From the IMG/VR virus record IMGVR_UViG_3300044972_002389, positions 186,001 through 250,000 of that record: a stretch of DNA of 64,000 nucleotides. The stretch is one strand, 5' to 3'. Below are positions 1 to 64,000 of the stretch, one piece after another. How positions within the stretch are numbered: the stretch's first letter is position 1; each line of letters begins with the position of its first letter. The translations under genes were made by a program, and so were the position numbers. Under the pieces are notes generated by a model. The model saw only the letters and a program-made list of their open reading frames with translations, made no database searches and was not told where the DNA came from.

Positions 1-2
1 AG

Positions 3-206
3 GCCACTCGAGGCATCTACAACGAGTTCCTGCGAGGCGACCTCGAGCCTCATCGCAAGGTGTTTGAGGTGCTAGGCAACAAGACCAAGTGTGCACCCTC
101 AGATCAGCAACTCAGTGGCGTGGGCTTCTCACGTGGACGCAACGACGAGGTCACTGTGCGAGTCTCAACCAACAACTCAACTCGTGCCTACAACATCATT
201 TTTTGA
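3..206 (+). CDS. C-terminal fragment of a conserved phage hypothetical protein (runs off the window edge)
   Basis: Manual translation of frame 3: ATRGIYNEFLRGDLEPHRKVFEVLGNK...QLSGVGFS...YNIIF*; not in the ORF track because there is no start codon. Confidence 0.7.
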   Translation, partial: ATRGIYNEFLRGDLEPHRKVFEVLGNKTKCAPSDQQLSGVGFSRGRNDEVTVRVSTNNSTRAYNIIF

Positions 207-219
207 AAGGACACCCAAC

Positions 220-624
220 ATGAACGATCTTTTTGTTACCGCTTCTCGACAGGCTTGGCGCTTTCCCAGCACTCGTGGCGAGCTCACCACCGAGCAACTG
301 TGGAGCATGCCACTCCTAGCCAAGAATGGCTTTGACCTCAACTCCGTGGCTCGGGGCCTCAACCAAGAGGTCAAGGACCTAGGCGAGGAAAGCTTTGTGG
401 AAACACGGAGCAACCCTGCTCGCTCCACTGCTGAAGGCAAGCTGGAACTGGTCAAATCCATCATCGCTGTGCGACAGGAAGAGAACCGGCTGGCCGAGCA
501 GCGTGCCCAGCGTGCTGTGGAGCGTGCTCGCATCCTGGATGCACTGGCAGCTCGCGAATCCGAAGAGCTCACCAAGGCCAGCAAGGATGAGCTGCTGGCC
601 CGCCTGGCCCAGCTGGACGGCTGA
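220..624 (+). CDS. conserved phage coiled-coil hypothetical protein
   Basis: AAGGA RBS before ATG 220 (MNDLFVTASRQAWRFPSTRGELTTEQLWSMPL); start shortened from the track's 91. Confidence 0.75.
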   Translation: MNDLFVTASRQAWRFPSTRGELTTEQLWSMPLLAKNGFDLNSVARGLNQEVKDLGEESFVETRSNPARSTAEGKLELVKSIIAVRQEENRLAEQRAQRAVERARILDALAARESEELTKASKDELLARLAQLDG

Positions 625-630
625 TTGCTC

Positions 631-663
631 AAGTGAGGGGTGTGACCGTGCCCCTCACTTTTT
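631..663 (+). terminator. intrinsic terminator
   Basis: AAGTGAGGGG...CCCCTCACTT hairpin followed by a T run. Confidence 0.8.
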
Positions 664-666
664 CTC

Positions 667-694
667 TTGACTCAGTCTATGTCTGTGCTACTAT
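667..694 (+). promoter_or_regulatory. early sigma70-type promoter
   Basis: TTGACT-16 bp-TACTAT with TGC extension. Confidence 0.75.
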
Positions 695-721
695 GCCTAT
701 TGACACGCAAGAGGTGAGAAC

Positions 722-1417
722 GTGAGCCTGATCAACAAGCGTATTGCAGACAGCATCCGACGCTACCCCACTCTTTATCGCTGCCGTACTGATGTGCTGG
801 AACAGTGGTTTTGTGTGATTGGCAATGGCATGGAATGGCAGGATGGACAGCTAGTGAGCATATTTGACGAGCCACCTTTGCGCACTGTGGAACAGCTGGT
901 AGCAGAAAACACCAAGTGGATGAGAGAGCGGCTGGAGGAAGATGCCAACGAGATGGATGCCTCTACTTTGGCTCGATATCGTGTGATGATCCAGCAGGAG
1001 AGCATGCGGATTAGGGCCACCGTCGAAAATGCCAATGATCTGGCACTAGTGGAGTGGAGCCACAACACACCGACCAGGCTCAGAGACAGCTTCTCAGCCA
1101 AAAGCATTTATCCTCTCTGTGCCTACAGCCGGATGAGCCAGGTGCCAGATGATGTTGACCCCGAATGGCTTGCAGCAGTGCGTGAGATGATTTTTGTAGT
1201 GTTTCGCAGTGAGCCTGACCAGTATGGATTTGACCCTGAAACCAATGCGAAACAGCACGAGGCCAACATCCAGTTTGCGAGCCAAACTTCGGCTCACTTG
1301 GCTCAACGTTTTGGTGATGGTGGTCGGCCAGCCAGCTATGAATCTTGGTGCTCACGCCAACGGGCATTCAACATCAAGGTCAAGGCAATGATTCAAGACA
1401 TTTTGACAGGAGTGTAA
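722..1417 (+). CDS. hypothetical protein
   Basis: 231-aa ORF, GAGGTG RBS, follows a promoter. Confidence 0.75.
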   Translation: MSLINKRIADSIRRYPTLYRCRTDVLEQWFCVIGNGMEWQDGQLVSIFDEPPLRTVEQLVAENTKWMRERLEEDANEMDASTLARYRVMIQQESMRIRATVENANDLALVEWSHNTPTRLRDSFSAKSIYPLCAYSRMSQVPDDVDPEWLAAVREMIFVVFRSEPDQYGFDPETNAKQHEANIQFASQTSAHLAQRFGDGGRPASYESWCSRQRAFNIKVKAMIQDILTGV

Positions 1418-1420
1418 ACC

Positions 1421-1903
1421 GTGCAAGTCAACAGTGATCAATGGTATGTGAAGTGGTTCCTATGGAACTGCAATATTCTGGACCGGTGGCTCAATCCAGG
1501 ATACGCTAGTCGACGAGTAGAGAGGGCTATGAATAAGGGCACCGACCTCTGCACCTTCTTCCGCACAATCCTGCTGGGCACCCTGGTGGCCCTGCTGAAC
1601 TTGGCTGTGTGGGCGTGGGTGGCGTTTGTGATGCTGGTGATGCCCTTCCTGCTGTTCAATGTCACAACGGTGGCCATGACTGTGGGACTTTTTGTTGGTG
1701 TGTTTGCTGCCGCTATGTTGGTGGCAACGGCTGTTGTGGGAGCACCTGAGGCCATCCGGTGGGTGGCAAGAAAGACCAGCAGCGCAGTCAAGAAAGCTCC
1801 TCAGCGTGCGCCCACATTCCTACAGGTGTTTGGGCGCTATCTCATTGGCGTCAAACAGCGTTTTTGCCCCACCATCACCATTAAGGACAACAACAATGAT
1901 TAA
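1421..1903 (+). CDS. hypothetical membrane protein
   Basis: GGAG RBS; long hydrophobic stretch (about 2 TM helices). Confidence 0.7.
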   Translation: MQVNSDQWYVKWFLWNCNILDRWLNPGYASRRVERAMNKGTDLCTFFRTILLGTLVALLNLAVWAWVAFVMLVMPFLLFNVTTVAMTVGLFVGVFAAAMLVATAVVGAPEAIRWVARKTSSAVKKAPQRAPTFLQVFGRYLIGVKQRFCPTITIKDNNND

Positions 1904-2225
1904 CATCATCCGCAACGGCAGCTTTTTGATCCCCCCAATGGGAGCAGTGGTGGCTGTGGCTGTCACCAGCCTGGCGCTGTTTTTCATGGTCCTAGGCAGC
2001 AAAGAAACTCGAGTGCGAACCTCTGACGCACGGTGTGAGGTGGGCGAAGTTGTCAGCGGCAGCGAGACCATCCGCGTCAAGCTGCTGTGTGATGAGGCGG
2101 GTGAGAAGACAGCCACCAGCACCGGCCAGGCCGAAACTGTGCTGGCCATCCTCAAAACCAACCCCGCCACTGTGGTGTGCAATGTCATGCATACTGGCTG
2201 GGCACGGGACTGCCGCGTGCCCTAA
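1896..2225 (+). CDS. hypothetical protein with N-terminal TM/signal anchor
   Basis: AAGGA RBS before ATG 1896; hydrophobic N-terminus, four Cys. Confidence 0.65.
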   Translation: MINIIRNGSFLIPPMGAVVAVAVTSLALFFMVLGSKETRVRTSDARCEVGEVVSGSETIRVKLLCDEAGEKTATSTGQAETVLAILKTNPATVVCNVMHTGWARDCRVP

Positions 2226-2237
2226 AGGATAGAGTAG

Positions 2238-2429
2238 ATGGTAAGGATCATTGGCAAGGACGAGCGGGAGATGCGGCGTGTGACCTGTCGGTTCTGCGCC
2301 AGCATTTTGGAGTACACCCAGAGCGAGACCACCACACGGTGGGTAGGAGACTACAGCGGTGACCGTGAGCAGATTAGAGAGCTGGCTTGCCCGGGATGCG
2401 GCAACAAAATTCCGGTGAAATTTTATTGA
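2238..2429 (+). CDS. small zinc-ribbon protein
   Basis: CRFC...CPGC motifs; AAGGA RBS. Confidence 0.7.
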   Translation: MVRIIGKDEREMRRVTCRFCASILEYTQSETTTRWVGDYSGDREQIRELACPGCGNKIPVKFY

Positions 2430-2438
2430 AAATTCCAG

Positions 2439-2466
2439 TTGACACCTCTGTGATTTGTGCTATTAT
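2439..2466 (+). promoter_or_regulatory. early sigma70-type promoter
   Basis: TTGACA-16 bp-TATTAT with TGC extension. Confidence 0.8.
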
Positions 2467-2590
2467 CCAGGCGTAGAGCAAAGGCTAGGTGATGCCAAAC
2501 GAGTGCCCAGACTGTGACAGCATGTGGTGCAGACAGCGTGGCTGCCAAGGCAGCATTCCACAACTTCCCCCATATGAGGAGATCCGTCCC

Positions 2591-2806
2591 ATGACCAAGC
2601 GTTTTACCATCGAGCGTGTGATCAAGGTCTATGATGAGGACACCGGTAACCACTTTTATGTGGGTCCCGATGCTGACGGACTTGATGGTATGGAGATTCG
2701 AGATGTCAATAGCGAGGGCAAGATTGACGCTCGCTTCTTCATAGGGCGCGAGCAAGCTGTGCTGGTGGCACAGGCCATCCTCGAGCTATATGGGGACAAG
2801 CAGTGA
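2591..2806 (+). CDS. hypothetical protein
   Basis: GAGGAG RBS before ATG 2591; the upstream GTG at 2489 is an alternative start. Confidence 0.65.
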   Translation: MTKRFTIERVIKVYDEDTGNHFYVGPDADGLDGMEIRDVNSEGKIDARFFIGREQAVLVAQAILELYGDKQ

Positions 2807-3039
2807 GCCGGGCTGCACTCAAGCCCAAGCTTGATGATCAGGATCTTGCAGAGATCCGCAAGGATCACGATTGGTGGATGGCAGCCGCTCCTCCCAACTG
2901 CGTGTTGATTGGGTGGACCGATCGAGAAAGCGCAGTGTTTCAACAGGGTCCTGGTCCGTTTCCCAAAACCATCACCATTCCTGGTGTGGCAGCCGAATAC
3001 ATCCACACTCTTCTCAAAGGCAAGGAACTCACACCATGA
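2803..3039 (+). CDS. hypothetical protein
   Basis: GTGA overlap with the upstream stop. Confidence 0.6.
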   Translation: MSRAALKPKLDDQDLAEIRKDHDWWMAAAPPNCVLIGWTDRESAVFQQGPGPFPKTITIPGVAAEYIHTLLKGKELTP

Positions 3040-3392
3040 GCAAGCCCAATGCTAGAGACCGGCGCACTGTTGAACGTCGTCGTGATCTTGACCAATACAG
3101 CGGACCTTACCGTCTAGAGGACCTACCTGAGCTGCAACATGGTGCTGTATTGGTTCTTGACAGCTGGTATGATGAAACCTCAGTGTATCTTGCCTGGGAA
3201 GAGCTAGAGAGTGAGGAAGAGTGGAGGGCTCGAGTCAAAAAGCTCGATGCGGCTGCTGCTCGTCGCGCCCAGAATCCCACACCACGCAAAAGCAAGGAGC
3301 AGAGGCTGCTGGAGCAGGCTCGCCAAAAGCTCACGCCAGAAGAGTTGGCTGCCTTGGTTCGAGATGCCAGGAATAGCTTGACAATGTCCTAA
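3036..3392 (+). CDS. hypothetical protein
   Basis: ATGA overlap and AAGGA RBS; start shortened from 2871. Confidence 0.65.
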   Translation: MSKPNARDRRTVERRRDLDQYSGPYRLEDLPELQHGAVLVLDSWYDETSVYLAWEELESEEEWRARVKKLDAAAARRAQNPTPRKSKEQRLLEQARQKLTPEELAALVRDARNSLTMS

Positions 3393-3405
3393 AGCCTGCT
3401 ATAGT
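3378..3405 (+). promoter_or_regulatory. early sigma70-type promoter
   Basis: TTGACA-16 bp-TATAGT with TGC extension. Confidence 0.8.
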
Positions 3406-3428
3406 GGTCACACAAACGAGGAAAGCTC

Positions 3429-3656
3429 ATGAATCACCAGCAGGACAGAGATCTACAAGTTTGGCTTGTCACGCTCGATGGAACTCAACAGGCCCATAAT
3501 GTGGTTGTTGAGCTCAAGAAACTAGGATTCTTGCAGTTGACGGTAATGGATGCAATTGGCGTGATCACCGGCAGGGCAGATCAGTCTATTGCCGAGGCAG
3601 CTCGCATCCTCCCGGGTGTTTTGGATGTGGAACCAGAAACTCCAGTGTCAGTTTGA
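3429..3656 (+). CDS. hypothetical protein (small, protease-propeptide/ferredoxin-like pattern)
   Basis: GAGGA RBS; ...GVITG...LPGVLDVEP pattern. Confidence 0.6.
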   Translation: MNHQQDRDLQVWLVTLDGTQQAHNVVVELKKLGFLQLTVMDAIGVITGRADQSIAEAARILPGVLDVEPETPVSV

Positions 3657-3677
3657 TATCTCAAGGAGTACCGGATA

Positions 3678-3896
3678 GTGCAGGACGTATTTGGTCAGGA
3701 TTTGAACGTTGGCGATAAGGTGGCTCTGACCCCGCACGGATACAAGAGCCTGGTTGTTGGCACGATTGTAGGATTCACAGCACAGCAGGTGCGAGTCAGC
3801 TATGAGCGACGACGCCGGTATGGCGATACGGAGGAGACCACAATCCTTCGACCTCCCGGTGATTTGGTCAAAGCCCCAGAACATTTTACCTCTTGA
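3678..3896 (+). CDS. hypothetical protein (SH3/KOW-like)
   Basis: AAGGAG RBS; DVFGQDLNVGDKV motif. Confidence 0.65.
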   Translation: MQDVFGQDLNVGDKVALTPHGYKSLVVGTIVGFTAQQVRVSYERRRRYGDTEETTILRPPGDLVKAPEHFTS

Positions 3897-3920
3897 CATT
3901 CAGCTCGAGTCTGCTATAAT
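3893..3920 (+). promoter_or_regulatory. early sigma70-type promoter
   Basis: Perfect TTGACA-16 bp-TATAAT. Confidence 0.85.
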
Positions 3921-3945
3921 CCCCACATCAAGCGAGGACAGCACC

Positions 3946-4215
3946 ATGTCAATCAACACCAGTGAGCTTTGGGTTGTGGTCTATATCCACAATAATCCCT
4001 ACAGCTTTGACACTGGCATGCCGGACACGGTCTACCTCAAGCGGGAGGAGGCTGAAGCTGCCTGCCGTGAGCTCAACAGCATGCCCAAAACTTTCAGTTG
4101 GGAACGCGAAAATCCCTATTCTGCTGAAAGCCTGTATGATCGCATGCTGACTATTCGGGACGAGAGTCGGCGAGAAGGTGAGCGAGACGAGCGTCGCAAC
4201 GCTGACGGCTACTAG
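3946..4215 (+). CDS. hypothetical protein
   Basis: GAGGA RBS before ATG 3946. Confidence 0.65.
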   Translation: MSINTSELWVVVYIHNNPYSFDTGMPDTVYLKREEAEAACRELNSMPKTFSWERENPYSAESLYDRMLTIRDESRREGERDERRNADGY

Positions 4216-4223
4216 GGGGAAAA

Positions 4224-4448
4224 GTGACCATCAACCGCAAGGCGTTTCAAACACCACAGAAAACTTGGCATGCAGTCAAGTGGACTCGCAAGGGGCGAGG
4301 ATCCTACACTGATTTCGAAGCGGCCAAAAGGTGGTGCAACGCTCATGCTGGAGTCTACAGAGGTGACTGGTGTTACCATTATGGCCCTTGGGAATTCAAG
4401 TTTCGCGACCCCGCTATAGCCTTGATGTTTCAACTTACATGGTGCTAG
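4224..4448 (+). CDS. small protein of the F-x-x-x-x-[DI]-A-x-x-F-x-L-x-W paralog family
   Basis: C-terminus FKFRDPAIALMFQLTWC. Confidence 0.65.
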   Translation: MTINRKAFQTPQKTWHAVKWTRKGRGSYTDFEAAKRWCNAHAGVYRGDWCYHYGPWEFKFRDPAIALMFQLTWC

Positions 4449-4449
4449 T

Positions 4450-4704
4450 ATGAAATGGGAATGGACTCTGTCCGTAGTTGCTGAGCGTGATGCCTCAGGC
4501 AAGCGTCGTCGACTTGAGGAGCATGAGACAGCCGTGGAGGTGCAAGATGGTGGACAGGCACAGCTTGTGGAGTTTGCAAACACCAGTGAGACCGGGCTGT
4601 TTGTGCGCTTGCAGAGCTGGGATGATCAGCGCGAGCATACCGAAATGGCTCAGTTGCTGAACAAGCGAGTGCGAGTCACTGTGGAGGTGCTGGACGATGA
4701 ATGA
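4450..4704 (+). CDS. hypothetical protein
   Basis: Tightly packed ORF in the operon. Confidence 0.6.
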   Translation: MKWEWTLSVVAERDASGKRRRLEEHETAVEVQDGGQAQLVEFANTSETGLFVRLQSWDDQREHTEMAQLLNKRVRVTVEVLDDE

Positions 4705-5011
4705 AGTTTCAAAGATGATTTGTGTGGGCATGATCCTGGCTTCAAAAAAGCGCAAGCCTGACAGCTTGTTTGTGGTCACGCATCTCTATCAGCGAGAGTA
4801 CGCCAATGGTAATCTCGCTGATAGAGCAACAGGATTGATAATTAGCAAAAAGCGTGACCCTGAACCTTGGCTCGAAACTCGGGCTCACGGTGCTCCCCCT
4901 CCGGGGATTGATGGGAGTGAGCTCCGCGACCTAGATGTTAGAAGTCTCGAGCAGATGTTTCCCCATGTGTGGTTTGATCCAGTTGTGCCAGAGCATGAGG
5001 AAGACAAGTGA
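4697..5011 (+). CDS. hypothetical protein
   Basis: GGAGG RBS, overlaps the upstream stop. Confidence 0.6.
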   Translation: MNEVSKMICVGMILASKKRKPDSLFVVTHLYQREYANGNLADRATGLIISKKRDPEPWLETRAHGAPPPGIDGSELRDLDVRSLEQMFPHVWFDPVVPEHEEDK

Positions 5012-5021
5012 ATTTTTCTGG

Positions 5022-5049
5022 TTGACAATCTTCTCTAGGCTGCTACAAT
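5022..5049 (+). promoter_or_regulatory. early sigma70-type promoter
   Basis: TTGACA-16 bp-TACAAT with TGC extension. Confidence 0.8.
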
Positions 5050-5075
5050 GGCGGGGCAAGCAAGGAGCTAGAGCG

Positions 5076-5231
5076 ATGGACGACCTCAGCAAACTGATTG
5101 GGCGCACTGTAGCCAAAGCCGAAATGTTTGGAGACGGTTATTTCCGGCTCACGTTTGAGGACGGAAGCGAGCTGGATGTGATGGCGCACGGCACTGAGCC
5201 GCAGTGGTTGAGTGTTGACTTCACCGATTGA
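5076..5231 (+). CDS. small hypothetical protein (paralog of 6826-6987)
   Basis: AAGGAG RBS; MDDLSKLIGRTV...LTFEDG...WLSVD. Confidence 0.7.
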   Translation: MDDLSKLIGRTVAKAEMFGDGYFRLTFEDGSELDVMAHGTEPQWLSVDFTD

Positions 5232-5256
5232 CAGAGCAGTAGCCTTCAGCTAGTAT
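5228..5256 (+). promoter_or_regulatory. early sigma70-type promoter
   Basis: TTGACA-17 bp-TAGTAT. Confidence 0.7.
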
Positions 5257-5281
5257 GCGCTACCAAAAGAGGAGTTGTGCT

Positions 5282-5590
5282 ATGCAGTTTGTTGTTATTG
5301 ATCTCAAGACTCGCTGCCTGGTGAAGCATCCGCGCACTCGGAAGGAAACCTACAGCACTGAGCGTGCTGCCAAAGCGGCGAAGACCCGCTTGACCAAAAT
5401 TGATATGGACGCCTATCTCGCAGGCAAAAAGTATCCTCGCTCCGACTATGAGGTTATGGACGAGGCAACATACAAGGCACAGGTGCCCATGCGGGAGGTC
5501 ACTAATCTTATGACGGGAGCCACCGTGCTCGAGCGTGCTGACACACCGTGGCACTGTTCAGTCGGTAGTGAGAGTTACTGGAGCAGCTGA
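5282..5590 (+). CDS. conserved phage hypothetical protein
   Basis: GAGGAG RBS; YSTERAAKAAKTR...NLMTG...DTPWHCSVGSESYWS motif. Confidence 0.75.
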   Translation: MQFVVIDLKTRCLVKHPRTRKETYSTERAAKAAKTRLTKIDMDAYLAGKKYPRSDYEVMDEATYKAQVPMREVTNLMTGATVLERADTPWHCSVGSESYWSS

Positions 5591-5591
5591 C

Positions 5592-5909
5592 GTGAGTAAA
5601 CTGGTGACAGATGGTCATGTGGCTGTGCTCTACAGCCCAGGTTTTGGATCATGTTGGTATGACCCCAGCTTTCCCTCCTGCCTAACTGATCCCGCAGTAG
5701 TAGATTGGGTGATGGCGGGAAAACCCAAAAGCCAATTGAGAGAAATTATAACCTATCTCGCTCTAGCTTACGGTGAGGAATTCGGGATTGGCGGGTTGGA
5801 TCAGCTCGCAGTCTCATGGATCCCTGAGGGCACACGGTTTGTGGTGCATGACTATGATGGCAGCGAATATATCTTGCGAGAAGATAAAATGCCGTGGAGT
5901 GTGGCATAA
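5592..5909 (+). CDS. conserved phage hypothetical protein
   Basis: VAVLYSPGFG...WIPEGTRF..HDYDGSE motif. Confidence 0.7.
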   Translation: MSKLVTDGHVAVLYSPGFGSCWYDPSFPSCLTDPAVVDWVMAGKPKSQLREIITYLALAYGEEFGIGGLDQLAVSWIPEGTRFVVHDYDGSEYILREDKMPWSVA

Positions 5910-5924
5910 TCCAGAAAAAACTGG

Positions 5925-5952
5925 TTGACTGAAACCAAAACTTTGCTAATAT
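5925..5952 (+). promoter_or_regulatory. early sigma70-type promoter
   Basis: TTGACT-16 bp-TAATAT with TGC extension. Confidence 0.75.
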
Positions 5953-6003
5953 GTGAGCACGCAAGCAGCAGGGGCTGGTTGCACAACAGGAAAGAAGGTT
6001 ACA

Positions 6004-6234
6004 ATGGGTATCAGCACTGAACTGGCTCGGAAGATCCTCTCGGACGAGATCGACATCTATGATGCGGTGGCATATGGTGAAGGCTGCACCAACGAGGAGC
6101 ATAACTACCTGCAGAACATGTATGACGAGATTGCTGCTGAGCACTTCCTGCATCGGGACGATGCCTCTGAAGAGATCATGGAACGCATCTACGATTGCAT
6201 TTATGACGACTTTGGCGAGGAGGCTGTGGCGTAA
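6004..6234 (+). CDS. small acidic hypothetical protein
   Basis: GAAGG RBS; very D/E-rich. Confidence 0.65.
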   Translation: MGISTELARKILSDEIDIYDAVAYGEGCTNEEHNYLQNMYDEIAAEHFLHRDDASEEIMERIYDCIYDDFGEEAVA

Positions 6235-6278
6235 CAGCCACACCCACCACAGCAACAAGCAGAACTGAGGTACCAAAA

Positions 6279-6560
6279 ATGAACACGCAAACTTCTGTTT
6301 CCGAATGCCTCCAGGAAGCTGACGAGGTGATCCAGAGCCTGAAGGAAGCAGGCTATGACTACAGCCACAAGCGTGCCGAGATTGCTCTGCTGTTTGATAC
6401 TCAGCTCTACAACGGCAACTGGGACTGCACCACGGACTTTGACGATGGTACCCCGGACCTCCGATTGATCCAGGAGGACGAGTATGACCAGCACATGGAT
6501 GATGAGGACAAGCCTGACTCAGTCACCTATGCTGCCGGGCACTATGTGATGCTGGCCTAG
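6279..6560 (+). CDS. small acidic hypothetical protein
   Basis: GAGG RBS; very D/E-rich. Confidence 0.65.
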   Translation: MNTQTSVSECLQEADEVIQSLKEAGYDYSHKRAEIALLFDTQLYNGNWDCTTDFDDGTPDLRLIQEDEYDQHMDDEDKPDSVTYAAGHYVMLA

Positions 6561-6570
6561 GAACACAAAA

Positions 6571-6813
6571 ATGATAGCCACCATCACACTTTGGACCATG
6601 CTGCTGTGGGCCGAATCTCGAGCATCCAGCAGTTCCTTGGAATCTACCCAGATAAATGGGTTTGCGACCCAAGAGGCGTGTTTGACCGCCCTGGCACAAA
6701 TCACCGGGATCAACAAGCGTCTCCAAAATGAGAGAGGGAGTGCAAGGTCAGGCGAGACTGGTGTGGACTTCAAGCTGACGATGTGCATTCCTGTCGAAAC
6801 TCCCAAGAGTTGA
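6571..6813 (+). CDS. hypothetical protein with N-terminal hydrophobic segment
   Basis: AGGA RBS; F.T.EAC...CIP pattern. Confidence 0.6.
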   Translation: MIATITLWTMLLWAESRASSSSLESTQINGFATQEACLTALAQITGINKRLQNERGSARSGETGVDFKLTMCIPVETPKS

Positions 6814-6825
6814 TGGAGACAGCAA

Positions 6826-6987
6826 ATGTGGGACGAAGAGCTTAGGAAGTTTGTGGGTCGCACTGTGGAGAGCATCACTCGCTATGGTGATGAGTATCTC
6901 GAGATTCGCTTTGATGATGGCACCTGTCTCACTGTGGGCTCTCGGGGCAGTGAGGAAAGTTGGCTGGATGTAGATTCTTTGGGTTGA
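6826..6987 (+). CDS. small hypothetical protein (not in ORF track; paralog of 5076-5231)
   Basis: GGAG RBS; MWDEELRKFVGRTVESITRYGDEYLEIRFDDGTCLTVGSRGSEESWLDVDSLG. Confidence 0.7.
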   Translation: MWDEELRKFVGRTVESITRYGDEYLEIRFDDGTCLTVGSRGSEESWLDVDSLG

Positions 6988-7011
6988 CCCCTGCTCAAAC
7001 CCTGCTATAGT
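6984..7011 (+). promoter_or_regulatory. early sigma70-type promoter
   Basis: TTGACC-16 bp-TATAGT with TGC extension. Confidence 0.75.
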
Positions 7012-7038
7012 GTGGTTGCAAGAGAGGAGACCGCAGAC

Positions 7039-7290
7039 ATGATGAGGGCTGTGAAAGCGTTGATGGGCTGGCGTAAGGTGGTTAATGACAGCCTTACAGA
7101 TGTGTCGTTTGGGTCAAACGGTGGAGGCGAGTGGATGGCACAGGAACTGCTCTCCATGTCAGACGCTGACCGTATCGCCCTTGCTGCCGAACTGCTGGCA
7201 GGGACGGGATACGAGACCCGGCGTACGGAGCGTGCAGGCTCTGATGTGGCGGATTTTTTGCTGTGCGGCGCTTCAATGAAGAGGGAGTAG
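7039..7290 (+). CDS. hypothetical protein
   Basis: GAGGAG RBS before ATG 7039. Confidence 0.6.
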   Translation: MMRAVKALMGWRKVVNDSLTDVSFGSNGGGEWMAQELLSMSDADRIALAAELLAGTGYETRRTERAGSDVADFLLCGASMKRE

Positions 7291-7295
7291 TAGAG

Positions 7296-7547
7296 ATGAA
7301 CCTCAGCAAGCTCAAAGTGATCCAGACCACATATGCGCTAGAGCGTGAGGACTACGTGTATCGCATTACAGTGGACGAGGATGGTTGGGTCATCATCAAG
7401 AGGACTGACTCCCAGCATCCCATGTGGACGCATGGGGCTCTCACCCAGGCTTATGACGCGGTCTGTGAAAAGTTTGTGGTGATGATCCGTGTGGAAAACA
7501 TGCGTCTCCGTCCCGATGAGGCTGAAAAAGTGCTTGCAGGGCTTTGA
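7296..7547 (+). CDS. hypothetical protein
   Basis: GGGAG RBS before ATG 7296. Confidence 0.6.
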   Translation: MNLSKLKVIQTTYALEREDYVYRITVDEDGWVIIKRTDSQHPMWTHGALTQAYDAVCEKFVVMIRVENMRLRPDEAEKVLAGL

Positions 7548-7589
7548 AGCTGGTGCTATATTGAGTTTGCACAACAGGGACACGGTGAT

Positions 7590-8021
7590 ATGGCCTACAT
7601 GAACCAAACTCGCAAGAATGAGATCACTCCTGCTGTGAAGCGTGTGCTGAGCAAGTATAAGATCAAGGGCACGCTGAGTGTGCGCAATCACAGCACCTTG
7701 GTGCTGAGCATCAAATCCGGCAGCATTGATTTCTGCCAGAATTGGTATGACAAGTGGACTGCCGAACATGCGCGCCGCCCCACTGCACATCAGCCCACAG
7801 AGGTTCCGGACCACATTGATGTGAATGTGCATCACATTGGGAGCCACTTTTCCGGACGTGCAGAAAAGTGCCTCCAGGAGTTGCTGAACGCTATGAACGA
7901 AGGCAACTGGAACCGGAGCGATGTCCAGACCGATTATTTTGACCGTGGATGGCACGTTTCAATGGGCATTGGTCGTTGGAACAAGCCCTACGTTTTTGAG
8001 AAGGTTAGCAAAGGTGTTTGA
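7590..8021 (+). CDS. conserved phage hypothetical protein
   Basis: MAYMNQ...KY.IKGTLSVRNHSTLV...SDVQTDYFD.GW...IGRWNKPY motif; upstream promoter-like TGCTATATT at 7554. Confidence 0.75.
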   Translation: MAYMNQTRKNEITPAVKRVLSKYKIKGTLSVRNHSTLVLSIKSGSIDFCQNWYDKWTAEHARRPTAHQPTEVPDHIDVNVHHIGSHFSGRAEKCLQELLNAMNEGNWNRSDVQTDYFDRGWHVSMGIGRWNKPYVFEKVSKGV

Positions 8022-8247
8022 AAAGCGTCTATGGCTGGTCAAACTCAGCTTTAGAGATGATCGTCAGAGAGAGTTGGGCACTAGTGAGTTCTCAGTGATG
8101 GCTCGAACTCATTGGGGTGCTCAGAGAGAAGTACGTCGTCAGGTAGAGATCATGCGACACAGCTATGGCCAGATGTATCCAGGCCAATCAGTGTCGATCT
8201 ACAGCACTGTGAGCCTAGGAGTTGGTGAGTTCATCTGCGTAGCCTAG
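8014..8247 (+). CDS. hypothetical protein
   Basis: GTG start overlapping the upstream gene end. Confidence 0.5.
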   Translation: MFEKRLWLVKLSFRDDRQRELGTSEFSVMARTHWGAQREVRRQVEIMRHSYGQMYPGQSVSIYSTVSLGVGEFICVA

Positions 8248-8297
8248 TTTGGAAAACATGCGCCTTAACCCTGCATTGCGATAGCGAGGAAACATAC

Positions 8298-8696
8298 ATG
8301 ACTCGAAACGAGTTTGACGGTTACATTCGGCTGGTGTTCAGCAGCGCAAGCAATTGGCGCGGCGAAGACCACATTTGGTGGCCACATGGAACCGATCTCT
8401 ACTACGAGGTCACATGGATCACAGGTGGGATGACAGGGGGCAACTGTTGGGGGGACAGTGCTGAGCACAGTGTGAGCAGTGAGCCTGAGCCCTCTCTTGA
8501 ACTGCTGGATCAATTCTTGGATGAGGTGTGCCCAGATCTCACTGCTCGGCAGTATCGCCGGCTACTTGCAGAGGTTCCTTATCGAGACAGCTACACTGAC
8601 TACGAGTATTATGGCAACCACACCACACGTGGCAAGAAGGTTGTATCCTTCAAGGACCTCTACAAGTGGTTGTGCCAGGAAGTTTGGAAGTGCTGA
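8298..8696 (+). CDS. conserved phage hypothetical protein
   Basis: GAGGA RBS; W.TGG..GGNCWG...EYYGN motif. Confidence 0.7.
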   Translation: MTRNEFDGYIRLVFSSASNWRGEDHIWWPHGTDLYYEVTWITGGMTGGNCWGDSAEHSVSSEPEPSLELLDQFLDEVCPDLTARQYRRLLAEVPYRDSYTDYEYYGNHTTRGKKVVSFKDLYKWLCQEVWKC

Positions 8697-9097
8697 TTAC
8701 CTGTATCGCTGGCCTGCCCGGCAGTGGCAAAACCCATCTCATGGACAAGATTAGCGACCAATACCCACCGCTCAGAGCATGGGCGGTAGATGACATAACC
8801 GAGCTGGGGCAGTTGCCAGGAGTGCATGCTGTATTCCATCTTGACCATCTCATTATCGCCGATCCTCACTTCTGTAGAGAGAGCACCAGGGTACGTGCAG
8901 AGACTTTGCTGACGGGTTGGTATAACCGGCCCATAGAATGGATCTTTTTTGAGAACAATCCCCAACGATGCCGCGAGAACGTGCACTGTAGGAACGATCA
9001 ACGGAGGGTGTTGGGGATGATCCACATCCTAAGTCAACTCTATACCATTCCAGCAGGGGCTGATGTGCGGCCAGTATATTGTCGCATAGACTCATAA
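8690..9097 (+). CDS. P-loop kinase (polynucleotide kinase / AAA_33-like)
   Basis: Walker A GLPGSGKT near the N-terminus; C-terminal C..N..R lid pattern. Confidence 0.65.
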   Translation: MLITCIAGLPGSGKTHLMDKISDQYPPLRAWAVDDITELGQLPGVHAVFHLDHLIIADPHFCRESTRVRAETLLTGWYNRPIEWIFFENNPQRCRENVHCRNDQRRVLGMIHILSQLYTIPAGADVRPVYCRIDS

Positions 9098-9149
9098 TTT
9101 TTAGGTCTTGATCAAGACTCCTGCTATACTCAAGGCAGGAGAAACATGA

Positions 9150-10091
9150 ATGAAGAAAATACTTGTAACTGGTGGGGCTGGGTTTTTGGGCAGCCACTTG
9201 TGTGAAAGACTTGTGGCCCGAGGACACCATGTGCTGTGTGTGGACAACTATTTTACTGGATCAAAATCCAACATACAGCATTTGTTAAGCAGTTCCAATT
9301 TTGAGGTCATACGTCATGACGTCTGTGTGCCCTTATATGTGGAGGTAGATGAAATCTATAATCTTGCCTGTCCTGCAAGTCCCAAAAGTTATCAAAAAGA
9401 TCCTATTCAAACCATGAAAACCAGTTTTATGGGATCTTATAATCTATTAGGCTTGGCCAAACGCACAAAAGCAAAGATCTTTCAAGCCAGCACTAGCGAA
9501 ATTTATGGCGATCCTTTTGTTCATCCGCAACCAGAATCCTACTGGGGCAATGTAAATCCTCTGGGCCCGCGTGCCTGTTACGATGAAGGCAAACGTGCTG
9601 CTGAAACACTTTTTATGGACTATAACCGGCAACACAATGTTGACGTTCGGGTGGCTAGGATCTTCAACACCTACGGACCGCGCATGAGTGTTGATGATGG
9701 GAGAGTAGTTAGTAATTTTATTGTGCAGGCGTTACAAGGGCTGCCTTTGAGTGTGTATGGTGAAGGCACCCAAACACGTAGCTTCTGTTATGTTGATGAC
9801 CTAATTGATGGCATTTTGACATTGATGGAGTCCACATCTTCTGGCTCACAACCTGTGAATTTAGGCAATCCTCATGAGGTAACAGTCAGGAGCCTTGCAG
9901 AGCAAATCCAACGCCTCACAGGGTCCACTAGCCGGATTTTAAATTTACCGTTGCCTGTAGATGATCCACAACAGCGTCAAGCTGATATTACTAGAGCAAC
10001 AAGCATACTGGGTTGGGAGCCAAAAATCCCTCTTGAGCAAGGACTACAAAAAACTATAGCCTATTTCCAACAGGTGCTGACCAATGCCTAA
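9150..10091 (+). CDS. uxs: UDP-glucuronate decarboxylase (UDP-xylose synthase), NAD-dependent epimerase/dehydratase family
   Basis: [54 protein letters not shown] motifs. Confidence 0.92.
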
Positions 10092-10719
10092 GGTAACAAC
10101 CGCAGTTTTTATCAGTGGACGAGGCAGCAATCTCTTGAGCCTTCTCAAGGCACAAAATGATTCCCATTGCCCCTTTCAAATTCAATTGGTGGTTAGTAAC
10201 AATGAGGATGCGGGCGGATTGAAACTAGCACAAGATCATGGCGTGCAATGGGCAATCTTTCCCAACAGTGCGTACAAAAAAGATAGGGAAGGTCAAGAGG
10301 GGGCTATTCACCAACTTTTGGTGGAACAAAAGATTGAGCTAGTTGCGCTGGCTGGCTACATGCGGGTTTTGACTCCGTGGTTTGTTGCACAATGGAGTCA
10401 ACGAATTATCAATATTCATCCCAGCTTGTTGCCCAAATATCCTGGATTACACACTCACCAAAGGGCTTTGGCAGCAGGGGATCAAGAACACGGTTGCACG
10501 GTACACTATGTTACAAAAGTGTTGGATGCTGGTCCTATTATCCTACAAGCCAAGGTTCCTGTAGAGCCTGGAGATACAGAATCTGATTTGAGTCTTAGGG
10601 TATTGGTGCAAGAACACCTAATCTATCCCCAGGCATTGTCCTTGGTTTCCCAGCAACTCTGCGACAAAAAAATAGTGGGAGAAAAAGGCATTTCGCTGGA
10701 AAAACCGGTAGACAGCTGA
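10084..10719 (+). CDS. purN: phosphoribosylglycinamide formyltransferase
   Basis: [44 protein letters not shown] motifs. Confidence 0.95.
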
Positions 10720-10736
10720 GATGGTGATGCTATTAT
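10709..10736 (+). promoter_or_regulatory. early sigma70-type promoter
   Basis: TAGACA-16 bp-TATTAT with TGC extension. Confidence 0.65.
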
Positions 10737-10771
10737 GCGGTTGTAGGCAACGAAACAGAGGATGCTACACG

Positions 10772-11254
10772 ATGAACACCAAGCAGTTCAACATCATTGG
10801 TATTAGCCGCTTCCAGGGCGTGCTGACCTTCCGCGTTAGCAACGGCAGCATCAAGCACCGTGAGACTGTGCTGGCACGCGAAGGGCACACTGAGGTGCAG
10901 TTCAAGACCCTCCCGCAGCCCATGACCAAGGCTGATGCTGTGGCTTGGATGCGCAGCCAGGGCGTGGACGCTGTGGTGCCGGCCAAGAATCTCAAGAAGA
11001 AGATTGAGGCCATCTTGGCTGCTGAGCGGGAAGCTGCTGCTCAGAAGGCTGCCAAGGATTGGGCCGAGATGCAGACCAACAGCATGAGCAAGCTGGCTGC
11101 CAAGCGGGCCCGGGACGCTGCTCGCAAGCGGGAGAAGCGTGCTGCTGAGCGTGCGGCTCAAGAGGCTGCTAAGCAGCAGGGCATCAACCAGCTGATGGGG
11201 GCGGTTGACCAGGAGTTTGGGGTGGATGTGGAGCGTGAGCTGGCGGGGGAGTAA
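10772..11254 (+). CDS. conserved phage hypothetical protein with K/A/R-rich helical tail
   Basis: GAGGA RBS; GHTEVQFKTLPQPMTKADA motif. Confidence 0.75.
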   Translation: MNTKQFNIIGISRFQGVLTFRVSNGSIKHRETVLAREGHTEVQFKTLPQPMTKADAVAWMRSQGVDAVVPAKNLKKKIEAILAAEREAAAQKAAKDWAEMQTNSMSKLAAKRARDAARKREKRAAERAAQEAAKQQGINQLMGAVDQEFGVDVERELAGE

Positions 11255-11270
11255 GCAGAGGAATATGGAA

Positions 11271-11358
11271 CTGGTGGGGTGACGAACCCGTAAACCCAGT
11301 TTGACACCAAGAAAGCGGCTGGTGGGGTGATGAACCCGTAAACCCAGCCGCTTTCTTG
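11271..11358 (+). repeat. tandem 29-nt structured direct repeat (48-nt period); second copy enclosed in an 11-bp stem
   Basis: CTGGTGGGGTGAYGAACCCGTAAACCCAG at 11271-11299 and 11319-11347; CAAGAAAGCGG/CCGCTTTCTTG flanks. Confidence 0.85.
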
Positions 11359-11392
11359 TGAGTAAATAGGGGAACAAACAAAGGATGGGTCA

Positions 11393-11794
11393 GTGAGAGC
11401 AAGTGATTTTTTGTCGCCAAAAATTCAGTTAACTGAAAGCATAACTGGTAGCGAAATGCTGACTCTCTACAAAAGCATGCATCACGAAGAGCCCACTAAT
11501 CCTGCTATGGTCAACTGGATCAAAAGTCAAGACTGGGGCATAAAAATGATCAACCCGCAAGACTTTCCAGATCACTATGGTGATGTGCTGCCAGATGATC
11601 CTTTTAATCGGGTAATTGATATTGACGATGAGATTGTGAAAAAGCTAACCATCAAACTAGAGCGTGGAGAGCAAGTGGACCCTGTGATTATGGGACCAAA
11701 TGGCAGTGTTGTTGACGGCAACCACCGAGCGCAAGCTGCCAAGGAGGCTAGTGTAAGCATCTTGGCATATGTTCCCATGGGGCAAACTGTTTGA
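11393..11794 (+). CDS. ParB/Srx-like nuclease-domain protein, probably late and virion-packaged
   Basis: PVIM...VVDGNHRAQAA motif; TAAATA at 11363; MRASDF...LTE N-terminus. Confidence 0.75.
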   Translation: MRASDFLSPKIQLTESITGSEMLTLYKSMHHEEPTNPAMVNWIKSQDWGIKMINPQDFPDHYGDVLPDDPFNRVIDIDDEIVKKLTIKLERGEQVDPVIMGPNGSVVDGNHRAQAAKEASVSILAYVPMGQTV

Positions 11795-11825
11795 CGCAAG
11801 CTTGATAAGATCGCATACTTGACCC

Positions 11826-12824
11826 ATGAGCACATATCAAGAAGCTGGCGTTAACATAACTGCTGGAGAAGAGTTTGTTGACCAAATAAGGCCCTTGGCC
11901 CAATCCACACACCGAAAGGGCGTGTTGGGCACAATAGGCGGCTTTGGCGCAGTGTTTGACATCGGCAGCTTGGGCATGCGTGACCCCCTGCTGGTTAGCA
12001 CAACTGATGGCGTGGGAACAAAGCTGTCACTTGTCAAAGAGGCAGGCACACGCCTTCAAGGCTTGGGGCAAGACCTAGTTGCTATGTGTGTGAATGATCT
12101 TGTGACAACAGGTGCAACGCCACTTTATTTCTTGGACTATCTGGCTGTGAACAAGCTGGATCCCTCTACGCATGTTGATATCATAGAGGGCATTGCAGAA
12201 GCTTGCAGAACATCTGGTTGTGCACTAGTGGGCGGTGAAACAGCAGAAATGCCAGGAGTCTACAGCCCAGGCGATTTTGATTTGGCTGGATTCGCTGTGG
12301 GTGCTGTAGAGCGCAACAGGCTGCTTCCTAAAAATGTTTCTGTAGGTGATGCAGTAATTGCTCTGCCCAGCAGCGGAGTGCACAGCAATGGGTTCAGCCT
12401 CGTGAGGAAAATCCTTCACGACAGTGGCACAAGTCTTGATGCGCTTGTGCCTTGGGACCTTACAAAAACTTTTGGTCAAGTGTTATCTACTCCCACTGCC
12501 CTTTATGTCAGCACAATTTTGGAACTGCACACAAAAGGCCTACTTACGGCTGCTGCACACATCACTGGTGGAGGCCTGTATAGCAATCTCAAGCGTGTGT
12601 TGCCAAGTGATCTTGATTTTGAAAAAACCAGAGGTTGTCCGGTGCCTGAAGTATTTCGTTGGCTACAAACCGCAGGGCATGTCTCAGACACTGAAATGCA
12701 CTCTGTGTTCAATATGGGCGTGGGCATGTGTTTGATCTCCAACCAACCCAGCAAAGTAGTTGAGCTGTTGTGGGCGCAAGATCAAGCCTGTTACCTTATT
12801 GGGCATGTAATCAATAAGCGATGA
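11826..12824 (+). CDS. purM: phosphoribosylformylglycinamidine cyclo-ligase (AIR synthetase)
   Basis: YQEAGVNI, TDGVGTKL, VAMCVND, GGETAEMPG, SSGVHSNGFSL, HITGGG, FNMGVG motifs. Confidence 0.96.
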   Translation: MSTYQEAGVNITAGEEFVDQIRPLAQSTHRKGVLGTIGGFGAVFDIGSLGMRDPLLVSTTDGVGTKLSLVKEAGTRLQGLGQDLVAMCVNDLVTTGATPLYFLDYLAVNKLDPSTHVDIIEGIAEACRTSGCALVGGETAEMPGVYSPGDFDLAGFAVGAVERNRLLPKNVSVGDAVIALPSSGVHSNGFSLVRKILHDSGTSLDALVPWDLTKTFGQVLSTPTALYVSTILELHTKGLLTAAAHITGGGLYSNLKRVLPSDLDFEKTRGCPVPEVFRWLQTAGHVSDTEMHSVFNMGVGMCLISNQPSKVVELLWAQDQACYLIGHVINKR

Positions 12825-13018
12825 AGTATCGTGTGGAGATTTGGGAGGCAGTGCGTGGTTTAGAGCCCACTCTTATTCACGTATTGCTGTTCAACACCTT
12901 AGATGACGCCCTTACAAGAGCTAGATCCACTACCTTAGCCAACACCTTGCCTTTGGCTCCTGATTGGTACTCATTCAGTAAGGGACCATATGTTCAAACC
13001 GAAAGCATTACAATATGA
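12821..13018 (+). CDS. hypothetical protein
   Basis: ATGA overlaps at both ends. Confidence 0.55.
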   Translation: MKYRVEIWEAVRGLEPTLIHVLLFNTLDDALTRARSTTLANTLPLAPDWYSFSKGPYVQTESITI

Positions 13019-13914
13019 CCCTTCCTCACTTGCTGAGCATTGATCAGTTTGACCTCACAAGTATACACACATTATTCACAACTGTGAAAGGCATTGAACT
13101 GGGCCTCACCCAACCAGTAGCTCAAGGGAAGGTATGTACTAACCTCTTCTACGAGCCCAGCACACGCACCAGCAGTAGTTTTTATTCAGCCATGGTGCGG
13201 CTAGGTGGCGCTGTCATCCCCATCAATGATGTCAGCTTCAGCTCTGTCAGCAAGGGTGAGAACCTAGAAGACACTATTCGCACTTTGGCCAGCTATTCAG
13301 ACTGCATTGTGTTGCGCCATCCCGAAAAAGGGGCAGCTCAATGGGCTGCGGCTGTAAGTCCTGTTCCTATCATCAATGCAGGCGATGGAGTTGGTGAGCA
13401 TCCCACACAAGCTCTCCTAGACCTCTATACCATCCAGCGGCATGTGGGCTTGACTCGTCCCATTGACGTGTGCCTAATGGGTGACTTGCGTCATGGTCGA
13501 ACTGTGCACAGCCTCACCAGGTTACTGCGTCTATATGATGTGAGACTGCACATGGTGAGTCCACCAGGTCTGGAGATGCCGCAAGAACTCACAGAGGAAA
13601 CAGACAAGCTTTACACCAGCATTGACGAATGTGTGGACAAGGTGGATGTGATCTATGTTACCCGTGTGCAGAAGGAGCGGATTGCGCCGAATCTACAAAG
13701 CACGATGGGCAAGTATCAGCTCACTCCTCAGCACATGAGCCAGGCCAAGAGCAGCAGCATCATCATGCACCCTTTGCCGCGTGTTGACGAGCTGCCCAGC
13801 AGCTTGGACAGTGATCCCCGGGCCGTGTACTTCAAGCAGATGCGCTATGGTCTCTATGTGCGTCAAGCTATCTTTCTCCACATGTTCAGTGACAGCGTGC
13901 CTTGGAAGTTTTAG
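13015..13914 (+). CDS. pyrB: aspartate carbamoyltransferase catalytic subunit
   Basis: FYEPSTRT, SVSKGE, NAGDG.GEHPTQALLD, GDLRHGRTVHS, TRVQKER, MHPLPR motifs. Confidence 0.96.
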   Translation: MTLPHLLSIDQFDLTSIHTLFTTVKGIELGLTQPVAQGKVCTNLFYEPSTRTSSSFYSAMVRLGGAVIPINDVSFSSVSKGENLEDTIRTLASYSDCIVLRHPEKGAAQWAAAVSPVPIINAGDGVGEHPTQALLDLYTIQRHVGLTRPIDVCLMGDLRHGRTVHSLTRLLRLYDVRLHMVSPPGLEMPQELTEETDKLYTSIDECVDKVDVIYVTRVQKERIAPNLQSTMGKYQLTPQHMSQAKSSSIIMHPLPRVDELPSSLDSDPRAVYFKQMRYGLYVRQAIFLHMFSDSVPWKF

Positions 13915-13915
13915 G

Positions 13916-13943
13916 TTGACATCTAAACACTTCTCTGTATAGT
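13916..13943 (+). promoter_or_regulatory. early sigma70-type promoter
   Basis: TTGACA-16 bp-TATAGT. Confidence 0.75.
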
Positions 13944-13969
13944 GCGCTTGAATCCGCAAAGAGGCAACT

Positions 13970-14317
13970 ATGTTTGGCTTCATGAAAAGTTGGTTTACTC
14001 AGCCGTCTCTGTCCGTCAGATCCGCCCAGGATCTCAGCTACTTAGAGCTAATTGAAGAACTGCGAACCAGGGATGATATTGAAATCTTTGCCCGCTTGCG
14101 GTTTCGAGATCAGTGGGTGAAGAATTTTCACGAGAAAAATCCTGGTGCAAAAGTTCCAAGTGGTTTCCTCATGAGGTTTGGTGCACTGGACAGAGTGGCC
14201 TCAGAACGCATGCTGAAACTGATGAACGAACTCAGAGTCATGCGTGAGCTACCAGAAATCAGCCATGAAAAGCTGGAGAAGCACCTTGCGGGCTCCTATC
14301 CAAAGAGCATGCGATGA
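13970..14317 (+). CDS. hypothetical protein
   Basis: GAGG RBS. Confidence 0.6.
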   Translation: MFGFMKSWFTQPSLSVRSAQDLSYLELIEELRTRDDIEIFARLRFRDQWVKNFHEKNPGAKVPSGFLMRFGALDRVASERMLKLMNELRVMRELPEISHEKLEKHLAGSYPKSMR

Positions 14318-14490
14318 ACCAATTGATCGAGTTGAGTTTTTTCCTGCCCGAAATGGTTCTTTTTGGGGCAGGGCTATACACTTGGTATCATCTTTTCACC
14401 TCCATTGGAAAGTGGAGCTGGAAGCGAGTGGCTCTATACCTCTACGGTGCAGCTTGTGTCTACAGCCTTTGGATCATGGGTTACCAATAG
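14314..14490 (+). CDS. small two-TM membrane protein (not in ORF track)
   Basis: ATGA overlap; MNQLIELSFFLPEMVLFGAGLYTWYHLF...VALYLYGAACVYSLWIMGYQ. Confidence 0.55.
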   Translation: MNQLIELSFFLPEMVLFGAGLYTWYHLFTSIGKWSWKRVALYLYGAACVYSLWIMGYQ

Positions 14491-14494
14491 CTGG

Positions 14495-14522
14495 TTGACA
14501 TGCCATCAAAAGCTGCTATATT
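14495..14522 (+). promoter_or_regulatory. early sigma70-type promoter
   Basis: TTGACA-16 bp-TATATT with TGC extension. Confidence 0.75.
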
Positions 14523-14548
14523 GGCGGGGTAGAGCACGGAGACAGTAG

Positions 14549-15271
14549 ATGAGCAACTGGAAGGTAGAACCTGCTGCACCGCACACGGTGGAAGGCATGA
14601 TCTGCTCTCTTGCAGGCGTGTGCGACGGTGCAAGGCAGCATGACCAACAAGGGTTTTCTGGTGCAGACACTGAGTTTGGCCACAGCTTGGCCAATCGTGC
14701 TCAGCAAGGTAGGCCCTTCACGCTGAAGCAAGCGCAGGCTGCATTGAAGCTCGTGAACAAATACCGCCGACAAATTGGTGGGACGGACTTTGTGAAAGCG
14801 TTCCTGGAACAGCCAGTGTTCAAGCTTGCACCGCTGGATCCCAACGCAGCAGTTGGCAACCTCGAAGGCAGGCATCACAATCCGCGGCGTATCATCAGCG
14901 AACAGAAGACTGCGGTGTTCCACTTCCCTTACAATCCGGACTTGGTGGCTGCGCTGAAGATGGTCCGAGGCGAGCACAAGGGCGAAAAGTATCGGGCACA
15001 GTGGGAGCCCTCCCGCAAGGTTTGGTTGTGCCCTGTGAACGAAAGCAGCATCTGGAGCATCATGGATGTTGCAGATAAGTTTGAGTTTGAGGTGGAAGAT
15101 CGTTTCACCACTTACTTGGAGCGTGTGCGAGAAAAGACGGAAGAAAGTCGAGTTCATCTCATGCTGACAGGCGGCCAGCATGTGACATTGGCAGGCGACA
15201 CACTGATTGTGTCGGTTGACGACGCTGCCATTCTCAAGGAGATCGAAGATGAGCTCAACACTGACGCCTGA
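14549..15271 (+). CDS. hypothetical protein resembling the N-terminal (HARP-like) region of SNF2 annealing helicases
   Basis: CDGA...D..GFS..D..FG.SLA...KYRRQ and FPYNPDLVAALK...W motifs. Confidence 0.6.
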   Translation: MSNWKVEPAAPHTVEGMICSLAGVCDGARQHDQQGFSGADTEFGHSLANRAQQGRPFTLKQAQAALKLVNKYRRQIGGTDFVKAFLEQPVFKLAPLDPNAAVGNLEGRHHNPRRIISEQKTAVFHFPYNPDLVAALKMVRGEHKGEKYRAQWEPSRKVWLCPVNESSIWSIMDVADKFEFEVEDRFTTYLERVREKTEESRVHLMLTGGQHVTLAGDTLIVSVDDAAILKEIEDELNTDA

Positions 15272-15530
15272 TTGGATTGACAGAGACCTACTGGCAGAGG
15301 CATTTCGAGAGATGCCTACCCCACATGGTGCCACCTTCGACGATGGCCGCCGCTGGTGTGGACGGTGTGAGAAGCCTGTGCTCACATGTGAGGCAGTGGT
15401 TGGGGATGGTTGGGCTGACAAGATCTGTCAGCGTTGCACCAGCATCTGGCCCGAGTTCAGCGACCTCTACCAGCTGCAACTGCTGATGGCGGATGAGGAT
15501 GAAGATTATTTTCCGGATACTATGCATTGA
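15249..15530 (+). CDS. zinc-finger hypothetical protein
   Basis: CGRC...CQRC; AAGGAG RBS. Confidence 0.6.
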   Translation: MSSTLTPDWIDRDLLAEAFREMPTPHGATFDDGRRWCGRCEKPVLTCEAVVGDGWADKICQRCTSIWPEFSDLYQLQLLMADEDEDYFPDTMH

Positions 15531-15808
15531 CGCTGACAGCTCTAGACCAAATTCAATTCCCTCTCAATCTGCTCAAAACCCGTGACGCTGATCAGTGGCC
15601 CTATATGATTGAGGTTTTAGACGTGCCCAATATTACTTTGAAAAGAAACCAAACACTGGGGCTACAGCTTTTTGGCACTCCTGATGCAGAGAGTTGCAGC
15701 AGCCGATGGTCATGGCATGCCATCAGCATCCATAATTTCTCATGTGTGAGGTTTTGGTTCCGGTCCAAGGATGACTTGACACAATTTGCGTTGATGATGG
15801 AAAGGTAG
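15527..15808 (+). CDS. small protein of the F..x.D...F.L paralog family
   Basis: C-terminus RFWFRSKDDLTQFALMME. Confidence 0.6.
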   Translation: MTLTALDQIQFPLNLLKTRDADQWPYMIEVLDVPNITLKRNQTLGLQLFGTPDAESCSSRWSWHAISIHNFSCVRFWFRSKDDLTQFALMMER

Positions 15809-15811
15809 AAT

Positions 15812-16183
15812 ATGGGTATCGAAGATCTCAAGGGCATCACTCTGCTCAACATTGAGCTTGAACGCGAGCCAGACCAGCTCATGTTTTACAGCGAGTGCGG
15901 GCGTAGGTGGCGAATGTGGCACTGTCAAGACTGCTGTGAGAATGTTGTCCTCCAAGACATCATTGGCGAGCTAAGTGACCTCGTTGGTGCGCCTATTCTT
16001 GTGGCTGAGGAGCGTGTGAATGGAAGCGAGACTGAATGGGGGCACGAGACCTGGACATTTTCCGAACTAGCTACCATCAAGGGCAGCGTGACACTGAGAT
16101 GGCTGGGTGAGAGCAACGGCTACTACAGCGAAGCAGTGGATTTTGAACAGTTGATGAGTGTAGAGGAGAGTCTCCGAGCATGA
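15812..16183 (+). CDS. conserved phage hypothetical protein
   Basis: H.QDCCE.V...TWTF...TIKG.V..RWLGESNGYYSE motif. Confidence 0.8.
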   Translation: MGIEDLKGITLLNIELEREPDQLMFYSECGRRWRMWHCQDCCENVVLQDIIGELSDLVGAPILVAEERVNGSETEWGHETWTFSELATIKGSVTLRWLGESNGYYSEAVDFEQLMSVEESLRA

Positions 16184-16377
16184 GCAGCTACCTAGTGATC
16201 CGTCAAGACGACAACGGTGTGTGCACAATTTTGGCCGACAAGCTCAGTGAGCACGAAAGCCGGCGCTTGGTTGAGATGATGACCAAGCGTGGACACAAGG
16301 CCACTTACTTTGCCCAACTATATCTCAACCCTCATCAGCGCCAGCAGATTCTCATCACTCATCATGTGAATCTCTAG
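16180..16377 (+). CDS. hypothetical protein
   Basis: RQDDNG...GHKATY motif; GAGGAG RBS. Confidence 0.6.
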   Translation: MSSYLVIRQDDNGVCTILADKLSEHESRRLVEMMTKRGHKATYFAQLYLNPHQRQQILITHHVNL

Positions 16378-16385
16378 ATTTAGGA

Positions 16386-16413
16386 TTGACCATCCCTTCA
16401 AACCTGCTACAAT
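16386..16413 (+). promoter_or_regulatory. early sigma70-type promoter
   Basis: TTGACC-16 bp-TACAAT with TGC extension. Confidence 0.75.
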
Positions 16414-16437
16414 GCAGGGGTAGGAAGGAGAGCTTAC

Positions 16438-18045
16438 ATGTTGACTGTTCCAGCCTCGATTGAGAATGCTCGCAAGGTGCTGCGACTCAGCACCAAGCAC
16501 AACCTCAAGGTTGATCCCCGAGTTGAAGCTTTCTTGAACAGCATCCCTCGGGTCACCCAGCTGGAAGGTTTCAACTTCAAGCTGAAGCCTTACCAGGCAG
16601 AGGCTGTTGCGTGGTTGGAGAGCCAGCTGGGAGTTGGACTGTTGGCTGAAGAACAGGGACTGGGAAAGACCGTTGAGGTTATGGCCTACGCCCACAAGAA
16701 TCAGCTGTTTCCTATGATGGTAGTGCTGCCCAATACTCTTAAGTTGAATTGGCGGAATGAAATCATCGCGATGACTGGCACTCGGTACCAAATCAATGTG
16801 GTGGGCACTTCCTACAGCAAGCGTGCCACTGCTGAGCGAGCTGCTCGGCATCCCAATGTCATCTACAGCAAGCGGCCCACAGCCGGTTGCGACATCTACC
16901 TTGTGAACTACGACATCCTCAGTAGCAACCTCGACGACATCGAGGCATTGAATCTCAAGTTCATGGCGGTGGATGAGAGCCACAAGATCAAGAATCCCAG
17001 TGCCAAGCGCACACAGGCTTACATGCGGCTAGCTACTGGTGAGGTGGAGGAAAAGCTCAAGGGCGGTGTGCGCAAGACTCACAAGGTCAGCAAGCCTGTG
17101 CCGCGTGTGGTTCTGATTTCAGGCACTCCAATGGTAAACAGGCCGGCAGAGCTGTGGAGCACTGTCAGGAGCTTGGCCAGCTATGTGCCGCAGTTCAGCA
17201 CTTGGAACAAGTTCGCATGGCGCTTCTGCAACCCGGTGAATAACGGGCATGGTTGGAACTTCGGTGGCAGCTCGAACATGGATGAACTGCACCAGCTGCT
17301 GACAAGCCACCTCATGCTGCGTCGCTTGAAGCGGGACGTGCTGAAGGAGCTGCCGCCCAAGGTGTATCAGGTTATCCCACTGGAGTTTGACCGTGCGGAG
17401 TATGACAGCGTAGAGCGAGCCTTCAAGGGAATTGATTGGAAAGCTGGCCTTGAGACTATGATCCGCTTGGGCAGCAATGCTCCCAAGAGCGATGAGCGCA
17501 TTGTTGCGATGCAGAAGCTGCGTGAGGTGGCTGCGCTCAGCAAGCTCGCCAGCACTGTAGAGTGGATTCGAGATTATACTGAAAACGGCGAGAAGCTGGT
17601 GGTGTTTGCCCACAACCGGGCGGTGATTGACCATATCCAAGGTGCGCTAGCTGCGGACCAGGAGTGGGGCGGAAAGGTTGGAGTTATCTACGGTGGGGTC
17701 AGCAACGAAGAGCGTGCACAGGCTGTTGAGGCTTTTCAGAATGATCCCAAGACCCGAGTGATTTTGGTTAGCATCTCTGCTGGTGGTTTTGGCCTTACCC
17801 TTACGGCTGCAAATGCGGTGGCGTTTGTGCAGACGCCGTGGAGCCCTGGAGAAATTCAGCAGTGTGCAGACCGTGTGCACCGCATTGGTCAAACTAGCGA
17901 CCAGGTTACGATTTTCAACTTGGTGGCTGAAAATACTATCGAAGAGATGATGGCAGACATGCTGTTCAGCAAGGGGCAGGTGCTGGATGCGGGATTGGAT
18001 GGTGGGGCTGTGGTGAACACAGTGGACTTGCGTGCAGCGGGTTAA
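16438..18045 (+). CDS. SNF2-family (SMARCAL1/HARP-like) helicase
   Basis: LKPYQ, AEEQGLGKT, DESHKIKN, SGTPMVNRP.EL, RRLK.DVL.ELPPK, DRVHRIGQ motifs. Confidence 0.92.
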   Translation: MLTVPASIENARKVLRLSTKHNLKVDPRVEAFLNSIPRVTQLEGFNFKLKPYQAEAVAWLESQLGVGLLAEEQGLGKTVEVMAYAHKNQLFPMMVVLPNTLKLNWRNEIIAMTGTRYQINVVGTSYSKRATAERAARHPNVIYSKRPTAGCDIYLVNYDILSSNLDDIEALNLKFMAVDESHKIKNPSAKRTQAYMRLATGEVEEKLKGGVRKTHKVSKPVPRVVLISGTPMVNRPAELWSTVRSLASYVPQFSTWNKFAWRFCNPVNNGHGWNFGGSSNMDELHQLLTSHLMLRRLKRDVLKELPPKVYQVIPLEFDRAEYDSVERAFKGIDWKAGLETMIRLGSNAPKSDERIVAMQKLREVAALSKLASTVEWIRDYTENGEKLVVFAHNRAVIDHIQGALAADQEWGGKVGVIYGGVSNEERAQAVEAFQNDPKTRVILVSISAGGFGLTLTAANAVAFVQTPWSPGEIQQCADRVHRIGQTSDQVTIFNLVAENTIEEMMADMLFSKGQVLDAGLDGGAVVNTVDLRAAG

Positions 18046-18280
18046 CCGGGATCTGGAAGCGGACTACAGCCAGTGGCACGAGGTGCCTATTGAGGCAGAC
18101 AACCCAGTGCCTTTGCCCCATCTTTTGGACGTGTTGGGCGAGCTGCGATGGAGTTGGCTGAAGAAGACACCTGGAGGCAGCTACTGGCTCCAGTGGCACA
18201 GTGGGGTCAACCCCAAACGATATCAACTGGTGTTTGAGCGTGAAGAAGATGCTCTGCTGTTCAGGTTGACGTGGACCTAG
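18032..18280 (+). CDS. small protein of the F..E.DA..F.L.W paralog family
   Basis: C-terminus LVFEREEDALLFRLTWT. Confidence 0.65.
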   Translation: MQRVNRDLEADYSQWHEVPIEADNPVPLPHLLDVLGELRWSWLKKTPGGSYWLQWHSGVNPKRYQLVFEREEDALLFRLTWT

Positions 18281-18283
18281 CGC

Positions 18284-18526
18284 ATGTATGAGACCACAGT
18301 CTTGCCTCAATGGCCACATATGGTAGTGCTGGAAGGCATGTCTCTTGCTGAGCACGAAAACATGCTGCTGTGGTTGATAGATACCTTGGGCCAACCGGAC
18401 TTTTTCAAAGCAAGTAGCCGATGGAGCTATCGTTCTCTGTCATCTCACCAACATTATGAAAAAATTTGGGTGAGCTTTCGGAGCCAAGAGGATGCCAGCT
18501 TGTTTGCCCTCTTGTGGGGAAGGTAG
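18284..18526 (+). CDS. small protein of the F..E.DA..F.L.W paralog family
   Basis: C-terminus VSFRSQEDASLFALLWGR. Confidence 0.65.
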   Translation: MYETTVLPQWPHMVVLEGMSLAEHENMLLWLIDTLGQPDFFKASSRWSYRSLSSHQHYEKIWVSFRSQEDASLFALLWGR

Positions 18527-18565
18527 CATATTGACAACCTTTGGGGTTTCTGATACGCTTTAAGT

Positions 18566-19231
18566 ATGACACTTGATTATTCCATTTGGCTTATTTCACA
18601 AAATTTTGACGATTTACAATTTGCCAACAGCAAATTACAAAACAATACAGTGAATTGGTTCAATGGCAGCAATTATCCCAGTTTTTCCCTGCTGGTGAAC
18701 GATTGTGTTCACCAGAGTCCTACAGAAACAACTATCATACTTTGTAATCGCGTTGCCCCCTCTGACGAAAATATTCAATTGATTTTACAAAAGCTGGATG
18801 AAGGGTTTGCCTTTGTGGCGTTGTATGATTTCCGTTTTTTTGGTATCAAAAAGGAATTGTTTAGGCAAATAGGTGGCTTGGACGAGAAGTTTCCTGGAGG
18901 CTTTGAAGACGATGATTTCATATTGCGATTGATTGGCAACAATCTAGCCTGCTATATTACACAAGAGGCTGAGTATTTCTGGGCCCCCAGCACTTGGGCC
19001 CCTTCAGGACAATATCTTGGCATAAGCTATTTTCAAGAAAAATGGATCAGTTGGCCGGATGCAGTCAACACAACTGAGATGTATAAAAGATTGCCCGACA
19101 GTTTTAAACAACGAGATTGGGGACCCAGGACGCCAGGTGAGTTCTTGTCATGCAAGGAACACAGCTATGTTCAGTCTTGGTTATGCAAGTATTTTTACTT
19201 GAACTCAATCAGGAAAATTTGTGATTTTTAA
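18566..19231 (+). CDS. GT2-like glycosyltransferase
   Basis: KKELFRQIGGLDEKFPGGFEDDDFILR motif typical of the GT-A fold C-terminal part. Confidence 0.7.
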   Translation: MTLDYSIWLISQNFDDLQFANSKLQNNTVNWFNGSNYPSFSLLVNDCVHQSPTETTIILCNRVAPSDENIQLILQKLDEGFAFVALYDFRFFGIKKELFRQIGGLDEKFPGGFEDDDFILRLIGNNLACYITQEAEYFWAPSTWAPSGQYLGISYFQEKWISWPDAVNTTEMYKRLPDSFKQRDWGPRTPGEFLSCKEHSYVQSWLCKYFYLNSIRKICDF

Positions 19232-19401
19232 GATATGTTATGCCTCTACATACAGGCCGGTGGCATACCAACCAGTGACATGTGAACTACTACGCCCTAA
19301 AGGCACCTAGCTTTCCGCGGCAGATTGTAACTAGCCATGTATTGAAATTCATACCTCCTTTTAATTTTTTCCAAGAGTGATTGTCAATTTAAATAAGTGT
19401 T

Positions 19402-20625
19402 ATGAATCAACCAATAGATCCTTGCCAGGGCGTGAGCCTCACAGTTACATTTCCAAAGTTTGAATGCACTGATGGTGTATTACCCAATTTCAACAATCTT
19501 GATGAGTTTGGCCGAGGGCTAGGCAGCATACCAGGGCAATTGGGTCAGATAGCTCAATGCACTGTTACTGCCACAGCCAAACAAATTTCGGATGCAATAG
19601 ACAGTTTACTGAAATTATTTGACAAAACCTTTGGGACCACACTAGGCAGCGTGGACAATCCTGTGTACGGCCCTAACCTCAAAGTCCCAGAACAAGAAAT
19701 GGGTGTACGACTGCGAGCACTGTTTAATGAGTTCAAACTCTATTTGGAACTCAAGTTATTGGACATTTTGGGCAGGATTATTCCCAACTTGAGCTTTTTG
19801 AATATACCGTTGCCGTTCCTGCCCAACTGTACAGTGCGTGATCTTCTTAGTGCAGAGGGTAGAGCTAAAATAAGAGCTGCAATTGGCGCTCGCCAAGATC
19901 AAATAGCAAAAGCCTTGGGCCTACCTTGGAATATCACATTTGATGGAACATTGGGTTTGAAGAACGATGAAATGCGCCAACAAAGCCTAATCAGTAGAGT
20001 ATGGAGTGAGTTCCACAAAGGTTTATTGAGCCTAATCAACAGAGGTTTCCGAGCACTAAGAGCTTTGACTGAACCGATCAAAAAAATTTGGCAAGCCCTG
20101 CGCTTACCAGACCTTCCCAATTTGGTGGCCCTAAATTTTGAAGAGCTTTTCAATAGTGTGTGGCAACCCATCAAAGACTTGGCCATCAGTGCTAATGAAA
20201 AAATGCAGCGCATGATTGATTACTTTCTTGAGTTTGATATAAAAAACTTTTTGGACAAGGCATTTAGTCCCTTGTTGAAATTCATAGCTTGGCCTTTTCC
20301 CACAAAAGTCAAACAGCTTCTCAAAATATCTGACCCACCCAAAGATCTCAATCTTGAGAGCAAGGAAACCCGCTTCAACAGCATAATGCAGGCTGTGAAA
20401 GACTTGTTTGAACAAATTCCTACTCTGATATTGGAACTGTGGATGAAGCTTGTCGTGGGGTTCTTCAAAGCTATCTTGAAGTTTGTTCCCATACTCAAAG
20501 AAATCTTCAAGTACATTCCCTTCACCTTCTGCACATTTATTGGGCTGGTGTTAAGTCCCATTTTGGGACTGGGAAGTGCAGTGGCTGGCCTTATTCCTCC
20601 TGGAATCTCAGTGCAACAAACTTAG
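19402..20625 (+). CDS. late hypothetical protein (helical, hydrophobic; probable virion protein)
   Basis: 407-aa ORF, TAAATA at 19390. Confidence 0.7.
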   Translation: MNQPIDPCQGVSLTVTFPKFECTDGVLPNFNNLDEFGRGLGSIPGQLGQIAQCTVTATAKQISDAIDSLLKLFDKTFGTTLGSVDNPVYGPNLKVPEQEMGVRLRALFNEFKLYLELKLLDILGRIIPNLSFLNIPLPFLPNCTVRDLLSAEGRAKIRAAIGARQDQIAKALGLPWNITFDGTLGLKNDEMRQQSLISRVWSEFHKGLLSLINRGFRALRALTEPIKKIWQALRLPDLPNLVALNFEELFNSVWQPIKDLAISANEKMQRMIDYFLEFDIKNFLDKAFSPLLKFIAWPFPTKVKQLLKISDPPKDLNLESKETRFNSIMQAVKDLFEQIPTLILELWMKLVVGFFKAILKFVPILKEIFKYIPFTFCTFIGLVLSPILGLGSAVAGLIPPGISVQQT

Positions 20626-23399
20626 CCGCACTGAGTTCCATTCAGTTGATCAAAAATGGTCTTTGCTGTATTGAATCTGTTTTGAGCTTCTGGGGTAATT
20701 GTTCCCTGCCGTCCCAACAGCCCTGATGAACTGATCTCGTAGTATTCATTTACTGCTCTAGCTGCTGACTCAGGACTGTTGGTTGCCAACATCTTGGAGT
20801 AGGCACTGCGATGTGTGTTCTTGAATTCCCAATCCACAAAGTCTAGGCTTTTATACAAGGCAGTGTCGTTTGATAGTTGACTCAATTGTGGCCAACTTAC
20901 ACCAATAGCCCGTGGCATATTTTTGAAACGATCGGAATTCCATTGAGCCAAGCCTTTGAAGGTGGGGTTGCTGTCCACTCGGGGATTCAAGGCACTTTCA
21001 ATAGTGAAATTGCCCAGCAAGCCAGCAATGTGTTCGGGTTGATAACCTTTGCCCTTCAAGTAACACCAAGCTTTTTTGGCTTGATTGGAATCAAATCCTT
21101 TGCCAGCCCCACTTGCTGCTGCACTGAAGTCTGCATCAGGTCTAGCTTGGCCACTGAACAAAAATGCGTTGTTGAGACGGCGAGTTTTGAGTTCAAACTT
21201 TTCTTCGTTGTTACAAGCCAAAATCCATCGACTCATTTCATTTGGAACTTTGTTGTAGTCTCCGCTGCTGATCATGCCAGTGATGCCGCTCTTGTCAAAG
21301 TTGTCAGAGCCAATGTTGTAGATGAAGTCTGCTAAACTATTGAACTGATCTTGTGTTAATAGGTTGCTACCAATGCTGCTGTGAATCTTGCCTTCAATTT
21401 TTTTGATGTCTGTTTTCAACAACACCTTCATATTGGTTTCGCTTATACCCTCTCCAACATTCAATTGCGTGCTGATCTGAGTGCCAGAATCGTCTGTTGC
21501 ATTCAAGGTAACTGTGTTGTTTTGAAGTTCTTCACTTGATAACAAATGACCATAACCCAACAGCTTTTGCCCGCTTTTGCATGCATCGTCAAAGGGCTTG
21601 CCAATCAAATTGCCACCCAAACCTTCATGATCAATTATGATTTGAATACCACGGTTGTTAACTGTCCACTCTGTGGAGGGGAGCAATACTCTGGGACCCA
21701 ACGGTTTGAATTCATATTGTGGAGTCCCACCTTCGTCCCAACTTTGCCCAATGTGCAAGCCAGTTTGACCATTCACTATTCCATATACTTGGAGTGGTTT
21801 GTCTTGTGCTGGACTCACTTGCCCCACTTTGTAAGTGCTTTCAGGTGGAGTGATTTTCCTCTGCACTAGGCCTGTGTTGGAATAACCTGGGCCTGAAACA
21901 CTTCTTTGTCTCCAAGGATCAGCTCCTGGCAGTCTGCTGACAATGGTTTGAACAATCTGAATGCTTCTTGCAGGACTCACTACATTCTGCAACTGCACTC
22001 TTTCTTCCGTTCGAATGTCAGGCGATAATGCAACTACTCCTGGTACAGCAGTTATGGGATTATCTGGATTGGTGGGCTTGGCTGCATCTGGTAAATTAGC
22101 AACATTCAAGACTGTTTTTGGACCAGTGTTCACACTTCCTGCACCAGAACGCAAGTTTACAGATCCATTGCCTTGAACTTTGACATCAGCACCACCTACT
22201 AAATTCAAGGTACCTGTGCTTTGAACTTTTACATCAGCACTGGCAACTAAATTTAAGTTACCATTTGTGCTTCTTAACCTTACGTCACCTGTGCTGCTGG
22301 CATCAACATTGCCTCCTGCAAACAAGCGAATATTACCAGTCAAGTTTTTGATGTCAATGTTGCTTTCTTGAGTGGTGAGAAATATGCCATAATTGCTTCT
22401 GTATTGTAGGCTGCCTACAGCAGTGTTGTAGATATTTGAATTACTGACAAGATGCATATTTCCTTGACTGAACAACAAAACATCTCCACCACTGCTGATG
22501 TTGAAGGGCTTTTTGCTGAACATGCGTGTTTCATCTAGGCTTCTCATTTTGATGCTGCCACCAGCTTCAATATTCACATCTCTGTCAGCATGTAAATTGA
22601 TGTCTTGTCCGGCACTGACACTTACACTCTTTTGTCCAAAAATGTCAATGTTGCCTTCTTTGTCCATCTCTATCCTGGCTCTGTTTGGACCAGTGTTGAT
22701 TATGATTCTATCTTTTGTATCATGAATAACAATTTGAGCTAGGCCACGAGTTTGCAGGCGGATGAAAGCGTCTTCTGGGGTGTCGTCCATAACGAAGGTG
22801 TGCCCATATGGGGTTCGGATACCCATAGTGCGAATACCCTGTTGCATACCTCTCGGTGCTGGTCCACCTTGTTCAATAGGGAGGTTAACTCCTCCAGATT
22901 CTCGAGCTGCATCGTAACCTGATAAAAACGTTGGTGATTCACCAGTGAATATATTTGGGTTCTGCTCTTGTGGATTGCTGGCAGGAGTGCTGGCAGGAGT
23001 GCTGGGAGTCATATGATTGCGGTCAACTTGGAACAAACATCCAAACCAAACCCCTCGGCTAGGATCGCCATTTATGAAACAAACCAGCACTTGGTTATTG
23101 AGGTCAGGTGGTATGAATGTCATACCATAGTCTGTTTGTGAGCTTGTGGGATTTAGGTTTACATCAGCTACGTTTGATGCCCCAGCAAATGGACTGGCGT
23201 AATCACAAATGATCCACGTTGCTTCATTATTGATTGCTCCACCAAGTTCAGGGATCCAAACTCGGATACGTCCCATGTTGCGAGCATCATTTACGTCTCG
23301 TATTAGGCCAAGATAAATTTTGTCCCAGGTGGCACGTAGCCCCCCAGGCTCTAGCTCATAAGCTCCAGGTAAATTTACTGTTTGTTTTAATGTTGCCAT
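20622..23399 (-). CDS. baseplate hub/spike protein with tail lysozyme (T4 gp5-like), carrying two muramidase domains
   Basis: OB-fold D...GRIRVWIPEL, PPD....VLV.F..GD, RTPYGH..VMDD, beta-helix repeats, GH24-like HEG...GYGH...TQDQFNSL..F.YN.G, C-terminal IAGLLGN...ES...GLAQW. Confidence 0.88.
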   Translation of the reverse strand: MATLKQTVNLPGAYELEPGGLRATWDKIYLGLIRDVNDARNMGRIRVWIPELGGAINNEATWIICDYASPFAGASNVADVNLNPTSSQTDYGMTFIPPDLNNQVLVCFINGDPSRGVWFGCLFQVDRNHMTPSTPASTPASNPQEQNPNIFTGESPTFLSGYDAARESGGVNLPIEQGGPAPRGMQQGIRTMGIRTPYGHTFVMDDTPEDAFIRLQTRGLAQIVIHDTKDRIIINTGPNRARIEMDKEGNIDIFGQKSVSVSAGQDINLHADRDVNIEAGGSIKMRSLDETRMFSKKPFNISSGGDVLLFSQGNMHLVSNSNIYNTAVGSLQYRSNYGIFLTTQESNIDIKNLTGNIRLFAGGNVDASSTGDVRLRSTNGNLNLVASADVKVQSTGTLNLVGGADVKVQGNGSVNLRSGAGSVNTGPKTVLNVANLPDAAKPTNPDNPITAVPGVVALSPDIRTEERVQLQNVVSPARSIQIVQTIVSRLPGADPWRQRSVSGPGYSNTGLVQRKITPPESTYKVGQVSPAQDKPLQVYGIVNGQTGLHIGQSWDEGGTPQYEFKPLGPRVLLPSTEWTVNNRGIQIIIDHEGLGGNLIGKPFDDACKSGQKLLGYGHLLSSEELQNNTVTLNATDDSGTQISTQLNVGEGISETNMKVLLKTDIKKIEGKIHSSIGSNLLTQDQFNSLADFIYNIGSDNFDKSGITGMISSGDYNKVPNEMSRWILACNNEEKFELKTRRLNNAFLFSGQARPDADFSAAASGAGKGFDSNQAKKAWCYLKGKGYQPEHIAGLLGNFTIESALNPRVDSNPTFKGLAQWNSDRFKNMPRAIGVSWPQLSQLSNDTALYKSLDFVDWEFKNTHRSAYSKMLATNSPESAARAVNEYYEISSSGLLGRQGTITPEAQNRFNTAKTIFDQLNGTQCG

Positions 23400-23414
23400 T
23401 TATAGCTTCTCAAA

Positions 23415-25724
23415 TTATTGATTTATACCTGTTCTCAAAACTGCCGGTACAGTACCAAACTCTGTTCGCGAGTCGCCCAAATTACTCAAAAGGTCACGGG
23501 TTGCTTCACATCGTTGGGTAAATTTCCCGTCTCTGAATATGTGTGTTACTTGCACCATCATATAGAGAGCATTGAAAAAATCAACATCATCACGCAAGTC
23601 CATAAACCCTGTGTTTTCGTCAGGAATAGTTCCTGCCCGGAAAGCCAACATAAAAAATGCATCGTAAGGTTGGTAAACGGCGTATTCATCTATATAGACT
23701 GGAACTCCTGACTGTTGACCAAAATATGTCTGTTGTATATAACTTCTCAACTGTCTATCTCTTTCTATATTTGAAGCCCCTAACCAGTAAGGATCACCAC
23801 GTATCTCCATTGTGATATTCACCATATCTTGCATGCGAGCATAAATTTGTTGTGTTACACTGGCATAAACTTTACGAACATCCGTATCAGTAGCAGTCTG
23901 AGGCCTTAGTTGATTTATAATATCTCTAGTATCTTGGATGTAGGTAAGCTGAGCAGGCAATGTCCTATTATTACTACTAAATTCGTCCTCACTAAATTCA
24001 ACACGTCTTCGCCTTGTTCGTGCAGCATCCCGCTCTCTTTGGAGCTGCTCCCGTAAGCCGGTTACTGGAGATTGATCTTGACCAAAACGTCCATATGCGT
24101 CTTCTAATGTCTGAGCCACATTTGGGTCAAATACTACTAACGACCCTTGAGCTAAGGCACGGCGCGCTGCCTCATCTTCTTGTTCTATTTCTCGTAAACG
24201 ACGCTCACCAGCAGCAATTTGAGTGTCTAATACAACAGCATCAGACGCCTGTGCGCCAGCCCTAAGCCTCCGCAATCTAAGTAACTCTTGTTGAGTTTGA
24301 TCGTATTCTTGAAGCGCAGTCTGTCTACGAGCTAAGGCGCTTTGTAAGTCGCCTAGAGAAGTACGCAGTGCACTAAATGCACTTGGCAAAACTGTTTCAT
24401 TTGTCATAGGCAAAGGTATCCAATGCAGTGCATTGAATTGAACATCAAGATTTATAATCTCTGTGTTGTTTCCTGTGTAAAAATACAAATAAGCCTTTTT
24501 CAGTAGCTTAACAGTCCCAGTATTAATACTTGCTAATCTAGCATCGTGAAATTCGTTTACAAGTTGGAAAGCTCGGCCAAATTCTTGGCTAGCTATAGCT
24601 CTGCGGGTCTGTTTAACTCCAATATAAAATTGGAATTGCCTTATATAATCATTTCTTATGTAGTCCCACCCAATGTTTTTTACTACACACTCAATCCAAG
24701 GAACTTTTATGATACCTGACCTATCATCTGGTATAAAAAATGTAATGTCTTGAATTGATGCACAGACGTCATCTACTAACGCACCAATGCTTATGCCTTT
24801 ACCAGCAATAAATTGAACTTTGTCTCCTACTTGCCTAAAACTAGCACGCCGGTTGTTGATTTGTGGGCTAAACTGGATTTTTTGATTTCTCAATGCCTCC
24901 TCAATGAAAAATTGATAAATTACAACCTGTGTTTGTTGATCTTGTGGCCGTTGACTACTTCTTAAATCAATATAAAACTGATTTAGTTCATCTTCCAATT
25001 TTCCAAAAAATTCACCAACTGTTTTATCAAAGTCTATAATATTTTGCCCAGGCAGTACCCCTCCTGGATCAGAAATGCCTATCCTTCCACTTCCTAGTTC
25101 AATAGTATAAGTTTGTGGTAAAAGATAGAATGAGTTTTTGAATGCCATATTATTATTAACAGCGGCTTTCATTCTATAAATGGTTCCTGCAGCCGTAAGT
25201 GTATTCGACAAATCAACTATATTAAGTTTGTAGACTTTAAAAAACTTTCTTTGGGCATTGGCAACTATATTTCCGTCAGCATCGTAATAGTTGAACCATA
25301 ACATCAAAAATATAGGAGCTAATCGCCAATTAAGGTTACCTAGTTGCTTGCTGCTTTCAAAAATTTTGTCAGGTAAGCTCATATTATACGGTTCTGCAAT
25401 CACCATGTCTACTTCTACTGAGGTTGCATTTTTAGTACGAAAATTATGGCTTACAGCATCTTTTATTTCACATTCTATTATATTGAACCCAGCCGTAACT
25501 CCACTTTCAGCCACAACAACATATCTAACCTCATTTAGGTACAATTTTTCATCAATATCATCTTCATCAGCTTCTCTATCATTTACCAAAACTAATTGTA
25601 AATGATATGTGTATCTGTCATGAGAATTTAGCATATTATCTTCTGGGCTGAAATTTAGGCCTTTAAGAGCGAGCTCACTTAAAATGCGTCGAAGATAATG
25701 ATTAGTCACAAGTGGGGTAGCCAT
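23415..25724 (-). CDS. putative baseplate hub protein (gp27-like position)
   Basis: 769 aa between gp53-like and gp5-like genes; C-terminal EIRGDPYWL...Y....V.H.F..GKFTQ motif. Confidence 0.65.
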   Translation of the reverse strand: MATPLVTNHYLRRILSELALKGLNFSPEDNMLNSHDRYTYHLQLVLVNDREADEDDIDEKLYLNEVRYVVVAESGVTAGFNIIECEIKDAVSHNFRTKNATSVEVDMVIAEPYNMSLPDKIFESSKQLGNLNWRLAPIFLMLWFNYYDADGNIVANAQRKFFKVYKLNIVDLSNTLTAAGTIYRMKAAVNNNMAFKNSFYLLPQTYTIELGSGRIGISDPGGVLPGQNIIDFDKTVGEFFGKLEDELNQFYIDLRSSQRPQDQQTQVVIYQFFIEEALRNQKIQFSPQINNRRASFRQVGDKVQFIAGKGISIGALVDDVCASIQDITFFIPDDRSGIIKVPWIECVVKNIGWDYIRNDYIRQFQFYIGVKQTRRAIASQEFGRAFQLVNEFHDARLASINTGTVKLLKKAYLYFYTGNNTEIINLDVQFNALHWIPLPMTNETVLPSAFSALRTSLGDLQSALARRQTALQEYDQTQQELLRLRRLRAGAQASDAVVLDTQIAAGERRLREIEQEDEAARRALAQGSLVVFDPNVAQTLEDAYGRFGQDQSPVTGLREQLQRERDAARTRRRRVEFSEDEFSSNNRTLPAQLTYIQDTRDIINQLRPQTATDTDVRKVYASVTQQIYARMQDMVNITMEIRGDPYWLGASNIERDRQLRSYIQQTYFGQQSGVPVYIDEYAVYQPYDAFFMLAFRAGTIPDENTGFMDLRDDVDFFNALYMMVQVTHIFRDGKFTQRCEATRDLLSNLGDSRTEFGTVPAVLRTGINQ

Positions 25725-26023
25725 TACAAACTACTTTCTATACTAAGCTGGTTAGGTGCATAAATTGTTATCCCAGGAACGAAATCATAAATTGGATCCA
25801 CAATTTGATCAGGATTTAGGATAGCAAACGCCCACCATGCCCGGGGATTCTGATATAGTTCAAAACTCAATAAGTCAGGCCGATGTAGATGCCGTTGTGC
25901 CAAAGTAACAATTAGATCGTCAGTTGTTCTTGTGAGCAATGGAGGTCGCCAAAAATCCAGATATGTAGTGTTTTGTGGAGTACGATAGTAAGGACTACTG
26001 CGTAGATAAGTTACTGTTGTCAT
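25724..26023 (-). CDS. baseplate wedge protein (T4 gp53-like, LysM-related)
   Basis: HRPDLLSFELY...WW.FAILNP...DPIYDF.PG..IY.P motif. Confidence 0.8.
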   Translation of the reverse strand: MTTVTYLRSSPYYRTPQNTTYLDFWRPPLLTRTTDDLIVTLAQRHLHRPDLLSFELYQNPRAWWAFAILNPDQIVDPIYDFVPGITIYAPNQLSIESSL

Positions 26024-26982
26024 TAGATGAAATCACTTTGACTTGGGTCACCATTGATGTATTTGGGCAACTCGAATCTCTTCCGCAATGTGGTAGGAGT
26101 GTGTTGCACAATCAATGTTACTGAAATTTTAAACAAGCTGGGTAACCAAACACCTTTTGTAGCTGACGGTGTTTGTTGTTGAACACTGGCTCCAGGAGGA
26201 TTGTTCAATGGATCGTCCCAATTCCGGTTTGCAGGCTGGGTAACACCAGGCAAACCTTGCAACGCTAGGCCAGGTTCGCCAGCATCTTCAAGCTGTTGTG
26301 GCGACCTAATTATTGGTGTGGGTCGCACTGTAGGTTGATTAGTAGCAGGCAGCCCACTAGCCACTTGAACATAGTCTACATCATCTGGAAATCCAATACT
26401 ATAGCTCTTGACTATGACTGGCAAGTTGTTGAACACAAAGGGACCGTAGGCATTGAACAAGAGAATAGGAGGAGGTGTGCCTGCATCTTTGTCATTTTCA
26501 CCAAAATGCATCTTGCTCATGGTTCTCAAAAAGTGTATGCATGCCAAGGCATAGCGTCCTTCTTTTTGATTTTGAACAGTGAATTGACCATCCACACTGA
26601 ATGAAGTTGCAGGAGTACGTGCAAATATATGAAAGTCTTGGTTTGTATGTACAGTGCTAATGGTTTGATAATCAATGTCTTGTTGATAGTTGATTGTAGG
26701 TGTGTAGGGCCAAACCATGCCATTGTTTGTTTCTCGCAAAGGATCCAATAATCCCTTGCCCAACACGCGATTAGCAGCAGCTGGTCTGGGCCGCAGGCTT
26801 ACACGTCGGTTAGTGGGATCTTGATTGTTGAGTGTTCCCAACAAATTCACACCATCTCCAATTCCAAAACCGCCAAACACCCCGCGTGGAAAAATAGCAG
26901 AGGCAGCCGACCCCACAACGTTGTTTACAAGTCCACCAACCAAAGAACCAGTGTTAACACCAAAACCACCAAATCTAGGCAT
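26023..26982 (-). CDS. baseplate / tail-tube initiator protein (gp48/gp54-like)
   Basis: WPYTPTI, HFLRTMSKM.FG, GTPPP.L...YG...F...PV motifs; TAAATA at 27013-27018 (minus). Confidence 0.65.
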   Translation of the reverse strand: MPRFGGFGVNTGSLVGGLVNNVVGSAASAIFPRGVFGGFGIGDGVNLLGTLNNQDPTNRRVSLRPRPAAANRVLGKGLLDPLRETNNGMVWPYTPTINYQQDIDYQTISTVHTNQDFHIFARTPATSFSVDGQFTVQNQKEGRYALACIHFLRTMSKMHFGENDKDAGTPPPILLFNAYGPFVFNNLPVIVKSYSIGFPDDVDYVQVASGLPATNQPTVRPTPIIRSPQQLEDAGEPGLALQGLPGVTQPANRNWDDPLNNPPGASVQQQTPSATKGVWLPSLFKISVTLIVQHTPTTLRKRFELPKYINGDPSQSDFI

Positions 26983-27054
26983 GCAATTCTTTCCTCAAAA
27001 ATATTAGCCAAATATTTATGTGCTGGAAACCAGCTGGAATCTAAATACTAGATC

Positions 27055-27888
27055 ATGAAACAGTTTGAACTCTCCCCACAATTAGTTTTTGAAGGCGGCA
27101 ACGTATTCAAAACCTCAGATGGCTATCCACGCACCACTCGTATCCCACTGGCTTTGATCAGTCCCACGTTGGATTGGCTGGAAAAAATCACAGGGCTGCC
27201 TATGCATGGCATGACCTTGGGCAGTGTTGGCAAAAAAGCCAGCAGTGGGGATATCGACATTGTAGTCGACAGCAAGAAAATGTCAAAAGCCCAATTTGCC
27301 CAAAGTCTCCAAAACTGGGTGTTGAGCCAAGGTTTGAACCCCAAAGAGTATGTGAAGCCTGCTGGAGAAGTTCATCTGTTGACACCAATTGCAGGTGATC
27401 CCAAGAATGGCTTCGTGCAAACTGACTTTTTCTTCCATGATGATCCTCAATGGATGAAATTCAGCATGCAGAGTCCAGGAGACGCCAGCAACTACACTGG
27501 TGCAGAAAGAAATCAACTCATGAGCAGTATTGCCAAAGCATTGGGAATGAAATACAGTTGGCAACGTGGACTGTTGAATCGGGAAGATGAATCTGTTATC
27601 TCCACTGATCCTGATGTGATTGCACAAAAGCTATTGGGGCCCAGATTCACTCACGACAGCTTCCAAAGTGTTGAAACTATTCAACGAGCCATCAAAGGCA
27701 ATAGGGCTATTCATCAAGGGTTGACTGAGTTGATTCAAACTCTAAGGAGCTTGGATAAATTAGGGCCCACTGGCAAACCCACAATGGATGTGAAAACTGG
27801 GAAGTTTAAGCAGAAATCTCCCAGTGAGCAACGCAAATCAGAAGAAGAAGCTGCAAGGATTGAGCAGTTGACAGGTGTAGCTGTTTAG
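27055..27888 (+). CDS. Pol-beta-superfamily nucleotidyltransferase-like protein, probably virion-packaged
   Basis: LGSVGKK..SGDIDIVVD (GS + DxD) and VQTDF third Asp; VFE/GGNVF N-terminus; TAAATA at 27042. Confidence 0.7.
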   Translation: MKQFELSPQLVFEGGNVFKTSDGYPRTTRIPLALISPTLDWLEKITGLPMHGMTLGSVGKKASSGDIDIVVDSKKMSKAQFAQSLQNWVLSQGLNPKEYVKPAGEVHLLTPIAGDPKNGFVQTDFFFHDDPQWMKFSMQSPGDASNYTGAERNQLMSSIAKALGMKYSWQRGLLNREDESVISTDPDVIAQKLLGPRFTHDSFQSVETIQRAIKGNRAIHQGLTELIQTLRSLDKLGPTGKPTMDVKTGKFKQKSPSEQRKSEEEAARIEQLTGVAV

Positions 27889-30104
27889 CTTTTGTTTCCG
27901 TATCGGGGATCAATTGGCTTGACATGAATCTGATCAAACAGCAGAGGAAAGTTGGGCAAAACTTTTGGTAGGTCTGTTCTCTCCAACCAATTGTAATTTA
28001 CGCTGCTGTGTGGAATGAAGTTGGGGAAATCGTGAGTTCCGCCCTTGCTCTTCAAATGATGATGAAATTTGTGTGCCAGGTCACAATCTAGGTCTAGGCA
28101 CAGGGCTTTGTCGCCCATTTTGGTCCAACCTTTTATTTGTGCTGGCACAACCACAGTGTTACCATGCATGCTCATGAGGTGAGGCACTGGTTTTTGGCTA
28201 TACAAAACAGTCATGTGAAGATCATCAGTATTCATACAGGGAACACCTTGACTTTCACACCATTCTTTGAGCTCTCGAGCATTTTTGGGACTCATGCTCA
28301 AAACAACTATGGTGCCAGCAGCGTGCTCATGAGCTTCCATTACTGTGTTCCTAGGGTGCTTGAGATAGCGTCGAACTGATTGGAACAGCCTATTGGAAAG
28401 TTCATCATCCAAACCCACAGCTTGGTGGAAAGCCTTTTTGTCTTTGTTCAAAACAGCCTCACGTGCCTTGGTGCCGCTTATTCCACTAACGCCAATGCCA
28501 TCTGGATGCCGTTCTCCAGCTGATACAATTTCAATCGTCACTGGTTGACGTTGATGTTTTTCACGTATTTCTGGACTGTTCCAAGAGTCAAAAAGGTCTT
28601 TCATGCCCTGCACACGATCTTCGCCGGCAACAAATACAAAATGTCTATAGCCTTTGTTGTAGAGCCATTCTGCGGCTTGCAGCGGAGTTTTGATGCTCTC
28701 ATCCTGCACCACATGATCTTGGTGTTGAGACATAATCTCTTGGAAAAACTCCAGCTTTTCCGCCCAAGGCAATGGATTCTTTTTTCCGTCTTGACTGTGA
28801 CTCAAAAAGATCCAATAGTCACCCTTGCCAGCGTGTTTGGCCATTGTGTTAACCAAGTGCTGATGACCACGAGTGGGAGGATTCATCCTCCCAAAGGTCC
28901 AAACTACCCGGTTGTGTTCTTGTTCCATCAATGAATCAGGCTCGCCTTTTCTCATAAATTGGGCACGATTTACAAACTTCACTATTCCAGTGGGAGTTAC
29001 AGCCACAAATCCCTCATGTCCTGGATCTCCACCCAAACTAGCACCCACTGTCCCATCTGTTTGACGGTCCATTTGTTTCTTGAGATCCAGCTTCAAACTT
29101 GTTAACAAACTTACTATCCGCCACACGCTATTGTAACCATGGATGTGGCTTTGAATCCATTTCAAACACTTGGCCTGCATTGCAGGGCTAGCAGTACTGT
29201 TGAGCCCTGTAAGCCACTCCAAAAACTCTCTACTCACATGGCTAAATGTGGAACTACCACGTTCTGCCTTTTTGGCCAAAAAGCTTTTCATCAAGCCAGG
29301 AAGGCTCAAGATTTCATGACTGGCTAGTTGTCCTCTGTCCAAAAATGATTTCACACTTACAGCATGCACTCTAAACAAGTGGGATAATTTGTCAACTAAG
29401 TTTTTATCCAGGTTCAAACTTTTGAGCATGGTGGCTTCATGAGGTAGGATAGCCAGTCCTTGATCAGTGCGAAAGCCATATTGACTAATGTTTCGCAAGG
29501 CTTCTGGTTCCTGATCTTCAGGGCTTTGATAAACACTGTGCATGACCACGCCAGCACTGCTGTTGGCAATCATTTCACCATATTGACTGTTGACAGGCAC
29601 ACGATAAGTTATTTTGTTGGGTGTAAATTCATATGCCCCATCTACAATGGGAGGTACACCAGTCCACAACAAATCCGCTTGAACGTAACCGATAAATCCT
29701 TTTGGGGTAACTTTTTTCAACAATGGGTAGAGACTGGCTATTTTGTTGGCATATGCCAGTCGAGCACTCTTTGCACTGGGGCTGGTGTCTTTCATTTTCC
29801 TGCTCATGAGCATATTGACAATATCCTCAGGGCTTGTGGTTAAACCATTGTATTTTTTACTGCTGAATCCAGCTTTGTCTGTTAACACAAATTTATAGTC
29901 TTTCCATCCAGAAATCAAGGCTGGTGTTCCATCCATTTTTATACTAACATACTCGGGTTGATGAGCAGTTGTGCTCAGTATATGAAAAGCTCTTTTGGCA
30001 CCATCTAACCCCTCATCGAAGATCATGTCTTCTGGATGCTCGATACGGGCTTTGGCCTCAGTCAAAGAGAGATTTACTACTGGTAATAAGTCAAACAGCT
30101 TCAT
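27885..30104 (-). CDS. three-domain protein: ligase-like KxDG domain + HIGH-class cytidyltransferase-like domain + Acb1/gp57B-like 2H phosphoesterase
   Basis: SIKMDGTPA...HEGFV; FGRMNPPTRGH...VAGEDR...SGTKAR; LHMTVLYS...GTHDFPNFIPHSSV; TAAATA at 30144-30149 (minus). Confidence 0.8.
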   Translation of the reverse strand: MKLFDLLPVVNLSLTEAKARIEHPEDMIFDEGLDGAKRAFHILSTTAHQPEYVSIKMDGTPALISGWKDYKFVLTDKAGFSSKKYNGLTTSPEDIVNMLMSRKMKDTSPSAKSARLAYANKIASLYPLLKKVTPKGFIGYVQADLLWTGVPPIVDGAYEFTPNKITYRVPVNSQYGEMIANSSAGVVMHSVYQSPEDQEPEALRNISQYGFRTDQGLAILPHEATMLKSLNLDKNLVDKLSHLFRVHAVSVKSFLDRGQLASHEILSLPGLMKSFLAKKAERGSSTFSHVSREFLEWLTGLNSTASPAMQAKCLKWIQSHIHGYNSVWRIVSLLTSLKLDLKKQMDRQTDGTVGASLGGDPGHEGFVAVTPTGIVKFVNRAQFMRKGEPDSLMEQEHNRVVWTFGRMNPPTRGHQHLVNTMAKHAGKGDYWIFLSHSQDGKKNPLPWAEKLEFFQEIMSQHQDHVVQDESIKTPLQAAEWLYNKGYRHFVFVAGEDRVQGMKDLFDSWNSPEIREKHQRQPVTIEIVSAGERHPDGIGVSGISGTKAREAVLNKDKKAFHQAVGLDDELSNRLFQSVRRYLKHPRNTVMEAHEHAAGTIVVLSMSPKNARELKEWCESQGVPCMNTDDLHMTVLYSQKPVPHLMSMHGNTVVVPAQIKGWTKMGDKALCLDLDCDLAHKFHHHLKSKGGTHDFPNFIPHSSVNYNWLERTDLPKVLPNFPLLFDQIHVKPIDPRYGNKS

Positions 30105-30224
30105 TGTTACGCCCCAACATAATCTTTTGGCAATCTATTGAATTATTTAACAGATCAAGGCGTCCATTTTGACTTCTTCTGTAACCAATTACAAAATTTA
30201 GGGTTTCAAACACAAAGGACTATA

Positions 30225-31070
30225 ATGGCATTGGTTCCCAAGATCAAATATCTAACAAACAAAGATTTATTGTCTGCAATCCATGAAAGTAAGCTTACTT
30301 TTTGTGAATTTGTTGACAAAAAATACACTGATTTTGATGTCATTGTATATGATCTTGCAGCAGCAACTCCAGAAGTTTTGGACGCTGCTCGACACAAAAA
30401 GCTAGCTAACAAAATGGCTGAAGAAAAGAAAGCCAGCGGCAGCAAGACTTTTGAATCTTCATTAACATTGGATAATGTGCCTTTGGATGAAATTGTTGTG
30501 AGGCTTATGACTTTTGTGCACATTCCGTTAAACCCTGCCAAAGCTGACAAAGCCAAAAATCAGGCAGAAAAACACATCAGATGCAATTTCCCTCCTTTTC
30601 AACATTGGATTTTCCAAAACAATGAATGGAAATGTGTGGGCAAGAGTCATCACAAAAAGGGTGAATTCACCTTAACTGGCGGTAGGATTACTGATAGACT
30701 GGCTGCTATGTGGATCAAATTGGTTGATCGCTATGGGCATAGAGGCAACTGGAGAGGTTACACTTATCTTGACGAAATGAAAGCGCAAGCACTGGTGCAA
30801 TTGGCACAAGTGGGACTTCAATTTGATGAAGCTAAAAGCTCAAACCCCTTTGCTTATTATACTACCGTAAGTAGTACAAGTTTTCTCAAGATATTACAAC
30901 TGGAAAAGAGAAGTCAACACATAAGAGATGATCTTTTGATCATGCATGGTGCAACACCCAGTCACACCCGACAGACCGAGGATCAGTTGGCACAACAACT
31001 GGGATTTGACAATGCAGAAGCAGCAGTCCCACTTGTTGTGCCCCAAATGAGCCCAACTGGCCCCATCTAG
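30225..31070 (+). CDS. late-transcription sigma factor (T4 gp55-like)
   Basis: KYLTNKDLL, NWRGYTYLDEMK, QFDEAKSSNPFAYYT motifs; AAGGA RBS before ATG 30225. Confidence 0.88.
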   Translation: MALVPKIKYLTNKDLLSAIHESKLTFCEFVDKKYTDFDVIVYDLAAATPEVLDAARHKKLANKMAEEKKASGSKTFESSLTLDNVPLDEIVVRLMTFVHIPLNPAKADKAKNQAEKHIRCNFPPFQHWIFQNNEWKCVGKSHHKKGEFTLTGGRITDRLAAMWIKLVDRYGHRGNWRGYTYLDEMKAQALVQLAQVGLQFDEAKSSNPFAYYTTVSSTSFLKILQLEKRSQHIRDDLLIMHGATPSHTRQTEDQLAQQLGFDNAEAAVPLVVPQMSPTGPI

Positions 31071-32788
31071 TATTTTTTGATCCACACTGCGTTGCCTGCA
31101 TCATAAAAACGATTGTAGCCCAAATTTTTGGCAATTTCTTGCTCTGTATTGCCCGCAGCTAAGCCTTGTATTTTGTGTTTTTGAAATTTAAGTCGGCTCT
31201 GAACGTCATTTATATTTTTCCAATACCAATAATTGGGTGGACTGATATGACTTAACTCAAAGCCTGTTTTTTCGTAACCATTTCCCAGTCCCCAGTTCAA
31301 GTTACTGTAGGACACCAAGCTTTTGAATCCCAACTCCTGATGTGCATGATTCAAAAGCTTGCTAAGCCCTCCTGGCACATGATACCCAGGCAAAATACAA
31401 TAACGGGCCAGCTCATAATCACTCCCTTTGCTATACCTAGTTTTGACAAAGCTAGCAAGTGCAACAAGCGACCCGTTGTGTTCCAAACCCCAAATATGTT
31501 TGGTTGGTATGTTGCCCTGCAAGTGTGAGTTCTGAATAAATGTTTTAGCTGTTCCAAAATCCACAACTGTAATGTTGCATTTACGTGCACCAACAATTGT
31601 TTTTTTCAAACCCACTACGTGTGACAATCTGTCAAATATAATATTGGGTTTTTGCACCATCTCATGTTCCCAAATTTGAACAAGCCTTACACCTTTTTCA
31701 AGAGCTTGTTTCCATTTATTTTGATGATATTTTTTGTCTCCTATTTGGCAATCTGAATGATAAAAGATGCCATTAAACTCAATACCCACATTTAAATCTG
31801 GAAGATAAAAGTCAATCTCCAATGGCTTGATAACTTGCCTATTCCATTGCTCAAAAGATATGTTATTATCCCACAACCATTGTTTGATCTTTGTTTCTCC
31901 CCAACTTTCTTTTCTTGGATAACAAGCAAAACAACGCAAATCAGATTCTCTTTTCAAGGCAACACTGAATTGGTTATGGCATTTTTGGCAAACAAACGAA
32001 TGTTCAGAATAACGATGTGAGTCCAAAAATTCTTCTTGAGTGAATAACGGAGTGTAATCAGTCCTATTTGTAATATAGGAATCCCAAGATTTTTGCCGAA
32101 AAGTTTTCCTATTGGTCTCCCTATGCTCTGTTGTCAAAAACGGGGCCACAACACCATATTTTGAGAGGTTGGTTTTTTTGGTTTTAACTAACACCTCCAG
32201 GTTTTGAGCAGGAACAGGTGCTCCATAAGTGTTTTGAAACACCTCTATAGTTTTGGTTCTTATATCAGGATGTTGCTGAGGAAAGTTTACTCCCCAATTT
32301 TCCTGGATCGTTTTTTGTGCTTTGTCTAAAACAACAGGATTTAAGGTTGGAGCTTTTGCGCCATACTTTTCAAAACATGTGGTCTCAGCTTTGGCTTTGA
32401 CCTTGTCATGTTGACTTGCATACTCAAAACCATACTTTTGAAGGTTGGTATTTTTACGTTTTTCGTGAATATGATTTATTTCATCTCTAGTGCGGCTGTG
32501 TCGAACGCTTTCCTGATATTCACGATTACAGGAGCATTGAGATTGATTACCACAGAATTTTCTGAACCCTAGAACCATATTATTGAAAGTCCTGAACTTA
32601 CCACTCTGTTCACACCAACTGTTTTCTGCATTAGTGTTATGAACGTATGCATAAAATTTAGCTGCAATTGGGCCTTCACAAGGAAATAATTTGTCTAGCT
32701 CTTCTTTGTGTATAGGCAACAACTTTGTCAACCTATTTGGTGTAATCTCCTTGTTCAACCAAAGTTCTTTCAATTCTGCCAAATTCAC
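31067..32788 (-). CDS. free-standing putative homing endonuclease (KYG repeats + Vsr/PD-(D/E)xK-like domain + GNAT-like tail)
   Basis: T...KYG repeats; EIDFYLPD...GIEFNGIFYHS; L.QIWEHE; ARKC; YDAGN. Confidence 0.75.
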   Translation of the reverse strand: MNLAELKELWLNKEITPNRLTKLLPIHKEELDKLFPCEGPIAAKFYAYVHNTNAENSWCEQSGKFRTFNNMVLGFRKFCGNQSQCSCNREYQESVRHSRTRDEINHIHEKRKNTNLQKYGFEYASQHDKVKAKAETTCFEKYGAKAPTLNPVVLDKAQKTIQENWGVNFPQQHPDIRTKTIEVFQNTYGAPVPAQNLEVLVKTKKTNLSKYGVVAPFLTTEHRETNRKTFRQKSWDSYITNRTDYTPLFTQEEFLDSHRYSEHSFVCQKCHNQFSVALKRESDLRCFACYPRKESWGETKIKQWLWDNNISFEQWNRQVIKPLEIDFYLPDLNVGIEFNGIFYHSDCQIGDKKYHQNKWKQALEKGVRLVQIWEHEMVQKPNIIFDRLSHVVGLKKTIVGARKCNITVVDFGTAKTFIQNSHLQGNIPTKHIWGLEHNGSLVALASFVKTRYSKGSDYELARYCILPGYHVPGGLSKLLNHAHQELGFKSLVSYSNLNWGLGNGYEKTGFELSHISPPNYWYWKNINDVQSRLKFQKHKIQGLAAGNTEQEIAKNLGYNRFYDAGNAVWIKKY

Positions 32789-32915
32789 AATTTTTCTCCA
32801 ACCCTATTGCATATTATTTATATATCATAATGAATATCACAAATCTAGGTCCTGCCCACCTGTTGAACTAACAGTTTTTATCAGCTATACTCTGACTCAA
32901 GGAGACTTTTGAGTC

Positions 32916-33947
32916 ATGACTATCAATCTAGACAATGTTGATTTTTCAAAAGTAATTGCCATAACTGATGTGCATTTTGGCATGCGGAACAACTCCAAAC
33001 AGCACAACACTTGGTGTACTGAGTTTTTGGAGTTTGTGGTCAAACGAGCACAAGAGCTGAAAATCAAAACACTCTTGTTTTTGGGCGACTGGAGTCACAA
33101 CCGCAACAGTGTGAACATCAGCACACTCAATTACAGCCACAATGGCATGAAACTGCTAAACAACAATTTTGACAATGTGATAATGCTCTTGGGCAACCAT
33201 GATCTCTATTTTCGAGATACTCTAGAGCTGCACAGTATTCCCTATGCACAGGATTTTTCAAATATTCACCTAATTGACAAAATCACCACAGTCAAAGACT
33301 ATTGTTTTGTTCCTTGGTTGGTGGGTGATGAGTATAAGTTGATTCAAAAAATCAAACAGCCTTATTTGTTTTGTCATGCTGAAATTGCCAAGTTCCGGAT
33401 GAATGCCATGGTGGAAATGCCCGATCATGGCGGCTTGAACAGTGAACACTTTCAAAATCAAAAATTGGTGTTCAGTGGGCATTTTCACAAAAGGCAGCGA
33501 AAGGGCAACATTTGTTATATTGGCAATGCCTTTCCTCACAACTTTGCAGATGCGGGAGACGATGATAGAGGGTTGATGATCTGGACTCCTGGAACTGATC
33601 CCATATTTGAAAAATGGCTTAGTGCACCCAAGTATCGCACGTATAACCTTACAGAGGCACTTCAGGATCCTACCGGCTTGATAGACAACAAAACTTTCGC
33701 ACGGATAACAGTAGATGCTGACTTAACTTATGAAGACCTTGCCTTCATTAGAGAGTTATTTGAAACTCAGCTAGCTGCCTTGGATGTGAGTTTTATTCAT
33801 GGCAGAAGTGATGGAGATGACACTGTTCTTGATGATAGTGAAATCAATTTTGAAAGCGTTGACTCAATTGTGGTGTCACATTTGAATAGTATTGAAAGCA
33901 CTACAATGAACAAACAACGCTTGATTGAAATCTATCAGAGTATTTGA
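32916..33947 (+). CDS. recombination endonuclease subunit (T4 gp47 / SbcD / Mre11-like)
   Basis: TDVHFG, LGDW, GNHD, FSGHFH metallophosphoesterase motifs. Confidence 0.92.
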   Translation: MTINLDNVDFSKVIAITDVHFGMRNNSKQHNTWCTEFLEFVVKRAQELKIKTLLFLGDWSHNRNSVNISTLNYSHNGMKLLNNNFDNVIMLLGNHDLYFRDTLELHSIPYAQDFSNIHLIDKITTVKDYCFVPWLVGDEYKLIQKIKQPYLFCHAEIAKFRMNAMVEMPDHGGLNSEHFQNQKLVFSGHFHKRQRKGNICYIGNAFPHNFADAGDDDRGLMIWTPGTDPIFEKWLSAPKYRTYNLTEALQDPTGLIDNKTFARITVDADLTYEDLAFIRELFETQLAALDVSFIHGRSDGDDTVLDDSEINFESVDSIVVSHLNSIESTTMNKQRLIEIYQSI

Positions 33948-35725
33948 ACTTGATCATCCTCAAAAACGTCACAATCAAAAACTTCATGAGTGTGGGTGCT
34001 GTTACACAATCAGTTACTCTCACACAACCTGGCTTGACTCTTGTATTGGGCGAGAATCTAGACTTGGGCGGCAACGGCAACCGGAATGGTGTTGGCAAAT
34101 CGACGCTGATTTCAGCCATTTGTTATGCCCTGTATGGTCAAGCTCTTACTAACATCAAGAAAAACAATCTCATCAACAGCATCAACAAAAAGAACATGGT
34201 GGTGAGTATTGAGTTTGAAGCCCACGGCAACAGCTACAAAATTGAACGTGGCCGTGCCCCTAGTTTTTTCCGCTATGTTGTAAATGATGAATCAGTAAAT
34301 GAAAACAAAAGTGCAGACGAAGCTCAAGGCGAAAACAAAGATACTCAGAAAGAGATTGAGAAGGTATTGGGCATCAGCCACACCATGTTCAAACACATTG
34401 TGGCTTTGAACACCTATACTGAGCCATTTTTGAGCATGGGTGCTGGAAAACAGCGAGAAATAATTGAAGAGCTGTTGGGAATTACATTACTGTCTCAGAA
34501 GGCAGAAAACCTCAAAAAGCTTATTCAAACAACCAAACAAACTATTGAACAAGAAGAGTTCAAAATACATACTATCAAAAACAGCAATACACGTATTTTG
34601 AGCACTATTGAAAGTTTGAATCAAAAAACCCAACAGTGGGATACTCAACATCAGAACAAAATTCAAGACTTGGAAAATGCACTAGATGCTTTGAGTCATC
34701 TTGATGTTGAGCAGGAAATTCAAAGTCACAAAGACAATCTTGTGTATCGTGAACTTCAAACAGCATTGAAGAATGTGCGCAGCCAAAGCCAAACAAAAAC
34801 ACAGCATGGAACACAGCTGAAGGCGCAACAAAACAACTGGTTAACTCAGTATAGTCAAATTCAAGACCACAACTGCGCAATGTGTGGTCAAAAGATTCAT
34901 GACGAGAAACAAACACATCTGCTGGACGACCTTGAGCACAAAATTACCAAACTGGACAGCAGCATTCAAACACTGGAACAGGAATGCCTGAGTTTGACAC
35001 AAGAACTGGATGAGCTCATGGGTCTGTCTAGTGCTGTATCGCTAAACCAAACATTTTACAAAAGCATTGATGAGGCATATGAGCATCGAAACAGTCTCAC
35101 ACTTCTTAGTGGTGAACTGGACAAACTTAAGCTTGAAACCAATCCTTATCAAGCCCAAGTGGGTAATTTAAATGACACACTGCAAGAAGTCACTTATGAT
35201 TCACTAAATGAACTCAGCCAACTCAAAGACCATCAAGAGTTTCTCTTGAAGCTGCTAACAAACAAAGACAGCTTCATCCGAAAGCGTATTATTGATCAAA
35301 ACCTCAGCTACTTGAATCACAGACTGGGTGAATATCTAGCTGGATTGATGTTGCCACACCAAGTTAAATTCAGCAACGACTTGGGAGTTGAGATCATGCA
35401 TATGGGCGTAGACTTTGACTTTGACAGTCTCAGCCGAGGTGAACGCACAAGAGTTTGTTTGGCACTCAGCTGGGCATTCCGAGACATTTTTGAAAACATG
35501 AACACCAGCATCAACTTCATGGCTGTTGATGAGATCCTTGATGTGGGACTTGACAGCACAGGACTTGAAAGATCTCTAGAGACGCTTAAGGCTATGAGCA
35601 GAGATCGGAACAAGAACATTTTGTTGATCTCACATAGAGAAGAGCTAACAAGTCGCTGCGATCGAGTTTTGTATGTTATCAAAGAGTTAGGTTTCACTCG
35701 TTTCAGCTATGAAAGCGGTGAGTAA
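33944..35725 (+). CDS. recombination ATPase subunit (T4 gp46 / SbcC / Rad50-like)
   Basis: NGVGKST Walker A, CAMCGQ zinc hook, LSRGE signature, VDE Walker B, ISH. Confidence 0.93.
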   Translation: MNLIILKNVTIKNFMSVGAVTQSVTLTQPGLTLVLGENLDLGGNGNRNGVGKSTLISAICYALYGQALTNIKKNNLINSINKKNMVVSIEFEAHGNSYKIERGRAPSFFRYVVNDESVNENKSADEAQGENKDTQKEIEKVLGISHTMFKHIVALNTYTEPFLSMGAGKQREIIEELLGITLLSQKAENLKKLIQTTKQTIEQEEFKIHTIKNSNTRILSTIESLNQKTQQWDTQHQNKIQDLENALDALSHLDVEQEIQSHKDNLVYRELQTALKNVRSQSQTKTQHGTQLKAQQNNWLTQYSQIQDHNCAMCGQKIHDEKQTHLLDDLEHKITKLDSSIQTLEQECLSLTQELDELMGLSSAVSLNQTFYKSIDEAYEHRNSLTLLSGELDKLKLETNPYQAQVGNLNDTLQEVTYDSLNELSQLKDHQEFLLKLLTNKDSFIRKRIIDQNLSYLNHRLGEYLAGLMLPHQVKFSNDLGVEIMHMGVDFDFDSLSRGERTRVCLALSWAFRDIFENMNTSINFMAVDEILDVGLDSTGLERSLETLKAMSRDRNKNILLISHREELTSRCDRVLYVIKELGFTRFSYESGE

Positions 35726-35810
35726 TTATCTGTACTCCATAAATATAGATATATGCCGGTCACGACCCTGGCAGGTCCACCGGCTCTATCGCTTTAAGGG
35801 AGCAACAGCT

Positions 35811-36635
35811 ATGTCTATTTATCGTAATATCAAACCCTTTGGGTTTTATGTGTATGCCTACTTAAGAAAAACAACATCCAACAATGGTCCTGCAGGAACC
35901 CCTTATTATATTGGAAAAGGGACCGGCATACGTTACAAAGAAAACCACGGAACTCTACCTGTACCAAAAGAAGCATGGAGGATTGTTGTCCTTGAACAAG
36001 GATTAACTAATCTTGGTGCTGTTGCGCTCGAAAGAAGGCTGATACTCTGGTGGGGACGCCTGGATAATAACACAGGTATATTACACAATCGAACTGATGG
36101 CGGGGATGGGGCAGTTGGGAAGATAGTCTCTGATGAATCAAGAATGAAAGCAAGTGTTAACAATTGTGGCAAAAAAAGAAGTGCAGAAACAATCAAGAAC
36201 ATAAAAGATGCATTATCTCTTATCGACAGGTCAGGAGAGAATCATCCGTTATATGGCAAAAAGCATTCTGATGAAGCTAGATCTAAAATGAGCGAAGCTA
36301 AAAAAGGCAGGTCCTATGAAGAAATTTATGGCCCAAAAGCAGAAGAGATGCGAGCTGCACGCTCACAAAAATCTCGGGGACGAAGTCTGTCTGCTGAGAC
36401 CAAAGAAAAGATAAGTTTAGCAAATCGAGGCAAGAAAAAACCTGCAGGCTTTGGAGTCCGAATGTCCGCAGTAAGGTCTGGCCAAAAAGTCTCTGAAGAA
36501 ATTTTGAAGAAGAGAGCACAGATATTCGAAGCAACAAAACAAACTTGTGAACATTGCGGGAATATCTTTGGTTTAGCGAACTATATCAGATGGCATGGTC
36601 CTAATTGCAAAACTCAACCTAACCAACTACTATAG
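35811..36635 (+). CDS. GIY-YIG homing endonuclease with NUMOD3 repeats (Seg-like)
   Basis: FYVYAYLR...PYYIGKG..R, L.N.TDGGDG, GKKHSDEARSKMS; GGGAG RBS before ATG 35811; TAAATA at 35740. Confidence 0.88.
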   Translation: MSIYRNIKPFGFYVYAYLRKTTSNNGPAGTPYYIGKGTGIRYKENHGTLPVPKEAWRIVVLEQGLTNLGAVALERRLILWWGRLDNNTGILHNRTDGGDGAVGKIVSDESRMKASVNNCGKKRSAETIKNIKDALSLIDRSGENHPLYGKKHSDEARSKMSEAKKGRSYEEIYGPKAEEMRAARSQKSRGRSLSAETKEKISLANRGKKKPAGFGVRMSAVRSGQKVSEEILKKRAQIFEATKQTCEHCGNIFGLANYIRWHGPNCKTQPNQLL

Positions 36636-36650
36636 GCGATTCGATTGGGA

Positions 36651-37166
36651 TTATACACCAGCAGTATAACTCAGTTCAGCAATCTTCAGCTTGTTTTGTT
36701 CAAAAAATGGCTCAAACTCTGTTATTACAAAGGTTTTGTAACGTGCGTGGTTTTCAACCGTGAAGTCAGCCAAATGTTTTTGATCAAAACAAGCATAACT
36801 TCCTTTGTGATTGATGCGTATGACAACAAACCACAAATCTTCTGGATCACATGTGTCAAGTGTTTGCTCTATCCAAGCATCCAGTTGTTTGATATCTCCA
36901 TTGCACATGAGTCGATGCCACGGAAAGTCTTGATAAAACTTACTTTCAATCACCAGCTTTTTCATATGGGAAGGTGGAATGAGATCACTTTTGAAGTAGC
37001 TGATTTGCGTAGCATCCATAGTGTCTTTTCTCTTGGTGTTTGCTCCTCCAATGAAGGCACCAGAATTAGGAACCCTAATAAATTTGGCTTCATATAACGT
37101 TGTGAGAAACTTGGCTATCCGTAATTCGCCTGCATTTCCTTTTGCCTTGCCTTTGGACCCTGCCAT
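36651..37166 (-). CDS. Holliday junction resolvase (Hjc-like PD-(D/E)xK)
   Basis: K.KG...E..IA..L, RVPNSGA, SDL, IESKFY motifs. Confidence 0.75.
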   Translation of the reverse strand: MAGSKGKAKGNAGELRIAKFLTTLYEAKFIRVPNSGAFIGGANTKRKDTMDATQISYFKSDLIPPSHMKKLVIESKFYQDFPWHRLMCNGDIKQLDAWIEQTLDTCDPEDLWFVVIRINHKGSYACFDQKHLADFTVENHARYKTFVITEFEPFFEQNKLKIAELSYTAGV

Positions 37167-37205
37167 ATGTTTTTTCCTGTAATCCAGAAAAAGCTCTGGA
37201 AGTCT

Positions 37206-37234
37206 TTGATTTTATAGTTTTAGATGGCTATAAT
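37206..37234 (+). promoter_or_regulatory. sigma70-type promoter for the TnpB-like gene
   Basis: TTGATT-17 bp-TATAAT with GC extension. Confidence 0.65.
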
Positions 37235-37258
37235 CAAAATAACAAAAGAGCATTTCAA

Positions 37259-38068
37259 ATGAAGCACAACAAGCCACAACACCGCAGCATTTTTATTGTA
37301 GTTGATCCAGTAGATCAAAATCGGCTCAATAGTTTTTTCCGACAAGAGTTGGGATTTTACAATACCCTTGTAGGAACCTTTGGAAGTCGTGTAAGAGCAT
37401 TTCCACAAACTATTCTCAACATCACACACGATCAAGCATCACTCTTTTGTGATCTAGCCAAATACAATCTCAACATTCGCGAATTGGTGAAAAAGCCTCA
37501 AGAATGGCCTGAACAACTGAAAAGTTATTTTCCAGTTGCTTTTGACAGACTCACACAAAAAACAATTTTGACCGAAGCGCAAATTATGATGTTTGAATCT
37601 GCCGGAGCCAATCGCTGGATTATGATTCCAGAAGCCAAAAAACAGATGGCTAGAGCAGTTATTGATTTTTACAAAGAGCAAGCAGACATTTTGGCTCATC
37701 CCCAATCAAGCGATATAATTGAGGTGGCTTACAAGACACCACCCAGCAGCTTGAGTGAGTTGGAAATCAGCAACAAACGTCATGCACAGATCCCTCGTAA
37801 TGAAATCAAATACAAATACAACAACACTGAACAACATACAGAAATTTGGACTCCGTTAACTACAAAACCCATTATTATTCCGCATTTTAACCTTAACGAA
37901 TACAATCGATGGACAACAGCAATAGTCAAGCAAGAGAGTGGTAGATTCTGTGAATACAACACACCTTGGGTAATTGACTTCAAAAATACAAAAAACAATT
38001 ATCTTTTGAAATATCTAGACAGCACAGCACGTAGTCCAGGCAATTATAGAATCAGCAACTACGCATAA
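37259..38068 (+). CDS. 269-aa protein resembling the TnpB/Cas12f WED-REC half, with no RuvC domain
   Basis: N-terminal RSIFIVVDP.DQNRL..FF...LGFYN.LV, mid helix ARAVIDFY...YKTPP, beta-rich IWTP...TAIVKQ.SG...WVIDF; ends where RuvC-I would start. The ORF is solid, the family call is tentative. Confidence 0.55.
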   Translation: MKHNKPQHRSIFIVVDPVDQNRLNSFFRQELGFYNTLVGTFGSRVRAFPQTILNITHDQASLFCDLAKYNLNIRELVKKPQEWPEQLKSYFPVAFDRLTQKTILTEAQIMMFESAGANRWIMIPEAKKQMARAVIDFYKEQADILAHPQSSDIIEVAYKTPPSSLSELEISNKRHAQIPRNEIKYKYNNTEQHTEIWTPLTTKPIIIPHFNLNEYNRWTTAIVKQESGRFCEYNTPWVIDFKNTKNNYLLKYLDSTARSPGNYRISNYA

Positions 38069-38090
38069 CAGAGTATATTTTTAAAACATA

Positions 38091-38454
38091 GTGGCTTTAT
38101 ATGATGGTGTAGTGTCCATCCGTATCTACCAGGCGCGAAGGCCGGGGAAAATTGCGTATGAGGGTTTACGGTTCTATGCCCTCGCCACAAAAGTGAACAA
38201 AAAGGATCCAGCCTCTCACTGTCCCGTGACGCTGGAAGGGGTTCAGTCAACAGCCTGTCTGACTGAATTCCCTGCGTGTGTGATGAGCACATAACCGAGA
38301 AGGCAGCTCCATGAGCATAAGTCCGAGAAGAGAGTCAGGAACGCTGGAAATAGGTTCTCCGCCAGCTGGAAGCAATTCCCAAGACGAGACAGGCAGGCCG
38401 AAGCCCTATACGAAAGCCTTTTCACACTTCTCCTCCCGGTGGGGAGAAGTGTGA
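38091..38454 (+). ncRNA. candidate structured non-coding RNA (~365 nt) with pseudoknot
   Basis: At least six complementary stems, a loop-to-distal 8-bp pairing (38253-38260 with 38387-38394) and a terminal 12-bp stem (38422-38454); GC-rich island with no credible ORF; strand is assumed. Confidence 0.65.
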
Positions 38455-38574
38455 CTTCCTCCCTAACGAAATACCCAGAACTATTATCAGTCCAACAAGT
38501 ATCCTATTCCAGATCCAATAATATCATCAATAAGATCATTGAGATTCATACTAGATCACGCCCAGCTAAAATTA

Positions 38575-38820
38575 TCACTTCTTTGATTGAGCCTTCCTAT
38601 AAGCTTCGGCTTGCATCTCATAGTGTTTGGAAATAGTTCCACTCAAAGATTTCATCTGTGAAGTGGTGAGACGCCAAGCTTCACTGTAGGTGAGTCCTCC
38701 GTTCATGTAATACACTAGGTTGGCAATATCGCTTTCAATCATTTCCACTTCTTTTTCGCAGCTTCTCAGTACTTGGGTGATGGCTACATGATCACCCCTG
38801 AGAAGCTTTAGTCGAAAAAA
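38575..38820 (-). CDS. gp51-like baseplate/tail assembly ORF, probably the -1 frameshift extension of the upstream gene (not in ORF track)
   Basis: Open -1 frame FFRLKLLRGD...EMIESDIANLVYYMNGGLTYSEAWRLT...KAQSKK*. Confidence 0.75.
   Translation of the reverse strand, partial: FFRLKLLRGDHVAITQVLRSCEKEVEMIESDIANLVYYMNGGLTYSEAWRLTTSQMKSLSGTISKHYEMQAEAYRKAQSKK
38760..38820 (-). other. programmed -1 ribosomal frameshift signal
   Basis: T TTT TTC heptamer (38820-38814), 6-nt spacer, then a 10+7 bp stem-loop (38807-38760). Confidence 0.75.
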
Positions 38821-39641
38821 CTTGTGGGATCAAAGTCAATTGACTGGCTCCAAGTGTGTGAGCAACCGTCGCATTGAAAAGAGGTTTCGGTATCAATACC
38901 AGTTTTGTTGAGCTCTTTCAACTTGTCGATGATGGCGTTGGCACTGGTTGTGGGAATACCTTTCACAAACTCTTGAATGTATTCTTGATTGGTGACCAGT
39001 TCACCACTACTGATTATTTTGATTTCAGTTATGCTCATGGCCATGATGTCCAATGTGCGTTTGGCCATGTGATTCACTTGTTTGGTCACACTACTGATCT
39101 TTTCTGCATCAGTTGTGTCTGTTTCTTGTAACACTTTGATGCTTCTGGCTTGTTCCACTTCATTCAACAGTTGTAGATTTCTCTGCTCAAAGTTGTAAGG
39201 ACGCAGGAAAACTTGGAGTGCTCCATCTATTTCAATATAGGTGGGGCCTTCAACATAAGTTTGTGTTTCGATAAATGCAGAGAGGTCTATACCAAAGTTG
39301 TGCTCTTTTCCACAACTGGGACATGTGGTGTCTATTTCCATAGTTGACCCTGCACTGGCAATTCTTATGGCAACAAGTAGGGTGTTGATGTCAGGCTCCA
39401 CAAGCTTCTTGGGATCTTTGACTCCAGGAACACAGTTTCGGAAAACACTCAACAATGCATCGCCATTCAACAGCGCATCAGGAGTTTTCAACATGATTTG
39501 ATCAATAGCAGTCAACGGATACACTGCCATTTCGCCATTGGCTGAAGTCTCAAGGAAATCACTAGGATAAAATTTGCCTCGTGTTGGCAATTGTGCATAG
39601 GCCTTGGGTGTGTGAAAGTATTGACTCAATGGATTACTCAT
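38808..39641 (-). CDS. baseplate hub assembly / tail chaperone (T4 gp26-like)
   Basis: NPL..YF..P..Y..LPT.G.FY, KTPDALLNG, LVAIRIAS, CPSC...C..C, FDPTSFF end. Confidence 0.8.
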   Translation of the reverse strand: MSNPLSQYFHTPKAYAQLPTRGKFYPSDFLETSANGEMAVYPLTAIDQIMLKTPDALLNGDALLSVFRNCVPGVKDPKKLVEPDINTLLVAIRIASAGSTMEIDTTCPSCGKEHNFGIDLSAFIETQTYVEGPTYIEIDGALQVFLRPYNFEQRNLQLLNEVEQARSIKVLQETDTTDAEKISSVTKQVNHMAKRTLDIMAMSITEIKIISSGELVTNQEYIQEFVKGIPTTSANAIIDKLKELNKTGIDTETSFQCDGCSHTWSQSIDFDPTSFFD

Positions 39642-39678
39642 TACTGGCGCCCTATTATCTAAGTATGTTATTCCCTAG

Positions 39679-39697
39679 TATTTAAGGGGCTTAAATA
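39679..39697. promoter_or_regulatory. back-to-back divergent late promoters
   Basis: TATTTAAGGGGCTTAAATA contains TAAATA on each strand between divergent late genes. Confidence 0.75.
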
Positions 39698-39727
39698 TGG
39701 GTAGTCTCCTGTTGTGAGAAAATTTGT

Positions 39728-42052
39728 ATGAGTTTTACAGCTAGTGAATTGAAAGATATCAGCAAGAATTGGGCCCAGGAGCGCACTCTCGGAGAGTTGC
39801 GTGACAAGATGGCGTCAAACAACAGTATTTTGGCTGCTATTGCTAAAGAAAAGTTCAACTTAGATGCTGCAACTATTCGCTCATTTGAAGATGCTATTGA
39901 TGATGCCAAAGATGGCTTGACAGAACTTCAAAATAGTGCGGAGAAAGCTAAAAGGGCTCAGGTCAATCAACTGCGTCATGAACAACGCATGCAAGGCTAT
40001 GAACAGGAAATCAAAGGCAATTACAAACGCAGTGTTGATGATTTACGCTCAAGCTTAGACAAAATGAGTCGATTTGACAGCAGTAGACTGTATGAAGGTG
40101 TCACAAGTGGTATCAACAGCTTAAGCTATAATTTCCGTAAGGCAGATGGTAGTGCAACTGGGTTAAGCACAGCATTTGCTGGCTTGAACAAAGTGGTGGC
40201 TGTTGTTGCTGCTGGTGTGGGAATTTTTGCTAGCGGAATGCCAGCTTTTCAGGCCATGGCAAACACCGGTGTTACTTTTGGCGGCAGTCTTGAAAAGATG
40301 CAGGAAATGGTTGGTCGTACAGGTTTGAAGCTGGAAGAGTTTCAAGGACTTGTTGGGCAATTTGGTACTACAATTGGTGGAGTGGGTGAAGAAAATTTTG
40401 CCAAATTGATTCGGGCAACACAAACAGCTACTAGGGAGTTTGGTATGTACGGCCAGACGTCTCAACAACAGGCTGAGTCCGTTAGTTTCTTTGTGAACAG
40501 CTTAGTCGAAGGTGGGCTTTCATTCCAGCAAGCAAGCGCAATGAACGAACAAGGCACTGCACAATATTTGCGTGAGCTTACAGCACTTACTATTTTAACT
40601 GGCAAAGATAGAAAAACATTAGAGGCTAGACAAAAAGAGCTAGATCAAGATAGATTTATTAGACTTCGGGTTAGGCAATTGGAACAGACCAATCCTGAAG
40701 CGGCAGCAACATTTAAGAAAAACACTGGCCAATTGGCAATGGACATAGGGCCTAAATTGACAAGAGCCATAGCAGGCATGCAATATGGGCTTATGCCTCC
40801 TGACGAGCAAATGCGCGCCTTTATGAGCATAGGCGGGACAATGTCTGGAATGGAGCAATTGTCTAGGCAGCTAACATCAGGATCTACCTTAGACATGATG
40901 GAAGGAGCTGGGAATTTAAAACGTAATTTTAGCCAAGGACAGGGCTTAAATGATTTTGTAACACAGGCGTATCTGGGAAGTAAGTACGCAGGAGCAGGTG
41001 ACATAGCTGATGAATTATATGGAGACGCAGCACGGGCAAAGGCGGCTGAAGCGCAGCCAGGAGGTATGCAGAGGATACTTGATATCTTCACCGGAAGAGG
41101 TGGAAACTTAGATCAAGCTACTACTGCCATGCAAAAAGTGACTATGGATACTGCTCGTATCACTGGTGACTTCAAGGCAGCGCTCTGGGCAGCTACACAA
41201 CAGTTGGGCTTGTTTACGAAAGTTCTTGAACCCTTGGCAGCAGCAACTGGCGCAGGCGCAGGAGCAGCAAACTCATTTTATGGAATGGCTGCCAGTGGTA
41301 TGTCCGGAGCAGCTTCGGCCTTAATGACAGGAGCTGCTGTGGCATTGATGCCTAAATTGCTGGCAAGTACAGCTTTAAAAGCTGCAATACCACGGTTACT
41401 GGGAGGAGGAGGCTTGGGTTTGACTTCAATGCTGGGCTCAACAGGAATGATGTCTGGTATGATGGGCGGGGCTGGTAATCTTGCTGCTAGAGGAGGGTTG
41501 TTAGGAATGACAGGAAATCGCTTACTAGGTTCGGGGTTAAGTAGAGGCATTTTAGGAGGAGGTTTAGGAGGACTCGCAGGAGGGATGGCGGGCGCAGGAC
41601 TTGGTAGCATGCTGGGCCTTGGCTCATTTGGTAGTGGTGCCTTAGGCGTATTAGGTGGGGCAGCAGGCGGCTTCTTGATGGGTGGGCCGGTGGGGGCACT
41701 TGTAGGTGGTCTGGGTGCTGCACTACCTATGCTTATAAGTTCAGCAAGTGCATCAGAAGCAAGGCCAGGTGATCAAACTGGCAATGCTGGTGGTTTATTA
41801 CAAGATTCAACTGCACTTGTTGAAATGCAAGCAAGCAGCACGTCATATGTTTCTGCTATGGCTGCACTTGTAAGTAGAGTAGCAGCACAAGCCACTATGA
41901 CTAGTCTTGCTCCACCAATAGCACCGCAAAACGATGCACTATTAGGTATGGTCACTACCTTGAACAGCACAGTGGCAGCACAAACACCCTACATCCAAGA
42001 TCAAGCAAGACAAGCACGTATCACAGCTGGAATAATTGGTGACTTTGCCTAG
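39728..42052 (+). CDS. tape-measure-like protein
   Basis: 774 aa, helical, A/G/Q-rich with a glycine-zipper hydrophobic C-terminal region; adjacent to the gp26/gp51-like genes. Confidence 0.6.
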   Translation: MSFTASELKDISKNWAQERTLGELRDKMASNNSILAAIAKEKFNLDAATIRSFEDAIDDAKDGLTELQNSAEKAKRAQVNQLRHEQRMQGYEQEIKGNYKRSVDDLRSSLDKMSRFDSSRLYEGVTSGINSLSYNFRKADGSATGLSTAFAGLNKVVAVVAAGVGIFASGMPAFQAMANTGVTFGGSLEKMQEMVGRTGLKLEEFQGLVGQFGTTIGGVGEENFAKLIRATQTATREFGMYGQTSQQQAESVSFFVNSLVEGGLSFQQASAMNEQGTAQYLRELTALTILTGKDRKTLEARQKELDQDRFIRLRVRQLEQTNPEAAATFKKNTGQLAMDIGPKLTRAIAGMQYGLMPPDEQMRAFMSIGGTMSGMEQLSRQLTSGSTLDMMEGAGNLKRNFSQGQGLNDFVTQAYLGSKYAGAGDIADELYGDAARAKAAEAQPGGMQRILDIFTGRGGNLDQATTAMQKVTMDTARITGDFKAALWAATQQLGLFTKVLEPLAAATGAGAGAANSFYGMAASGMSGAASALMTGAAVALMPKLLASTALKAAIPRLLGGGGLGLTSMLGSTGMMSGMMGGAGNLAARGGLLGMTGNRLLGSGLSRGILGGGLGGLAGGMAGAGLGSMLGLGSFGSGALGVLGGAAGGFLMGGPVGALVGGLGAALPMLISSASASEARPGDQTGNAGGLLQDSTALVEMQASSTSYVSAMAALVSRVAAQATMTSLAPPIAPQNDALLGMVTTLNSTVAAQTPYIQDQARQARITAGIIGDFA

Positions 42053-42117
42053 AGGTAATCTTTTTTCTGGGTATTTTTCTCACATAAATATCAAAAACCG
42101 AGAGAAACAGAACCCTG

Positions 42118-43875
42118 ATGGCTTGGAAAAAATATTTCACAACAGTACCGAGTCAAGCTAGACTCACTGCAAGACTAGCAGAAATCAACAAAGACAACAG
42201 TCAAGGTGCAACCACTACAAAATTCAGCAGTTATTTGCCTGAAGTCTATGCTGGTGCTCCAAACCGAGTTGAACGCTATGTGGCTTATGAACAAGCTGAT
42301 TTAGATAGTGAAATCAATCGCAGCTTGGACACTATTGCTGAGTTCTGCACACAAAACCAAAGTGATGATGAGCCTATTCCTTTCCGATTTATTTGGAAAG
42401 GTGATGTTACTGAAACTGAAACAGAACTTTTGGCCAGTGCACTTCAACAATGGTGCAGCATCAATAAACTGAATCAACGAATCTTCAAAATATTCCGTAA
42501 TACTGTCAAATACGGTGATCAATTTTTCGTCCGAGATCCAGAAACCTATGAGCTGTTGTGGGTAGATTCAGCCAAAGTGGAAAAAATCATTGTCAATGAG
42601 GCACAAGGCAAAAAAATTGAACAATATGTGATTAGAGATTTGGATTTCAATTTACAAAGTCTAGTGGCAACCAACCCTCTTGTGCATGATCAATACAGTT
42701 TCCCAGGAGGTTACCCTCGTAGTGCGAACCCAGCAGCTGGTGCAGGCAACATCAACTATGGACAGCCCACAACACCTGGCGGCCGTACCAGCAGATTTTA
42801 CAATCCAGCCAACAGCATGGCAATTGATGCCAACCACGTGGTGCATCTCAGTTTAAGTGAAGGCTTGGATCAATATTGGCCTTTTGGCACCAGCATCATT
42901 GAAGCAGTTTACAAAACTTACAAACAAAAAGACCTTTTGGAAGACTGCATTCTCATTTACCGTATTGTGCGTGCACCTGAGCGCAGAGTGTTTAAGATTG
43001 ACGTGGGTCAGCTGCAAGGTCAACGTGCCATGCAGTATGTTGAAAGAGTCAAAAACGAAATTTACCAAAGGCGACTCCCAAACCGCACAGGTGGTGGCTC
43101 AAGTATTATTGACAGCGCCTATAATCCCATAAGCATTACAGAAGATTTCTTCCTTGCAACCAACAGTGAACAACGCGGCACAACTATTGACACTTTGAAC
43201 GCTGGCGAAAACTTGGGCACTATTGACGACTTGAAATACTTCAACAACAAGTTGATGCGCGGGCTGGGTATTCCCAGCAGCTATTTGCCCACTGGACCAG
43301 ATGATGGCACAGCAGTTTACAACGATGGCAAAGTGGGAACAGCATTTATCCAAGAGTATAGATTCAACAAATATTGCCAAAGATTGCAGAACAGTCTTGC
43401 GCCAACATTGGATATGGAATTTAAATTGTTTTTGAAGTTCCGTGGCATTGAGGTACACAGCAGTTTGTTTGAGTTGGCATTTAACGTTCCACAAAGTTTC
43501 AGTCAATATCGCAACATGAGCATTGACACTGAGCGTGTTAACCTCTTCAGTTCAGCTATGAACAGTGATGCAAGAGCTTACATGAGCAAGAGATATGCGC
43601 TCAAGCGTTATCTAGGATGGACAGAAGAAGATATTCTGGAAAATGAGCGGATGTGGAAAGAAGAAAACAACGACAAAGTCAAAGGCAAGACTGGCACCAG
43701 CCCCATTGAAGACAGGGGTGTGGGACTGGGATCAATAGGGATACGCCCTTCACCAGAGCCTGATTTTGGTATGGGTGGACCTGAGATGCCTCCTGAAGCC
43801 CCGCTTGAGACACCGGGATTTGAAACACCTGAAGTTGCTCCAGGTGCTGAAACACCTCCAACTGAAACACAGTAA
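42118..43875 (+). CDS. portal protein (T4 gp20-like)
   Basis: LLEDCILIYRIVRAPERRVFKIDVG, EDFF, LKYFNNKLMRGLGIPSSYL, IQEYRF motifs; TAAATA at 42085. Confidence 0.95.
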   Translation: MAWKKYFTTVPSQARLTARLAEINKDNSQGATTTKFSSYLPEVYAGAPNRVERYVAYEQADLDSEINRSLDTIAEFCTQNQSDDEPIPFRFIWKGDVTETETELLASALQQWCSINKLNQRIFKIFRNTVKYGDQFFVRDPETYELLWVDSAKVEKIIVNEAQGKKIEQYVIRDLDFNLQSLVATNPLVHDQYSFPGGYPRSANPAAGAGNINYGQPTTPGGRTSRFYNPANSMAIDANHVVHLSLSEGLDQYWPFGTSIIEAVYKTYKQKDLLEDCILIYRIVRAPERRVFKIDVGQLQGQRAMQYVERVKNEIYQRRLPNRTGGGSSIIDSAYNPISITEDFFLATNSEQRGTTIDTLNAGENLGTIDDLKYFNNKLMRGLGIPSSYLPTGPDDGTAVYNDGKVGTAFIQEYRFNKYCQRLQNSLAPTLDMEFKLFLKFRGIEVHSSLFELAFNVPQSFSQYRNMSIDTERVNLFSSAMNSDARAYMSKRYALKRYLGWTEEDILENERMWKEENNDKVKGKTGTSPIEDRGVGLGSIGIRPSPEPDFGMGGPEMPPEAPLETPGFETPEVAPGAETPPTETQ

Positions 43876-43883
43876 ATATCAAG

Positions 43884-45860
43884 ATGAATACAAATATCAC
43901 AAAGACCAATGGCACTACGCTGGCAAGTATTCCGCCAGGACAGTATAACAGCACAGTTTCCAGTTTGATCCTATTTGGTAAGAATTTTGCCAATTACGGT
44001 ACTTATTTGAATGAAAATCTTGTTCATCTCATGGAAAATTTTGCCGACCAAAGTCCTCCACAAAGTCCCACACAAGGACAGCTTTGGTACAAAACCACAG
44101 ACAAACAAATGTATGTTTGGGAAGGCAGTGTTTGGAAACTGCTAAATGCAGAAAGCCTGCAACAGATTGCTGATGCAATTGTTAAAAATCGCATTTACGT
44201 TGCAGAAAGTGGTAATGATACCAACAGTGGACAAAGTTGGTATAGCGCCAAGCGAACTGTGAAAGCTGCATGTGCTGAAGCAGCTAGACAAATTGCCACA
44301 GGTGCATTCCGACCTGATCACACAGCTATATTAGTAGCAGCTGGTGACTATACTGAAGACTGTCCTATTGAAATTCCGCCAGGTGTCAGCATTATTGGCG
44401 ATAATCTTAGAGCTGTTTCCATACGACCAAGAGTCGCAACTACTGATGTATTTTATTTGAACAGCAAGTGTTATGTGTATGGCATTACTGTAAGAGATCA
44501 TAGATTGAATCCATCAGCATTGGATATAACTCCAGCAGGTTATGCCAACACAAGTGGAGTGAATACATCTGCACTGATCTCTACAACTCGACAAACAGGA
44601 TTTGCCTTTGGCTTTGCTCCAGGTGCAGACATCTTGGTCAGTCCCTATGTACAAAACTGTTCCAGCATTAGTGGCGATCCAGACACTGGATCAGGGATTT
44701 ACCCAGGTGGTGGCGGTGTGTTGATTGATCCCAGTGTTTTGGGACCCAATAATAGGATTCACAGCATTGTTATTGACGCATTTACTCAAATCAATCTTGG
44801 TGGTATCGGCGTCAAAGTCATTGGCAAAGGCTACATGCAGTTGGTGAGTTTTTTCGTTAACTTCTGCCAGTTTGGCTTGCTGTGCCTTGATGGTGGTCAC
44901 GTGACTGCATTGAACAGCAATTGCAGTTTTGGCAATTATGCTCTTTGGAGTCAAGGACACCGGTATCTTGAAACCACTGACAGCCCTGTGGCTGTAAATC
45001 AAACTTGGGCCACCAATGGTGTCAGTTCTGATTTTGTCACAACGGGTGGCACTTATGTTTTGCCAAATCAATTCAGTGACTTGGAAGTGCAATTTTTAGA
45101 CACTGCAACACCGTTGCTGCCCACTGTTGACTATACAATATCAAAAGGTGTAACAGCGGGTGGTTTGCCTTGTTCAGTTATTAGCTTGAAGTCTTTGCCC
45201 ATAGCTGGCCGGCAATTGCGAGCCAGGATCAAGTTTGGCTCCTTGATTGAAGCCAGCGGCTATACCATGAGCTATGCTGGTGCTGGCTTGGATTATGCCA
45301 AACTCAGCCCCAGTCAAGATGGCAGTGGCTACGCTGATCCCAACAAATATACTATTGCACTAGCTGGTGGACGTGTATTCCATACCACAACTGACGAAAG
45401 CGGAGACTTTTATGTGGGGGCTGTGACACCCAATCCAGCGTTTCAAGTTGGCGGATTGACTATTGCCAATGGCGGAGGCAGCTATAACGTAGGGGATACA
45501 TTGAATTTCATTACCCCAGCCAACGTTAACAGCACCTATGCTGTGCCCACAACACTTAAGGTTTTGAGTGTGTCCAGTGGTGTTATTACAAGTGTTGCGA
45601 TTCTTATTCCTGGATACTATCTACTTTCGGCGCCAGGTAGCACAACAATTGGCAGTTTGCCCACAAATCCCATTAGTGCAACGTCAACAAGTGGTGGTGG
45701 ATCGTCAGCTACTTTTAACTTCGTGTGGGAGAAACCTCCTGCCAGACCCAGTTTCCGCATAAATCAGAGACGAGGTGCTATTGATGGACGCAGCTTTTAT
45801 CAAAGCATCTTTGGATTTATGACTCCCTTTATACTTGCTCTTTCACGCAAAGGATCTTAA
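43884..45860 (+). CDS. virion structural protein (tail fibre/baseplate) with beta-helix domain
   Basis: L.L.GKN..NYG...NEN.VHLMENFA...P..P..GQLWY head; IYVA..G.D.N.G; GDNLR; SPYVQNCS; DAFTQIN. Confidence 0.75.
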   Translation: MNTNITKTNGTTLASIPPGQYNSTVSSLILFGKNFANYGTYLNENLVHLMENFADQSPPQSPTQGQLWYKTTDKQMYVWEGSVWKLLNAESLQQIADAIVKNRIYVAESGNDTNSGQSWYSAKRTVKAACAEAARQIATGAFRPDHTAILVAAGDYTEDCPIEIPPGVSIIGDNLRAVSIRPRVATTDVFYLNSKCYVYGITVRDHRLNPSALDITPAGYANTSGVNTSALISTTRQTGFAFGFAPGADILVSPYVQNCSSISGDPDTGSGIYPGGGGVLIDPSVLGPNNRIHSIVIDAFTQINLGGIGVKVIGKGYMQLVSFFVNFCQFGLLCLDGGHVTALNSNCSFGNYALWSQGHRYLETTDSPVAVNQTWATNGVSSDFVTTGGTYVLPNQFSDLEVQFLDTATPLLPTVDYTISKGVTAGGLPCSVISLKSLPIAGRQLRARIKFGSLIEASGYTMSYAGAGLDYAKLSPSQDGSGYADPNKYTIALAGGRVFHTTTDESGDFYVGAVTPNPAFQVGGLTIANGGGSYNVGDTLNFITPANVNSTYAVPTTLKVLSVSSGVITSVAILIPGYYLLSAPGSTTIGSLPTNPISATSTSGGGSSATFNFVWEKPPARPSFRINQRRGAIDGRSFYQSIFGFMTPFILALSRKGS

Positions 45861-45863
45861 CAT

Positions 45864-46334
45864 ATGCCTGCACCTATTTTTAACTTTCGTAATGTCAAAG
45901 TTAGAGTTACAAATGATCAACCCACAACCATTTACAAAGTTTCAAGTTACGATCAAACTATTCCCAACACAACATTGCCTCCAGGTGTAGATCCAACTGA
46001 AGTCAGTATTGTGTTGTTGACTGTTCAATGCAGCAACATTACAGGCAGTCCCAGCAGTCCTACTCTACGGAAAACCATCAATCTCAGTGTATGGATTGAT
46101 AATCCTCCTGATCCAGCCTATCTGCCCACTGGTAGACGTTACCTTGTTAACAATTACACAATTATTCCCAACAACGCTTTTGACCCCTTGAATGGCAATT
46201 TGATCATGAGCAGCGGAGATACCTTGGTTGTACAAGTAAGTAATCCTCCAGCAGAAACAACCAATACCAGTACTGATAACTGTGTTGATGTTGTTGTAAG
46301 CCTATTGGAAATTGCCAATGCGACTGCCAATTAA
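45864..46334 (+). CDS. hypothetical virion protein
   Basis: In the late operon; beta-rich. Confidence 0.65.
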   Translation: MPAPIFNFRNVKVRVTNDQPTTIYKVSSYDQTIPNTTLPPGVDPTEVSIVLLTVQCSNITGSPSSPTLRKTINLSVWIDNPPDPAYLPTGRRYLVNNYTIIPNNAFDPLNGNLIMSSGDTLVVQVSNPPAETTNTSTDNCVDVVVSLLEIANATAN

Positions 46335-46343
46335 GGACTAAGC

Positions 46344-46898
46344 ATGCCAAAGCTACTTGATAACCGCGTTGTTGGATCAGCTGATCTTATTGATGTGCAA
46401 CTGGAAGGTGTTCCAGCTGGCTTGGTATTGAAAGTCTCTGCCAACGGAGAGCAATTCTTTTTTGGGCAACAAATTGGACCACCTGGACCTCCAGGTATTA
46501 TTGGCACAGCAGGGAGCCCTGGCCCTCAAGGACCACCAGGAGATGACACATTTGTTGTTGGTCCACCTGGGCCTCCTGGTCCTCCTGGTATGGGAGGGGG
46601 AATTCCTGGAAGCCCAGGAGTTCAAGGACCTCCAGGTCCAAACAAAGGCCCGCCAGGCGATCAAGGACCCAATGGTGATACTGGGCCAACAGGACCACAA
46701 ATAACTGATCAACAACATTATGCAGCAGTTTTCAGCACTGCTGGTCCACAAACATGGACAGCGCCACCTGGTGTTAGGCGTGCTAGAATAACACTGATCG
46801 GTGGAGGGGCTGGGGGAACGTTGGGCATTTATGTGCCTCCAGGTTCAGTTCCACCTACAGAAGGTGGCCCTGGGGCTGGCGGCGGAGGACTATTTTGA
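46344..46898 (+). CDS. collagen-like fibre protein, N-terminal part
   Basis: MPKLLDNR head, Gly-X-Y repeats, start of glycine-rich domain (WTAPPGV...ITLIGGG). Confidence 0.8.
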
Positions 46899-47024
46899 TT
46901 ACCATAAGTAGTAACAGAGTCGTAGCATAAGACAGCCATTGTCTATTATAGGGATTTAAGGCTATGCAACGCTGGGACTAAACAGTTGGGGTGTAACAAT
47001 GGATAGCTATAGAGGATTACTGTT

Positions 47025-47405
47025 ATGAGTGGAAGCATTGGCGGATGGTTTACTGGCCTGGCTGGAGGCTCTGGAGCAATTTTACGGCTGTGGGTAGATA
47101 TAATCCCAAATGCCACCTATAATCTTCAAGTTGGTGCTGGAGGTCAAGGGCAAACATCTGCCACAGTTCCTCCAACAAATGGAGGCAACACTACTATGAG
47201 CGGACCAGGTGGAGTATTTTATTCTGCTGGAGGCGGCGTAGCAGTGAGTGGAGGCAATGCAGGCACGACACCAAACATAATTTGGCCCTTGGTACCTGGA
47301 TCATATCTCCATGGTTTGGCAGGTGCAGGAGGCGATCCCACTAAGCCAAATCCTGCAGGGTCAAATGGCTCAGCTGGCCTTATTTTGATTGAATGGATTA
47401 ACTAA
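47025..47405 (+). CDS. collagen-like fibre protein, C-terminal part of the glycine-rich domain
   Basis: Same frame as 46344-46898; ends GLILIEW like its paralogs; GAGGA RBS. Confidence 0.75.
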
Positions 47406-48334
47406 TGCCTCGCTTACTTGATAACCGTATTGTTGGCCCATCACGAGACGTTTTGACTACAACATTATATGGGGCACCTGCCGGGTATGTGTTACGAGTA
47501 TCCCCCACAGGAGATACACTTGTGGTCACAACCCCAGGTGGCCCACTGGGTCCTCCAGGTCCTCCTGGCCCCGCTGGACTAGCAGGGCCTGTTGGGCCAC
47601 CTGGAGCCAGCAGTGCATTAGTAGGTGATACAGGTCCCCCAGGTCCTCCTGGTCCTGCAGGAGGACCTCCTGGTCCTGCAGGTTTAACTGGACCAACGGG
47701 ACCAGGCGGGGGACCAGTGGGTCCTCCAGGACCGCCTGGAATTACTGGACCTATTGGGCCGCCTAGTGGCAATCAAGATATAAATGCAGCACAACTTGTG
47801 TCTCCTGGTGTATGGACAGCACCCCCAGGTGTGTTTTCTGTTAAGCTGACACTTATTGGAGCAGGGGGAGGCGGTAGTTTGCCCGTGAGTGGGGGTAGTC
47901 CAATTGAATTTGACAATAGTGCTCAATCTGGTTGGACAATACAAGGTATTCCTGGAAGCAGTGGTGGCGTAAATGAACAATGGGTAACTGTGCAGGGCGG
48001 ACAAAATTACAATGTCACAATAGGAGTTGGGGGTAGTGGAGCTATAATATCTGGAGGTGGGGTGTACCCCAATGAAAATAATATTCCAACATATTACCCA
48101 CAATATATATACGTTCCACCAAGTCCTGGCACCCCTACAACATGGAGTGGTCCAGGCAGTCCCACAGTCGTAGCAGGCGGCGGCCCATCAGCAGGCACCC
48201 CCGCAGGAATTCTGGGTACTCCTGGAGTGAATTCCCCCTTAAGTGTGGGATTGGGTGTGGCAACAGTCTATGGATTTGGGGCAGGAGCAGAACAACAGGG
48301 CGGCCCTGGTGCAGCACTTATAGAATGGATTTAA
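47405..48334 (+). CDS. collagen-like fibre protein with glycine-rich C-terminal domain
   Basis: MPRLLDNR head, GPP repeats, ends GAALIEW. Confidence 0.85.
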
Positions 48335-48337
48335 AAG

Positions 48338-49273
48338 ATGCCAAAACTTCTTGATAAGCGTATAATAGGCGGGTCTGCAGACGTCCTGAATACAATACTG
48401 ATTGGTGTGCCTGCTGGGTTGCCCCTTATAGTGGCGCCAACAGGCGCCGCTTTGCTGTTGGGTCCAGCCACAAGTTTTCCAGGCGTAAGGGGGCCTACAG
48501 GGCCTACAGGATTGGGAGGAGCGCCAGGATTTGGTGGATTTCCTGCCCCTCCAGGTGTAAAAGGTGCCACTGGGTCTGCTGGGCAGCCTGGCCCATTAGC
48601 AGGACCACCAGGCACACTAGGGGCAACCGGGCCAGTAGGTGGCGCTGGCCCGACCGGAGACCCAGGGGCAACAGGAACTCTTGGTTTTCCAGGACCCCAA
48701 GGGACAGGCCAAAAATTAGCAGTAGCTGGCTTTTTGTCTCCCAGTACATGGGCTGTGCCTGCTACAACTACTAATGTAAAAATCACAACTGTGGGCGGAG
48801 GAGGAGCAGGTGGTTGGGGAGCAATTTATACAACACAGGATTACACAGGTGCTGACGGCGGCTATGCTGATGGTCCCACTATAAAACTAATTGGAGGCAA
48901 GGGTGGACCAGGTGCCGCTATAGAAACATGGATACCGGTCACGGCAGGCAGTAATTTGCAAGTAATAGTTGGAGGTGGTGGGGCTGCTAACATTAGTAAT
49001 TCTGGAAACCCTGGCACGCCCAGCCAACTTTTGGATCAAAGTGGAATAGCCCTTGTTACAGCAGGTGGTGGAAGCGGCGGCCTCAATGCCAACATCTTCA
49101 CACCCGGTGCCAATGGTGCGAGAGGAACTGCCACCAGCATAGGCCCGCTGGTTTACTTGAATGCTGACTTAGGCCTTAGGTTTGGTTACGGGGGCGTGGG
49201 CCGAGACGATACATCAGCATCAGGTGGACAACCAGGTGCAGTTCTTATAGAATATGTTGCTGTAGGTCCTTAA
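48338..49273 (+). CDS. collagen-like fibre protein with glycine-rich C-terminal domain
   Basis: MPKLLDKR head, Gly-X-Y repeats, ends GAVLIEY. Confidence 0.85.
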
Positions 49274-49878
49274 CGCAGTGCTGGACCAGTTAACCAAGCC
49301 ACCAAAGTGCGGCGTAACCCACTTGTAACGGGTGTTACTCTATGCAGAACAAAGCTGGGAAAAACGGCTACAAGGCCTAGATCCTTGCTAATGGTTTGTG
49401 GATCAGCGCCTAACTTAACTTGTAGATTGCCACCTTCATACTCACAGGGATCGCTCAATTGTAAAACTACACTGAGTTTTCGAGGACCGTGGTTTGTGGA
49501 AGTGATGCCACTGTCAATATGCCAGGTGTAGTGACCCTCATCATCCCCGTAGTATTCAGTGTATTGCAGGTGTTCACCAAATCCCCACAAATCAAAGCGA
49601 AAATGCTGGCCATTTAAATTACGAACAATATTACCCAAGCGTTGATAAATCCAATCAGTGTCAGGACTGGCTTCAATCCAACTGGTTTTGCTTTTGCGTA
49701 TTTGTTCATAATTTTGAGCGGGATCAAATCCACCAATTACCGCTTTTCCTGGCTGTCTAGCCTGCCCTAGTTGAATTATCTTTTTTATATCATCTCCTGA
49801 AAATCCATCTTTCCAGGTTGCTACGTTTGCCTCACCAGCGCCAAAGCTGGGACTTGGTAAAAATTGATAAATTGACAC
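49270..49878 (-). CDS. 2OG-Fe(II) oxygenase (prolyl 4-hydroxylase / PKHD-type)
   Basis: [30 protein letters not shown]; GGAG RBS before GTG 49878. Confidence 0.88.
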
Positions 49879-49940
49879 TCTGTTGCTCCCTTTGATTTGA
49901 ACTATACAAGGGCCTTTGTTTCTCTGCAATAAATAGATTT

Positions 49941-50168
49941 ATGAGAGCAATGGATTTAGATAGTGCTGGCTATTACAGCCCAGACCAAGATCATTATACT
50001 ATGCAAAATCAGTATGACCCGCGTCGACCCAAGATTACAATCGCACATTTAAATCAAATGAAAAGAATGCGTAGTGCCAAGAAATTGGAAAATCTTGTGC
50101 GCAGAGATCTTTTGGGCCTGTTGTATGGCGCTCCCTCTGCTGAAGGCGGCGGAATGCCAGGCATGTAG
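49941..50168 (+). CDS. small late head-assembly-region protein
   Basis: TAAATA at 49930; RRPK.T..HLN.MK.MR...YG motif. Confidence 0.7.
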   Translation: MRAMDLDSAGYYSPDQDHYTMQNQYDPRRPKITIAHLNQMKRMRSAKKLENLVRRDLLGLLYGAPSAEGGGMPGM

Positions 50169-50264
50169 TCTAAAATTGCCTTATTTTCCATATAAATCCA
50201 AGTTATTCTTCAACTCCTTCTAAATAAACACAGAGTCTATCAACTTTACCAAAGGAGACAAACT

Positions 50265-51626
50265 ATGGCTAATAGCAAGCTGTTGAAGGTAATGGATTAC
50301 CTTATCAACGAGCAAGAAGACAAGGCTCGTGACCTGTTGCACCAAATCTTCATTGAGAAGGCACGTGCAATTCACGAGGAAATGCTAAGTGACGACGAGC
50401 ATGAAATGGACAGGGACGAGGGCAGAAATCTCGGAGATGACATTGAATTTCACAAAGAAGAAATTGAGAATGAAGAGCATTATGGCGACGGCACAATGGA
50501 AGATGTTGACCTCGATGACGCGGTTGAAGATCTCACAGTAAGTGCTGGCGATGATGAAGATGCTGACGATGTTGATGTTGACGTGGAAGACGATGACATA
50601 GACATGGACGCTGAAGACGACATGGACGATGAAGACGACATGGACGATGAAGAAATGGATGCTGATGAAGCTGAAATGGATGCAGACATGGACCACGACG
50701 AGGAAGCTGAAGGCGAGCGTCTAAAAGACATTGAGCAAGCAATTGAAGAGTTGACTGCTGAATTTGAAGCTATGAAGGCTGAACTACATGGTGAACATGG
50801 TGATGCAGAGGGAGATAAAATGCCCCTGCAGGAAATGGCAGATTCGGGCACTACGCCTGGTGGTAAACAGTACAAAATTAGCGGCGATTTTGAAACCGTG
50901 ACTGTTAATGGAACTTCTTACCCAATCCGCAAACTGAGTGGTCAAGGGGACAACCCCGACTACGTAATAGATGACATCCATATTGGTCAAACATATCAGG
51001 ACATGCCACACCCTGACGCGGATGAGGAAGACTATGAGGAAGAATATGAAGTCTGGACAGAAGCACCAGGACAAGCAGATAACACCCTACACGTTGGTAC
51101 GTGGGATGAGTGCTGGAACTTTTTAATTGATCAACTAGGAAGTGAAGACCATTCGCGTTTGAAAAGACGCCTACAGCGCGATGCTAGCGGTGGTGGCATG
51201 AGAGAAGGCTGGATGGACAACACTGACGACCTTGATGAAGACTATGATGATCTTGATGAAGCCATTGCCCTCGATACAGTTCATGTTGATCTCAAGAAAG
51301 TTGGCGAAGTTGGCTCAGGAAAGTTTTCTCGTAGTGATGTAAGCAAGCATAGCCCAGTGCCCAAAGGCGTTCAAAGCCCTGTTCCAGGTGCCAAGCCAGT
51401 TGTGACAGGCAAGGGATCAAAGGCTGATGGATATCATCTTCAATCTGCCCCCACAAGTGCCAGTATGAACTTGTCCAACCGTCGCAAGAAGGCTAGTGAA
51501 GACATGACTCATGTCAGCAAGGAAGGCAGCACAAAGGCCATGTTGAACAAAGATCGTTCAGAAGGTTTTGGCGCCGCCAACGTTCGCAGCCCACTGGGCA
51601 GCACCGGCACAACACCAAAGAAGTAA
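50265..51626 (+). CDS. acidic prohead core protein
   Basis: LINE...KA..L.H.IFIEKAR.I.E head, D/E-rich linker, upstream of the protease; TAAATA at 50221; AAGGAG RBS. Confidence 0.7.
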   Translation: MANSKLLKVMDYLINEQEDKARDLLHQIFIEKARAIHEEMLSDDEHEMDRDEGRNLGDDIEFHKEEIENEEHYGDGTMEDVDLDDAVEDLTVSAGDDEDADDVDVDVEDDDIDMDAEDDMDDEDDMDDEEMDADEAEMDADMDHDEEAEGERLKDIEQAIEELTAEFEAMKAELHGEHGDAEGDKMPLQEMADSGTTPGGKQYKISGDFETVTVNGTSYPIRKLSGQGDNPDYVIDDIHIGQTYQDMPHPDADEEDYEEEYEVWTEAPGQADNTLHVGTWDECWNFLIDQLGSEDHSRLKRRLQRDASGGGMREGWMDNTDDLDEDYDDLDEAIALDTVHVDLKKVGEVGSGKFSRSDVSKHSPVPKGVQSPVPGAKPVVTGKGSKADGYHLQSAPTSASMNLSNRRKKASEDMTHVSKEGSTKAMLNKDRSEGFGAANVRSPLGSTGTTPKK

Positions 51627-51642
51627 TTTATCAACAAGAAAT

Positions 51643-51680
51643 TATGCTGTAACTCAAAAGGTTACAGCATAGTTCTTTGA
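51643..51680 (+). terminator. hairpin, probable terminator
   Basis: TATGCTGTAAC...GTTACAGCATA inverted repeat followed by a T-rich tail. Confidence 0.6.
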
Positions 51681-51766
51681 AAAAACACTGGTTTCTTACT
51701 GGAAATCCAGCTGTTTCAGATAGTGTTGTTAAATATTGTTACTACGAAACTAAACAGGAAACAAAA

Positions 51767-52399
51767 ATGGTCTCAATTCTGCAAGAACACTTGCATTTTG
51801 ATGATGCACAAATGAAGGTTGTTACCGAAGCCATAGAAGGTGGTCATAAAAACCTCTTCATGGAAGGAATCTTCATTCAAGGCGGAATCAAAAATCATAA
51901 CGGAAGAGTCTATCCTGTAGACGAGATTCGCAAAGCCGTAGAGCTAGTAAATTCAAGCATATCCAAAGACAATGGGGTACCTGGTGAACTGGATCATCCA
52001 CAAGAGCTTCAAATTCATCTAGATCGCGTAAGCCACAGCATTCAAAAAATGTGGATAGACGGTCCCAATGGCCTTGGTAAGTTGAAAGTATTACCAACAC
52101 CTTGCGGTCAAATTGCAAAAACCTTGCTTGAGAGTGGTGTAAAACTTGGCGTTTCATCACGTGGCTCAGGCAATGTCGATCCCTATGGGAACGTTTCAGA
52201 TTTTGAAATGTTAACAGTCGACATAGTGGCCAAACCTTCAGCCCCAAGTGCATATCCTGTGCCTGTATATGAGGCTATGTATCACAGAAGGCTCGGCAGC
52301 AACATCAGAGACTTGGCAGAAAGCGTGCGTCATGATGAGAAGGCTCAAAAGCATCTCACCAAGACCCTGCTCCGCTGGGTTAACGAGTTGAAGATTTAA
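51767..52399 (+). CDS. prohead protease (T4 gp21-like)
   Basis: GIFIQ...N.NGRVYP, GELDHP, GVSSRGSG, D.VA.PSAP.AYP; TAAATA at 51730. Confidence 0.95.
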   Translation: MVSILQEHLHFDDAQMKVVTEAIEGGHKNLFMEGIFIQGGIKNHNGRVYPVDEIRKAVELVNSSISKDNGVPGELDHPQELQIHLDRVSHSIQKMWIDGPNGLGKLKVLPTPCGQIAKTLLESGVKLGVSSRGSGNVDPYGNVSDFEMLTVDIVAKPSAPSAYPVPVYEAMYHRRLGSNIRDLAESVRHDEKAQKHLTKTLLRWVNELKI

Positions 52400-52417
52400 C
52401 AAGGAGACGCCAGTCCT

Positions 52418-53623
52418 ATGGAAAAACAACTACAAGAGCTCCTGGAGAACGAAGTGCTTGGCCCCGAAGCCAAAACTGCCCTTCAGGAAGCATTCACAAA
52501 CAAGCTCAAAGAAGCTGAGACAAAGCTCCAAGAAAGTTATGCTCATCGCTTCGAGCACGAGCGCGGATTGCTTGTGGAAGCCATGGACAAGATGTTGAAC
52601 GATGTTGTGAGAAAAGAACTCAGTGAGTTCTCTCAAGACAAGCAAGCAGTAGCAGCCAAAAAGGTGCAGCTCACCCAGGCTGTTAGTGAGGCAAAATCCA
52701 CTTACAACAAAAAGCTGGCCCAACATGTGAAAATGATGGAACAGTTTATGCAAGGTGAAATCCGCAAGGAAATTACTGAGTTCAAAGCCGACAGAAAACA
52801 GTTGGCCGTTCAACGCAAATCTATGGCTACCGAACTGCTGGAGAGTAAGAAAAACGCTCAAGCAGCCCTCGAAGCTAAAATTGGCAAACTGGAGAACTTT
52901 GTTCTTCAGCAATTGTCAGAAGAAATTTCCGAATTTCAATCTGACAAAAAGGCTCTGGTAGAGCAACGAGTCAAACTGGCAAGCGAAGCAAAACGCAAGC
53001 TGGATGAAACCCAACGCTCATTTGTCAACAGAGCAACCACTGTGGTTGATAAAACCTTGAACGAGGTCATCAAGCGCGAGTTGGTGCAATGGAGAGACGA
53101 TATCAAAATTGCTCGTGAGAACAATTTTGGTCGTAAAATATTCGAAGCTGTGGCCGCTGAATTTATGACCAGCTACCTTGCAGAAGGTACTCAAGTCAAA
53201 AAGCTCAGTGATCAACTCAAGACGCAACAAGCAGCACTAGCTGAGGCACAAAAGGCAATTCATGAGAAAGAAAATCTCTTGGAAAGCGTTCGTGCACAAA
53301 GCCGTGCAGCACAAGCTCAGCTTCAAAGAGCCCAAGTGCTCAATGAGCTGTTGAACCCCTTGGCCAGAGACAAGAAAAAGATCATGGAAAGCCTTTTGGA
53401 AGATGTGAAAACCACACACCTCAAAGAAAGCTATCACAGATACTTGCCCGCAGTGTTGAACCAAAATGCACCAGCCGCACCAAAGGCTGTGCAAGCAAAA
53501 CCCAGCAGAGCTGTGGCACATTCCGGAGACCGCGTAAGTCTCGTGGAAACACAACAAAACCCAACTGAAGATCGCGATCTTCAAAATATCTTGTATTTGG
53601 CCGGTGTCGCCAAAGCACAATAA
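52418..53623 (+). CDS. prohead scaffold protein (T4 gp22-like)
   Basis: Coiled coil, FGRKIFEA..AEF motif, between the protease and major capsid genes. Confidence 0.85.
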   Translation: MEKQLQELLENEVLGPEAKTALQEAFTNKLKEAETKLQESYAHRFEHERGLLVEAMDKMLNDVVRKELSEFSQDKQAVAAKKVQLTQAVSEAKSTYNKKLAQHVKMMEQFMQGEIRKEITEFKADRKQLAVQRKSMATELLESKKNAQAALEAKIGKLENFVLQQLSEEISEFQSDKKALVEQRVKLASEAKRKLDETQRSFVNRATTVVDKTLNEVIKRELVQWRDDIKIARENNFGRKIFEAVAAEFMTSYLAEGTQVKKLSDQLKTQQAALAEAQKAIHEKENLLESVRAQSRAAQAQLQRAQVLNELLNPLARDKKKIMESLLEDVKTTHLKESYHRYLPAVLNQNAPAAPKAVQAKPSRAVAHSGDRVSLVETQQNPTEDRDLQNILYLAGVAKAQ

Positions 53624-53630
53624 GGAGAAA

Positions 53631-54845
53631 ATGACTATGAAAGGCAACCTTTTTGAAGCCAACTGGAATCTCACCAGAGACGCTCTTTGCGAAGGCCTCA
53701 CCGGCAATCGCAAGAAAGTTATGGAAGTGGTTCTTGAGAATACCAAGCGTGACCTAAGCAGCAAAGCAGGCATCTTGTTTGAAAACGCAACACCTGGTTC
53801 AACAAGCCAAGGCAACGTTGCTACCCTAAACAAGGTTATCCTGCCCGTTATCCGTCGAGTGATGCCAACTGTTATCGCTAACGAGATCATCGGCGTGCAA
53901 CCAATGACAGGTCCCGTTGGGCAAATCCACACCCTGCGTGTGCGTTATGCCGACACATACCCCAATCCAGCAGTAGCTGGTGGCGTGATTGCTGGTACTG
54001 AAGCTCTCAGCCCCTTTGACATTGCTCGCTTTTACAGCGGTAATGGCGATGTGAACAACCCTCGCGGTGCTGCTGCTGCAACACTTGAAGGCACAGCTGG
54101 CAAGAGACTAAACATCCAGATCTTGAAAGAGACTGTGGAAGCCAAGACCCGCAAGCTCAGCGCTCGCTGGACTTTCGAGGCTGCACAAGATGCACAAGCC
54201 CAACAAGGCATTGACATCGAAGCTGAGATTATGGCTGCTCTAGCTCAAGAAATCACAGCTGAAATTGACCAAGAGATCCTAAACAGCCTGCGCAACCTAG
54301 CTGGCATCACTCTCACATACGACCAAGGCGCTGTCTCCGGCACTGCCACATTCGTTGGTGACGAGCATGCTGCTCTTGCTGTCTTGATCAACCGTGGTGC
54401 AAACTTGATTGCTGCTCGCACACGTCGTGGTGCTGGTAACTGGGTTGTGGTTTCCCCCACAGCACTGACAATCCTGCAAAGCGCAACAACTTCCGCTTTC
54501 GCTCGCACAACTGAAGGCACATTCGAAGCTCCAACCAACACCAAGTTCGTTGGCGTTTTGAACAACTCAGTTCGCGTGTATGTGGACCAATATGCTGCTG
54601 ATGATACCCCTGTGCTAGTTGGTTACAAGGGTCCTGGCGAAATTGATGCGGCTGCGTATTATTGCCCATATGTGCCACTGACAAGCAGTGGTGTTGTGAT
54701 TGATCCCAACACCTTCGAACCAGTGGTATCTTTCATGTCACGATATGGTTACTTGGAACTCAGCAACGTAGCAAGTTCACTTGGTAATGCTGCTGACTAC
54801 TTGGCTGGCATCGCCATAAATACTGCGAATTTGAAATTTCTTTAA
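53631..54845 (+). CDS. major capsid protein (T4 gp23-like)
   Basis: RRVMPTVIANEIIGVQPMTGP, VEAKTRKLSARWT.E.AQD, EITAEID.E, YYCPYVPL, SRYG; AAGGAG RBS. Confidence 0.97.
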   Translation: MTMKGNLFEANWNLTRDALCEGLTGNRKKVMEVVLENTKRDLSSKAGILFENATPGSTSQGNVATLNKVILPVIRRVMPTVIANEIIGVQPMTGPVGQIHTLRVRYADTYPNPAVAGGVIAGTEALSPFDIARFYSGNGDVNNPRGAAAATLEGTAGKRLNIQILKETVEAKTRKLSARWTFEAAQDAQAQQGIDIEAEIMAALAQEITAEIDQEILNSLRNLAGITLTYDQGAVSGTATFVGDEHAALAVLINRGANLIAARTRRGAGNWVVVSPTALTILQSATTSAFARTTEGTFEAPTNTKFVGVLNNSVRVYVDQYAADDTPVLVGYKGPGEIDAAAYYCPYVPLTSSGVVIDPNTFEPVVSFMSRYGYLELSNVASSLGNAADYLAGIAINTANLKFL

Positions 54846-54892
54846 GTTATTGATATCATTAGCTTTTTTTGAAGCTAATGGTGGAAAACGAC

Positions 54893-54930
54893 AAGATAAA
54901 ACCCCGGGATCTCTCCCGGGGTTTTATCTT
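54893..54930. terminator. bidirectional intrinsic terminator
   Basis: AAGATAAAACCCCGGGA / TCCCGGGGTTTTATCTT 17-bp inverted repeat between convergent genes. Confidence 0.85.
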
Positions 54931-55783
54931 AAAACAATGTGCAACCTTGCAGTAACAATTGCTCTCTCCAATCATCAGCCAATGCACCAGGAACTTTGAT
55001 GCGGAATATTTGGTACCCTTGCGCAATAGCGTTTGCAGTCTTGCGTGCATCTCGTGCTTGAGTCTTAGCGAGCCCTTCAAGTTTAATAGATTCTGCATCA
55101 TCTTTCTTACCATATAAATTCTTGTTGTAATGATATGGTCCATCTATTTCAACTAATATTTTTTCATTTATTACGAAGTCATAAAGAAACAATCCGACAC
55201 GTACAAATTTGCGATATATCAGCCCTGATTCAATAAGGATTTGTTCAAACTGTAGCTCCGGTTTAGTATTGAATAATTTCATTCCAAGCTTGTCTGGATT
55301 TTCCGCCATAAACTTCAGTCTACCCCGACTGTAATTTTCCTTTTGTTCATCAGTAGCCTTGCTGCCGCGCCGTGCAGCCCACATCTGTTCAACCTTTTGT
55401 TGCACTAGTGCAGGATCTCTAGTTTGTGCTATGTGACTCATTCTCTTTTTGAATTCGTCACTACGTTTGTAGCCTTTTTGAGGACTGCCACCATTACTCT
55501 CTAAAAATTTCTGGTAACTTTCTTTTTGCCGCTCCACAGCTTCTCTAGGCATAATTTTACCCTTGTTACCAACACCAATTTTTTGTTTGGTTTCTTCGCT
55601 GTGTTTTCTGCCAGTCCGCACTTGTTTTTGTTTGGCACGCAACTCCTCTGTCCATGGCTTCATTGCGCTAACAGGATTCCCAGGAAATTTTTCTTGATAC
55701 TCTTGACTTGATAAACCATGGCTTTTGAGGTGCTTACCTACCAAGGTGCCCAATTGTCTTTTGCAGATTTGACATTCGATCAT
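54929..55783 (-). CDS. putative homing endonuclease (C2H2 finger + NUMOD3 + Vsr-like domain)
   Basis: CQIC...HLKSH; GRKHSEETKQKI; YDF....LVEIDGPYH; TAAATA at 55813-55818 (minus). Confidence 0.78.
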   Translation of the reverse strand: MIECQICKRQLGTLVGKHLKSHGLSSQEYQEKFPGNPVSAMKPWTEELRAKQKQVRTGRKHSEETKQKIGVGNKGKIMPREAVERQKESYQKFLESNGGSPQKGYKRSDEFKKRMSHIAQTRDPALVQQKVEQMWAARRGSKATDEQKENYSRGRLKFMAENPDKLGMKLFNTKPELQFEQILIESGLIYRKFVRVGLFLYDFVINEKILVEIDGPYHYNKNLYGKKDDAESIKLEGLAKTQARDARKTANAIAQGYQIFRIKVPGALADDWREQLLLQGCTLF

Positions 55784-55857
55784 TTAACAAACTCTCCAAT
55801 TTAAGTTTGTTGTATTTATAGCGATATGTCAAATCCAGTATCAAATGAGGCTACGAC

Positions 55858-55885
55858 AAAAGCCTGGGATTTCTCCCAGGCTTTT
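55858..55885 (-). terminator. intrinsic terminator
   Basis: AAAAGCCTGGGA...TCCCAGGCTTTT. Confidence 0.75.
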
Positions 55886-57504
55886 CATGTTTTATACCAT
55901 ATCCATTTAGCGTTGCCACAATCCCAAATCCTTTCCAAGCCTGCCCCTTGGGCCATGGAATATTCAGTGCAGCCTTCTGTAACAAGATGGGGATACTTTT
56001 TGATCATGGACTGTTTGTTGAATGTAAATCTATGATATCGTTTGAAGTCAGGATTTTTGAGACTGAAATACCAATAATTGGGTGGGGTATCTTCAAAGCG
56101 CCTAAATCCCAGATGTGCAAGATATAACCCTTGGCCCCATCTGAGGTCAGCATAACTGAGCACACTTTGGGGCTGATATGTTTTCTCAAAATGATTAAAC
56201 AATCTTGCAGCAATACCAGCATAATGCTGCCCATCTGTGCTGAATCGCACCATTTCCCACTGCCAAACTTCTTTGGGCTTTGTGAACTTTCGACCTTGAC
56301 TGAATGTCATCACAGCAACCAATTTTTGATTTAGGTCATATGCACCCACAGCAACTTCTGCTTTGGCTGCGCCACTTATATGATGGGTGTTCAAGAAATC
56401 TGTTGCTTGACTACTGGAGATGCAAGAGAGTCTGAGGCATCGGGCCCCGGGCCCTCGTTTATTGATGCCCAATATTTGTGATAGCCTAGATTTCACAATT
56501 TGTGATCTATTGAGCCATTCATCCTCAAATATGGTTATCAATTTGATGCCTTGGTCTCGACAGGCAATATATTTGTTCTTGTGATACCCTCGTTGTTTGT
56601 GACGCTGACTATGCCAATATAAGCCACAATATTCTATGCCAAGGTGCTGACTCTCACTATAGAGGTCAATTTCCTGCTTGTTAAGCAAGGTTGTTCGAGT
56701 TTTCTCAAAATCAACAAAACCTTGAGCTTTCAACCAGCTGTTCAACTGTAGTTCAGCTGATATTTCATTTGGCTGGCGGATTCCCCATATTTTGAGGTAT
56801 TTGAGTATTGTGGTCTCACAAACAGCTAGTTCTTGAGCCATATTTGATATATTTGATGTTTCAAACATGGTTTTGAGCGCAACAGGATCATTAAGCACTT
56901 GGTTTGCAAGAGAACTATAATTTTTCTGAGCTGGGTTTGAGACACCGTATTTGTTATTAAGAGTTTCTGTTGTTTTGGCGATCACATCCTGCCTCTTGCT
57001 ATGCCAATCTACGCCATACTGCTCTAGGCATTGTTGTCTTATCCTTTCCACATTTTTAGGATCCTTCATGGGATTGTTCACTAATCGATGAGTATCTACG
57101 TGGGGAAGGCAGAACGCATTTGACACCCCATATGTATTTTCAAGTGTTTGTTGTGCTTTAGCTTTGGATTTAGGATTTGCTAGCCCTACACCGCCGTTCT
57201 CTTTGAGAACCTTAACACGACGTTCTGTTGCAGCAGCCTTGGCATGCACACACTCTTTTGAACAGAATTCTCTGTGACCCTTGGTTATGCTAATAAAGCT
57301 TACTGATTTTCCACATACACATGCAGGGGGCTGGCTAAGCTGTTTAACATAGCAATAGATCTTCTCGCTCAATAGATCACAGTACTGGCTTGCACTCCAA
57401 GAATTCACAGTGGTCAACAAGTTCACGTCATGTTTGACTCTAGTTGCAATACCATCTATCTTGTGATTGCTTAGCAGATTTTGGATCTTTTCAAGTGGTG
57501 TCAT
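55885..57504 (-). CDS. free-standing putative homing endonuclease, paralog of 31067-32788
   Basis: YGV.N repeats; EIDLY....GIEYCGLYWHS; LITIFEDEW; SYADLRW; IWDCGN; TAAATA at 57537-57542 (minus). Confidence 0.75.
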   Translation of the reverse strand: MTPLEKIQNLLSNHKIDGIATRVKHDVNLLTTVNSWSASQYCDLLSEKIYCYVKQLSQPPACVCGKSVSFISITKGHREFCSKECVHAKAAATERRVKVLKENGGVGLANPKSKAKAQQTLENTYGVSNAFCLPHVDTHRLVNNPMKDPKNVERIRQQCLEQYGVDWHSKRQDVIAKTTETLNNKYGVSNPAQKNYSSLANQVLNDPVALKTMFETSNISNMAQELAVCETTILKYLKIWGIRQPNEISAELQLNSWLKAQGFVDFEKTRTTLLNKQEIDLYSESQHLGIEYCGLYWHSQRHKQRGYHKNKYIACRDQGIKLITIFEDEWLNRSQIVKSRLSQILGINKRGPGARCLRLSCISSSQATDFLNTHHISGAAKAEVAVGAYDLNQKLVAVMTFSQGRKFTKPKEVWQWEMVRFSTDGQHYAGIAARLFNHFEKTYQPQSVLSYADLRWGQGLYLAHLGFRRFEDTPPNYWYFSLKNPDFKRYHRFTFNKQSMIKKYPHLVTEGCTEYSMAQGAGLERIWDCGNAKWIWYKT

Positions 57505-57640
57505 AATAGGGCCTTGTGTGATAGATGTTACACTACTATTTACACATATAATAGGGATCTGTATCCAATAAAGTCAATATTGACACACCCCCTTCCCTAA
57601 GCCAAACTCTACTTGATTACCTATACTCAGGAATAATACG

Positions 57641-58675
57641 ATGGAACGGCTACCCGACCTCAAAACAGAAGTTTTGCCATTCAATGGTTTGAATCTACAC
57701 ATAAACAAAGCTGACTTCTGGAGCAGCAAGCTACGTCTCCAAAATGACAATTGGTTGTTCAAGAAATGGTGGAAAAGCTGGAAGTCACTGGGACTGGAAG
57801 GACCAGGACTGCTGTTGGATATTGGTGCAAACTATGGTGTTGCCAGCTGGGAATTTTTGAGTCAAAGCTTCTGTAGTCAAACAATTATGTTTGAACCCAT
57901 TCAAGAAAATTGTGAATGCATAATGCGTAGCTATGCAGGCAAGGAAAGCATTTATCAAATCCACAACCAGGCAGTGAGTCAACAAAGTGGAGAAATCAGC
58001 TTTCAATACAATCCCAAACAAACTGGCACCAGCCATATTGTGGGATCAGAGGGCGGAAACCGCACTGTGAAAACTGTTTGCATTGACAGCCTTGATCTTC
58101 CCAAAATCAAGCTCATGAAAATTGATGTTGAAGGTCATGAGCTTGATGTTCTCAAAGGTGCGGCTGCCCGTATTCAACAAGACCAACCTTGGATATTCTT
58201 TGAATGCAATCACAATAATGCAGTGGAACTGCAAAAAGTCACTAATGTAATCAATTGGTTCTTGGAACATGATTATGTTCCTATTAGTAGTAGCTATCAT
58301 CAAATTTTGACTGAAACTGATATCAGGGCCAGCAGCCTCGCAAGCAACAGCATCCTGGCAGGTGTGAACGATCTATTGGCTGTGCCTCGAGCCCTGCTGC
58401 CCAGCAACAGTGAGAAAGTCCATCTCTACAAAGTGTATCAGGAGCAATTGACAAAATCTGGAAAAGTCAGCTTTTGGAAAGATAGGGTGCCTTGGTTTCA
58501 GTTGAACGCTAGGGAAATGGCCAAGCTAGACAAACTGCCGGAGGAGGGAGAAACTTTGTCTCCCAGCCGCAGTAACAAAGTTTATACGCGAGAGGGAGAT
58601 TTGGTTGTTTTTACAGAAAGGTTTTTTCAACAGTTTCCAGAATATCAAAACGCATTGAGTGATATCTTTACATGA
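57641..58675 (+). CDS. FkbM-family SAM-dependent methyltransferase
   Basis: LDIGANYG, FEP, MKIDVEGHE..VLKGA motifs. Confidence 0.88.
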   Translation: MERLPDLKTEVLPFNGLNLHINKADFWSSKLRLQNDNWLFKKWWKSWKSLGLEGPGLLLDIGANYGVASWEFLSQSFCSQTIMFEPIQENCECIMRSYAGKESIYQIHNQAVSQQSGEISFQYNPKQTGTSHIVGSEGGNRTVKTVCIDSLDLPKIKLMKIDVEGHELDVLKGAAARIQQDQPWIFFECNHNNAVELQKVTNVINWFLEHDYVPISSSYHQILTETDIRASSLASNSILAGVNDLLAVPRALLPSNSEKVHLYKVYQEQLTKSGKVSFWKDRVPWFQLNAREMAKLDKLPEEGETLSPSRSNKVYTREGDLVVFTERFFQQFPEYQNALSDIFT

Positions 58676-58711
58676 TCAAAGGAGCTGGATTTGTGTCCAG
58701 CTCCTTTGATT
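58675..58711. terminator. bidirectional intrinsic terminator
   Basis: ATCAAAGGAGCTGGA...TCCAGCTCCTTTGAT between convergent genes. Confidence 0.8.
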
Positions 58712-58712
58712 G

Positions 58713-59600
58713 TTAAAAGCCCAAGCTTTTCAAAGCGTCCTTGGCCATCTTGATGCCGTCTTCAGCAGCTTTGGCGTCTGGACCCTTGCTTGCACCACGC
58801 GGCAGCACACCCTCGCAAATCAGCGTTGCAATAACTGGGGAGATGGCTGATCCCACAGCAATACCAACACCGGCTGGTGTACCCCAGAGATATGCATTAG
58901 TAATCGTTGTGTTGATGCAATTTGACAGAGCATTGAACACAAGTGTCTTGTTCACTTGACCCTTTACCCCTGGAATCAAAAACAAGCCTTCGGTTATGAT
59001 GTAACTGATACTGCAACTCAATGCCATAGTTTGTGCTGCGGAGGCAGCCTTACCCGCTTGTGATGCAAACCAGGCAACCCAGGTCATGCTGGCTGCGGTT
59101 GAATTCACAGTGCCTGGATCACCTGGAGCAGGCTTGGGAGCAAAGTAGAGCACTATACCAGTTGTGAGTGCATAGTTCAAGCCAATTCTACAGGCATTAG
59201 CATCCGCCCAGGCATATGCATCTTCAGCAGCTTTGACAACTGCCTCAGCACCATCCTTATACAAGTCTTGTGCTAGAGCACTGCCCTTCTTCCACTCATC
59301 ACTAGCAACGTTGATGCCCTGTTTGGCAGCCTCTTCGGTGTTTTTGGCAACGGTGTTGGCAACACTTGCACTCACAGCAGCAGTATTGTTAGCCAAGCTT
59401 ACTGAATAATTGTAGGCATCAGACGCTGCCTTAGATGCGTCCTTGTAGGCATCAGTGGCTGTGTTGGCTATTGTGTCAACAGCCTTGTCAACAGTTTTGG
59501 TAGTTTCTTTAACCACAGTGTTGCTGGTGTCAGTGACAGTTTTTGTCACACTGTTGGTGGCCTTTTTGACGTCCTTGGTGCTGGGCATTTTTATTTTCAT
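58713..59600 (-). CDS. hypothetical protein (A/T/K-rich amphipathic repeats + hydrophobic C-terminal domain)
   Basis: AAGGA RBS; 11-residue periodic N-terminal half. Confidence 0.7.
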   Translation of the reverse strand: MKIKMPSTKDVKKATNSVTKTVTDTSNTVVKETTKTVDKAVDTIANTATDAYKDASKAASDAYNYSVSLANNTAAVSASVANTVAKNTEEAAKQGINVASDEWKKGSALAQDLYKDGAEAVVKAAEDAYAWADANACRIGLNYALTTGIVLYFAPKPAPGDPGTVNSTAASMTWVAWFASQAGKAASAAQTMALSCSISYIITEGLFLIPGVKGQVNKTLVFNALSNCINTTITNAYLWGTPAGVGIAVGSAISPVIATLICEGVLPRGASKGPDAKAAEDGIKMAKDALKSLGF

Positions 59601-59697
59601 TCTTGGTCCTTATATACATAGAGAGTTGTTGCCATCATTATAGCAGAGTCAGGACATACATTGCTACTTTGTTACTGGTGTTACTGAGGCAAAAATA

Positions 59698-60462
59698 CTA
59701 ACAAGGTAAGTAGGAAATGTATTTTTTTACACCCAATTGGCACATCAATTCTAATATTCTGTCAGCATTTGGGCTTTTTTGAATACTCAATAAGTTTCTG
59801 ATAACTCTCTCGTCATCTTCTTGGTCAGCTAACAAGCTAATGTGTTTCTTGATCCACTCAAGGTCTGTTTTCACCATAAGTGGTTGTGGAAACATAGTCA
59901 AGGCTTTGAAGTATCGCATGATTTGGTTGGGATCGTCCTTGATGTTGGATTTAGTATCAGGCAACATTCGGATACGACTGTGCTTCAAATCGGCGTATCC
60001 GCCTTGATAATCCCAAATGTGGCCATGTAAATCCATACTCATGCTGTTGATTGTCAGGTCCCGCATTTCACTGTCTGTAGCCCAGTTTTTGGCTTTTTTG
60101 AGAAAAGGTCGAGCACCTTTCAACTGTATCCTGTAACCCAAACTGGTTATTTCCACTTTGTTTTTGTCCCCGTTCTGCCTAAAAACGGCTTTGATGGTGC
60201 CATGTTTGATGCCCTGTGTTTCTGCCTCAATTCCATATAGGTTCAAGAGAAACAACGTTTCACTAGGATCTGCGTCCACTACCAAATCAATATCCCGTGG
60301 TTTTTTATGTAGCAACATGTCTCTCACTGCACCACCTACAATCCGAGTGGACACATGATGATCATGAAGAATTTTCAAAATTTGCCGCGTATTGGGATCA
60401 ATAAATTGGTCCATTATTTGCATATCAACTTGTGCAACTGGCTTTGTGGGATACTGTTTCAT
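59698..60462 (-). CDS. cca: tRNA nucleotidyltransferase (CCA-adding / poly(A) polymerase family)
   Basis: VGGAVRD.LL...P.DID, EITS, D..MRDLTINSM, D..GG..DL; start moved to ATG 60462 after TAAATA at 60468-60473. Confidence 0.82.
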   Translation of the reverse strand: MKQYPTKPVAQVDMQIMDQFIDPNTRQILKILHDHHVSTRIVGGAVRDMLLHKKPRDIDLVVDADPSETLFLLNLYGIEAETQGIKHGTIKAVFRQNGDKNKVEITSLGYRIQLKGARPFLKKAKNWATDSEMRDLTINSMSMDLHGHIWDYQGGYADLKHSRIRMLPDTKSNIKDDPNQIMRYFKALTMFPQPLMVKTDLEWIKKHISLLADQEDDERVIRNLLSIQKSPNADRILELMCQLGVKKYISYLPC

Positions 60463-60470
60463 AGGATTAT

Positions 60471-62354
60471 TTAGAGGCTGAGACGCCATAAGCCCTGTGT
60501 ATACGTGCTCTTGGGAAAAGCTTTCCATTCTTGATTCGTCCAAAGAAACCATTTTTGACTGTATTGATTCAACACCAATGTCTGCAAAGGGCTGCTGCTG
60601 TCAAAGGCCAAAACCCATTGTGAGCCGTTGTATTCAATTATATCGTTGGCAATAACAGGGTAAATTACTTGCACAAAATCTCCAATTTGTGCAACAGAGT
60701 CTCCTGACAAAACCACTTGGTATTGAAGTGCATTCAATTGTACAATTTGCACAACACTTGCAGTTTGTGTAATGCCTGACCCAAATAGGATTTGCATGCT
60801 GCGGTTCAGGCTTAACTGGGCTTGATCAACAGGTTCTATTACCAGTTCGTTGGTGCTGACCCTACCAACTACCAGTGCCTGCACATTTGGTATTGCCTGA
60901 ACATTGCCCCACGCGCCGCTTTGAAATGCAATTTCATTTGTCAACAAATATCTTTGACCAAATCTTTCCTCAGTCAAGCCAGAGCCAGGGTAAGTGCGCT
61001 GTGGATCAATAACAGCAGTGATGGGAGGAAGTTGATCTCCGGGCCAACTGGAAAGTTTGCCTTTCCAAATCAAATAGTTTTGGTTGGTGGGATGAAAATC
61101 AATATATCCCACAATGTCAGAGTCTCTGTTGTCAAGATCATCTGTTGACAACAGCCTTATTTGGCTAGCGTTTTCTTGGAAACTGCTTTGGGGTTTTACT
61201 GCGCCATATTTGTCCAAGAGCCTCCACCAAGCCAAGGTTCCGCCCTTGTATATGGTGGGCTGAAATCCCAAATCTTGGATTGGTGTGCCTTCCACGTTTT
61301 CCAAGACAATATCTCCACCAGTCATGTTCCAAAATTCAATTTGCTGATTCAAATTAAAAACTGCGTTCAAACTGGGTTCAACAGTTCGCACTCGAATCAA
61401 GTTGATTAAATCATCAATACTTGTGTTGGGTATTGTTATAGCTTGCCCATTGAACTTGAATGTAGTACCAGGTGTCAATACAGGATTTTTTCTGCCCAAC
61501 ACACGGGTCGGCAATGTCTGAGGATCAATCGTACTACCAGAAGGACTTTGTAGGCTGATTTCCCAGGTGTTTTCACCTGCATTGGCCATGGCAATACAGG
61601 CATCCAGAGGAGTTGTTAACACTCTACTCAGCAAAGACTGTTCGGTCCACTCCATTGTGTTGGGATCATATTCACCTTCACGTATATTTGTTACAATCTC
61701 TTGAATTATCTTTTGTAGTTTTACTTTGGCTGGTGGATTTATGAAAATTGGCACTTTGTATTCAACAGTACAAACATCAATGGGGTTTTCTGTACCAATG
61801 GGAATACTTCGACTGCTCCAAGTGATGTTTGTGGGCTCAAGGGTTGTAATAGCTGTCCAGTCCAAGGGATTGTTCGATGTTTGAATATCAATCATTCCAT
61901 TATAGAGTACTTGGGTTTGCTCAATAAGCTCTTCTTTTTGGTTAAGGTTACTGGTCCAAAAGTCTACGTTGAAGGTCAGGTCAAAAGGTACAGCCATATA
62001 ACGTTCAACAGTGCTTCTGTTACCTTGTGTACCTAGGTAGCGACTATTTTCTCCGTCGTATTCACGTTCAATAACGTTTTGTGTTGAAACAAGGCTTGGA
62101 GCATGACGCCGGTTGGGTGCCAAACTCATGGCTGTCAAATAGACTGAGATGAAAGGGGCTGTTGGTAATTTGTTTTCACTGTTGGCATTTGTGATGGTTT
62201 CTGCCAAACGTGAAGGGTCACCATAGCGACAAGGCACTCGCCTCAGCTTCGGGGTGCCGTCGCTGTTGATACCCATGCTTACACTGAAGTTGCTGAATGC
62301 TCGTATGACTTGAAGTCTATACTGCCGTAGCTGTTGGTTGTACCAATATTCCAT
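60471..62354 (-). CDS. tail terminator / sheath stabiliser (T4 gp15-like) with long C-terminal extension
   Basis: Q.R.Y..Q..R.FSNF, VP.RYGD, VPFDL...VD.WT.N..QK..L.EQ, PPAKVK. Confidence 0.8.
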   Translation of the reverse strand: MEYWYNQQLRQYRLQVIRAFSNFSVSMGINSDGTPKLRRVPCRYGDPSRLAETITNANSENKLPTAPFISVYLTAMSLAPNRRHAPSLVSTQNVIEREYDGENSRYLGTQGNRSTVERYMAVPFDLTFNVDFWTSNLNQKEELIEQTQVLYNGMIDIQTSNNPLDWTAITTLEPTNITWSSRSIPIGTENPIDVCTVEYKVPIFINPPAKVKLQKIIQEIVTNIREGEYDPNTMEWTEQSLLSRVLTTPLDACIAMANAGENTWEISLQSPSGSTIDPQTLPTRVLGRKNPVLTPGTTFKFNGQAITIPNTSIDDLINLIRVRTVEPSLNAVFNLNQQIEFWNMTGGDIVLENVEGTPIQDLGFQPTIYKGGTLAWWRLLDKYGAVKPQSSFQENASQIRLLSTDDLDNRDSDIVGYIDFHPTNQNYLIWKGKLSSWPGDQLPPITAVIDPQRTYPGSGLTEERFGQRYLLTNEIAFQSGAWGNVQAIPNVQALVVGRVSTNELVIEPVDQAQLSLNRSMQILFGSGITQTASVVQIVQLNALQYQVVLSGDSVAQIGDFVQVIYPVIANDIIEYNGSQWVLAFDSSSPLQTLVLNQYSQKWFLWTNQEWKAFPKSTYTQGLWRLSL

Positions 62355-62797
62355 TAGCTGAGAAACAAGTCCCTTTCAGCATTTCGGCGGCGGGTCAAAC
62401 CTGCCAGTTCTTTGCCACCAGCTTTGTTCCATTTGGGGAACTCATCAGCAGCACCAGCATAGTCACCTGCATTGAGCTTTTTCAAGAGTGTGCTGCTACG
62501 TAAATTGCCAGCGCCTAGATTGTAAGTGAAACTCACAAGTGCGTCAAATTGGTTTTGTGTAACTGGCACAGAGACAGCACTGTTAACAGATTGCTCAAAT
62601 GCTTTGACATCAGTTTTCAGATAGTCGTTGGCTTGGGACTCTGTTATAACTGACGGCACTTTAACTGCTTGACTATTGATTTTGGTTGTGCCATAACCAA
62701 TAGTGGCTACACCTGCAGGACAGATATAGGCGTCCAATCGCAAGCCTTCAAAACTCTTGATAAGTGATAGCCCTTTTTCGCCTGTTGTTTTACTCAT
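62354..62797 (-). CDS. endolysin, GH24 lysozyme
   Basis: FEGLRL.AY.CPAGV.TIGYG (E-x8-C-x5-T), QNQFDALVSF.YNLG, GL.RRR.AER.LF; GAGGAG RBS before ATG 62797. Confidence 0.93.
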   Translation of the reverse strand: MSKTTGEKGLSLIKSFEGLRLDAYICPAGVATIGYGTTKINSQAVKVPSVITESQANDYLKTDVKAFEQSVNSAVSVPVTQNQFDALVSFTYNLGAGNLRSSTLLKKLNAGDYAGAADEFPKWNKAGGKELAGLTRRRNAERDLFLS

Positions 62798-62807
62798 GTT
62801 TGTCTCC

Positions 62808-63902
62808 TCATAAAATATCTGGATCGAGTTTGGGTTTGATAGCTGTGCGCAGGTTTTGGCGTTCATCAATCACACTACCATCTGTGAGAGTGGTTTTGTT
62901 TTTGTTGTTTATGAAGCTAGTGAGCACGCGGTTAGCGGGTAGCCACGGGGCCCTATAATTGGTCTCAACTCTCTTCCACTTTGATGCAGTCCGTTTGTAT
63001 AATACAGGGGGAACATAATCTAAGCGAAGGAAATAGTCGCCTTCTTTGTTAACAGCGGGAAAACTTGTGCCAGAAGGCACAGGTTTGCTTTGGTTTGGTG
63101 GGATACCGTCTGAGTTGTAGACTGAAATAGGTTGGTCTAAGTCCTCTTGAAGGATGTAAAAGTGTGTGCTTTGCCAGTTTCTGAATGCCACGTTAGCAGT
63201 AGCCTCTTCCAAAACACCATCGTTGATGCTGATTTCTTTGTCATATACGCTAGTGATATCACCAATTGTAGGCATGCTGCCGTCAGGATTGGGCTCAGGC
63301 ACAATTCCATCTCCACGATCTTCCAATTCTTTATTCAAAATGTCCTGGAACTCTTGACTGTCTGTAAGTGGTTGGCACTTCACACGCCATAGATGTGCCC
63401 ACCAAGTGGGGCTAAATCCTTCTGCAGGACGTGTGCCCTCTTGGATCACGTAAAACTTGTTGATGGGCCTGCCATCCAAAGTAGTGTCGTCTCTCATGTG
63501 CAGCACTTCAAGTACATCACCACTCATTAACCGTCGGCCCAGTTGGGTAACCATTTGGTTGATATGAAAGGTTATGAAAATTGTATCTGTTGACAGGAAA
63601 AAACCAAACTGCTTCAAATCAAACTCTGTGTCAGTGACTAAGTAGTGTCCCTTGAGGCTGTAGACGTCGTTGTCATATTTTCTGTCTCTCACCTCCAAGT
63701 TCACTAAGTCTGATATGCTGAGTAAGTTGGTTTCGTCTGTGTCAGGTGTAACAATCTTGGGATCTGGATTCAGTGGCCCAACGTACTTATGGCAATAAAA
63801 TTCTGTACCACCCATGTTCATATACTGAGATGCCATGCGATCAAAGAACTTGTAATCTTTGTTTTTCGCACCAACTCCATTCCAGAACGTCAACGGCGGC
63901 AT
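62808..63902 (-). CDS. neck / head-closure protein (T4 gp14-like)
   Basis: E.RDRKYD, FDLKQFG.FL..D..FITFH, GRRLMSGDVLE, HLWRVKC; TAAATA at 63923-63928 (minus). Confidence 0.8.
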   Translation of the reverse strand: MPPLTFWNGVGAKNKDYKFFDRMASQYMNMGGTEFYCHKYVGPLNPDPKIVTPDTDETNLLSISDLVNLEVRDRKYDNDVYSLKGHYLVTDTEFDLKQFGFFLSTDTIFITFHINQMVTQLGRRLMSGDVLEVLHMRDDTTLDGRPINKFYVIQEGTRPAEGFSPTWWAHLWRVKCQPLTDSQEFQDILNKELEDRGDGIVPEPNPDGSMPTIGDITSVYDKEISINDGVLEEATANVAFRNWQSTHFYILQEDLDQPISVYNSDGIPPNQSKPVPSGTSFPAVNKEGDYFLRLDYVPPVLYKRTASKWKRVETNYRAPWLPANRVLTSFINNKNKTTLTDGSVIDERQNLRTAIKPKLDPDIL

Positions 63903-64000
63903 AACATTTTCCTCATTTGTGATATTTATGATAGTCACACTCCTGACTCTTTCTTATGTTGAAAGCTGTATTACAGTCGTATTAAAACTTTAGAGCCTCA

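Follow-up and report, generated by a model that had tools for sequence, protein, structure and literature searches.

A head-targeted polyprotein of three predicted enzyme modules, including Acb1, inferred from the genome of a lake-water T4-related jumbo phage

Analysis of a 64,000-nucleotide stretch of the virus record IMGVR_UViG_3300044972_002389 (positions 186,001 to 250,000 of that record, hereafter the window) led to a single ORF of three domains, whose surroundings are listed in Table 1. The phage is related to T4, and the DNA sequencing runs are all lake-water metagenomes. The ORF starts with ATG and contains no internal stop. Pfam assigned the three domains to DUF6267 (residues 21-384, E-value = 2e-27), CTP_transf_like (residues 403-549, E-value = 7e-6, above the cut-off) and Acb1 (PF23474; residues 597-733, E-value = 1.2e-18, 67.6 bits against a cut-off of 27). 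An earlier note, made from the sequence alone, had described ligase-like, HIGH-nucleotidyltransferase and Acb1-like domains separated by prohead-protease-type sites, and this observation is confirmed. Specifically, the motifs were located at LTE 14-16, KMDG 56-59, EGFV 364-367, LME 392-394, FGRMNPPTRGH 404-414, VME 588-590, HMT 630-632, GTHDF 689-693 and HSS 699-701. More than 60 homolog clusters have the same three-domain architecture. However, a nucleotide search of the locus against isolated phages found nothing, and no isolated phage in that collection has the three-domain fusion.

Table 1. Features of the polyprotein locus and of the head genes encoded in the same window (positions are those of the window).
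Feature	Position	Strand	Description
TAAATA element	30144-30149	-	Late-promoter-like, 45 nt upstream of the ATG
Polyprotein ORF	27885-30104	-	739 aa, 83 kDa (stop codon included)
Leader	30057-30104	-	aa 1-16 (MKLFDLL...LTE), capsid-targeting-sequence-like, ending in site 1 (L14-T-E16)
Module 1	28923-30056	-	aa 17-394, DUF6267, ligase-like nucleotidyltransferase candidate, 41.8 kDa, pI 9.2; its last three residues are site 2 (L392-M-E394, nt 28923-28931)
Module 2	28335-28922	-	aa 395-590, HIGH-type adenylyl/cytidylyltransferase, 22.7 kDa, pI 8.8; its last three residues are site 3 (V588-M-E590, nt 28335-28343)
Module 3	27888-28334	-	aa 591-739, Acb1-type 2H phosphodiesterase, 16.8 kDa
Convergent neighbour	27055-27888	+	277 aa, Pol-beta/Pol-X-like nucleotidyltransferase with its own leader
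Sigma factor	30225-31070	+	gp55-like late sigma factor, divergent from the polyprotein gene
Prohead protease	51767-52399	+	T4 gp21 family (Peptidase_S77), presumed processing enzyme
Scaffold-like protein	52418-53623	+	Prohead core protein rich in [LIV]-x-E
Major capsid protein	53631-54845	+	Gp23 family

Apart from the Pfam match, module 3 matched the PDB Acb1 entry 7t26 (E-value = 1e-8) and, by BLASTP, the T4 protein 57B (E-value = 7e-14). Both H-x-[TS] motifs of the 2H fold are present (H630-M-T632 and H699-S-S701), with H630 and H699 being invariant in 30 homologs, while the best Foldseek hits were 7t27 and 7t26 (E-value about 2e-8, TM 0.68-0.69 on the target). Concerning module 2, the T411-x-G-H414 and I542-S-G-T-K-A-R548 motifs are conserved and place it in the HIGH-nucleotidyltransferase superfamily. 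The NMNAT class proposed in the earlier note is not supported beyond this level, as the score against the curated equivalog TIGR00482 was only 15 bits against a cut-off of 112.45 and the fold matched PPAT, NaMNAT, NMNAT and FMNAT about equally.

The ligase-like character of module 1 rests on conserved motifs and weak fold hits only. K56, D58 and G59 are invariant, and E364, G365 and K376 are at least 90% conserved, in the order expected for motifs I, IV and V of covalent nucleotidyltransferases. Although hhalign placed HEGFVAV on the T4 Rnl1 segment IEGYVAV, the probability was below 1% against both T4 Rnl1 and the T4 DNA ligase gp30. Pfam gave only DUF6267, and a profile search against PDB gave no ligase, only spurious helical matches (seryl-tRNA kinase and Cas12). 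The model of this module is confident (pLDDT 88), but Foldseek against PDB gave no hit at an E-value of 0.001 or better, the best ligase hits having E-values of 0.03-0.06 or weaker and TM of 0.25 or less. Nevertheless, ligases recurred as the nearest non-family folds in both PDB and BFVD.

The three [LV]-x-E sites were examined in more detail. In this single protein the motif is not more frequent than chance, with 5 [LIV]-x-E against 7.8 expected. Across the family, however, it clearly is more than chance: in 40 homologs (42-83% identity) E16, E394 and E590 mark the only conserved [LIVM]-x-E columns (34, 33 and 37 of 40, next best 12). Both linkers carry the motif in 40 of 40 homologs, against 7.9 and 10.8 expected from within-linker shuffles, although the flanking linker columns are variable (about 2.5-3.3 bits of entropy). 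Conversely, the motif is depleted inside the folded domains (157 observed against 254 expected, with 35 of 40 homologs below expectation). It should be noted that [LIV]-x-E is short and that the homologs are related, so the shuffle statistics overstate independence. In the AlphaFold model the only low-pLDDT segments are residues 1-4, 8-19 (below 50), 388-396, 584-592 and the C-terminal tail, and the pTM of 0.49 together with high domain pLDDT suggests independent beads. Longer homologs insert extra modules exactly at linker 1 or linker 2, each with [LIV]-x-E on both sides. Additionally, all 41 diverse DUF6267 proteins that have the IEHPED motif carry [LIVM]-x-E 1-5 residues before it, including cases where DUF6267 is the second module.

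The leader ends in the first of these sites. Its family consensus is MKLxxLF...LxE, with L14 and E16 invariant in a narrower set of homologs (A3), and it resembles the capsid-targeting sequences of T4 IPI, IPII and IPIII as read from NC_000866, even though this is a pattern match and not a statistical one. A strict leader pattern found only the target, but reading of the N-termini showed that the convergent neighbour carries the same kind of leader (MKQFELSPQLVFE, then GGNVFK), and it is likely a second head-targeted cargo. This Pol-beta-like module is fused upstream of DUF6267 in another lineage, a family of ~614 aa. A very strong hhalign match between the DUF6267 alignment and the neighbour's family is not homology between the two domains, since it comes from the N-terminal module of the ~614-aa fusion proteins included in that alignment. 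The G[FY]VQxD[FL] motif that they share therefore remains unexplained.

The window also encodes head proteins. The prohead protease was identified by PF03420 (79.5 bits) and phrog_207 (E-value = 1.8e-56), the scaffold-like protein has 25 [LIV]-x-E motifs (9.4-9.5 expected, z = 5.9) and the major capsid protein has 5 in its N-terminal propeptide region. It is known that gp21 cuts after L/I-X-E and that the T4 leaders are capsid-targeting sequences (PMC9026906). TAAATA occurs only 20 times on both strands of the window, and 15 of these copies lie within 100 nt upstream of a same-strand gene start, where about 1.2 would be expected. The genes concerned include the portal, the protease, virion proteins and the polyprotein gene. 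The adjacent gp55-like sigma factor (phrog_12791, E-value = 1.5e-76) is found in conserved synteny in two other sequences of the comparison (L005 and L006), and the conserved neighbourhood includes proteins whose PA5oct homologs are annotated as found in virions by mass spectrometry. PA5oct itself lacks the cassette at the syntenic site.

Stand-alone homologs provide indirect evidence from virions. Cytidyltransferases of Kyanoviridae and of phage Melnitz start with a 9-residue leader ending in I-x-E, and BLAST aligned the I-I-E of the Melnitz leader (gp18) to L392-M-E394 of the target. One of these proteins, the 362-aa S-SZBM1_140, was detected by mass spectrometry in CsCl-purified virions of cyanophage S-SZBM1, while the leaderless DUF6267 gene next to it does not occur in the text examined of that paper (PMC9146016). 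Cytidyltransferase or NMNAT-like proteins were also found in S-CREM2, S-CBWM1 and S-SCSM1 virions (PMC10665884), although the authors of the S-CREM2 paper caution that abundant enzymes may co-purify with virions. Moreover, the leaderless stand-alone adenylyltransferase at the same locus in phage Phosso and the leaderless cyanophage DUF6267 show that these enzymes can also work without head targeting, and T4's own Acb1 (57B) has no cleavable leader.

Taken together, these data support the hypothesis of the earlier note that the gene encodes a cargo polyprotein, probably late-expressed, that is packaged in the head and cut apart, and every computational test that could have refuted this central idea came out in its favor. 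We give it a probability of about 0.6, every step being inferred. In this scenario the leader targets the precursor to the scaffolding core of the prohead, and the gp21-family serine protease cuts after Glu16, Glu394 and Glu590, removing the leader and releasing three separate, mostly basic enzymes inside the capsid. Like T4 Alt and IPI, these would leave the capsid with the DNA and be present in the next host before any phage gene is expressed. The Acb1 module would then destroy cyclic-oligonucleotide immune signals of the CBASS type from time zero, whereas modules 1 and 2, together with the Pol-beta-like neighbour, would carry out a linked but still unidentified nucleotide or nucleic-acid-end reaction. 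The counter-defence role proposed in the earlier note rests on Acb1 homology alone.

Among the alternatives, the one that survives best, although unlikely, is that the modules are packaged and cleaved as above but serve nucleic-acid end repair rather than destruction of immune signals. Module 3 would heal ends as a 2',3'-cyclic or 3'-phosphoesterase, module 1 would seal them, the Pol-beta/Pol-X-like neighbour would fill in or add nucleotides and module 2 would supply or transfer an adenylyl group, with tRNAs cut by host anticodon nucleases, or nicks and ends in the injected genome, as possible substrates. The domain order parallels fungal Trl1, whose kinase-CPDase structure 6u05 appeared at rank 6, though with very low TM-scores. 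LigT and CPDases are the next 2H hits after Acb1, PHROG 755 is named 'RNA ligase', the Pol-beta-like neighbour is fused to DUF6267 in another lineage, and DUF6267 and the cytidyltransferase are neighbours or fused across Kyanoviridae even where no Acb1 is present. On the other hand, module 3 scores best with Acb1 by both sequence and fold, the central domain is not a P-loop kinase and the ligase identity of module 1 is not statistically established.

Less likely still is an ordinary cytoplasmic multidomain enzyme, never cleaved or packaged, in which the conserved L-x-E motifs would be linker or domain-capping features or docking motifs. Multidomain RNA-repair enzymes of similar layout exist (Trl1), T4 Acb1 and T4 Rnl1 do not appear to be virion proteins, and there is no direct evidence of cleavage. 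However, this reading does not explain why the same motif ends an N-terminal leader, brackets every inserted module, precedes DUF6267 and is depleted inside domains, nor the T4-like leaders and virion detection of stand-alone homologs or the TAAATA element shared with structural genes. Finally, a mainly non-enzymatic head-internal carrier or core role for DUF6267, with the other modules as attached cargo, is doubtful, because although this virus-only family is fused to many unrelated partners (Cu/Zn superoxide dismutase, cytidyltransferase, ParB_N, Acb1 and the Pol-beta-like module) and showed no significant similarity to any solved enzyme, its K56, D58, G59, E364, G365 and K376 and the invariant H23, E25 and D26 look catalytic, ligases recur as its nearest non-family folds, and in S-SZBM1 the leader-bearing neighbour was detected while the leaderless DUF6267 protein does not occur in the text examined.

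Known Acb1 proteins are made after infection starts, so a pre-packaged Acb1 would remove that delay. More tentatively, T4-related aquatic and jumbo phages may share a modular system in which leader-tagged enzyme modules (Acb1, DUF6267, HIGH-nucleotidyltransferase, Pol-beta-like NTase, ParB_N, SodC and unknown modules) are joined by prohead-protease sites, shuffled between lineages, unpacked inside the capsid and injected as a ready-made counter-defence or repair kit, which would confer anti-CBASS activity before any phage gene is transcribed. Literature searches on DUF6267, packaged Acb1 and prohead-protease polyproteins found nothing relevant. The leader plus [LIV]-x-E joints give a simple sequence rule for finding head-delivered enzymes in uncultured T4-related phages, offer an explanation of why 'cytidyltransferase' keeps turning up in cyanophage virion proteomes, and would tie three uncharacterised viral families (DUF6267, the phage cytidyltransferase and the Pol-beta-like neighbour) into one functional unit. 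The same logic could also be used for protein delivery by engineered phages, as has been done with the T4 capsid-targeting sequence.

Comparison with known systems reveals several partial parallels. The fungal and plant tRNA ligase Trl1 has the same order of a ligase-like N-terminal domain, a central nucleotide-binding domain and a C-terminal 2H phosphoesterase, but here the central domain is a HIGH nucleotidyltransferase, the 2H domain is closest to Acb1 and the linkers carry protease-type sites. In giant phages (phiKZ gp175, SPN3US) a gp21-related protease cuts many head-internal proteins after Glu at a short motif, sometimes at several sites (PMC9026906). The phiKZ and SPN3US motifs are their own, and the substrates described there are inner-body and ejection proteins, not a defined string of recognisable enzymes. 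The Kyanoviridae cytidyltransferase (S-SZBM1_140, S-CREM2 ORF154) and its DUF6267 neighbour are homologs of modules 2 and 1 (E-value = 2e-23 and about 1e-19), but they are separate, adjacent genes without an Acb1 module and are treated in the literature as auxiliary metabolic genes of unknown role. Known Acb1 proteins (T4 gp57B and phage FBB1 Acb1, PDB 7t26/7t27) are stand-alone proteins of about 150 aa, while here Acb1 is the C-terminal module of a polyprotein inferred to be head-targeted and is preceded by a protease-type site. The T4 internal proteins and Alt are shared in theme but not in sequence, as there is no sequence homology to the IPs or to Alt. The cargo here includes Acb1 and nucleotidyltransferases instead of small DNA-binding proteins or an ADP-ribosyltransferase, three enzymes lie in one precursor with internal sites at the domain boundaries, and the modules are shuffled between lineages as separate leader-bearing genes or as polyproteins. 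In common with the T4 proteins are the short N-terminal leader ending in [LI]-x-E, the gp21-family protease and T4-type head module in the same genome, the late-promoter-like motif and the mostly basic mature products inferred here, with Alt as a precedent for a large enzyme as cargo and IPI* for a counter-defence role (PMC3012670).

The ORF described in the earlier note exists exactly as described, as a 739-aa reading frame with an ATG start, and each of the motifs that the note assigned to it was found at its residue. Profile searches confirmed the three domains, namely DUF6267 (residues 21-384, E-value = 2e-27), CTP_transf_like (residues 403-549, E-value = 7e-6, above the cut-off) and Acb1 (residues 597-733, E-value = 1e-18), hereafter modules 1, 2 and 3. 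PHROGs returned "cytidyltransferase" and a 2H family named "RNA ligase", while the solved Acb1 of phage FBB1 matched at an E-value of 1e-8. The window carries a T4-type late and structural gene set. Specifically, a gp55-like late sigma factor is located right next to the gene, together with portal, tail-fibre, baseplate-hub and virion proteins, a gp21-family prohead protease (Peptidase_S77), a scaffold-like protein and a Gp23-family capsid protein. The capsid protein is closest to those of jumbo phages, with Sinorhizobium phage Phosso presenting 77% identity and the Pseudomonas PA5oct group 69%. The locus recurs in many lake-water metagenomes, although no isolated phage in the collection searched has the three-domain fusion. 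Three homing-endonuclease-like genes were also noticed within the 64 kb. Two of them are paralogs of the same PHROG (3339/559; the first one also matches DUF7487), and one of these sits between the gp55-like gene and the SbcCD genes. Additionally, a run of host-like metabolic genes was recognized, by eye only, comprising a GxxGxxG epimerase/dehydratase-like start at 9150 and PurN-like and PurM-like N-termini at 10084 and 11826.

Coordinates of the features discussed in the text, in the window and in the genomes compared with it
Sequence	Position	Strand	Feature
Window	27885-30104	-	Three-domain polyprotein ORF
Window	27055-27888	+	Convergent neighbour
Window	27885-27888		Overlapping stop codons of the two convergent genes
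Window	29664-29690		GYVQADLLW motif of module 1
Window	19390, 27042, 43873, 49930	+	TAAATA elements close to the called ATG
Window	50265-51626	+	Extremely acidic protein
Window	51767-52399		Prohead protease
Window	31067-32788	-	Homing-endonuclease-like gene
Window	55885-57504	-	Homing-endonuclease-like gene
Window	35709-36635	+	Homing-endonuclease-like gene
Window	9150-13914	+	Run of host-like metabolic genes
T4 (NC_000866)	13592-14411		Acb1 gene 57B next to ipI
Phosso	8249-8791		Stand-alone adenylyltransferase
Melnitz	2932-9248		Genes 15-20, with leader-like N-termini

The earlier note had also proposed that the domains are separated by prohead-protease-type [LV]-x-E sites. In this one protein the motif count is unremarkable (5 against 7.8 expected), but the family settles the question. 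More than 60 clusters of homologs with the same architecture exist, at 42-99% identity, on contigs up to 476 kb. In 40 of them, E16, E394 and E590 are the three top [LIVM]-x-E columns (34, 33 and 37 of 40, respectively), while the next best column reaches 12. The two linkers vary in length and sequence (entropy of about 2.5-3.3 bits per column), yet the hydrophobic position and the Glu stand out, and every homolog has the motif in each linker, against 7.9 and 10.8 expected from shuffling each linker. Inside the folded domains, on the contrary, the motif is depleted (157 against 254 expected), and the two internal copies of the target (IRE at 513-515 and LKE at 612-614) lie inside confidently modelled helices. 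The full-length AlphaFold model has low confidence only at residues 1-4, 8-19, 388-396, 584-592 and the C-terminal tail, which contain exactly the three sites, and its low pTM with good domain pLDDT suggests independent domains. Concerning modularity, homologs of 800-1070 aa carry extra segments exactly at linker 1 or linker 2, each with [LIV]-x-E on both sides, one of these segments being ParB_N-like. Two of the sequences examined, P0068 and P0072, place a 390-aa module, with its own leader, in front of L-T-E followed by AKARIDHPED. All 41 diverse DUF6267 proteins with the IEHPED motif have the site 1-5 residues upstream of it, and the stand-alone cytidyltransferases of this clade begin with M-[KF]-[LI]-T-[DE]-L-F-E.

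The gp21 protease cuts after L/I-X-E, and the T4 leaders are capsid-targeting sequences in which residues 4 and 7 direct targeting and residues 8 and 10 direct processing (PMC9026906). Other presumed substrates are present in the window. The scaffold-like protein has 25 motifs against about 9.5 expected (z = 5.9), the capsid protein has five in its N-terminal propeptide region and the protease itself has two near its N-terminus. Just upstream of the protease lies a 453-aa, extremely acidic protein without any family hit, which has a TAAATA element and an I-N-E motif at residues 14-16 and is a candidate prohead core or internal protein. In the T4 record, IPII and IPIII begin with MKTYQEFIAE followed by A, and IPI begins with MKTFKEFTSTTTPVSTITE followed by A. 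The target begins with MKLFDLLPVVNLSLTE followed by A, and shares with them Met-Lys, an aromatic residue at position 4, a hydrophobic residue at position 7, and [LI]-x-E then Ala. The T4 Acb1 gene 57B lies directly next to ipI, and its N-terminus (MMEFKDFST) resembles the IPI leader (MKTFKEFTST) but has no following L-x-E site, which may be a remnant of a head-targeted ancestor or a coincidence.

The convergent neighbour, a 277-aa protein with no Pfam or PHROG hit, begins with MKQFELSPQLVFE, a T4-CTS-like leader of 13 residues ending in V-F-E, followed by GGNVFK. In its family, 74 of 76 members end a 12-13-residue leader with the motif immediately before GGN[IV]FK, and only the target and this neighbour, of the 79 ORFs in the window, start this way. 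The neighbour has a Pol-beta/Pol-X-type signature (GS, then G-D-h-D-h; GS...GDIDI in this protein) and its structure look-alikes include NTP_transf_2 and Pol X. In a ~614-aa family it is fused in front of DUF6267 through I-[FV]-E followed by G, which links it functionally to module 1. Module 1 and the neighbour also share a G-[FY]-V-Q-x-D-[FL]-[FL] motif (GYVQADLLW in module 1 and GFVQTDFFF at aa 119-127 of the neighbour), built on invariant or near-invariant residues in both families, although homology between the two domains was not demonstrated, because the strong hhalign hit had another cause. The stop codons of the two convergent genes overlap (TTAG read on both strands), so there is no room for a terminator between them, and the tail-to-tail overlap is kept in the homolog loci L005 (4 bp) and L006 (14 bp).

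In Kyanoviridae and in Methylophilales phage Melnitz, the DUF6267 and cytidyltransferase genes are adjacent but separate. The cytidyltransferases start with MRFRQFIIE then A (S-WAM1, S-SZBM1) and with MKKFSEIIE then A (Melnitz). BLAST aligned the I-I-E of the Melnitz leader with L392-M-E394 of the target, and the internal site of the fusion is therefore positionally equivalent to the leader cleavage site of the stand-alone protein. Six consecutive Melnitz genes (15-20), including the DUF6267 and cytidyltransferase genes, all begin with leader-like peptides ending in [ILM]-x-E within the first 8-13 residues, suggesting a whole block of head-targeted proteins. Published proteomics is available for some of these relatives. 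The 362-aa S-SZBM1 protein (S-SZBM1_140) and its 457-aa neighbour were detected in CsCl-purified virions (PMC9146016), while the leaderless DUF6267 gene next to them does not occur in the portion of that report examined, which did not cover its whole table. S-CREM2 ORF154 is likewise virion-associated, and NMNAT-like proteins are reported in S-CBWM1 and S-SCSM1 virions, although the authors caution about possible co-purification (PMC10665884).

TAAATA occurs 20 times on both strands of the window, and 15 copies lie within 100 nt upstream of a same-strand start, including the portal (33 nt), the protease (37 nt), the acidic core-like protein (44 nt), virion proteins (36 nt) and the target (45 nt). 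A subset of these elements sits only 11-13 nt before the called ATG, too close for a normal leader with a ribosome-binding site, and either these starts are miscalled or these late mRNAs are nearly leaderless. Synteny study showed that two diverged homolog loci keep the same order, that is SbcCD, gp55-like gene, polyprotein, convergent neighbour, two virion proteins and gp5-like hub. PA5oct lacks the cassette, but its flanking homologs are annotated as detected in virions by MS. At the syntenic position next to the gp55-like gene, Phosso has a stand-alone 180-aa adenylyltransferase homologous to module 2, without a leader and with ATAAATA about 13 nt upstream of its ATG.

Module 3 is Acb1-like by sequence and by fold, ahead of LigT and CPDases, and has both H-x-[TS] motifs. 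Module 2 is a HIGH-type nucleotidyltransferase with TxGH and ISGTKAR. Its fold matches PPAT, NaMNAT, NMNAT and FMNAT about equally and it does not satisfy the NMNAT equivalog model, and thus its substrate is not resolved to the NMNAT type suggested in the earlier note. Module 1 is confidently modelled (pLDDT 88) and has invariant K56-x-D58-G59 and near-invariant E364-G365 and K376, but presents no significant sequence or fold match to a solved protein. Ligases are the recurrent nearest non-family folds in PDB and BFVD, and hhalign places HEGFVAV on the Rnl1 segment IEGYVAV. The label "ligase-like", also used in the earlier note, is therefore reasonable but unproven. DUF6267 is virus-only and is fused to varied partners.

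These data are best explained by a head-targeted, protease-unpacked enzyme polyprotein with Acb1 as cargo, its cleavage, packaging and enzyme activities being inferred, a reading to which we assign a probability of about 0.6. A less likely possibility is that the same delivery mechanism serves RNA or DNA end repair, and an uncleaved cytoplasmic enzyme appears more doubtful still. That DUF6267 is a mere carrier is the least likely of these readings. In the literature that could be searched, we found no description of the multi-enzyme polyprotein layout, the module shuffling or the capsid delivery of Acb1. The mechanism itself, however, has precedents, and the proposed polyprotein is of the T4 internal-protein/Alt kind.

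Follow-up and report, generated by a model that had tools for sequence, protein, structure and literature searches.

The exaptation of TnpB, as in Cas12, Cas12k, TldR and sigma-associated dCas12f, is an active area of research. To our knowledge, every described TnpB derivative keeps at least part of the RuvC lobe. Phages also carry large RNAs such as GOLLD and ROOL, which are several hundred nucleotides long and show extensive covariation. TldRs are TnpB-like nuclease-dead repressors that are partly prophage-encoded (bioRxiv 10.1101/2023.11.30.569447), and inactivated exaptations of TnpB and Cas12f have been catalogued (PMC10691335). Some TldRs are without the C-terminal ZnF/RuvC segment (bioRxiv 10.1101/2023.11.30.569447); apart from this segment TldRs retain the TnpB fold, and their sequences identify them as TnpB homologs (bioRxiv 10.1101/2023.11.30.569447; PMC10691335), and their short guides match host promoters with a TAM (bioRxiv 10.1101/2023.11.30.569447). 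In the literature no paper was found on a protein family consisting of WED and REC only or on the RNA of about 390 nt that is described here together with such a protein.

The DNA analysed, referred to as the window, is a 64-kb stretch (C1:186001-250000) of a 328,603-bp IMG/VR virus record, and the phage is an uncultured, giant, T4-like phage. A search for RNA-seq data gave two runs, which are probably DNA and of very low depth. Within the window, a gp47-like gene (32916-33947), a gp46-like gene (33944-35725) and a GIY-YIG/NUMOD3 homing endonuclease gene (35709-36635) precede the minus-strand gene of a PDDEXK_15/RusA-like putative Holliday-junction resolvase (36651-37166; Pfam PF24608, E=5.5e-18; phrog_244). 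The putative resolvase gene is transcribed divergently from a plus-strand ORF (ATG at 37259, stop codon at 38066-38068). By its family, AlphaFold2 model and structure matches, the 269-aa product of this ORF (37259-38068) is assigned as a TnpB/Cas12-like WED-REC protein without RuvC or TNB, called TnpBL here. On the same strand follows a conserved structured non-coding RNA of about 390 nt without Rfam match (38087-38478), and a T4 baseplate-hub gene lies on the minus strand (38808-39641), its stop codon about 740 nt from that of TnpBL. A plus-strand ORF of 774 aa next to the baseplate-hub gene was taken by its position to be gp29-like. The preliminary description had placed the ORF among core recombination genes (gp47, gp46, resolvase) and had suggested a check of the synteny; this placement was confirmed, and the gene order gp47, gp46, resolvase, TnpBL ORF, RNA, baseplate hub is kept across relatives. 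The divergent resolvase gene is likewise syntenic in relatives, and in the related locus L134 Endonuclease VII replaces the PDDEXK_15 resolvase.

The TnpBL ORF is a real gene. Its variable alignment columns are distributed over the codon phases as 150/108/233 (p=2e-11), and 15 close homologs with 42-100% identity were found in metagenomes. The family comprises 170 metagenomic clusters at 50% identity, almost all of 234-345 aa, and all 59 aligned members are basic (pI 8.8-9.9). Searches of 50,697 deposited phage records by blastn and tblastn with the window protein and two distant members returned no match; all known members come from metagenomes. Scanning viral contigs with a 14-mer gave chance matches only, and a feature search of the ESM Atlas with TnpBL was uninformative (scores <0.9). 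No Pfam family was matched at E<=0.01 by any of the 59 members, no PHROG was matched by the protein, and the best hit of a sequence search of the PDB (E=0.057) was to an unrelated protein.

Upstream of the ORF, in the interval between it and the divergent resolvase gene, a consensus scan located a putative sigma70-like promoter (TTGATT-17-TATAAT, 37206-37234, plus strand) with 10 of 12 consensus matches. The count of sigma70-like sites in this region was not above that in shuffles. The position and sequence of the promoter (TTTGATTTT...TATAATCAAA) are kept in relatives whose TnpBL proteins are only 43-89% identical, and both hexamers are conserved in L008, L013, L007, L011 and L001. The claim that the ORF has its own sigma70-type promoter gained support from this conservation in position and sequence among diverged relatives.

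For the prediction of the TnpBL fold, the 59-sequence alignment was used as AlphaFold2 input. The resulting model (pLDDT 89.6, pTM 0.86) starts with a single N-terminal strand and continues with a block of helices (residues 17-146) and six strands (175-242). With Foldseek, the top matches in the PDB were Cas12f, Cas12n, Cas12p, Cas12k, TnpB and Fanzor, at weak E-values of 0.008-0.5 and TM-scores of 0.3-0.43, and the top AlphaFold DB clusters were IS605 OrfB/TnpB transposases (probability 0.99). Re-alignment with VIA-align gave Z values of 9.3-10.1 over 160-172 residues, and model residues 3-243 aligned onto residues 1-173 of ISDra2 TnpB, its WED and REC part. The decisive fold control was a VIA-align run without Foldseek prefilter against 48,161 PDB representative chains, in which ranks 1-28 were all Cas12, TnpB or Fanzor (Z 9.8 to 5.3) and the first unrelated chain had a Z of 4.9. 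In the BFVD viral library, two TnpBL family members came first, followed by giant-virus TnpB/Fanzor proteins. These comparisons of the predicted model support the assignment of the N-terminal WED (split beta-barrel) and REC (helical) architecture of the TnpB/Cas12 superfamily to TnpBL. The same fold had been called by eye before, and AlphaFold, Foldseek and the exhaustive VIA-align run agree with this call in matching Cas12, TnpB and Fanzor only.

The nuclease part of TnpB is missing from this protein. TnpBL ends at residue 269 after the last WED strand, with no RuvC nuclease domain and no D-E-D triad, and the model, ending directly after that strand, agrees with the earlier statement that the protein stops where RuvC would begin. 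Essentially no member of the family is long enough for a RuvC lobe. PF01385 is absent from the 328.6-kb phage record, and the same search finds it in control genomes. The zinc ribbon PF07282 (TNB) was matched neither by the TnpBL protein nor in the phage record, and the TnpA family PF01797 was not found in the record, in both cases with positive control genomes. A search of G000 for PF12323 gave nothing. At the sequence level, TnpBL was matched by none of the models that mark membership in TnpB/Cas12 (PF12323, PF01385 and PDB profiles). An IS200/IS605 or IS607 transposon is not found here either, as there is no PF01797, TnpBL protein and RNA are each single-copy in the phage record and the position is syntenic; the absence of tnpA and of an IS end had been noted earlier and holds for PF01797 in the whole phage record. 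By the tests for a TnpB nuclease and for a TnpB transposon gene, TnpBL is neither. The data support the view that the TnpBL family represents a TnpB/Cas12-like WED-REC module without the nuclease part.

When compared with TnpB-omegaRNA and miniature Cas12f systems, the locus shares the N-terminal WED-REC match (Z 9.5-10.1 over 160-170 residues), a structured RNA encoded co-directionally on the 3' side of the gene, and a basic protein. Unlike TnpB and Cas12f, TnpBL has no RuvC domain, no DED triad, no TNB zinc ribbon and no detectable Pfam or sequence-level similarity. Its locus differs from that of TnpB in having no TnpA and no IS ends, and the gene is single-copy and syntenic and not mobile. 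The RNA also differs from the omegaRNA of TnpB, since it begins after the stop codon and not inside the gene, is about 390 nt long and has no guide that could be found. The closest known analogues of TnpBL are TldR and other inactivated TnpB exaptations, which are likewise phage-borne, immobilised and nuclease-free with a ncRNA adjoining the gene. Unlike TldR, TnpBL is without the entire RuvC half, has undetectable sequence similarity and comes from a jumbo phage of the T4-like kind and not from a temperate phage; the adjacent RNA is far larger, is also found without the protein and has no target that was found.

The RNA was delimited to 38087-38478, with a gap of about 20 nt between the TnpBL stop codon and its start. 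The preliminary description was right in placing a structured non-coding RNA just downstream of the ORF, and its adjacency stands with the gap corrected from about 25 nt to about 20 nt; the end at 38454, and with it the length of 365 nt, had to be given up because the RNA runs on for about 25 nt to about 38478. The G+C content of the RNA region is 0.51-0.54 versus about 0.37-0.40 in the flanks, and its nucleotide conservation is higher than that of the ORF (e.g., 92% versus 73% for L013). Variable columns of the RNA are distributed over the codon phases as 58/54/67 (p=0.48), with no phase being preferred. A coding reading of the region was ruled out by codon phase and indels. Public gene callers put spurious minus-strand ORFs on the RNA in L136 and probably also in the P0185 locus.

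While single-sequence folding of the RNA reached only z=-2.7, comparison of homologs gave extensive evidence for structure. In the RNAs of close relatives, 21 of the 94 predicted pairs show compensatory changes. Distant copies were gathered by a degenerate pattern scan of metagenomes and then by nhmmer, and RNAalifold predicted 38 consensus pairs in seven helices from 16 diverged homologs. In these pairs 95% of cells are canonical, 21 pairs are double compensatory and 52 extra pair types occur, compared with 42-49% canonical cells and 7-12 pairs with double changes after the partner had been slid by 1-3 columns as a control; none of 300 shuffles reached the observed value. G-U cells outnumber A-C cells in the pairs by 44 to 7, which places the RNA on the plus strand, so that a structured RNA directly 3' of the ORF, as had been proposed, is confirmed by covariation on that strand. 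Searches of Rfam 15 at E<=1 returned only PtaRNA1, below threshold and on the opposite strand, eight related loci gave no match at gathering scores, and ARAGORN found no tRNA and no tmRNA in the RNA region. Given these negative Rfam 15 and tRNA/tmRNA searches, the RNA of about 390 nt is regarded as a new RNA family of giant phages. An identity as tmRNA, RNase P or group I or II intron was rejected by eye, in addition to the lack of an Rfam match. In L134, a sub-threshold EGFOA match was observed (30.3 bits versus a threshold of 37.7). As a large, covarying, phage-associated structured RNA it resembles GOLLD, ROOL and the HEARO/IscB omegaRNA; it differs from them in having no Rfam match and in occupying a fixed slot between the gp46/resolvase block and the baseplate-hub gene.

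The 5' domain of the RNA (38091-38188, plus strand) is closed by helix P1, in which GUGGC (38091-38095) pairs with GCCAC (38184-38188) and which covaries as GUGGC, UUGGC, CCAGU and CCUAU with matching partners (columns 8-12 with 114-118). The single-stranded core motif CAUAACCGAG (38290-38299, plus strand) is invariant in 18 of 18 aligned RNAs. It is followed on the plus strand by a hairpin GCUGG...CCAGC with the conserved loop AAAUAGGUUCUCCG (38343-38366; columns 284-288 with 304-308), by the inner of the two copies of a direct repeat that co-varies (CCCUAUACGAAAG, 38404-38416), by the terminal hairpin, whose 3' arm contains an invariant GGGAG (38423-38455; columns 415-423 with 429-437, with compensatory changes) and by the tail copy of the direct repeat (CCUAACGAAAU, 38461-38471), a few bases after which the conserved sequence stops. 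The invariant unpaired motifs, namely CAUAACCGAG, AAAGGAU, the GGYWCUCCGCC loop and GGGAG, argue for a specific tertiary fold or for specific ligands. In 95 of 96 cells, the loop of the hairpin at 38343-38366 could pair with the 3' arm of the terminal hairpin, and two of these positions covary; covariation also supports pairing of the same 3' arm with the 5' arm of the terminal hairpin itself. These two covarying pairings suggest that the RNA may adopt two exclusive conformations.

The two pairings would also suit an RNA that acts in cis at the 3' side of the upstream operon, such as a stabiliser, a convergent-transcription barrier or a conformational switch, with no role in trans and no TnpB-type partner. 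The RNA does sit where the plus-strand early block and the minus-strand baseplate genes converge, and tandem hairpins come next after the type C copies of the RNA. Such a role is nevertheless highly improbable, as a length of about 390 nt and the invariant single-stranded motifs go far beyond the requirements of a terminator or stabiliser, the window has no U-tract terminator after the RNA and no conserved ORF lies downstream that could be regulated.

The direct repeat of 10-12 nt flanks the terminal hairpin, and its two copies change in parallel between lineages. No complementary partner of the repeat was found inside the RNA, in the loci or in the phage genome. Such an arrangement would suit a pair of sites for the same protein and equally a trans-pairing segment present in two copies. 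The second option bears on a full RNA-guided, nuclease-free targeting like that of TldR or Cas12k, in which a segment of the RNA would pair with a DNA or RNA target and the protein would hold the duplex, the outcome being repression or activation of transcription, the seeding of an origin R-loop or recruitment of the resolvase. Of the functions put forward in the preliminary description, origin or R-loop formation and guidance of the resolvase are speculative. In a variant of this explanation, the two co-varying repeats of 10-12 nt would be the guide-like trans-pairing segments and would act in recombination-dependent replication or in the control of gene expression. The WED-REC fold and the layout of the locus are as such a system would have them, and a segment that occurs twice, changes in parallel and has no internal partner is what would be expected of a trans-pairing segment. 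However, the preliminary description had expected a conserved scaffold with a variable 3' guide, and no hypervariable 3' or 5' segment was recognised among the homologs; the candidate segment is conserved among close relatives. Tail, leader and whole RNA had chance-level matches only elsewhere in the phage genome, and tail, leader and repeat had no match beyond chance in the 328.6-kb record or in neighbouring loci. An 18-mer of the RNA tail had 6 exact matches in 596 Gb of species genomes against an estimated chance expectation of about 17, and these matches fell in unrelated taxa with none beside the RNA. The guide targets that had been envisaged in phage or host genomes did not emerge from the phage search, and the species-genome scan with the 18-mer stayed at chance level. 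As the RNA, moreover, functions in phages without TnpBL, targeting of this kind is unlikely, and this holds for the variant with the repeats to the same degree.

The relation between protein and RNA was analysed across relatives. Seven lineages, consisting of the groups of L008, L013, L007, L011, L004 and L136 and the window itself, carry the RNA within about 20 nt 3' of the TnpBL ORF on the same strand, with protein identities from 89% down to 37%. Seven other lineages have a homologous RNA in the same slot with no WED-REC ORF in the locus, the order there being gp47, gp46, resolvase (plus), a Lys-rich ORF of 113-126 aa (plus), RNA (plus) and hub (minus). The record behind L226, one of these loci, is a complete genome of 518,643 bp with terminal repeats, in which the RNA, a type C copy at 4716-5163 of L226 on the minus strand, scores 131 bits with model R1 and in which the TnpBL profiles A2 and A4 found nothing; in the genome that contains the window, A2 reaches 1.8e-106. 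The Lys-rich protein of 115 aa that precedes the RNA in the protein-less phages showed no relation to TnpBL in profile comparison, and it is predicted to have a disordered N-terminus and three helices without a WED-REC fold. In the distant TnpBL homologs L134, L234 and L001, long ORF-free stretches lie downstream of the gene, in which the RNA was not detected by covariance model R1 and nhmmer; given these negative results, no homology is claimed for these stretches in spite of a similar-looking 3' hairpin. These loci show that the RNA and TnpBL are separable in nature. The earlier proposal that the RNA is the guide or partner of the protein is weakened by the presence of the same RNA at the same locus without the ORF in seven lineages, including a complete genome. 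The presence of TnpBL splits the RNA homologs into two sequence groups, which is consistent with one gain or loss event of TnpBL, and with a single event and a frozen gene order the adjacency of both has little statistical weight.

It is possible, though in our estimate doubtful, that protein and RNA are neighbours and not partners. The phage RNA would then be self-sufficient and serve as a machine or scaffold made of RNA only, or it would have another protein as its partner, and the WED-REC protein would separately bind DNA or another RNA in recombination or replication, the adjacency merely reflecting the frozen T4-like gene order. The occurrence of the RNA without TnpBL in seven lineages, the unrelated small Lys-rich protein before it in these loci and the distant TnpBL homologs without a detectably homologous RNA downstream all speak for such independence, as does the fact that the most constant neighbour of TnpBL is the divergent resolvase (PDDEXK_15 or Endonuclease VII). 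Against it, the WED and REC domains of every solved relative hold the scaffold of a guide RNA and an RNA-DNA duplex, complexes of this kind being the only ones listed by the exhaustive VIA-align run, and the same strand, the spacing of about 20 nt and the absence of an intervening promoter reproduce the layout of tnpB-omegaRNA loci.

We tentatively prefer, at a probability which we would put just short of even, the explanation that TnpBL binds the cis-encoded RNA as a nuclease-free RNP composed of a TnpB-derived protein and a co-transcribed autonomous phage RNA. As at tnpB-omegaRNA and tldR-gRNA loci, gene and RNA share a strand and the RNA directly follows the 3' end of the gene. The RNA is about twice as long as known omegaRNAs of TnpB, which speaks against the RNP. 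It is taken as an autonomous functional RNA of the phage lineage because relatives keep it without TnpBL. In the RNP explanation, TnpBL would be the domesticated relic of a TnpB/Cas12-type RNA-guided nuclease, reduced to the half made of WED (split beta-barrel) and REC (helical) by loss of the entire RuvC/zinc-finger half. Transcription of the gene is probably driven by the conserved sigma70-type promoter and carried out by the host RNA polymerase, and the transcript most likely reads on into the RNA of about 390 nt that starts about 20 nt past the stop codon; we infer this co-transcription, no separate promoter having been recognised in front of the RNA. The basic WED-REC protein most likely binds nucleic acid without cutting it, and the cis-encoded RNA would be its preferred ligand. 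The recombination/replication block of this T4-like jumbo phage would then encode a ribonucleoprotein without nuclease, and any downstream activity of this complex is one that we infer.

A widespread family consisting of WED and REC only, with 170 clusters at 50% identity, would show that the RNA- and duplex-holding half of TnpB is selectable alone, and with about 270 aa TnpBL would define a very small candidate scaffold for programmable binding. If the RNA-guided reading were true, TnpBL and the RNA would be without precedent both as an RNA-guided system from a RuvC-less TnpB half and as one in the core module of a lytic T4-like phage. Relatives with the RNA but no TnpBL provide natural built-in controls on whether the protein still uses the RNA. 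The RNA of about 390 nt is unusual in its two mutually exclusive covarying pairings and its co-varying direct repeat and, independent of TnpBL, represents a new and well-supported class of structured RNA in giant phages.

The 3′ end of the structured RNA, which directly follows the TnpB-like ORF, carries a terminal hairpin with an invariant GGGAG (window 38441-38453, plus strand), and in most family members a GUG or AUG lies about 4 nt further on. In its sequence, this arrangement resembles a sequestered ribosome-binding site. However, the reading frames that follow are not alike among family members: their sequences vary, and some are shorter than 10 codons, others longer than 60. In the protein-less lineages (type C loci), where the structured RNA occurs without the TnpB-like ORF, two tandem conserved hairpins were located just 3′ of the RNA, in L226 at about 4600-4700 (minus strand), in L233 and in other loci of this type; an example is GUUAGAUGAGCUUUAGCUCAGCUAAC, followed by UGAUGAGCU..AGCUCAUCA. 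These hairpins, which the RNA of the window lacks on its 3′ side, may be bidirectional terminators.

Two public gene calls on the minus strand, one of 65 aa in the related locus L136 (6047-6244) and one of 84 aa in the P0185 locus (6807-7061), overlap the structured RNA or its expected place. Both are likely false genes, probably called because the RNA sequence is G+C-rich and stop-poor. The gap from the RNA to the baseplate-hub gene is filled in the window by a 57-aa ORF (38575-38748, minus strand) just downstream of the hub gene. Searches of Pfam and PHROG gave no match for this ORF; genes of 45-76 aa are called at the corresponding site in relatives, and its YYMNGG-type stretch is kept in L001, L004 and L007.

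Upstream, the conserved promoter region is palindromic (window 37206-37240, plus strand; TTTGATTTT ... TATAATCAAAA). The 92-nt spacer that it lies in also drives transcription of the resolvase gene, in the direction opposite to the TnpB-like ORF, so the palindrome could act as an operator for both. A Seg-like GIY-YIG/NUMOD3 homing-endonuclease gene (window 35709-36635, plus strand) separates gp46 from the resolvase gene. It is missing from this position in L007 and L008 and is replaced in L136 by a SegE-type gene immediately 5′ of the TnpB-like ORF; the gene of the window looks like a recent mobile insertion. In two relatives, the gp20-like portal gene gives matches to an intein-splicing domain (PF14890; L011, 10629-12822; L136, 10213-10849).

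Distant TnpB-like homologs are followed on their 3′ side by ORF-free, hairpin-rich stretches of about 1.1 kb (L234, 6889-8012; L134, 2685-3770; both plus strand). Homology to the window RNA was detected neither by covariance model nor by BLAST; as judged by eye, the terminal hairpin and GUGUGAC-like tail of both stretches resemble its 3′ end. A sub-threshold match to the Rfam family EGFOA within the L134 stretch (3215-3324, plus strand; 30.3 bits versus a gathering threshold of 37.7, E=0.064) could be due to chance. The two ORF-free stretches may represent a second, larger RNA type.

Follow-up and report, generated by a model that had tools for sequence, protein, structure and literature searches.

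We identified a strongly conserved, folded non-coding RNA of roughly 390 nt with two pseudoknots (38089-38476, + strand), which matches no known RNA family in Rfam and appears to be restricted to viruses, namely uncultured, mostly freshwater, phages with contigs up to 518 kb. It lies directly behind a gene for a 269-aa protein whose predicted fold is the WED+REC half of a TnpB/Cas12f-type protein without the nuclease half, implying that the two may form a ribonucleoprotein. All coordinates, unless assigned to another locus, refer to the window, a 64,000-nt stretch of IMG/VR record IMGVR_UViG_3300044972_002389 (positions 186,001 to 250,000).

The region belongs to a T4-like jumbo-phage genome. 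Upstream are an SbcC/gp46-like gene (33944-35725), a NUMOD3 homing endonuclease ORF (35709-36635, +) and a 308-codon ORF (37142-38068), and downstream, on the other strand, are a T4-type baseplate hub gene (38808-39641) and a small ORF. The NUMOD3 ORF overlaps the end of the gp46-like gene and is absent from the syntenic place in the related loci fetched, so it looks like a recent insertion in this lineage. We also noticed that the hub gene ends ...AGT TTT TTC GAC TAA, and that from the slippery T_TTT_TTC the -1 frame stays open for 81 codons, down to 38575 (38575-38822, - strand). The CGAAAAAACTT stretch and the downstream ORF are conserved in all related loci. This is a candidate programmed -1 frameshift that would extend the hub protein.

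Between the two convergent genes lies a GC-rich island without a long ORF, with a GC content of 0.52-0.55 at 38100-38500 against 0.33-0.43 in the flanks. To test whether this island is structured, we compared its folding energy with that of shuffled controls. The + strand folds at -135.9 kcal/mol (z = -3.7, 0 of 100 shuffles as good), while the - strand gives z = -2.0. Rfam gave no match at gathering thresholds over the whole window, and a sensitive scan of the region at E up to 10 gave none with E below 0.03; the best sub-threshold hit was PtaRNA1, 23.5 bits against a threshold of 47, on the opposite strand over the terminal hairpin only. ARAGORN found no tRNA or tmRNA in the window. The preliminary description had proposed a pseudoknotted non-coding RNA of an unlisted class, and these results, together with the covariation described below, support that interpretation. 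The RNA may already appear anonymously among the more than 10,000 candidate structured RNAs predicted from IMG/VR (PMC10690425).

To analyze the conservation of the RNA, we retrieved related loci (numbered with the prefix L below) through the two flanking proteins, through exact look-ups of protein homologues, through profile scans and through the core motif of the RNA itself. The conserved block runs from 38089 to 38476, about 22 nt beyond the end given in the preliminary description, and similarity to relatives falls away sharply on both sides. The RNA was better conserved than its neighbours at every divergence level tested. Against L023, it is 95.9% identical, where the upstream gene is 84.9% and the hub gene 80.8%; against L058 the figures are 92.1% and 74.3%, and against L032 83.9% and 69.4%. 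The window's lineage has about 100 extra bases between the RNA and the convergent small ORF, which hold a 20-codon ATG ORF read by eye (38489-38551, - strand) and are missing in L023.

We next modelled 14 helices with 75 pairs in an alignment of 12 sequences. Canonical pairs make up 91.7% of cells, 33 pairs show changes on both sides, and there are 63 extra pair types. When the 3' partners were slid by 1-3 columns, these figures fell to 38-43%, 6-11 pairs and 24-36 types. G-U cells outnumber A-C cells 57 to 19, which, like the better fold z-score, points to the + strand. Nearly every pairing listed in the preliminary description is kept by compensatory changes in relatives, including the pseudoknot between a hairpin loop and a distal strand.

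The 5' domain (38091-38188) is a four-way junction closed by P1 (38091-95 with 38184-88) and holding P2 (38103-07 with 38116-20), P3 (38121-24 with 38153-56, with an inner hairpin) and P4 (38160-64 with 38179-83). P1, GTGGC/GCCAC in the window, covaries to UCGGC/GCCGA and CCAGC/GCUGG; P2, GATGG/CCATC, covaries to GGCAG/CUGCU and GACAG/CUGUC; and P4, GAGGG/CCCTC, covaries to GGAGG/CCUCC. P1 and P2 are fully paired in each of their three versions, and the same layout is visible in distant homologues such as L064. The invariant single strand AAAGGAU (38200-38206) is followed by the P5 hairpin (38207-38236, UCCAGC..UCAC/GUGA..GCUGGA), which occurs in five covarying versions and is paired at 6 of 6 positions in all 12 sequences. 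The P6 hairpin (38237-38273) is kept with many compensatory changes, with U-A changed to U-G in L023. Its loop (38253-38259, GCCTGTC) is the 5' strand of the first pseudoknot, PK1, and pairs with GACAGGC at 38388-38394. PK1 is fully paired (7 of 7) in all 12 sequences, in six sequence versions. An automated pseudoknot search in more distant homologues was too noisy to use, but further versions are visible there by eye, including a single compensatory exchange between L072 and L095.

Downstream of P6, the P7 hairpin (38276-38292), in which U-A changes to G-C by covariation, is followed by the invariant AACCGAG, of which ACCGAG is invariant in 23 sequences. The preliminary description had noted an internal tandem in this area, but this is not a conserved repeat. 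Instead, GAGAA in its first copy (38297-38301) pairs with the loop of P10 (UUCUC, 38355-38359), forming a second pseudoknot, PK2. Its two variable positions covary in four versions, GAGAA/UUCUC, GAGUG/CACUC, GAGUA/UACUC and GAGCG/CGCUC, which pair in 22 of 23 sequences, the one miss being a mis-hit of the search pattern in L090. P9 (38306-38316) is variable in length and occurs as GCUC/GAGC, GCUG/CAGC and GUCC/GGAC. The P10 hairpin (38343-38366), GCTGG/CCAGC, covaries to ACUGG/CCAGU, its closing pair changing from G-C to A-U, and its conserved loop AAAUAGGUUCUCCG carries the 3' strand of PK2; this hairpin is the most conserved stretch of the family. P11 (38368-38379) is a small hairpin with the versions GGAA/UUCC and GGAC/GUCC. 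The terminal hairpin P13 (38426-38450) is present in every homologue, including distant ones; however, of the 12 bp described preliminarily, only the inner 8 bp (38426-33 with 38443-50) are conserved, and the outer C is an A in relatives.

One feature of the 3' part remains unexplained. A short motif occurs twice, first as CCUAUACGAAAGCC in the loop of a short closing stem, P12 (38405-38418), and again in the conserved single-stranded 3' tail as CCCUAACGAAAUACC (38462-38476), right after which similarity to relatives ends. The two copies change in parallel from lineage to lineage (ACGAAA, AUCGGAA, ACCAGAA, AUCAGAA, AUGAAAAA, ACGAAU), which suggests that one trans-acting partner reads both. No complementary sequence was found.

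To determine how widely the RNA occurs, we searched with the core pattern CTGGAA-N(1-3)-TAGGNNCTCNGCCAG. It found 34 viral contigs, and nhmmer confirmed all of them as homologues over most of the RNA. The same pattern found 24 places in 185,579 prokaryotic genomes, about the number expected by chance, and none extended beyond the 22-nt pattern. Searches of cultured phages with the region, the upstream protein and three distant members of its family all returned nothing. The nearest cultured relative by baseplate hub is Pseudomonas phage PA5oct (NC_071039.1), at 37% identity; its syntenic place between the hub gene and gp46 (L037:6531-7195) has a 664-nt stretch with no annotated gene, which does not match the RNA models. 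Directly after the RNA, L064 (9170-9200) and the equivalent places in L066, L069, L076 and L093 have two tandem perfect hairpins, the second reading CUGAUGAGC...GCUCAUCA. They look like terminators, and the window's lineage has none.

The preliminary description had set the upstream protein aside, but it turned out to be the main clue to function. Although the ORF opens at 37142, homologues support the ATG at 37259 as the start, giving a 269-aa protein (37259-38068, +) whose stop lies 20 nt before the RNA. Sequence methods found nothing in Pfam, PHROGs or the PDB, even with profiles; Pfam scans of all 141 aligned members and HMM searches against PDB sequences gave no link to TnpB, and an ESM Atlas feature search gave only noise-level hits. 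An exhaustive HMM search found 194 clusters at 50% identity. Those examined are mostly 220-345 aa with a few short fragments, and none of them is the size of a full TnpB (about 400 aa).

A first structure model from a 16-sequence alignment (pLDDT 74) gave no usable Foldseek hits, whereas an AlphaFold2 model from a 141-sequence alignment was confident (pLDDT 92.5, pTM 0.89). We searched this model against 48,161 PDB representative chains with VIA-align, which does not rely on Foldseek. Ranks 1-27 are all TnpB, Cas12f, Cas12m, Cas12k or Fanzor chains, with Z from 10.0 to 5.4, including Fanzor2, dCas12f, ISDra2 TnpB residues 1-173 and AsCas12f residues 0-207, and unrelated folds follow at Z 5.3 or less. 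Model residues about 1-243 align with the N-terminal 170-300 residues of the hits, which in the compact hits (TnpB, Cas12f, dCas12f, Fanzor2) are the WED+REC part. Foldseek independently listed Cas12n (probability up to 0.96), Cas12f1 (up to 0.99), Cas12p, Cas12k and TnpB, and the best AFDB clusters are 'Transposase' entries. The protein ends where the RuvC domain would begin, and the zinc finger is also absent. Thus, its predicted fold is the guide-RNA- and DNA-recognition lobe of a TnpB/Cas12f-type effector without any nuclease lobe.

To examine the linkage between protein and RNA, we compared the gene order of the related loci. The synteny gp47-gp46-PDDEXK-[protein]-RNA-hub-portal is constant in all loci, and no TnpA or CRISPR array was seen. 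In about 15 distinct protein-bearing lineages, down to roughly 30-40% protein identity, the RNA follows the protein gene on the same strand, as ωRNA follows tnpB. Three protein-bearing loci (L026, L061, L062) gave no match to the RNA models, although L026 and L062 show the hallmark motifs by eye. The reverse does not hold. At least five lineages (L064, the L073/76/89/94 group, L066, the L069/78/81 group, and L072/95) carry an intact RNA at the same syntenic place but no WED+REC gene in the fetched 6-14 kb, in the order gp46, PDDEXK_15, a small ORF, the RNA, then the hub. A scan of these contigs, up to 518 kb in size, with narrow peptide patterns did not find the gene elsewhere, but as only 6-14 kb could be read, it may still sit there.

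In four of these lineages, the small ORF encodes a basic protein of 115-120 aa, whereas L072/95 carry an unrelated 94-aa ORF; two further lineages carry both the WED+REC gene and a 91-95-aa member of the small basic family. Members of this family (91-120 aa, with motifs HWFP..YG..EF..KLSDxQRxxLW) sit directly upstream of the RNA at L064:8355-8711, L066:5206-5553(-), L069:4116-4478(-) and L076:2202-2558(-), and also in L063 and L090. They have no Pfam match, and none is present in the window. The 118-aa and 185-aa proteins upstream of the RNA in these lineages are not split halves of the WED+REC protein (hhalign probability at most about 1%), and the 185-aa protein is PDDEXK_15. The variable stretch between gp46 and the RNA also carries accessory genes in some phages, an Acb1 anti-CBASS gene in L072 (7248-7742, +) and an ART-PolyVal domain gene in L026 (1317-1856). 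The neighbourhood may be a hotspot for counter-defence genes.

We then looked for a guide and for expression. The sequence 3' of the tail differs completely between scaffolds that are 96% identical, which is what a guide boundary looks like, but a neutral spacer would look the same. It has no match of 11 nt or more in the 64-kb window, to which the search was confined, and the tail motifs are not enriched there. Eight public RNA-labelled runs contain parts of the RNA, and in one of them 36% of the RNA's sampled words are found, against 5% of a 2.7-kb stretch around it. However, only low-depth contigs cover the region, two of the runs are probably DNA, and one true metatranscriptome contig spans the end of the protein gene and the RNA. 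Because the RNA is also the best-conserved part, this does not prove expression.

Taking into account the fold and the arrangement, we propose that the RNA is the ωRNA-like partner of this nuclease-less TnpB descendant, a reading we consider about as likely as not. Together they would form a nuclease-free ribonucleoprotein, fixed in the core genome of a clade of T4-like jumbo phages, that recognises a nucleic acid by sequence and binds it rather than cuts it. The oversized RNA would supply scaffold functions that the lost protein half used to supply, and the recognition segment would be either the variable sequence 3' of 38476 or the twin motif. Transcription as a discrete RNA, binding to the protein and any guide function are inferred, whereas the RNA structure and its conservation, the predicted protein fold and the genomic linkage are directly supported. 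TnpB and Cas12 guide RNAs are known to be pseudoknotted (PMC10097598). Lineages with the RNA but no adjacent WED+REC gene, the lack of an identified guide or target within the window, and the absence of any sequence-level link to TnpB all weigh against this proposal.

A serious, though less favoured, alternative is an autonomous 'ornate' structured RNA in the manner of ROOL, GOLLD or raiA, in which the RNA itself is the functional unit (scaffold, decoy, ribozyme or self-assembling particle) and the WED+REC protein and the small basic protein are interchangeable helpers or simply neighbours. In line with this, the RNA is the only constant of the locus, occurring behind the WED+REC gene, behind WED+REC plus a small basic protein, or behind the small basic protein alone. 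It is more conserved than any neighbouring gene, its features do not track whether the WED+REC gene is present, and the parallel change of the twin motif is expected if one trans partner reads both copies. On the other hand, the RNA directly follows the gene in the exact tnpB-ωRNA arrangement in about 15 lineages, and a protein with the predicted fold of the guide-RNA-holding half of TnpB is an unlikely chance neighbour of a pseudoknotted RNA.

A bolder possibility, which we regard as unlikely but which would be striking if true, is an RNA-dominated descendant of TnpB in which the protein has shrunk to its RNA/DNA-recognition lobe, and in some phages has been lost or replaced by a protein of about 100 aa, while the double-pseudoknot RNA has become the main functional body. 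It would act as a programmable, nuclease-free recognition particle of lytic jumbo phages, possibly reading its target through the two co-varying twin motifs or recruiting the adjacent PD-(D/E)xK nuclease.

It is doubtful that the RNA guides or scaffolds this neighbouring nuclease (Pfam PDDEXK_15), rebuilding an RNA-directed nuclease from separate parts with WED+REC or the small basic protein as an adaptor. The likely nuclease gene of the window, a 171-aa ORF (36651-37166, -), is inferred from synteny, as Pfam PF24608 hits the syntenic gene in related loci. A PDDEXK_15 gene lies next to the locus in most loci read, whichever protein sits between it and the RNA, and is co-directional with the RNA in L064, L066, L069, L072 and L033. 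However, gene order in T4-like core regions is inherited vertically, so adjacency alone is weak evidence, and in the window's clade the nuclease gene points the other way. A cis-acting element (3' UTR, terminator or processing signal), or a divergent RNase P RNA, tmRNA or group I intron missed by Rfam, is very unlikely, because, although the RNA is close to and co-directional with the upstream gene, is joined to it in one metatranscriptome contig, and has a terminal hairpin that could act as a terminator, about 390 nt, 13 helices and two covarying pseudoknots are far more than such a role needs, the upstream gene differs between lineages, no Rfam or tmRNA match and no interrupted gene or exons were found, and the loop-to-strand pseudoknots are not of the group I P3-P7 core topology.

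Compared with TnpB-ωRNA (OMEGA, IS200/IS605) and miniature Cas12f-sgRNA, the predicted protein fold matches their WED+REC lobe, the RNA is encoded at the 3' side of the gene on the same strand, and the RNA is large relative to the protein; it is also pseudoknotted, although its pseudoknots need not be equivalent to that of the ωRNA. Here, however, the RuvC and zinc-finger half is missing entirely, the RNA is about 390 nt against probably some 130-230 nt and starts after the stop codon instead of overlapping the ORF, there is no transposon, TnpA or CRISPR array, the position in the phage core genome is fixed, no guide was identified, and no sequence similarity is detectable. Because the protein family is invisible to sequence searches, it has escaped the published censuses of TnpB.

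TldR and dCas12f-σE are likewise domesticated, immobile, non-cutting descendants of TnpB/Cas12f that work with a single scaffold-plus-guide RNA, and some are phage-encoded (bioRxiv 10.64898/2026.09.22.753285; PMC13472631). Unlike the present protein, they keep a degenerate or truncated RuvC domain and a recognisable TnpB sequence, occur in temperate phages or bacterial chromosomes, and have identified promoter targets, while here the RNA is several times larger, the carriers look like lytic jumbo myoviruses and no target is known. Every exapted form described so far (TldR, dCas12f-σE, Cas12k, Cas12m) keeps the RuvC fold, and we found no description of a RuvC-less family; a large family that has discarded it completely, paired with an RNA about three times the usual size, would show how far function can shift from protein to RNA in this lineage.

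IscB/IsrB-ωRNA (HEARO RNA) also combines a small protein with a very large, multi-helix, pseudoknotted RNA that takes over protein functions, but its protein fold is unrelated (RuvC/HNH/PLMP), its RNA lies upstream with a 5' guide, and the Rfam HEARO model does not match. Finally, ROOL, GOLLD and raiA are, like this RNA, large, intricately folded, phage-associated RNAs of unknown function that are conserved more strongly than their surroundings. Their Rfam models do not match, and their size and architecture differ. Even without the protein link, the RNA described here is a well-supported new class of large structured RNA held at a fixed place in the core genome of uncultured jumbo phages, and it has a specific protein neighbour with an RNA-binding pedigree.

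Follow-up and report, generated by a model that had tools for sequence, protein, structure and literature searches.

A single gp26-like gene that most likely encodes short and long baseplate-hub assembly chaperones by programmed -1 frameshifting in a giant lake phage

We analysed a 64,000-nt window (positions 186,001 to 250,000) of the IMG/VR virus record IMGVR_UViG_3300044972_002389, which derives from a jumbo phage of at least 328 kb. This phage is related to PA5oct, PBECO4 and Atu_ph07 and has T4-type core genes, but it is not a close relative of T4, contrary to what the label "T4-like" in the initial annotation might suggest. The region of interest contains the following features:

38808..39641, minus strand: zero-frame ORF of 277 aa, a gp26-type baseplate-hub assembly chaperone with two Cys pairs (C107/C110 and C257/C260) and a C-terminal DPxSFF motif
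38814..38820, minus strand: slippery heptamer T_TTT_TTC in X_XXY_YYZ register
38808..38813, minus strand: 6-nt spacer (GACTAA) that contains the zero-frame stop codon at 38810-38808
38760..38807, minus strand: two-part stem-loop (10 bp + 7 bp, 9-nt loop, 5-nt bulge), the likely frameshift stimulator
38575..38820, minus strand: -1 frame of 81 codons plus TGA, encoding the gp51-type C-terminal extension (FFRLKLL...YYMNGGLTYSEAWRLT...)
39728..42052, plus strand: divergently transcribed 774-aa gene, probably the tape measure protein
42118..43875, plus strand: T4-type portal protein gp20 (PF07230, E 8.4e-101)

The gp26-like ORF ends in ACA AGT TTT TTC GAC TAA, so that the heptamer lies in register with the zero frame and the hairpin begins 6 nt downstream. 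The hairpin consists of AGCUUCUCAG-GGGUGAU, a loop CAUGUAGCC and AUCACCC-(AAGUA)-CUGAGAAGCU. The 91-nt context folds at -34.4 kcal/mol, against a mean of -17.4 for shuffled sequences (z -5.3), and none of 200 shuffles folds as well. The -1 frame is open from 38820 to the TGA at 38577-38575, and its first possible starts are GTG at 38748 and ATG at 38742, 24-26 codons after the slip site. The predicted trans-frame product is 276 + 79 = 355 aa with the junction ...DPTSFF/RLK, where the 79 aa are the residues after FF. These observations confirm every element placed here by the initial annotation, including the lengths of 277 and about 355 aa that it gave for a short/long chaperone pair. The hairpin is not an intrinsic terminator, as it has no T tract after the stem and a terminator scan does not flag it. 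Rfam and tRNA scans of the window found nothing.

The 277-aa ORF belongs to the T4 gp26/gp51 family, as it matches PF12322 (T4_baseplate) with 65.9 bits against a cut-off of 24.5 (E 5.5e-18) and phrog_150 with an E-value of 4.5e-20. It is the only PF12322 gene in the 328,603-bp phage record. An AlphaFold2 model of the short form had a pLDDT of 93 and a pTM of 0.87, but comparison with the PDB by Foldseek and VIA-align gave no meaningful fold match. Only its helical hairpin at residues 150-205 matched generic coiled coils, and no sequence relatives were found in the PDB. The assignment of the divergent 774-aa gene as tape-measure-like, which was also proposed in the initial annotation, is less certain. 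It rests on conserved position, size and composition, and on a language-model lead: the nearest named clusters in the ESM Atlas are TMP_3 / PhageMin_Tail at 0.93. A divergent ORF of 688-822 aa is conserved at this position in at least 24 distinct loci and in four of the five isolate loci that we retrieved (PA5oct, Phosso, PBECO4 and Munch, but not Atu_ph07), and the PA5oct copy carries an ESI-MS/MS note as a structural protein. However, Pfam and PHROGs searches gave no hit, and BLASTP detected no similarity to T4 gp29.

Next, we asked whether the junction is conserved in related phages. All 85 related jumbo-phage loci (73 distinct junctions, 30-50% protein identity) carry an in-register slippery heptamer in the last 3-13 codons, which is T_TTT_TTC, A_AAT_TTT or T_TTT_TTT. 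Elsewhere in 73 related gp26-like ORFs, such heptamers occupy only 0.53% of codon positions, which makes chance very unlikely. The codon before TTT TTC/T ends in T in 59 of 59 cases, although it encodes eight different amino acids and the background frequency of T at third codon positions is 34%. Thus, slipperiness is conserved rather than the sequence itself. The -1 frame is open for 72-95 codons in all loci and is conserved from its first residues (FFRxxLLxxxPEEI...YMRGG..EAWxLSxxER), but it has no conserved start codon. In PA5oct it contains no ATG, GTG or TTG, and in many loci the first ATG is the conserved Met at about codon 39.

Uninterrupted stems of at least 9 bp start 3-9 nt after the heptamer in 47% of the jumbo-phage loci, compared with 3.6% of control positions, and the position of the 5' arm is fixed while the 3' arm moves. 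In eight sequences with the same pairing register, 90.9% of cells pair against 33-43% with slid partners, and 6 of 11 pairs show compensatory changes. As these eight sequences were chosen because they pair in one register, the percentage paired is biased upward. Strain variants at 38758, 38772 and 38789 fall in unpaired positions of the window's hairpin.

To investigate the origin of the -1 peptide, we compared it with T4 gp51. Pfam and PHROGs scans of the 81-aa peptide alone found nothing usable, and an hhalign comparison of its profile with T4 gp51 alone was weak (E 0.089). However, a profile of seven T4-type gp51 C-termini aligned with the -1 peptide profile with a probability of 92% (E 6.2e-7), revealing that the -1 peptide is homologous to the C-terminal extension of gp51. 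The gp51-like reading in the initial annotation was therefore supported, with one qualification. T4 gp51 is not just the downstream piece but a full gp26 paralogue plus this extension: T4 gp26 and gp51 both match PF12322 (8.8e-64 and 3.9e-52). So the long frameshift product corresponds to the whole of gp51 and the short product to gp26, with the FF motif at the boundary between core and extension. The extension in this clade is about 25 residues longer than that of T4. An HMM search of 1.84 billion proteins with the -1 peptide gave 767 hits. About 20 of the top 150 were located at the C-terminus of 320-351-aa proteins, and all six full-length ones checked are PF12322-positive, which shows that natural single-ORF fusions of the two parts exist. 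One of the fusions sits next to a short paralogue. The fused protein P0108 does not provide independent support, as it comes from a long-read contig with a T7 run and a garbled upstream frame.

Nine of nine genomes with the heptamer have one such gene, whereas T4 and RB16, which have a full-length gp51, have two. In four of six such phages checked, the gp26 gene has no C-terminal heptamer, and T4 encodes FF as TTC TTT after a G. In T4 the two forms are encoded by two diverged, divergently transcribed paralogous genes.

The same junction is not restricted to jumbo phages. The heptamer and the -1 frame are kept in 80 of 80 cyanophage-type loci, and the peptide matches 572 isolate records. In cyanophages and in phiM9-, Melnitz- and KVP40-type phages (phrog_634), a homologous peptide occurs in the same position and the same -1 frame relative to gp26, with the same T_TTT_TTY/G heptamer. 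The downstream stem is much less general in the cyanophage-type group: stems of at least 10 bp are found in 18% of loci against 3.7% of controls, with no excess at lower cut-offs, and many of these loci have an ATG at codon 5 or 8.

Together, these results are best explained by a single gene for a baseplate-hub assembly chaperone of the T4 gp26/gp51 family that gives two proteins by -1 programmed ribosomal frameshifting. We consider this very likely, although it is inferred from sequence comparison and not from protein-level evidence. In this view, most ribosomes would read AGT TTT TTC GAC and stop, giving the 277-aa counterpart of T4 gp26. A fraction would pause with the two tRNA-Phe on T_TTT_TTC, held up by the stem-loop, slip back one base and continue for 79 more codons, giving a 355-aa form whose helical C-terminal extension is the counterpart of the one that sets T4 gp51 apart from gp26. 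Frameshift efficiency would then fix the short-to-long ratio, as in the lambda G/GT pair. T_TTT_TTC is probably not among the most efficient heptamers in E. coli, and the host of this phage is unknown. The chaperone role is likewise inferred from T4, where gp26 and gp51 are listed as hub assembly chaperones and gp51 is absent from the finished particle (PMC3004832).

Alternatively, the small downstream ORF may be translated on its own, from its internal GTG/ATG or by termination-reinitiation coupling at the gp26 stop, which would give a free peptide of about 57-80 aa. In some phages an ATG indeed overlaps or adjoins the gp26 stop (ATGA in Phosso and Atu_ph07, TAATG in PBECO4), and many GenBank records annotate a separate "baseplate hub assembly catalyst". 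However, start codons are not conserved in position, PA5oct has none in 75 codons, and in many loci the first ATG is halfway through the conserved domain. Amino-acid conservation begins at the FF inside the heptamer, upstream of any start, and in the window 24 conserved codons precede the GTG. Independent initiation does not explain the invariant T before TTT TTC, the alternative heptamers or the covarying stem, while the natural fusions and T4 gp51 show that the extension works when attached to the core. This makes two separate genes unlikely.

Transcriptional slippage, in which RNA polymerase adds one U in the T6 run, would yield the same proteins and seems equally unlikely. The site is a homopolymer run, and the contig with T7 that encodes P0108 reads straight through as a fusion, but its upstream reading frame is also broken, so this T7 is probably a homopolymer error. 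The run is only 6 T, and 5 T in the A_AAT_TTT class, whereas efficient slippage by bacterial RNA polymerase is generally expected to need longer runs. Moreover, the conserved feature is the X_XXY_YYZ register plus a stem 3-9 nt downstream, which ribosomal frameshifting needs and slippage does not. Finally, although homopolymers are error-prone and single-ORF versions exist in other phages, a sequencing artefact or decaying gene is contradicted by contigs from four independent lake-water metagenome runs without insertion or deletion in the T run, by identical IMG/VR contigs from other samples, and by the same architecture in the jumbo-phage and cyanophage-type loci, where the -1 frame is conserved at the protein level and the zero-frame stop always follows within 13 codons.

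At the sequence level, the arrangement follows the logic of lambda gpG/gpGT and the conserved tail-assembly-chaperone frameshift of long-tailed phages (Xu, Hendrix & Duda 2004, Mol Cell 16:11), as the initial annotation proposed. As there, a -1 shift on an X_XXY_YYZ heptamer near the 3' end of a tail-assembly gene would give a short and a C-terminally extended product with a common N-terminus, the gene lies beside the tape-measure-like gene, and the products' T4 counterparts are assembly factors rather than virion parts. However, the protein family is unrelated, as no Phage_TAC or gpG-like hit was found in the Pfam and PHROGs searches, and the short form is 277 aa rather than about 100-140 aa. 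The gene is also transcribed divergently from the tape-measure-like gene (39641 on the minus strand against 39728 on the plus strand) instead of lying just upstream of it in the same direction, and the link to the tape measure is positional only. We found no report of a gp26/gp51 frameshift in a literature search that did not cover most subscription journals.

These results give a simple account of two classical but poorly understood T4 genes, as gp51 is gp26 plus an extension, and extend the short/long chaperone rule of tail assembly to an unrelated protein family. It is somewhat more likely than not that the gp26/gp51 system is the T4-superfamily counterpart of the lambda G/GT pair. The ancestral state may have been one PF12322 gene with a -1 frameshift, still used by jumbo phages (PA5oct, PBECO4/121Q, Atu_ph07 and relatives), cyanophages and many other T4-related phages, with T4 and its close relatives having replaced recoding by gene duplication. 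In that case, the apparent exception of T4-type phages to the conserved tail-assembly frameshift would disappear, and the puzzling "catalytic" gp51 would simply be the long form of a short/long chaperone pair whose ratio matters. The junction adds a conserved recoding site to a large and much-studied group of phages, including marine cyanophages and jumbo phages under study for therapy. In existing records of these phages, the site is annotated as two genes or missed altogether, and in cyanophages and in phiM9-, Melnitz- and KVP40-type phages the -1 peptide is annotated as an independent "gp51" gene of 47-60 aa or left unannotated. These tiny ORFs, like the 57-aa ORF called in the window, are most likely not free-standing proteins.

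On the minus strand, the window contains an ORF that ends with the codons ACA AGT TTT TTC GAC TAA together with the elements of a candidate -1 frameshift site, which we located as follows:

39641..38808, minus strand: zero-frame ORF of 277 codons.
38820-38814, minus strand: heptamer T_TTT_TTC, in X_XXY_YYZ register.
38807 to 38760, minus strand: two-part hairpin, beginning six bases after the heptamer (GACTAA, which includes the stop).
38820 to the TGA at 38577-38575, minus strand: -1 frame, open for 81 codons.
38748 (GTG) and 38742 (ATG), minus strand: first possible starts in the -1 frame, 24-26 codons in.

The 91-nt context folds at -34.4 kcal/mol, against -17.4 +/- 3.2 kcal/mol for dinucleotide shuffles (z -5.3; none of 200 shuffles folds as well). 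A tandem slip would give 276 + 79 = 355 residues with the junction ...DPTSFF/RLK. The coordinates and numbers of the initial annotation, which had proposed a programmed -1 frameshift fusing gp26-like and gp51-like ORFs, are all correct. In the minimum-energy fold of 38750-38820 (minus strand), the U run of the heptamer itself pairs with the A-rich stretch CGAAAAAG just after the hairpin, which extends the helix over the slip site.

Next, we focused on what the two frames encode. The zero-frame product matches Pfam PF12322 (T4_baseplate; 65.9 bits, cut-off 24.5) and phrog_150 'baseplate hub', whereas the -1 peptide alone hits no family. Residues 76-156 of the zero-frame product (38811-39641, minus strand) also show a weak match to phrog_1854 'PmgB-like head morphogenesis' (E 7.4e-5). 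As P1 PmgB is essential for morphogenesis and has no assigned role (PMC9024508), it may be a distant relative of this chaperone family. The neighbours on the plus strand are a divergently transcribed 774-aa gene (39728..42052) and a T4-type portal gene (PF07230, E 8e-101). The window is part of a 328,603-bp IMG/VR phage record that is also found in lake-water metagenomes. The closest cultured relatives of the gp26-like protein are the jumbo phages PA5oct (37% identity), Phosso, Atu_ph07, Munch and the PBECO4/121Q group. Of the five loci examined from these, four (PA5oct, Phosso, PBECO4 and Munch) share the order portal / large structural protein / gp26-like / small ORF, whereas Atu_ph07 does not.

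To test the frameshift comparatively, we collected 5 isolate loci and 80 IMG/VR loci at about 30-50% protein identity, which gave 73 distinct junction sequences. Every locus has an in-register slippery heptamer within the last 3-13 codons of the gp26-like ORF. Most are T_TTT_TTC, 14 distinct junctions have A_AAT_TTT and 2 have T_TTT_TTT. Elsewhere in the same ORFs, in-register heptamers occupy 0.53% of codon positions. The codon before TTT TTC/T ends in T in all 59 such junctions, although it encodes eight different amino acids (N, S, H, D, T, G, L and R) and T makes up 34% of third positions in these genes, so the nucleotide is conserved and not the residue. The -1 frame is open for 72-95 codons in every locus, and an alignment of the -1 peptides shows that it is conserved as protein from its very first residues (FFRxxLLxxxPEEI ... 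YMRGG..xEAWxLSxxER). There is no conserved start codon: PA5oct has no ATG, GTG or TTG anywhere in its 75-codon -1 frame, and in many loci the first ATG is the conserved Met in the middle of the domain.

The sequence downstream of the heptamer was examined in the same loci. The 75 nt after the heptamer fold better than same-length windows inside gp26 (mean -18.0 against -11.5 kcal/mol), and 64% of loci have z below -2. An uninterrupted helix of at least 9 bp starts 3-9 nt after the heptamer in 47% of loci, against 3.6% of 2,256 control positions. The 5' arm is fixed in place and encodes the conserved x-L-L, whereas the 3' arm lies 20-60 nt away at different places in different clades, with matching sequence changes. 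For eight sequences that pair in the same register, 90.9% of cells pair, against 33-43% when the partners are slid. As these eight were chosen because they pair in one register, the percentage paired is biased upward, and the informative part is the compensatory double changes seen in six of 11 pairs. In strains of the window's own phage, the variants at 38758, 38772 and 38789 all fall in unpaired positions. The hairpin has no T tract and is not flagged as a terminator.

Two other routes to expression of the -1 frame seem about equally unlikely. The first is independent translation of the small ORF. A few relatives have ATGA or TAATG at the gp26 stop, and re-initiation cannot be excluded for those, but it cannot explain the family. 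The second is transcriptional slippage, which would give the same proteins. One contig (related locus L103, 1898-2683, encoding protein P0108) has a T7 run at the slip site and reads ...DPASFFRRKLL... as one ORF, which shows what a +1U transcript or the trans-frame protein would look like. However, this is a long-read contig with a garbled upstream frame, so the T7 run is probably a homopolymer error. An artefact or pseudogene is very unlikely.

We then compared the locus with T4 genes 26 and 51, which are divergent neighbours in T4. Both products match PF12322 over their first ~200 residues (gp26 at 8.8e-64 and gp51 at 3.9e-52). gp51 is therefore a gp26 paralogue with about 48 extra C-terminal residues. 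A profile of that extension from seven T4-type phages aligns with the -1 peptide profile at 92% probability (E 6.2e-7), with the core YSLxxIxxMxPxERxIxLxLIEK against GGxSxxEAWxMSxxRxxxxKxI. With a looser setting the alignment extends to FKLLxNPDEI against xLLxxxPExI. T4 gp51 alone had given only E 0.089. An HMM of the -1 peptides, searched against 1.84 billion proteins, found 767 hits, and about 20 of the best 150 lie at the C-terminus of 320-351-aa proteins. The six full-length ones that were checked have PF12322-positive N-terminal parts. These are natural single-ORF versions of the predicted trans-frame protein, and one sits directly after a 329-aa short-type paralogue. The metagenomic contig that carries it (related locus L100, 51-2051) has tandem PF12322 paralogues, in which the 329-aa short type, which lacks the Cys pairs, is followed by a 336-aa long type with the extension in frame; the short one still has AAT TTT TTA (T_TTT_TTA) five codons before its stop. 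An AlphaFold2 model of one natural fusion is confident (pLDDT 90.7) and predicts the extension as four helices (residues 256-331), and the short form of the window models at pLDDT 93.

The number of PF12322 genes differs between these phages. The window's genome, PA5oct, Phosso, Atu_ph07, PBECO4, Melnitz-3, phiM9, AsFcp_4 and S-WAM2 each have exactly one PF12322 gene and carry the heptamer, whereas T4 and RB16, which have a full-length gp51, have two. In T4, 44RR, an Acinetobacter phage and Pm5461, gp26 has no slippery heptamer at its C-terminus, and T4 keeps the FF motif but writes it GAG TTC TTT. This is the pattern expected if recoding and duplication are two alternative ways to make a short and a long form. 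Interestingly, in RB16 (L106, 1637-2194) and KP13MC5-1 (L109, 1641-2195), which already have a full-length gp51, gp26 carries the classical heptamer T_TTA_AAG four to five codons before its stop. The -1 frame does not join gene 25 there, and the heptamer may be vestigial or chance.

The same junction is present in Melnitz-3 (Kyanoviridae; T_TTT_TTT), phiM9 (Pootjesviridae; T_TTT_TTG) and Aeromonas phage AsFcp_4 (T_TTT_TTC), whose -1 frames encode clearly gp51-C-terminus-like peptides. Among distant T4-related phages, the gp26 heptamer and the -1 gp51-like ORF are also carried by KVP40-type vibriophages and Angelvirus. In 80 of 80 distinct cyanophage-type IMG/VR loci, the heptamer and a 61-71-codon -1 ORF are present (one -1 ORF is cut at 44 codons by the end of its contig), whereas the +1 frame stays open for only 3-24 codons. 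The downstream stem is much less general in that group. The Melnitz -1 peptide matches 572 isolate records from its first residue, including Synechococcus (378), 'Cyanophage' (61), Vibrio (51), Prochlorococcus (24), Rhizobium (19) and others. There the piece is annotated as a tiny separate 'baseplate hub assembly catalyst' gene or not annotated at all, and none of the records that we examined has a joined CDS.

What is known of function concerns T4, where gp26 and gp51 are listed as hub assembly chaperones and gp51 is required for assembly but absent from the particle (PMC3004832). Two Acinetobacter phage records even label them 'tape measure protein assembly chaperone'. In the window, the divergent 774-aa neighbour, which the initial annotation called tape-measure-like, is probably the tape measure protein. 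This is suggested by its conserved position and size, the ESI-MS/MS note on the PA5oct copy and its Gly/Ala/Met-rich C-terminal third; its nearest named clusters in the ESM Atlas are TMP_3 / PhageMin_Tail at 0.93, which is a lead only. It has no detectable similarity to T4 gp29 and no family hit. The proposal of the initial annotation that the pair follows the logic of lambda G/GT is thus well supported, on sequence evidence, at the level of gene expression, whereas at the level of binding partners it is an inference. The gene is a member of PF12322 and not of any known tail-assembly-chaperone family by sequence or fold. Its position relative to the tape-measure-like gene, divergent rather than upstream and co-directional, also differs from the G/GT rule. 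The mechanism and the logic are classical, whereas the protein family, the gene arrangement, the reinterpretation of T4 gp26/gp51 and the breadth of unannotated occurrence appear to be new: full-text searches that did not extend to most subscription journals found no description of a frameshift in gene 26/51 of any T4-related or jumbo phage.

Beyond the -1 ORF, the stretch 37142-38575 contains a 308-aa plus-strand ORF (37142-38068) without a family hit, followed by about 500 nt with no convincing ORF and no Rfam match. This stretch contains a 12-bp inverted repeat (38454-38443 with 38433-38422) without a T tract, about 120 nt downstream of the -1 ORF stop. A further 308-aa ORF at 35709-36635 (plus strand) has three NUMOD3 motifs (PF07460, E 2.8e-15) and looks like a homing endonuclease. 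It lies next to a PDDEXK / RusA-like resolvase gene at 36651-37166 (minus strand).
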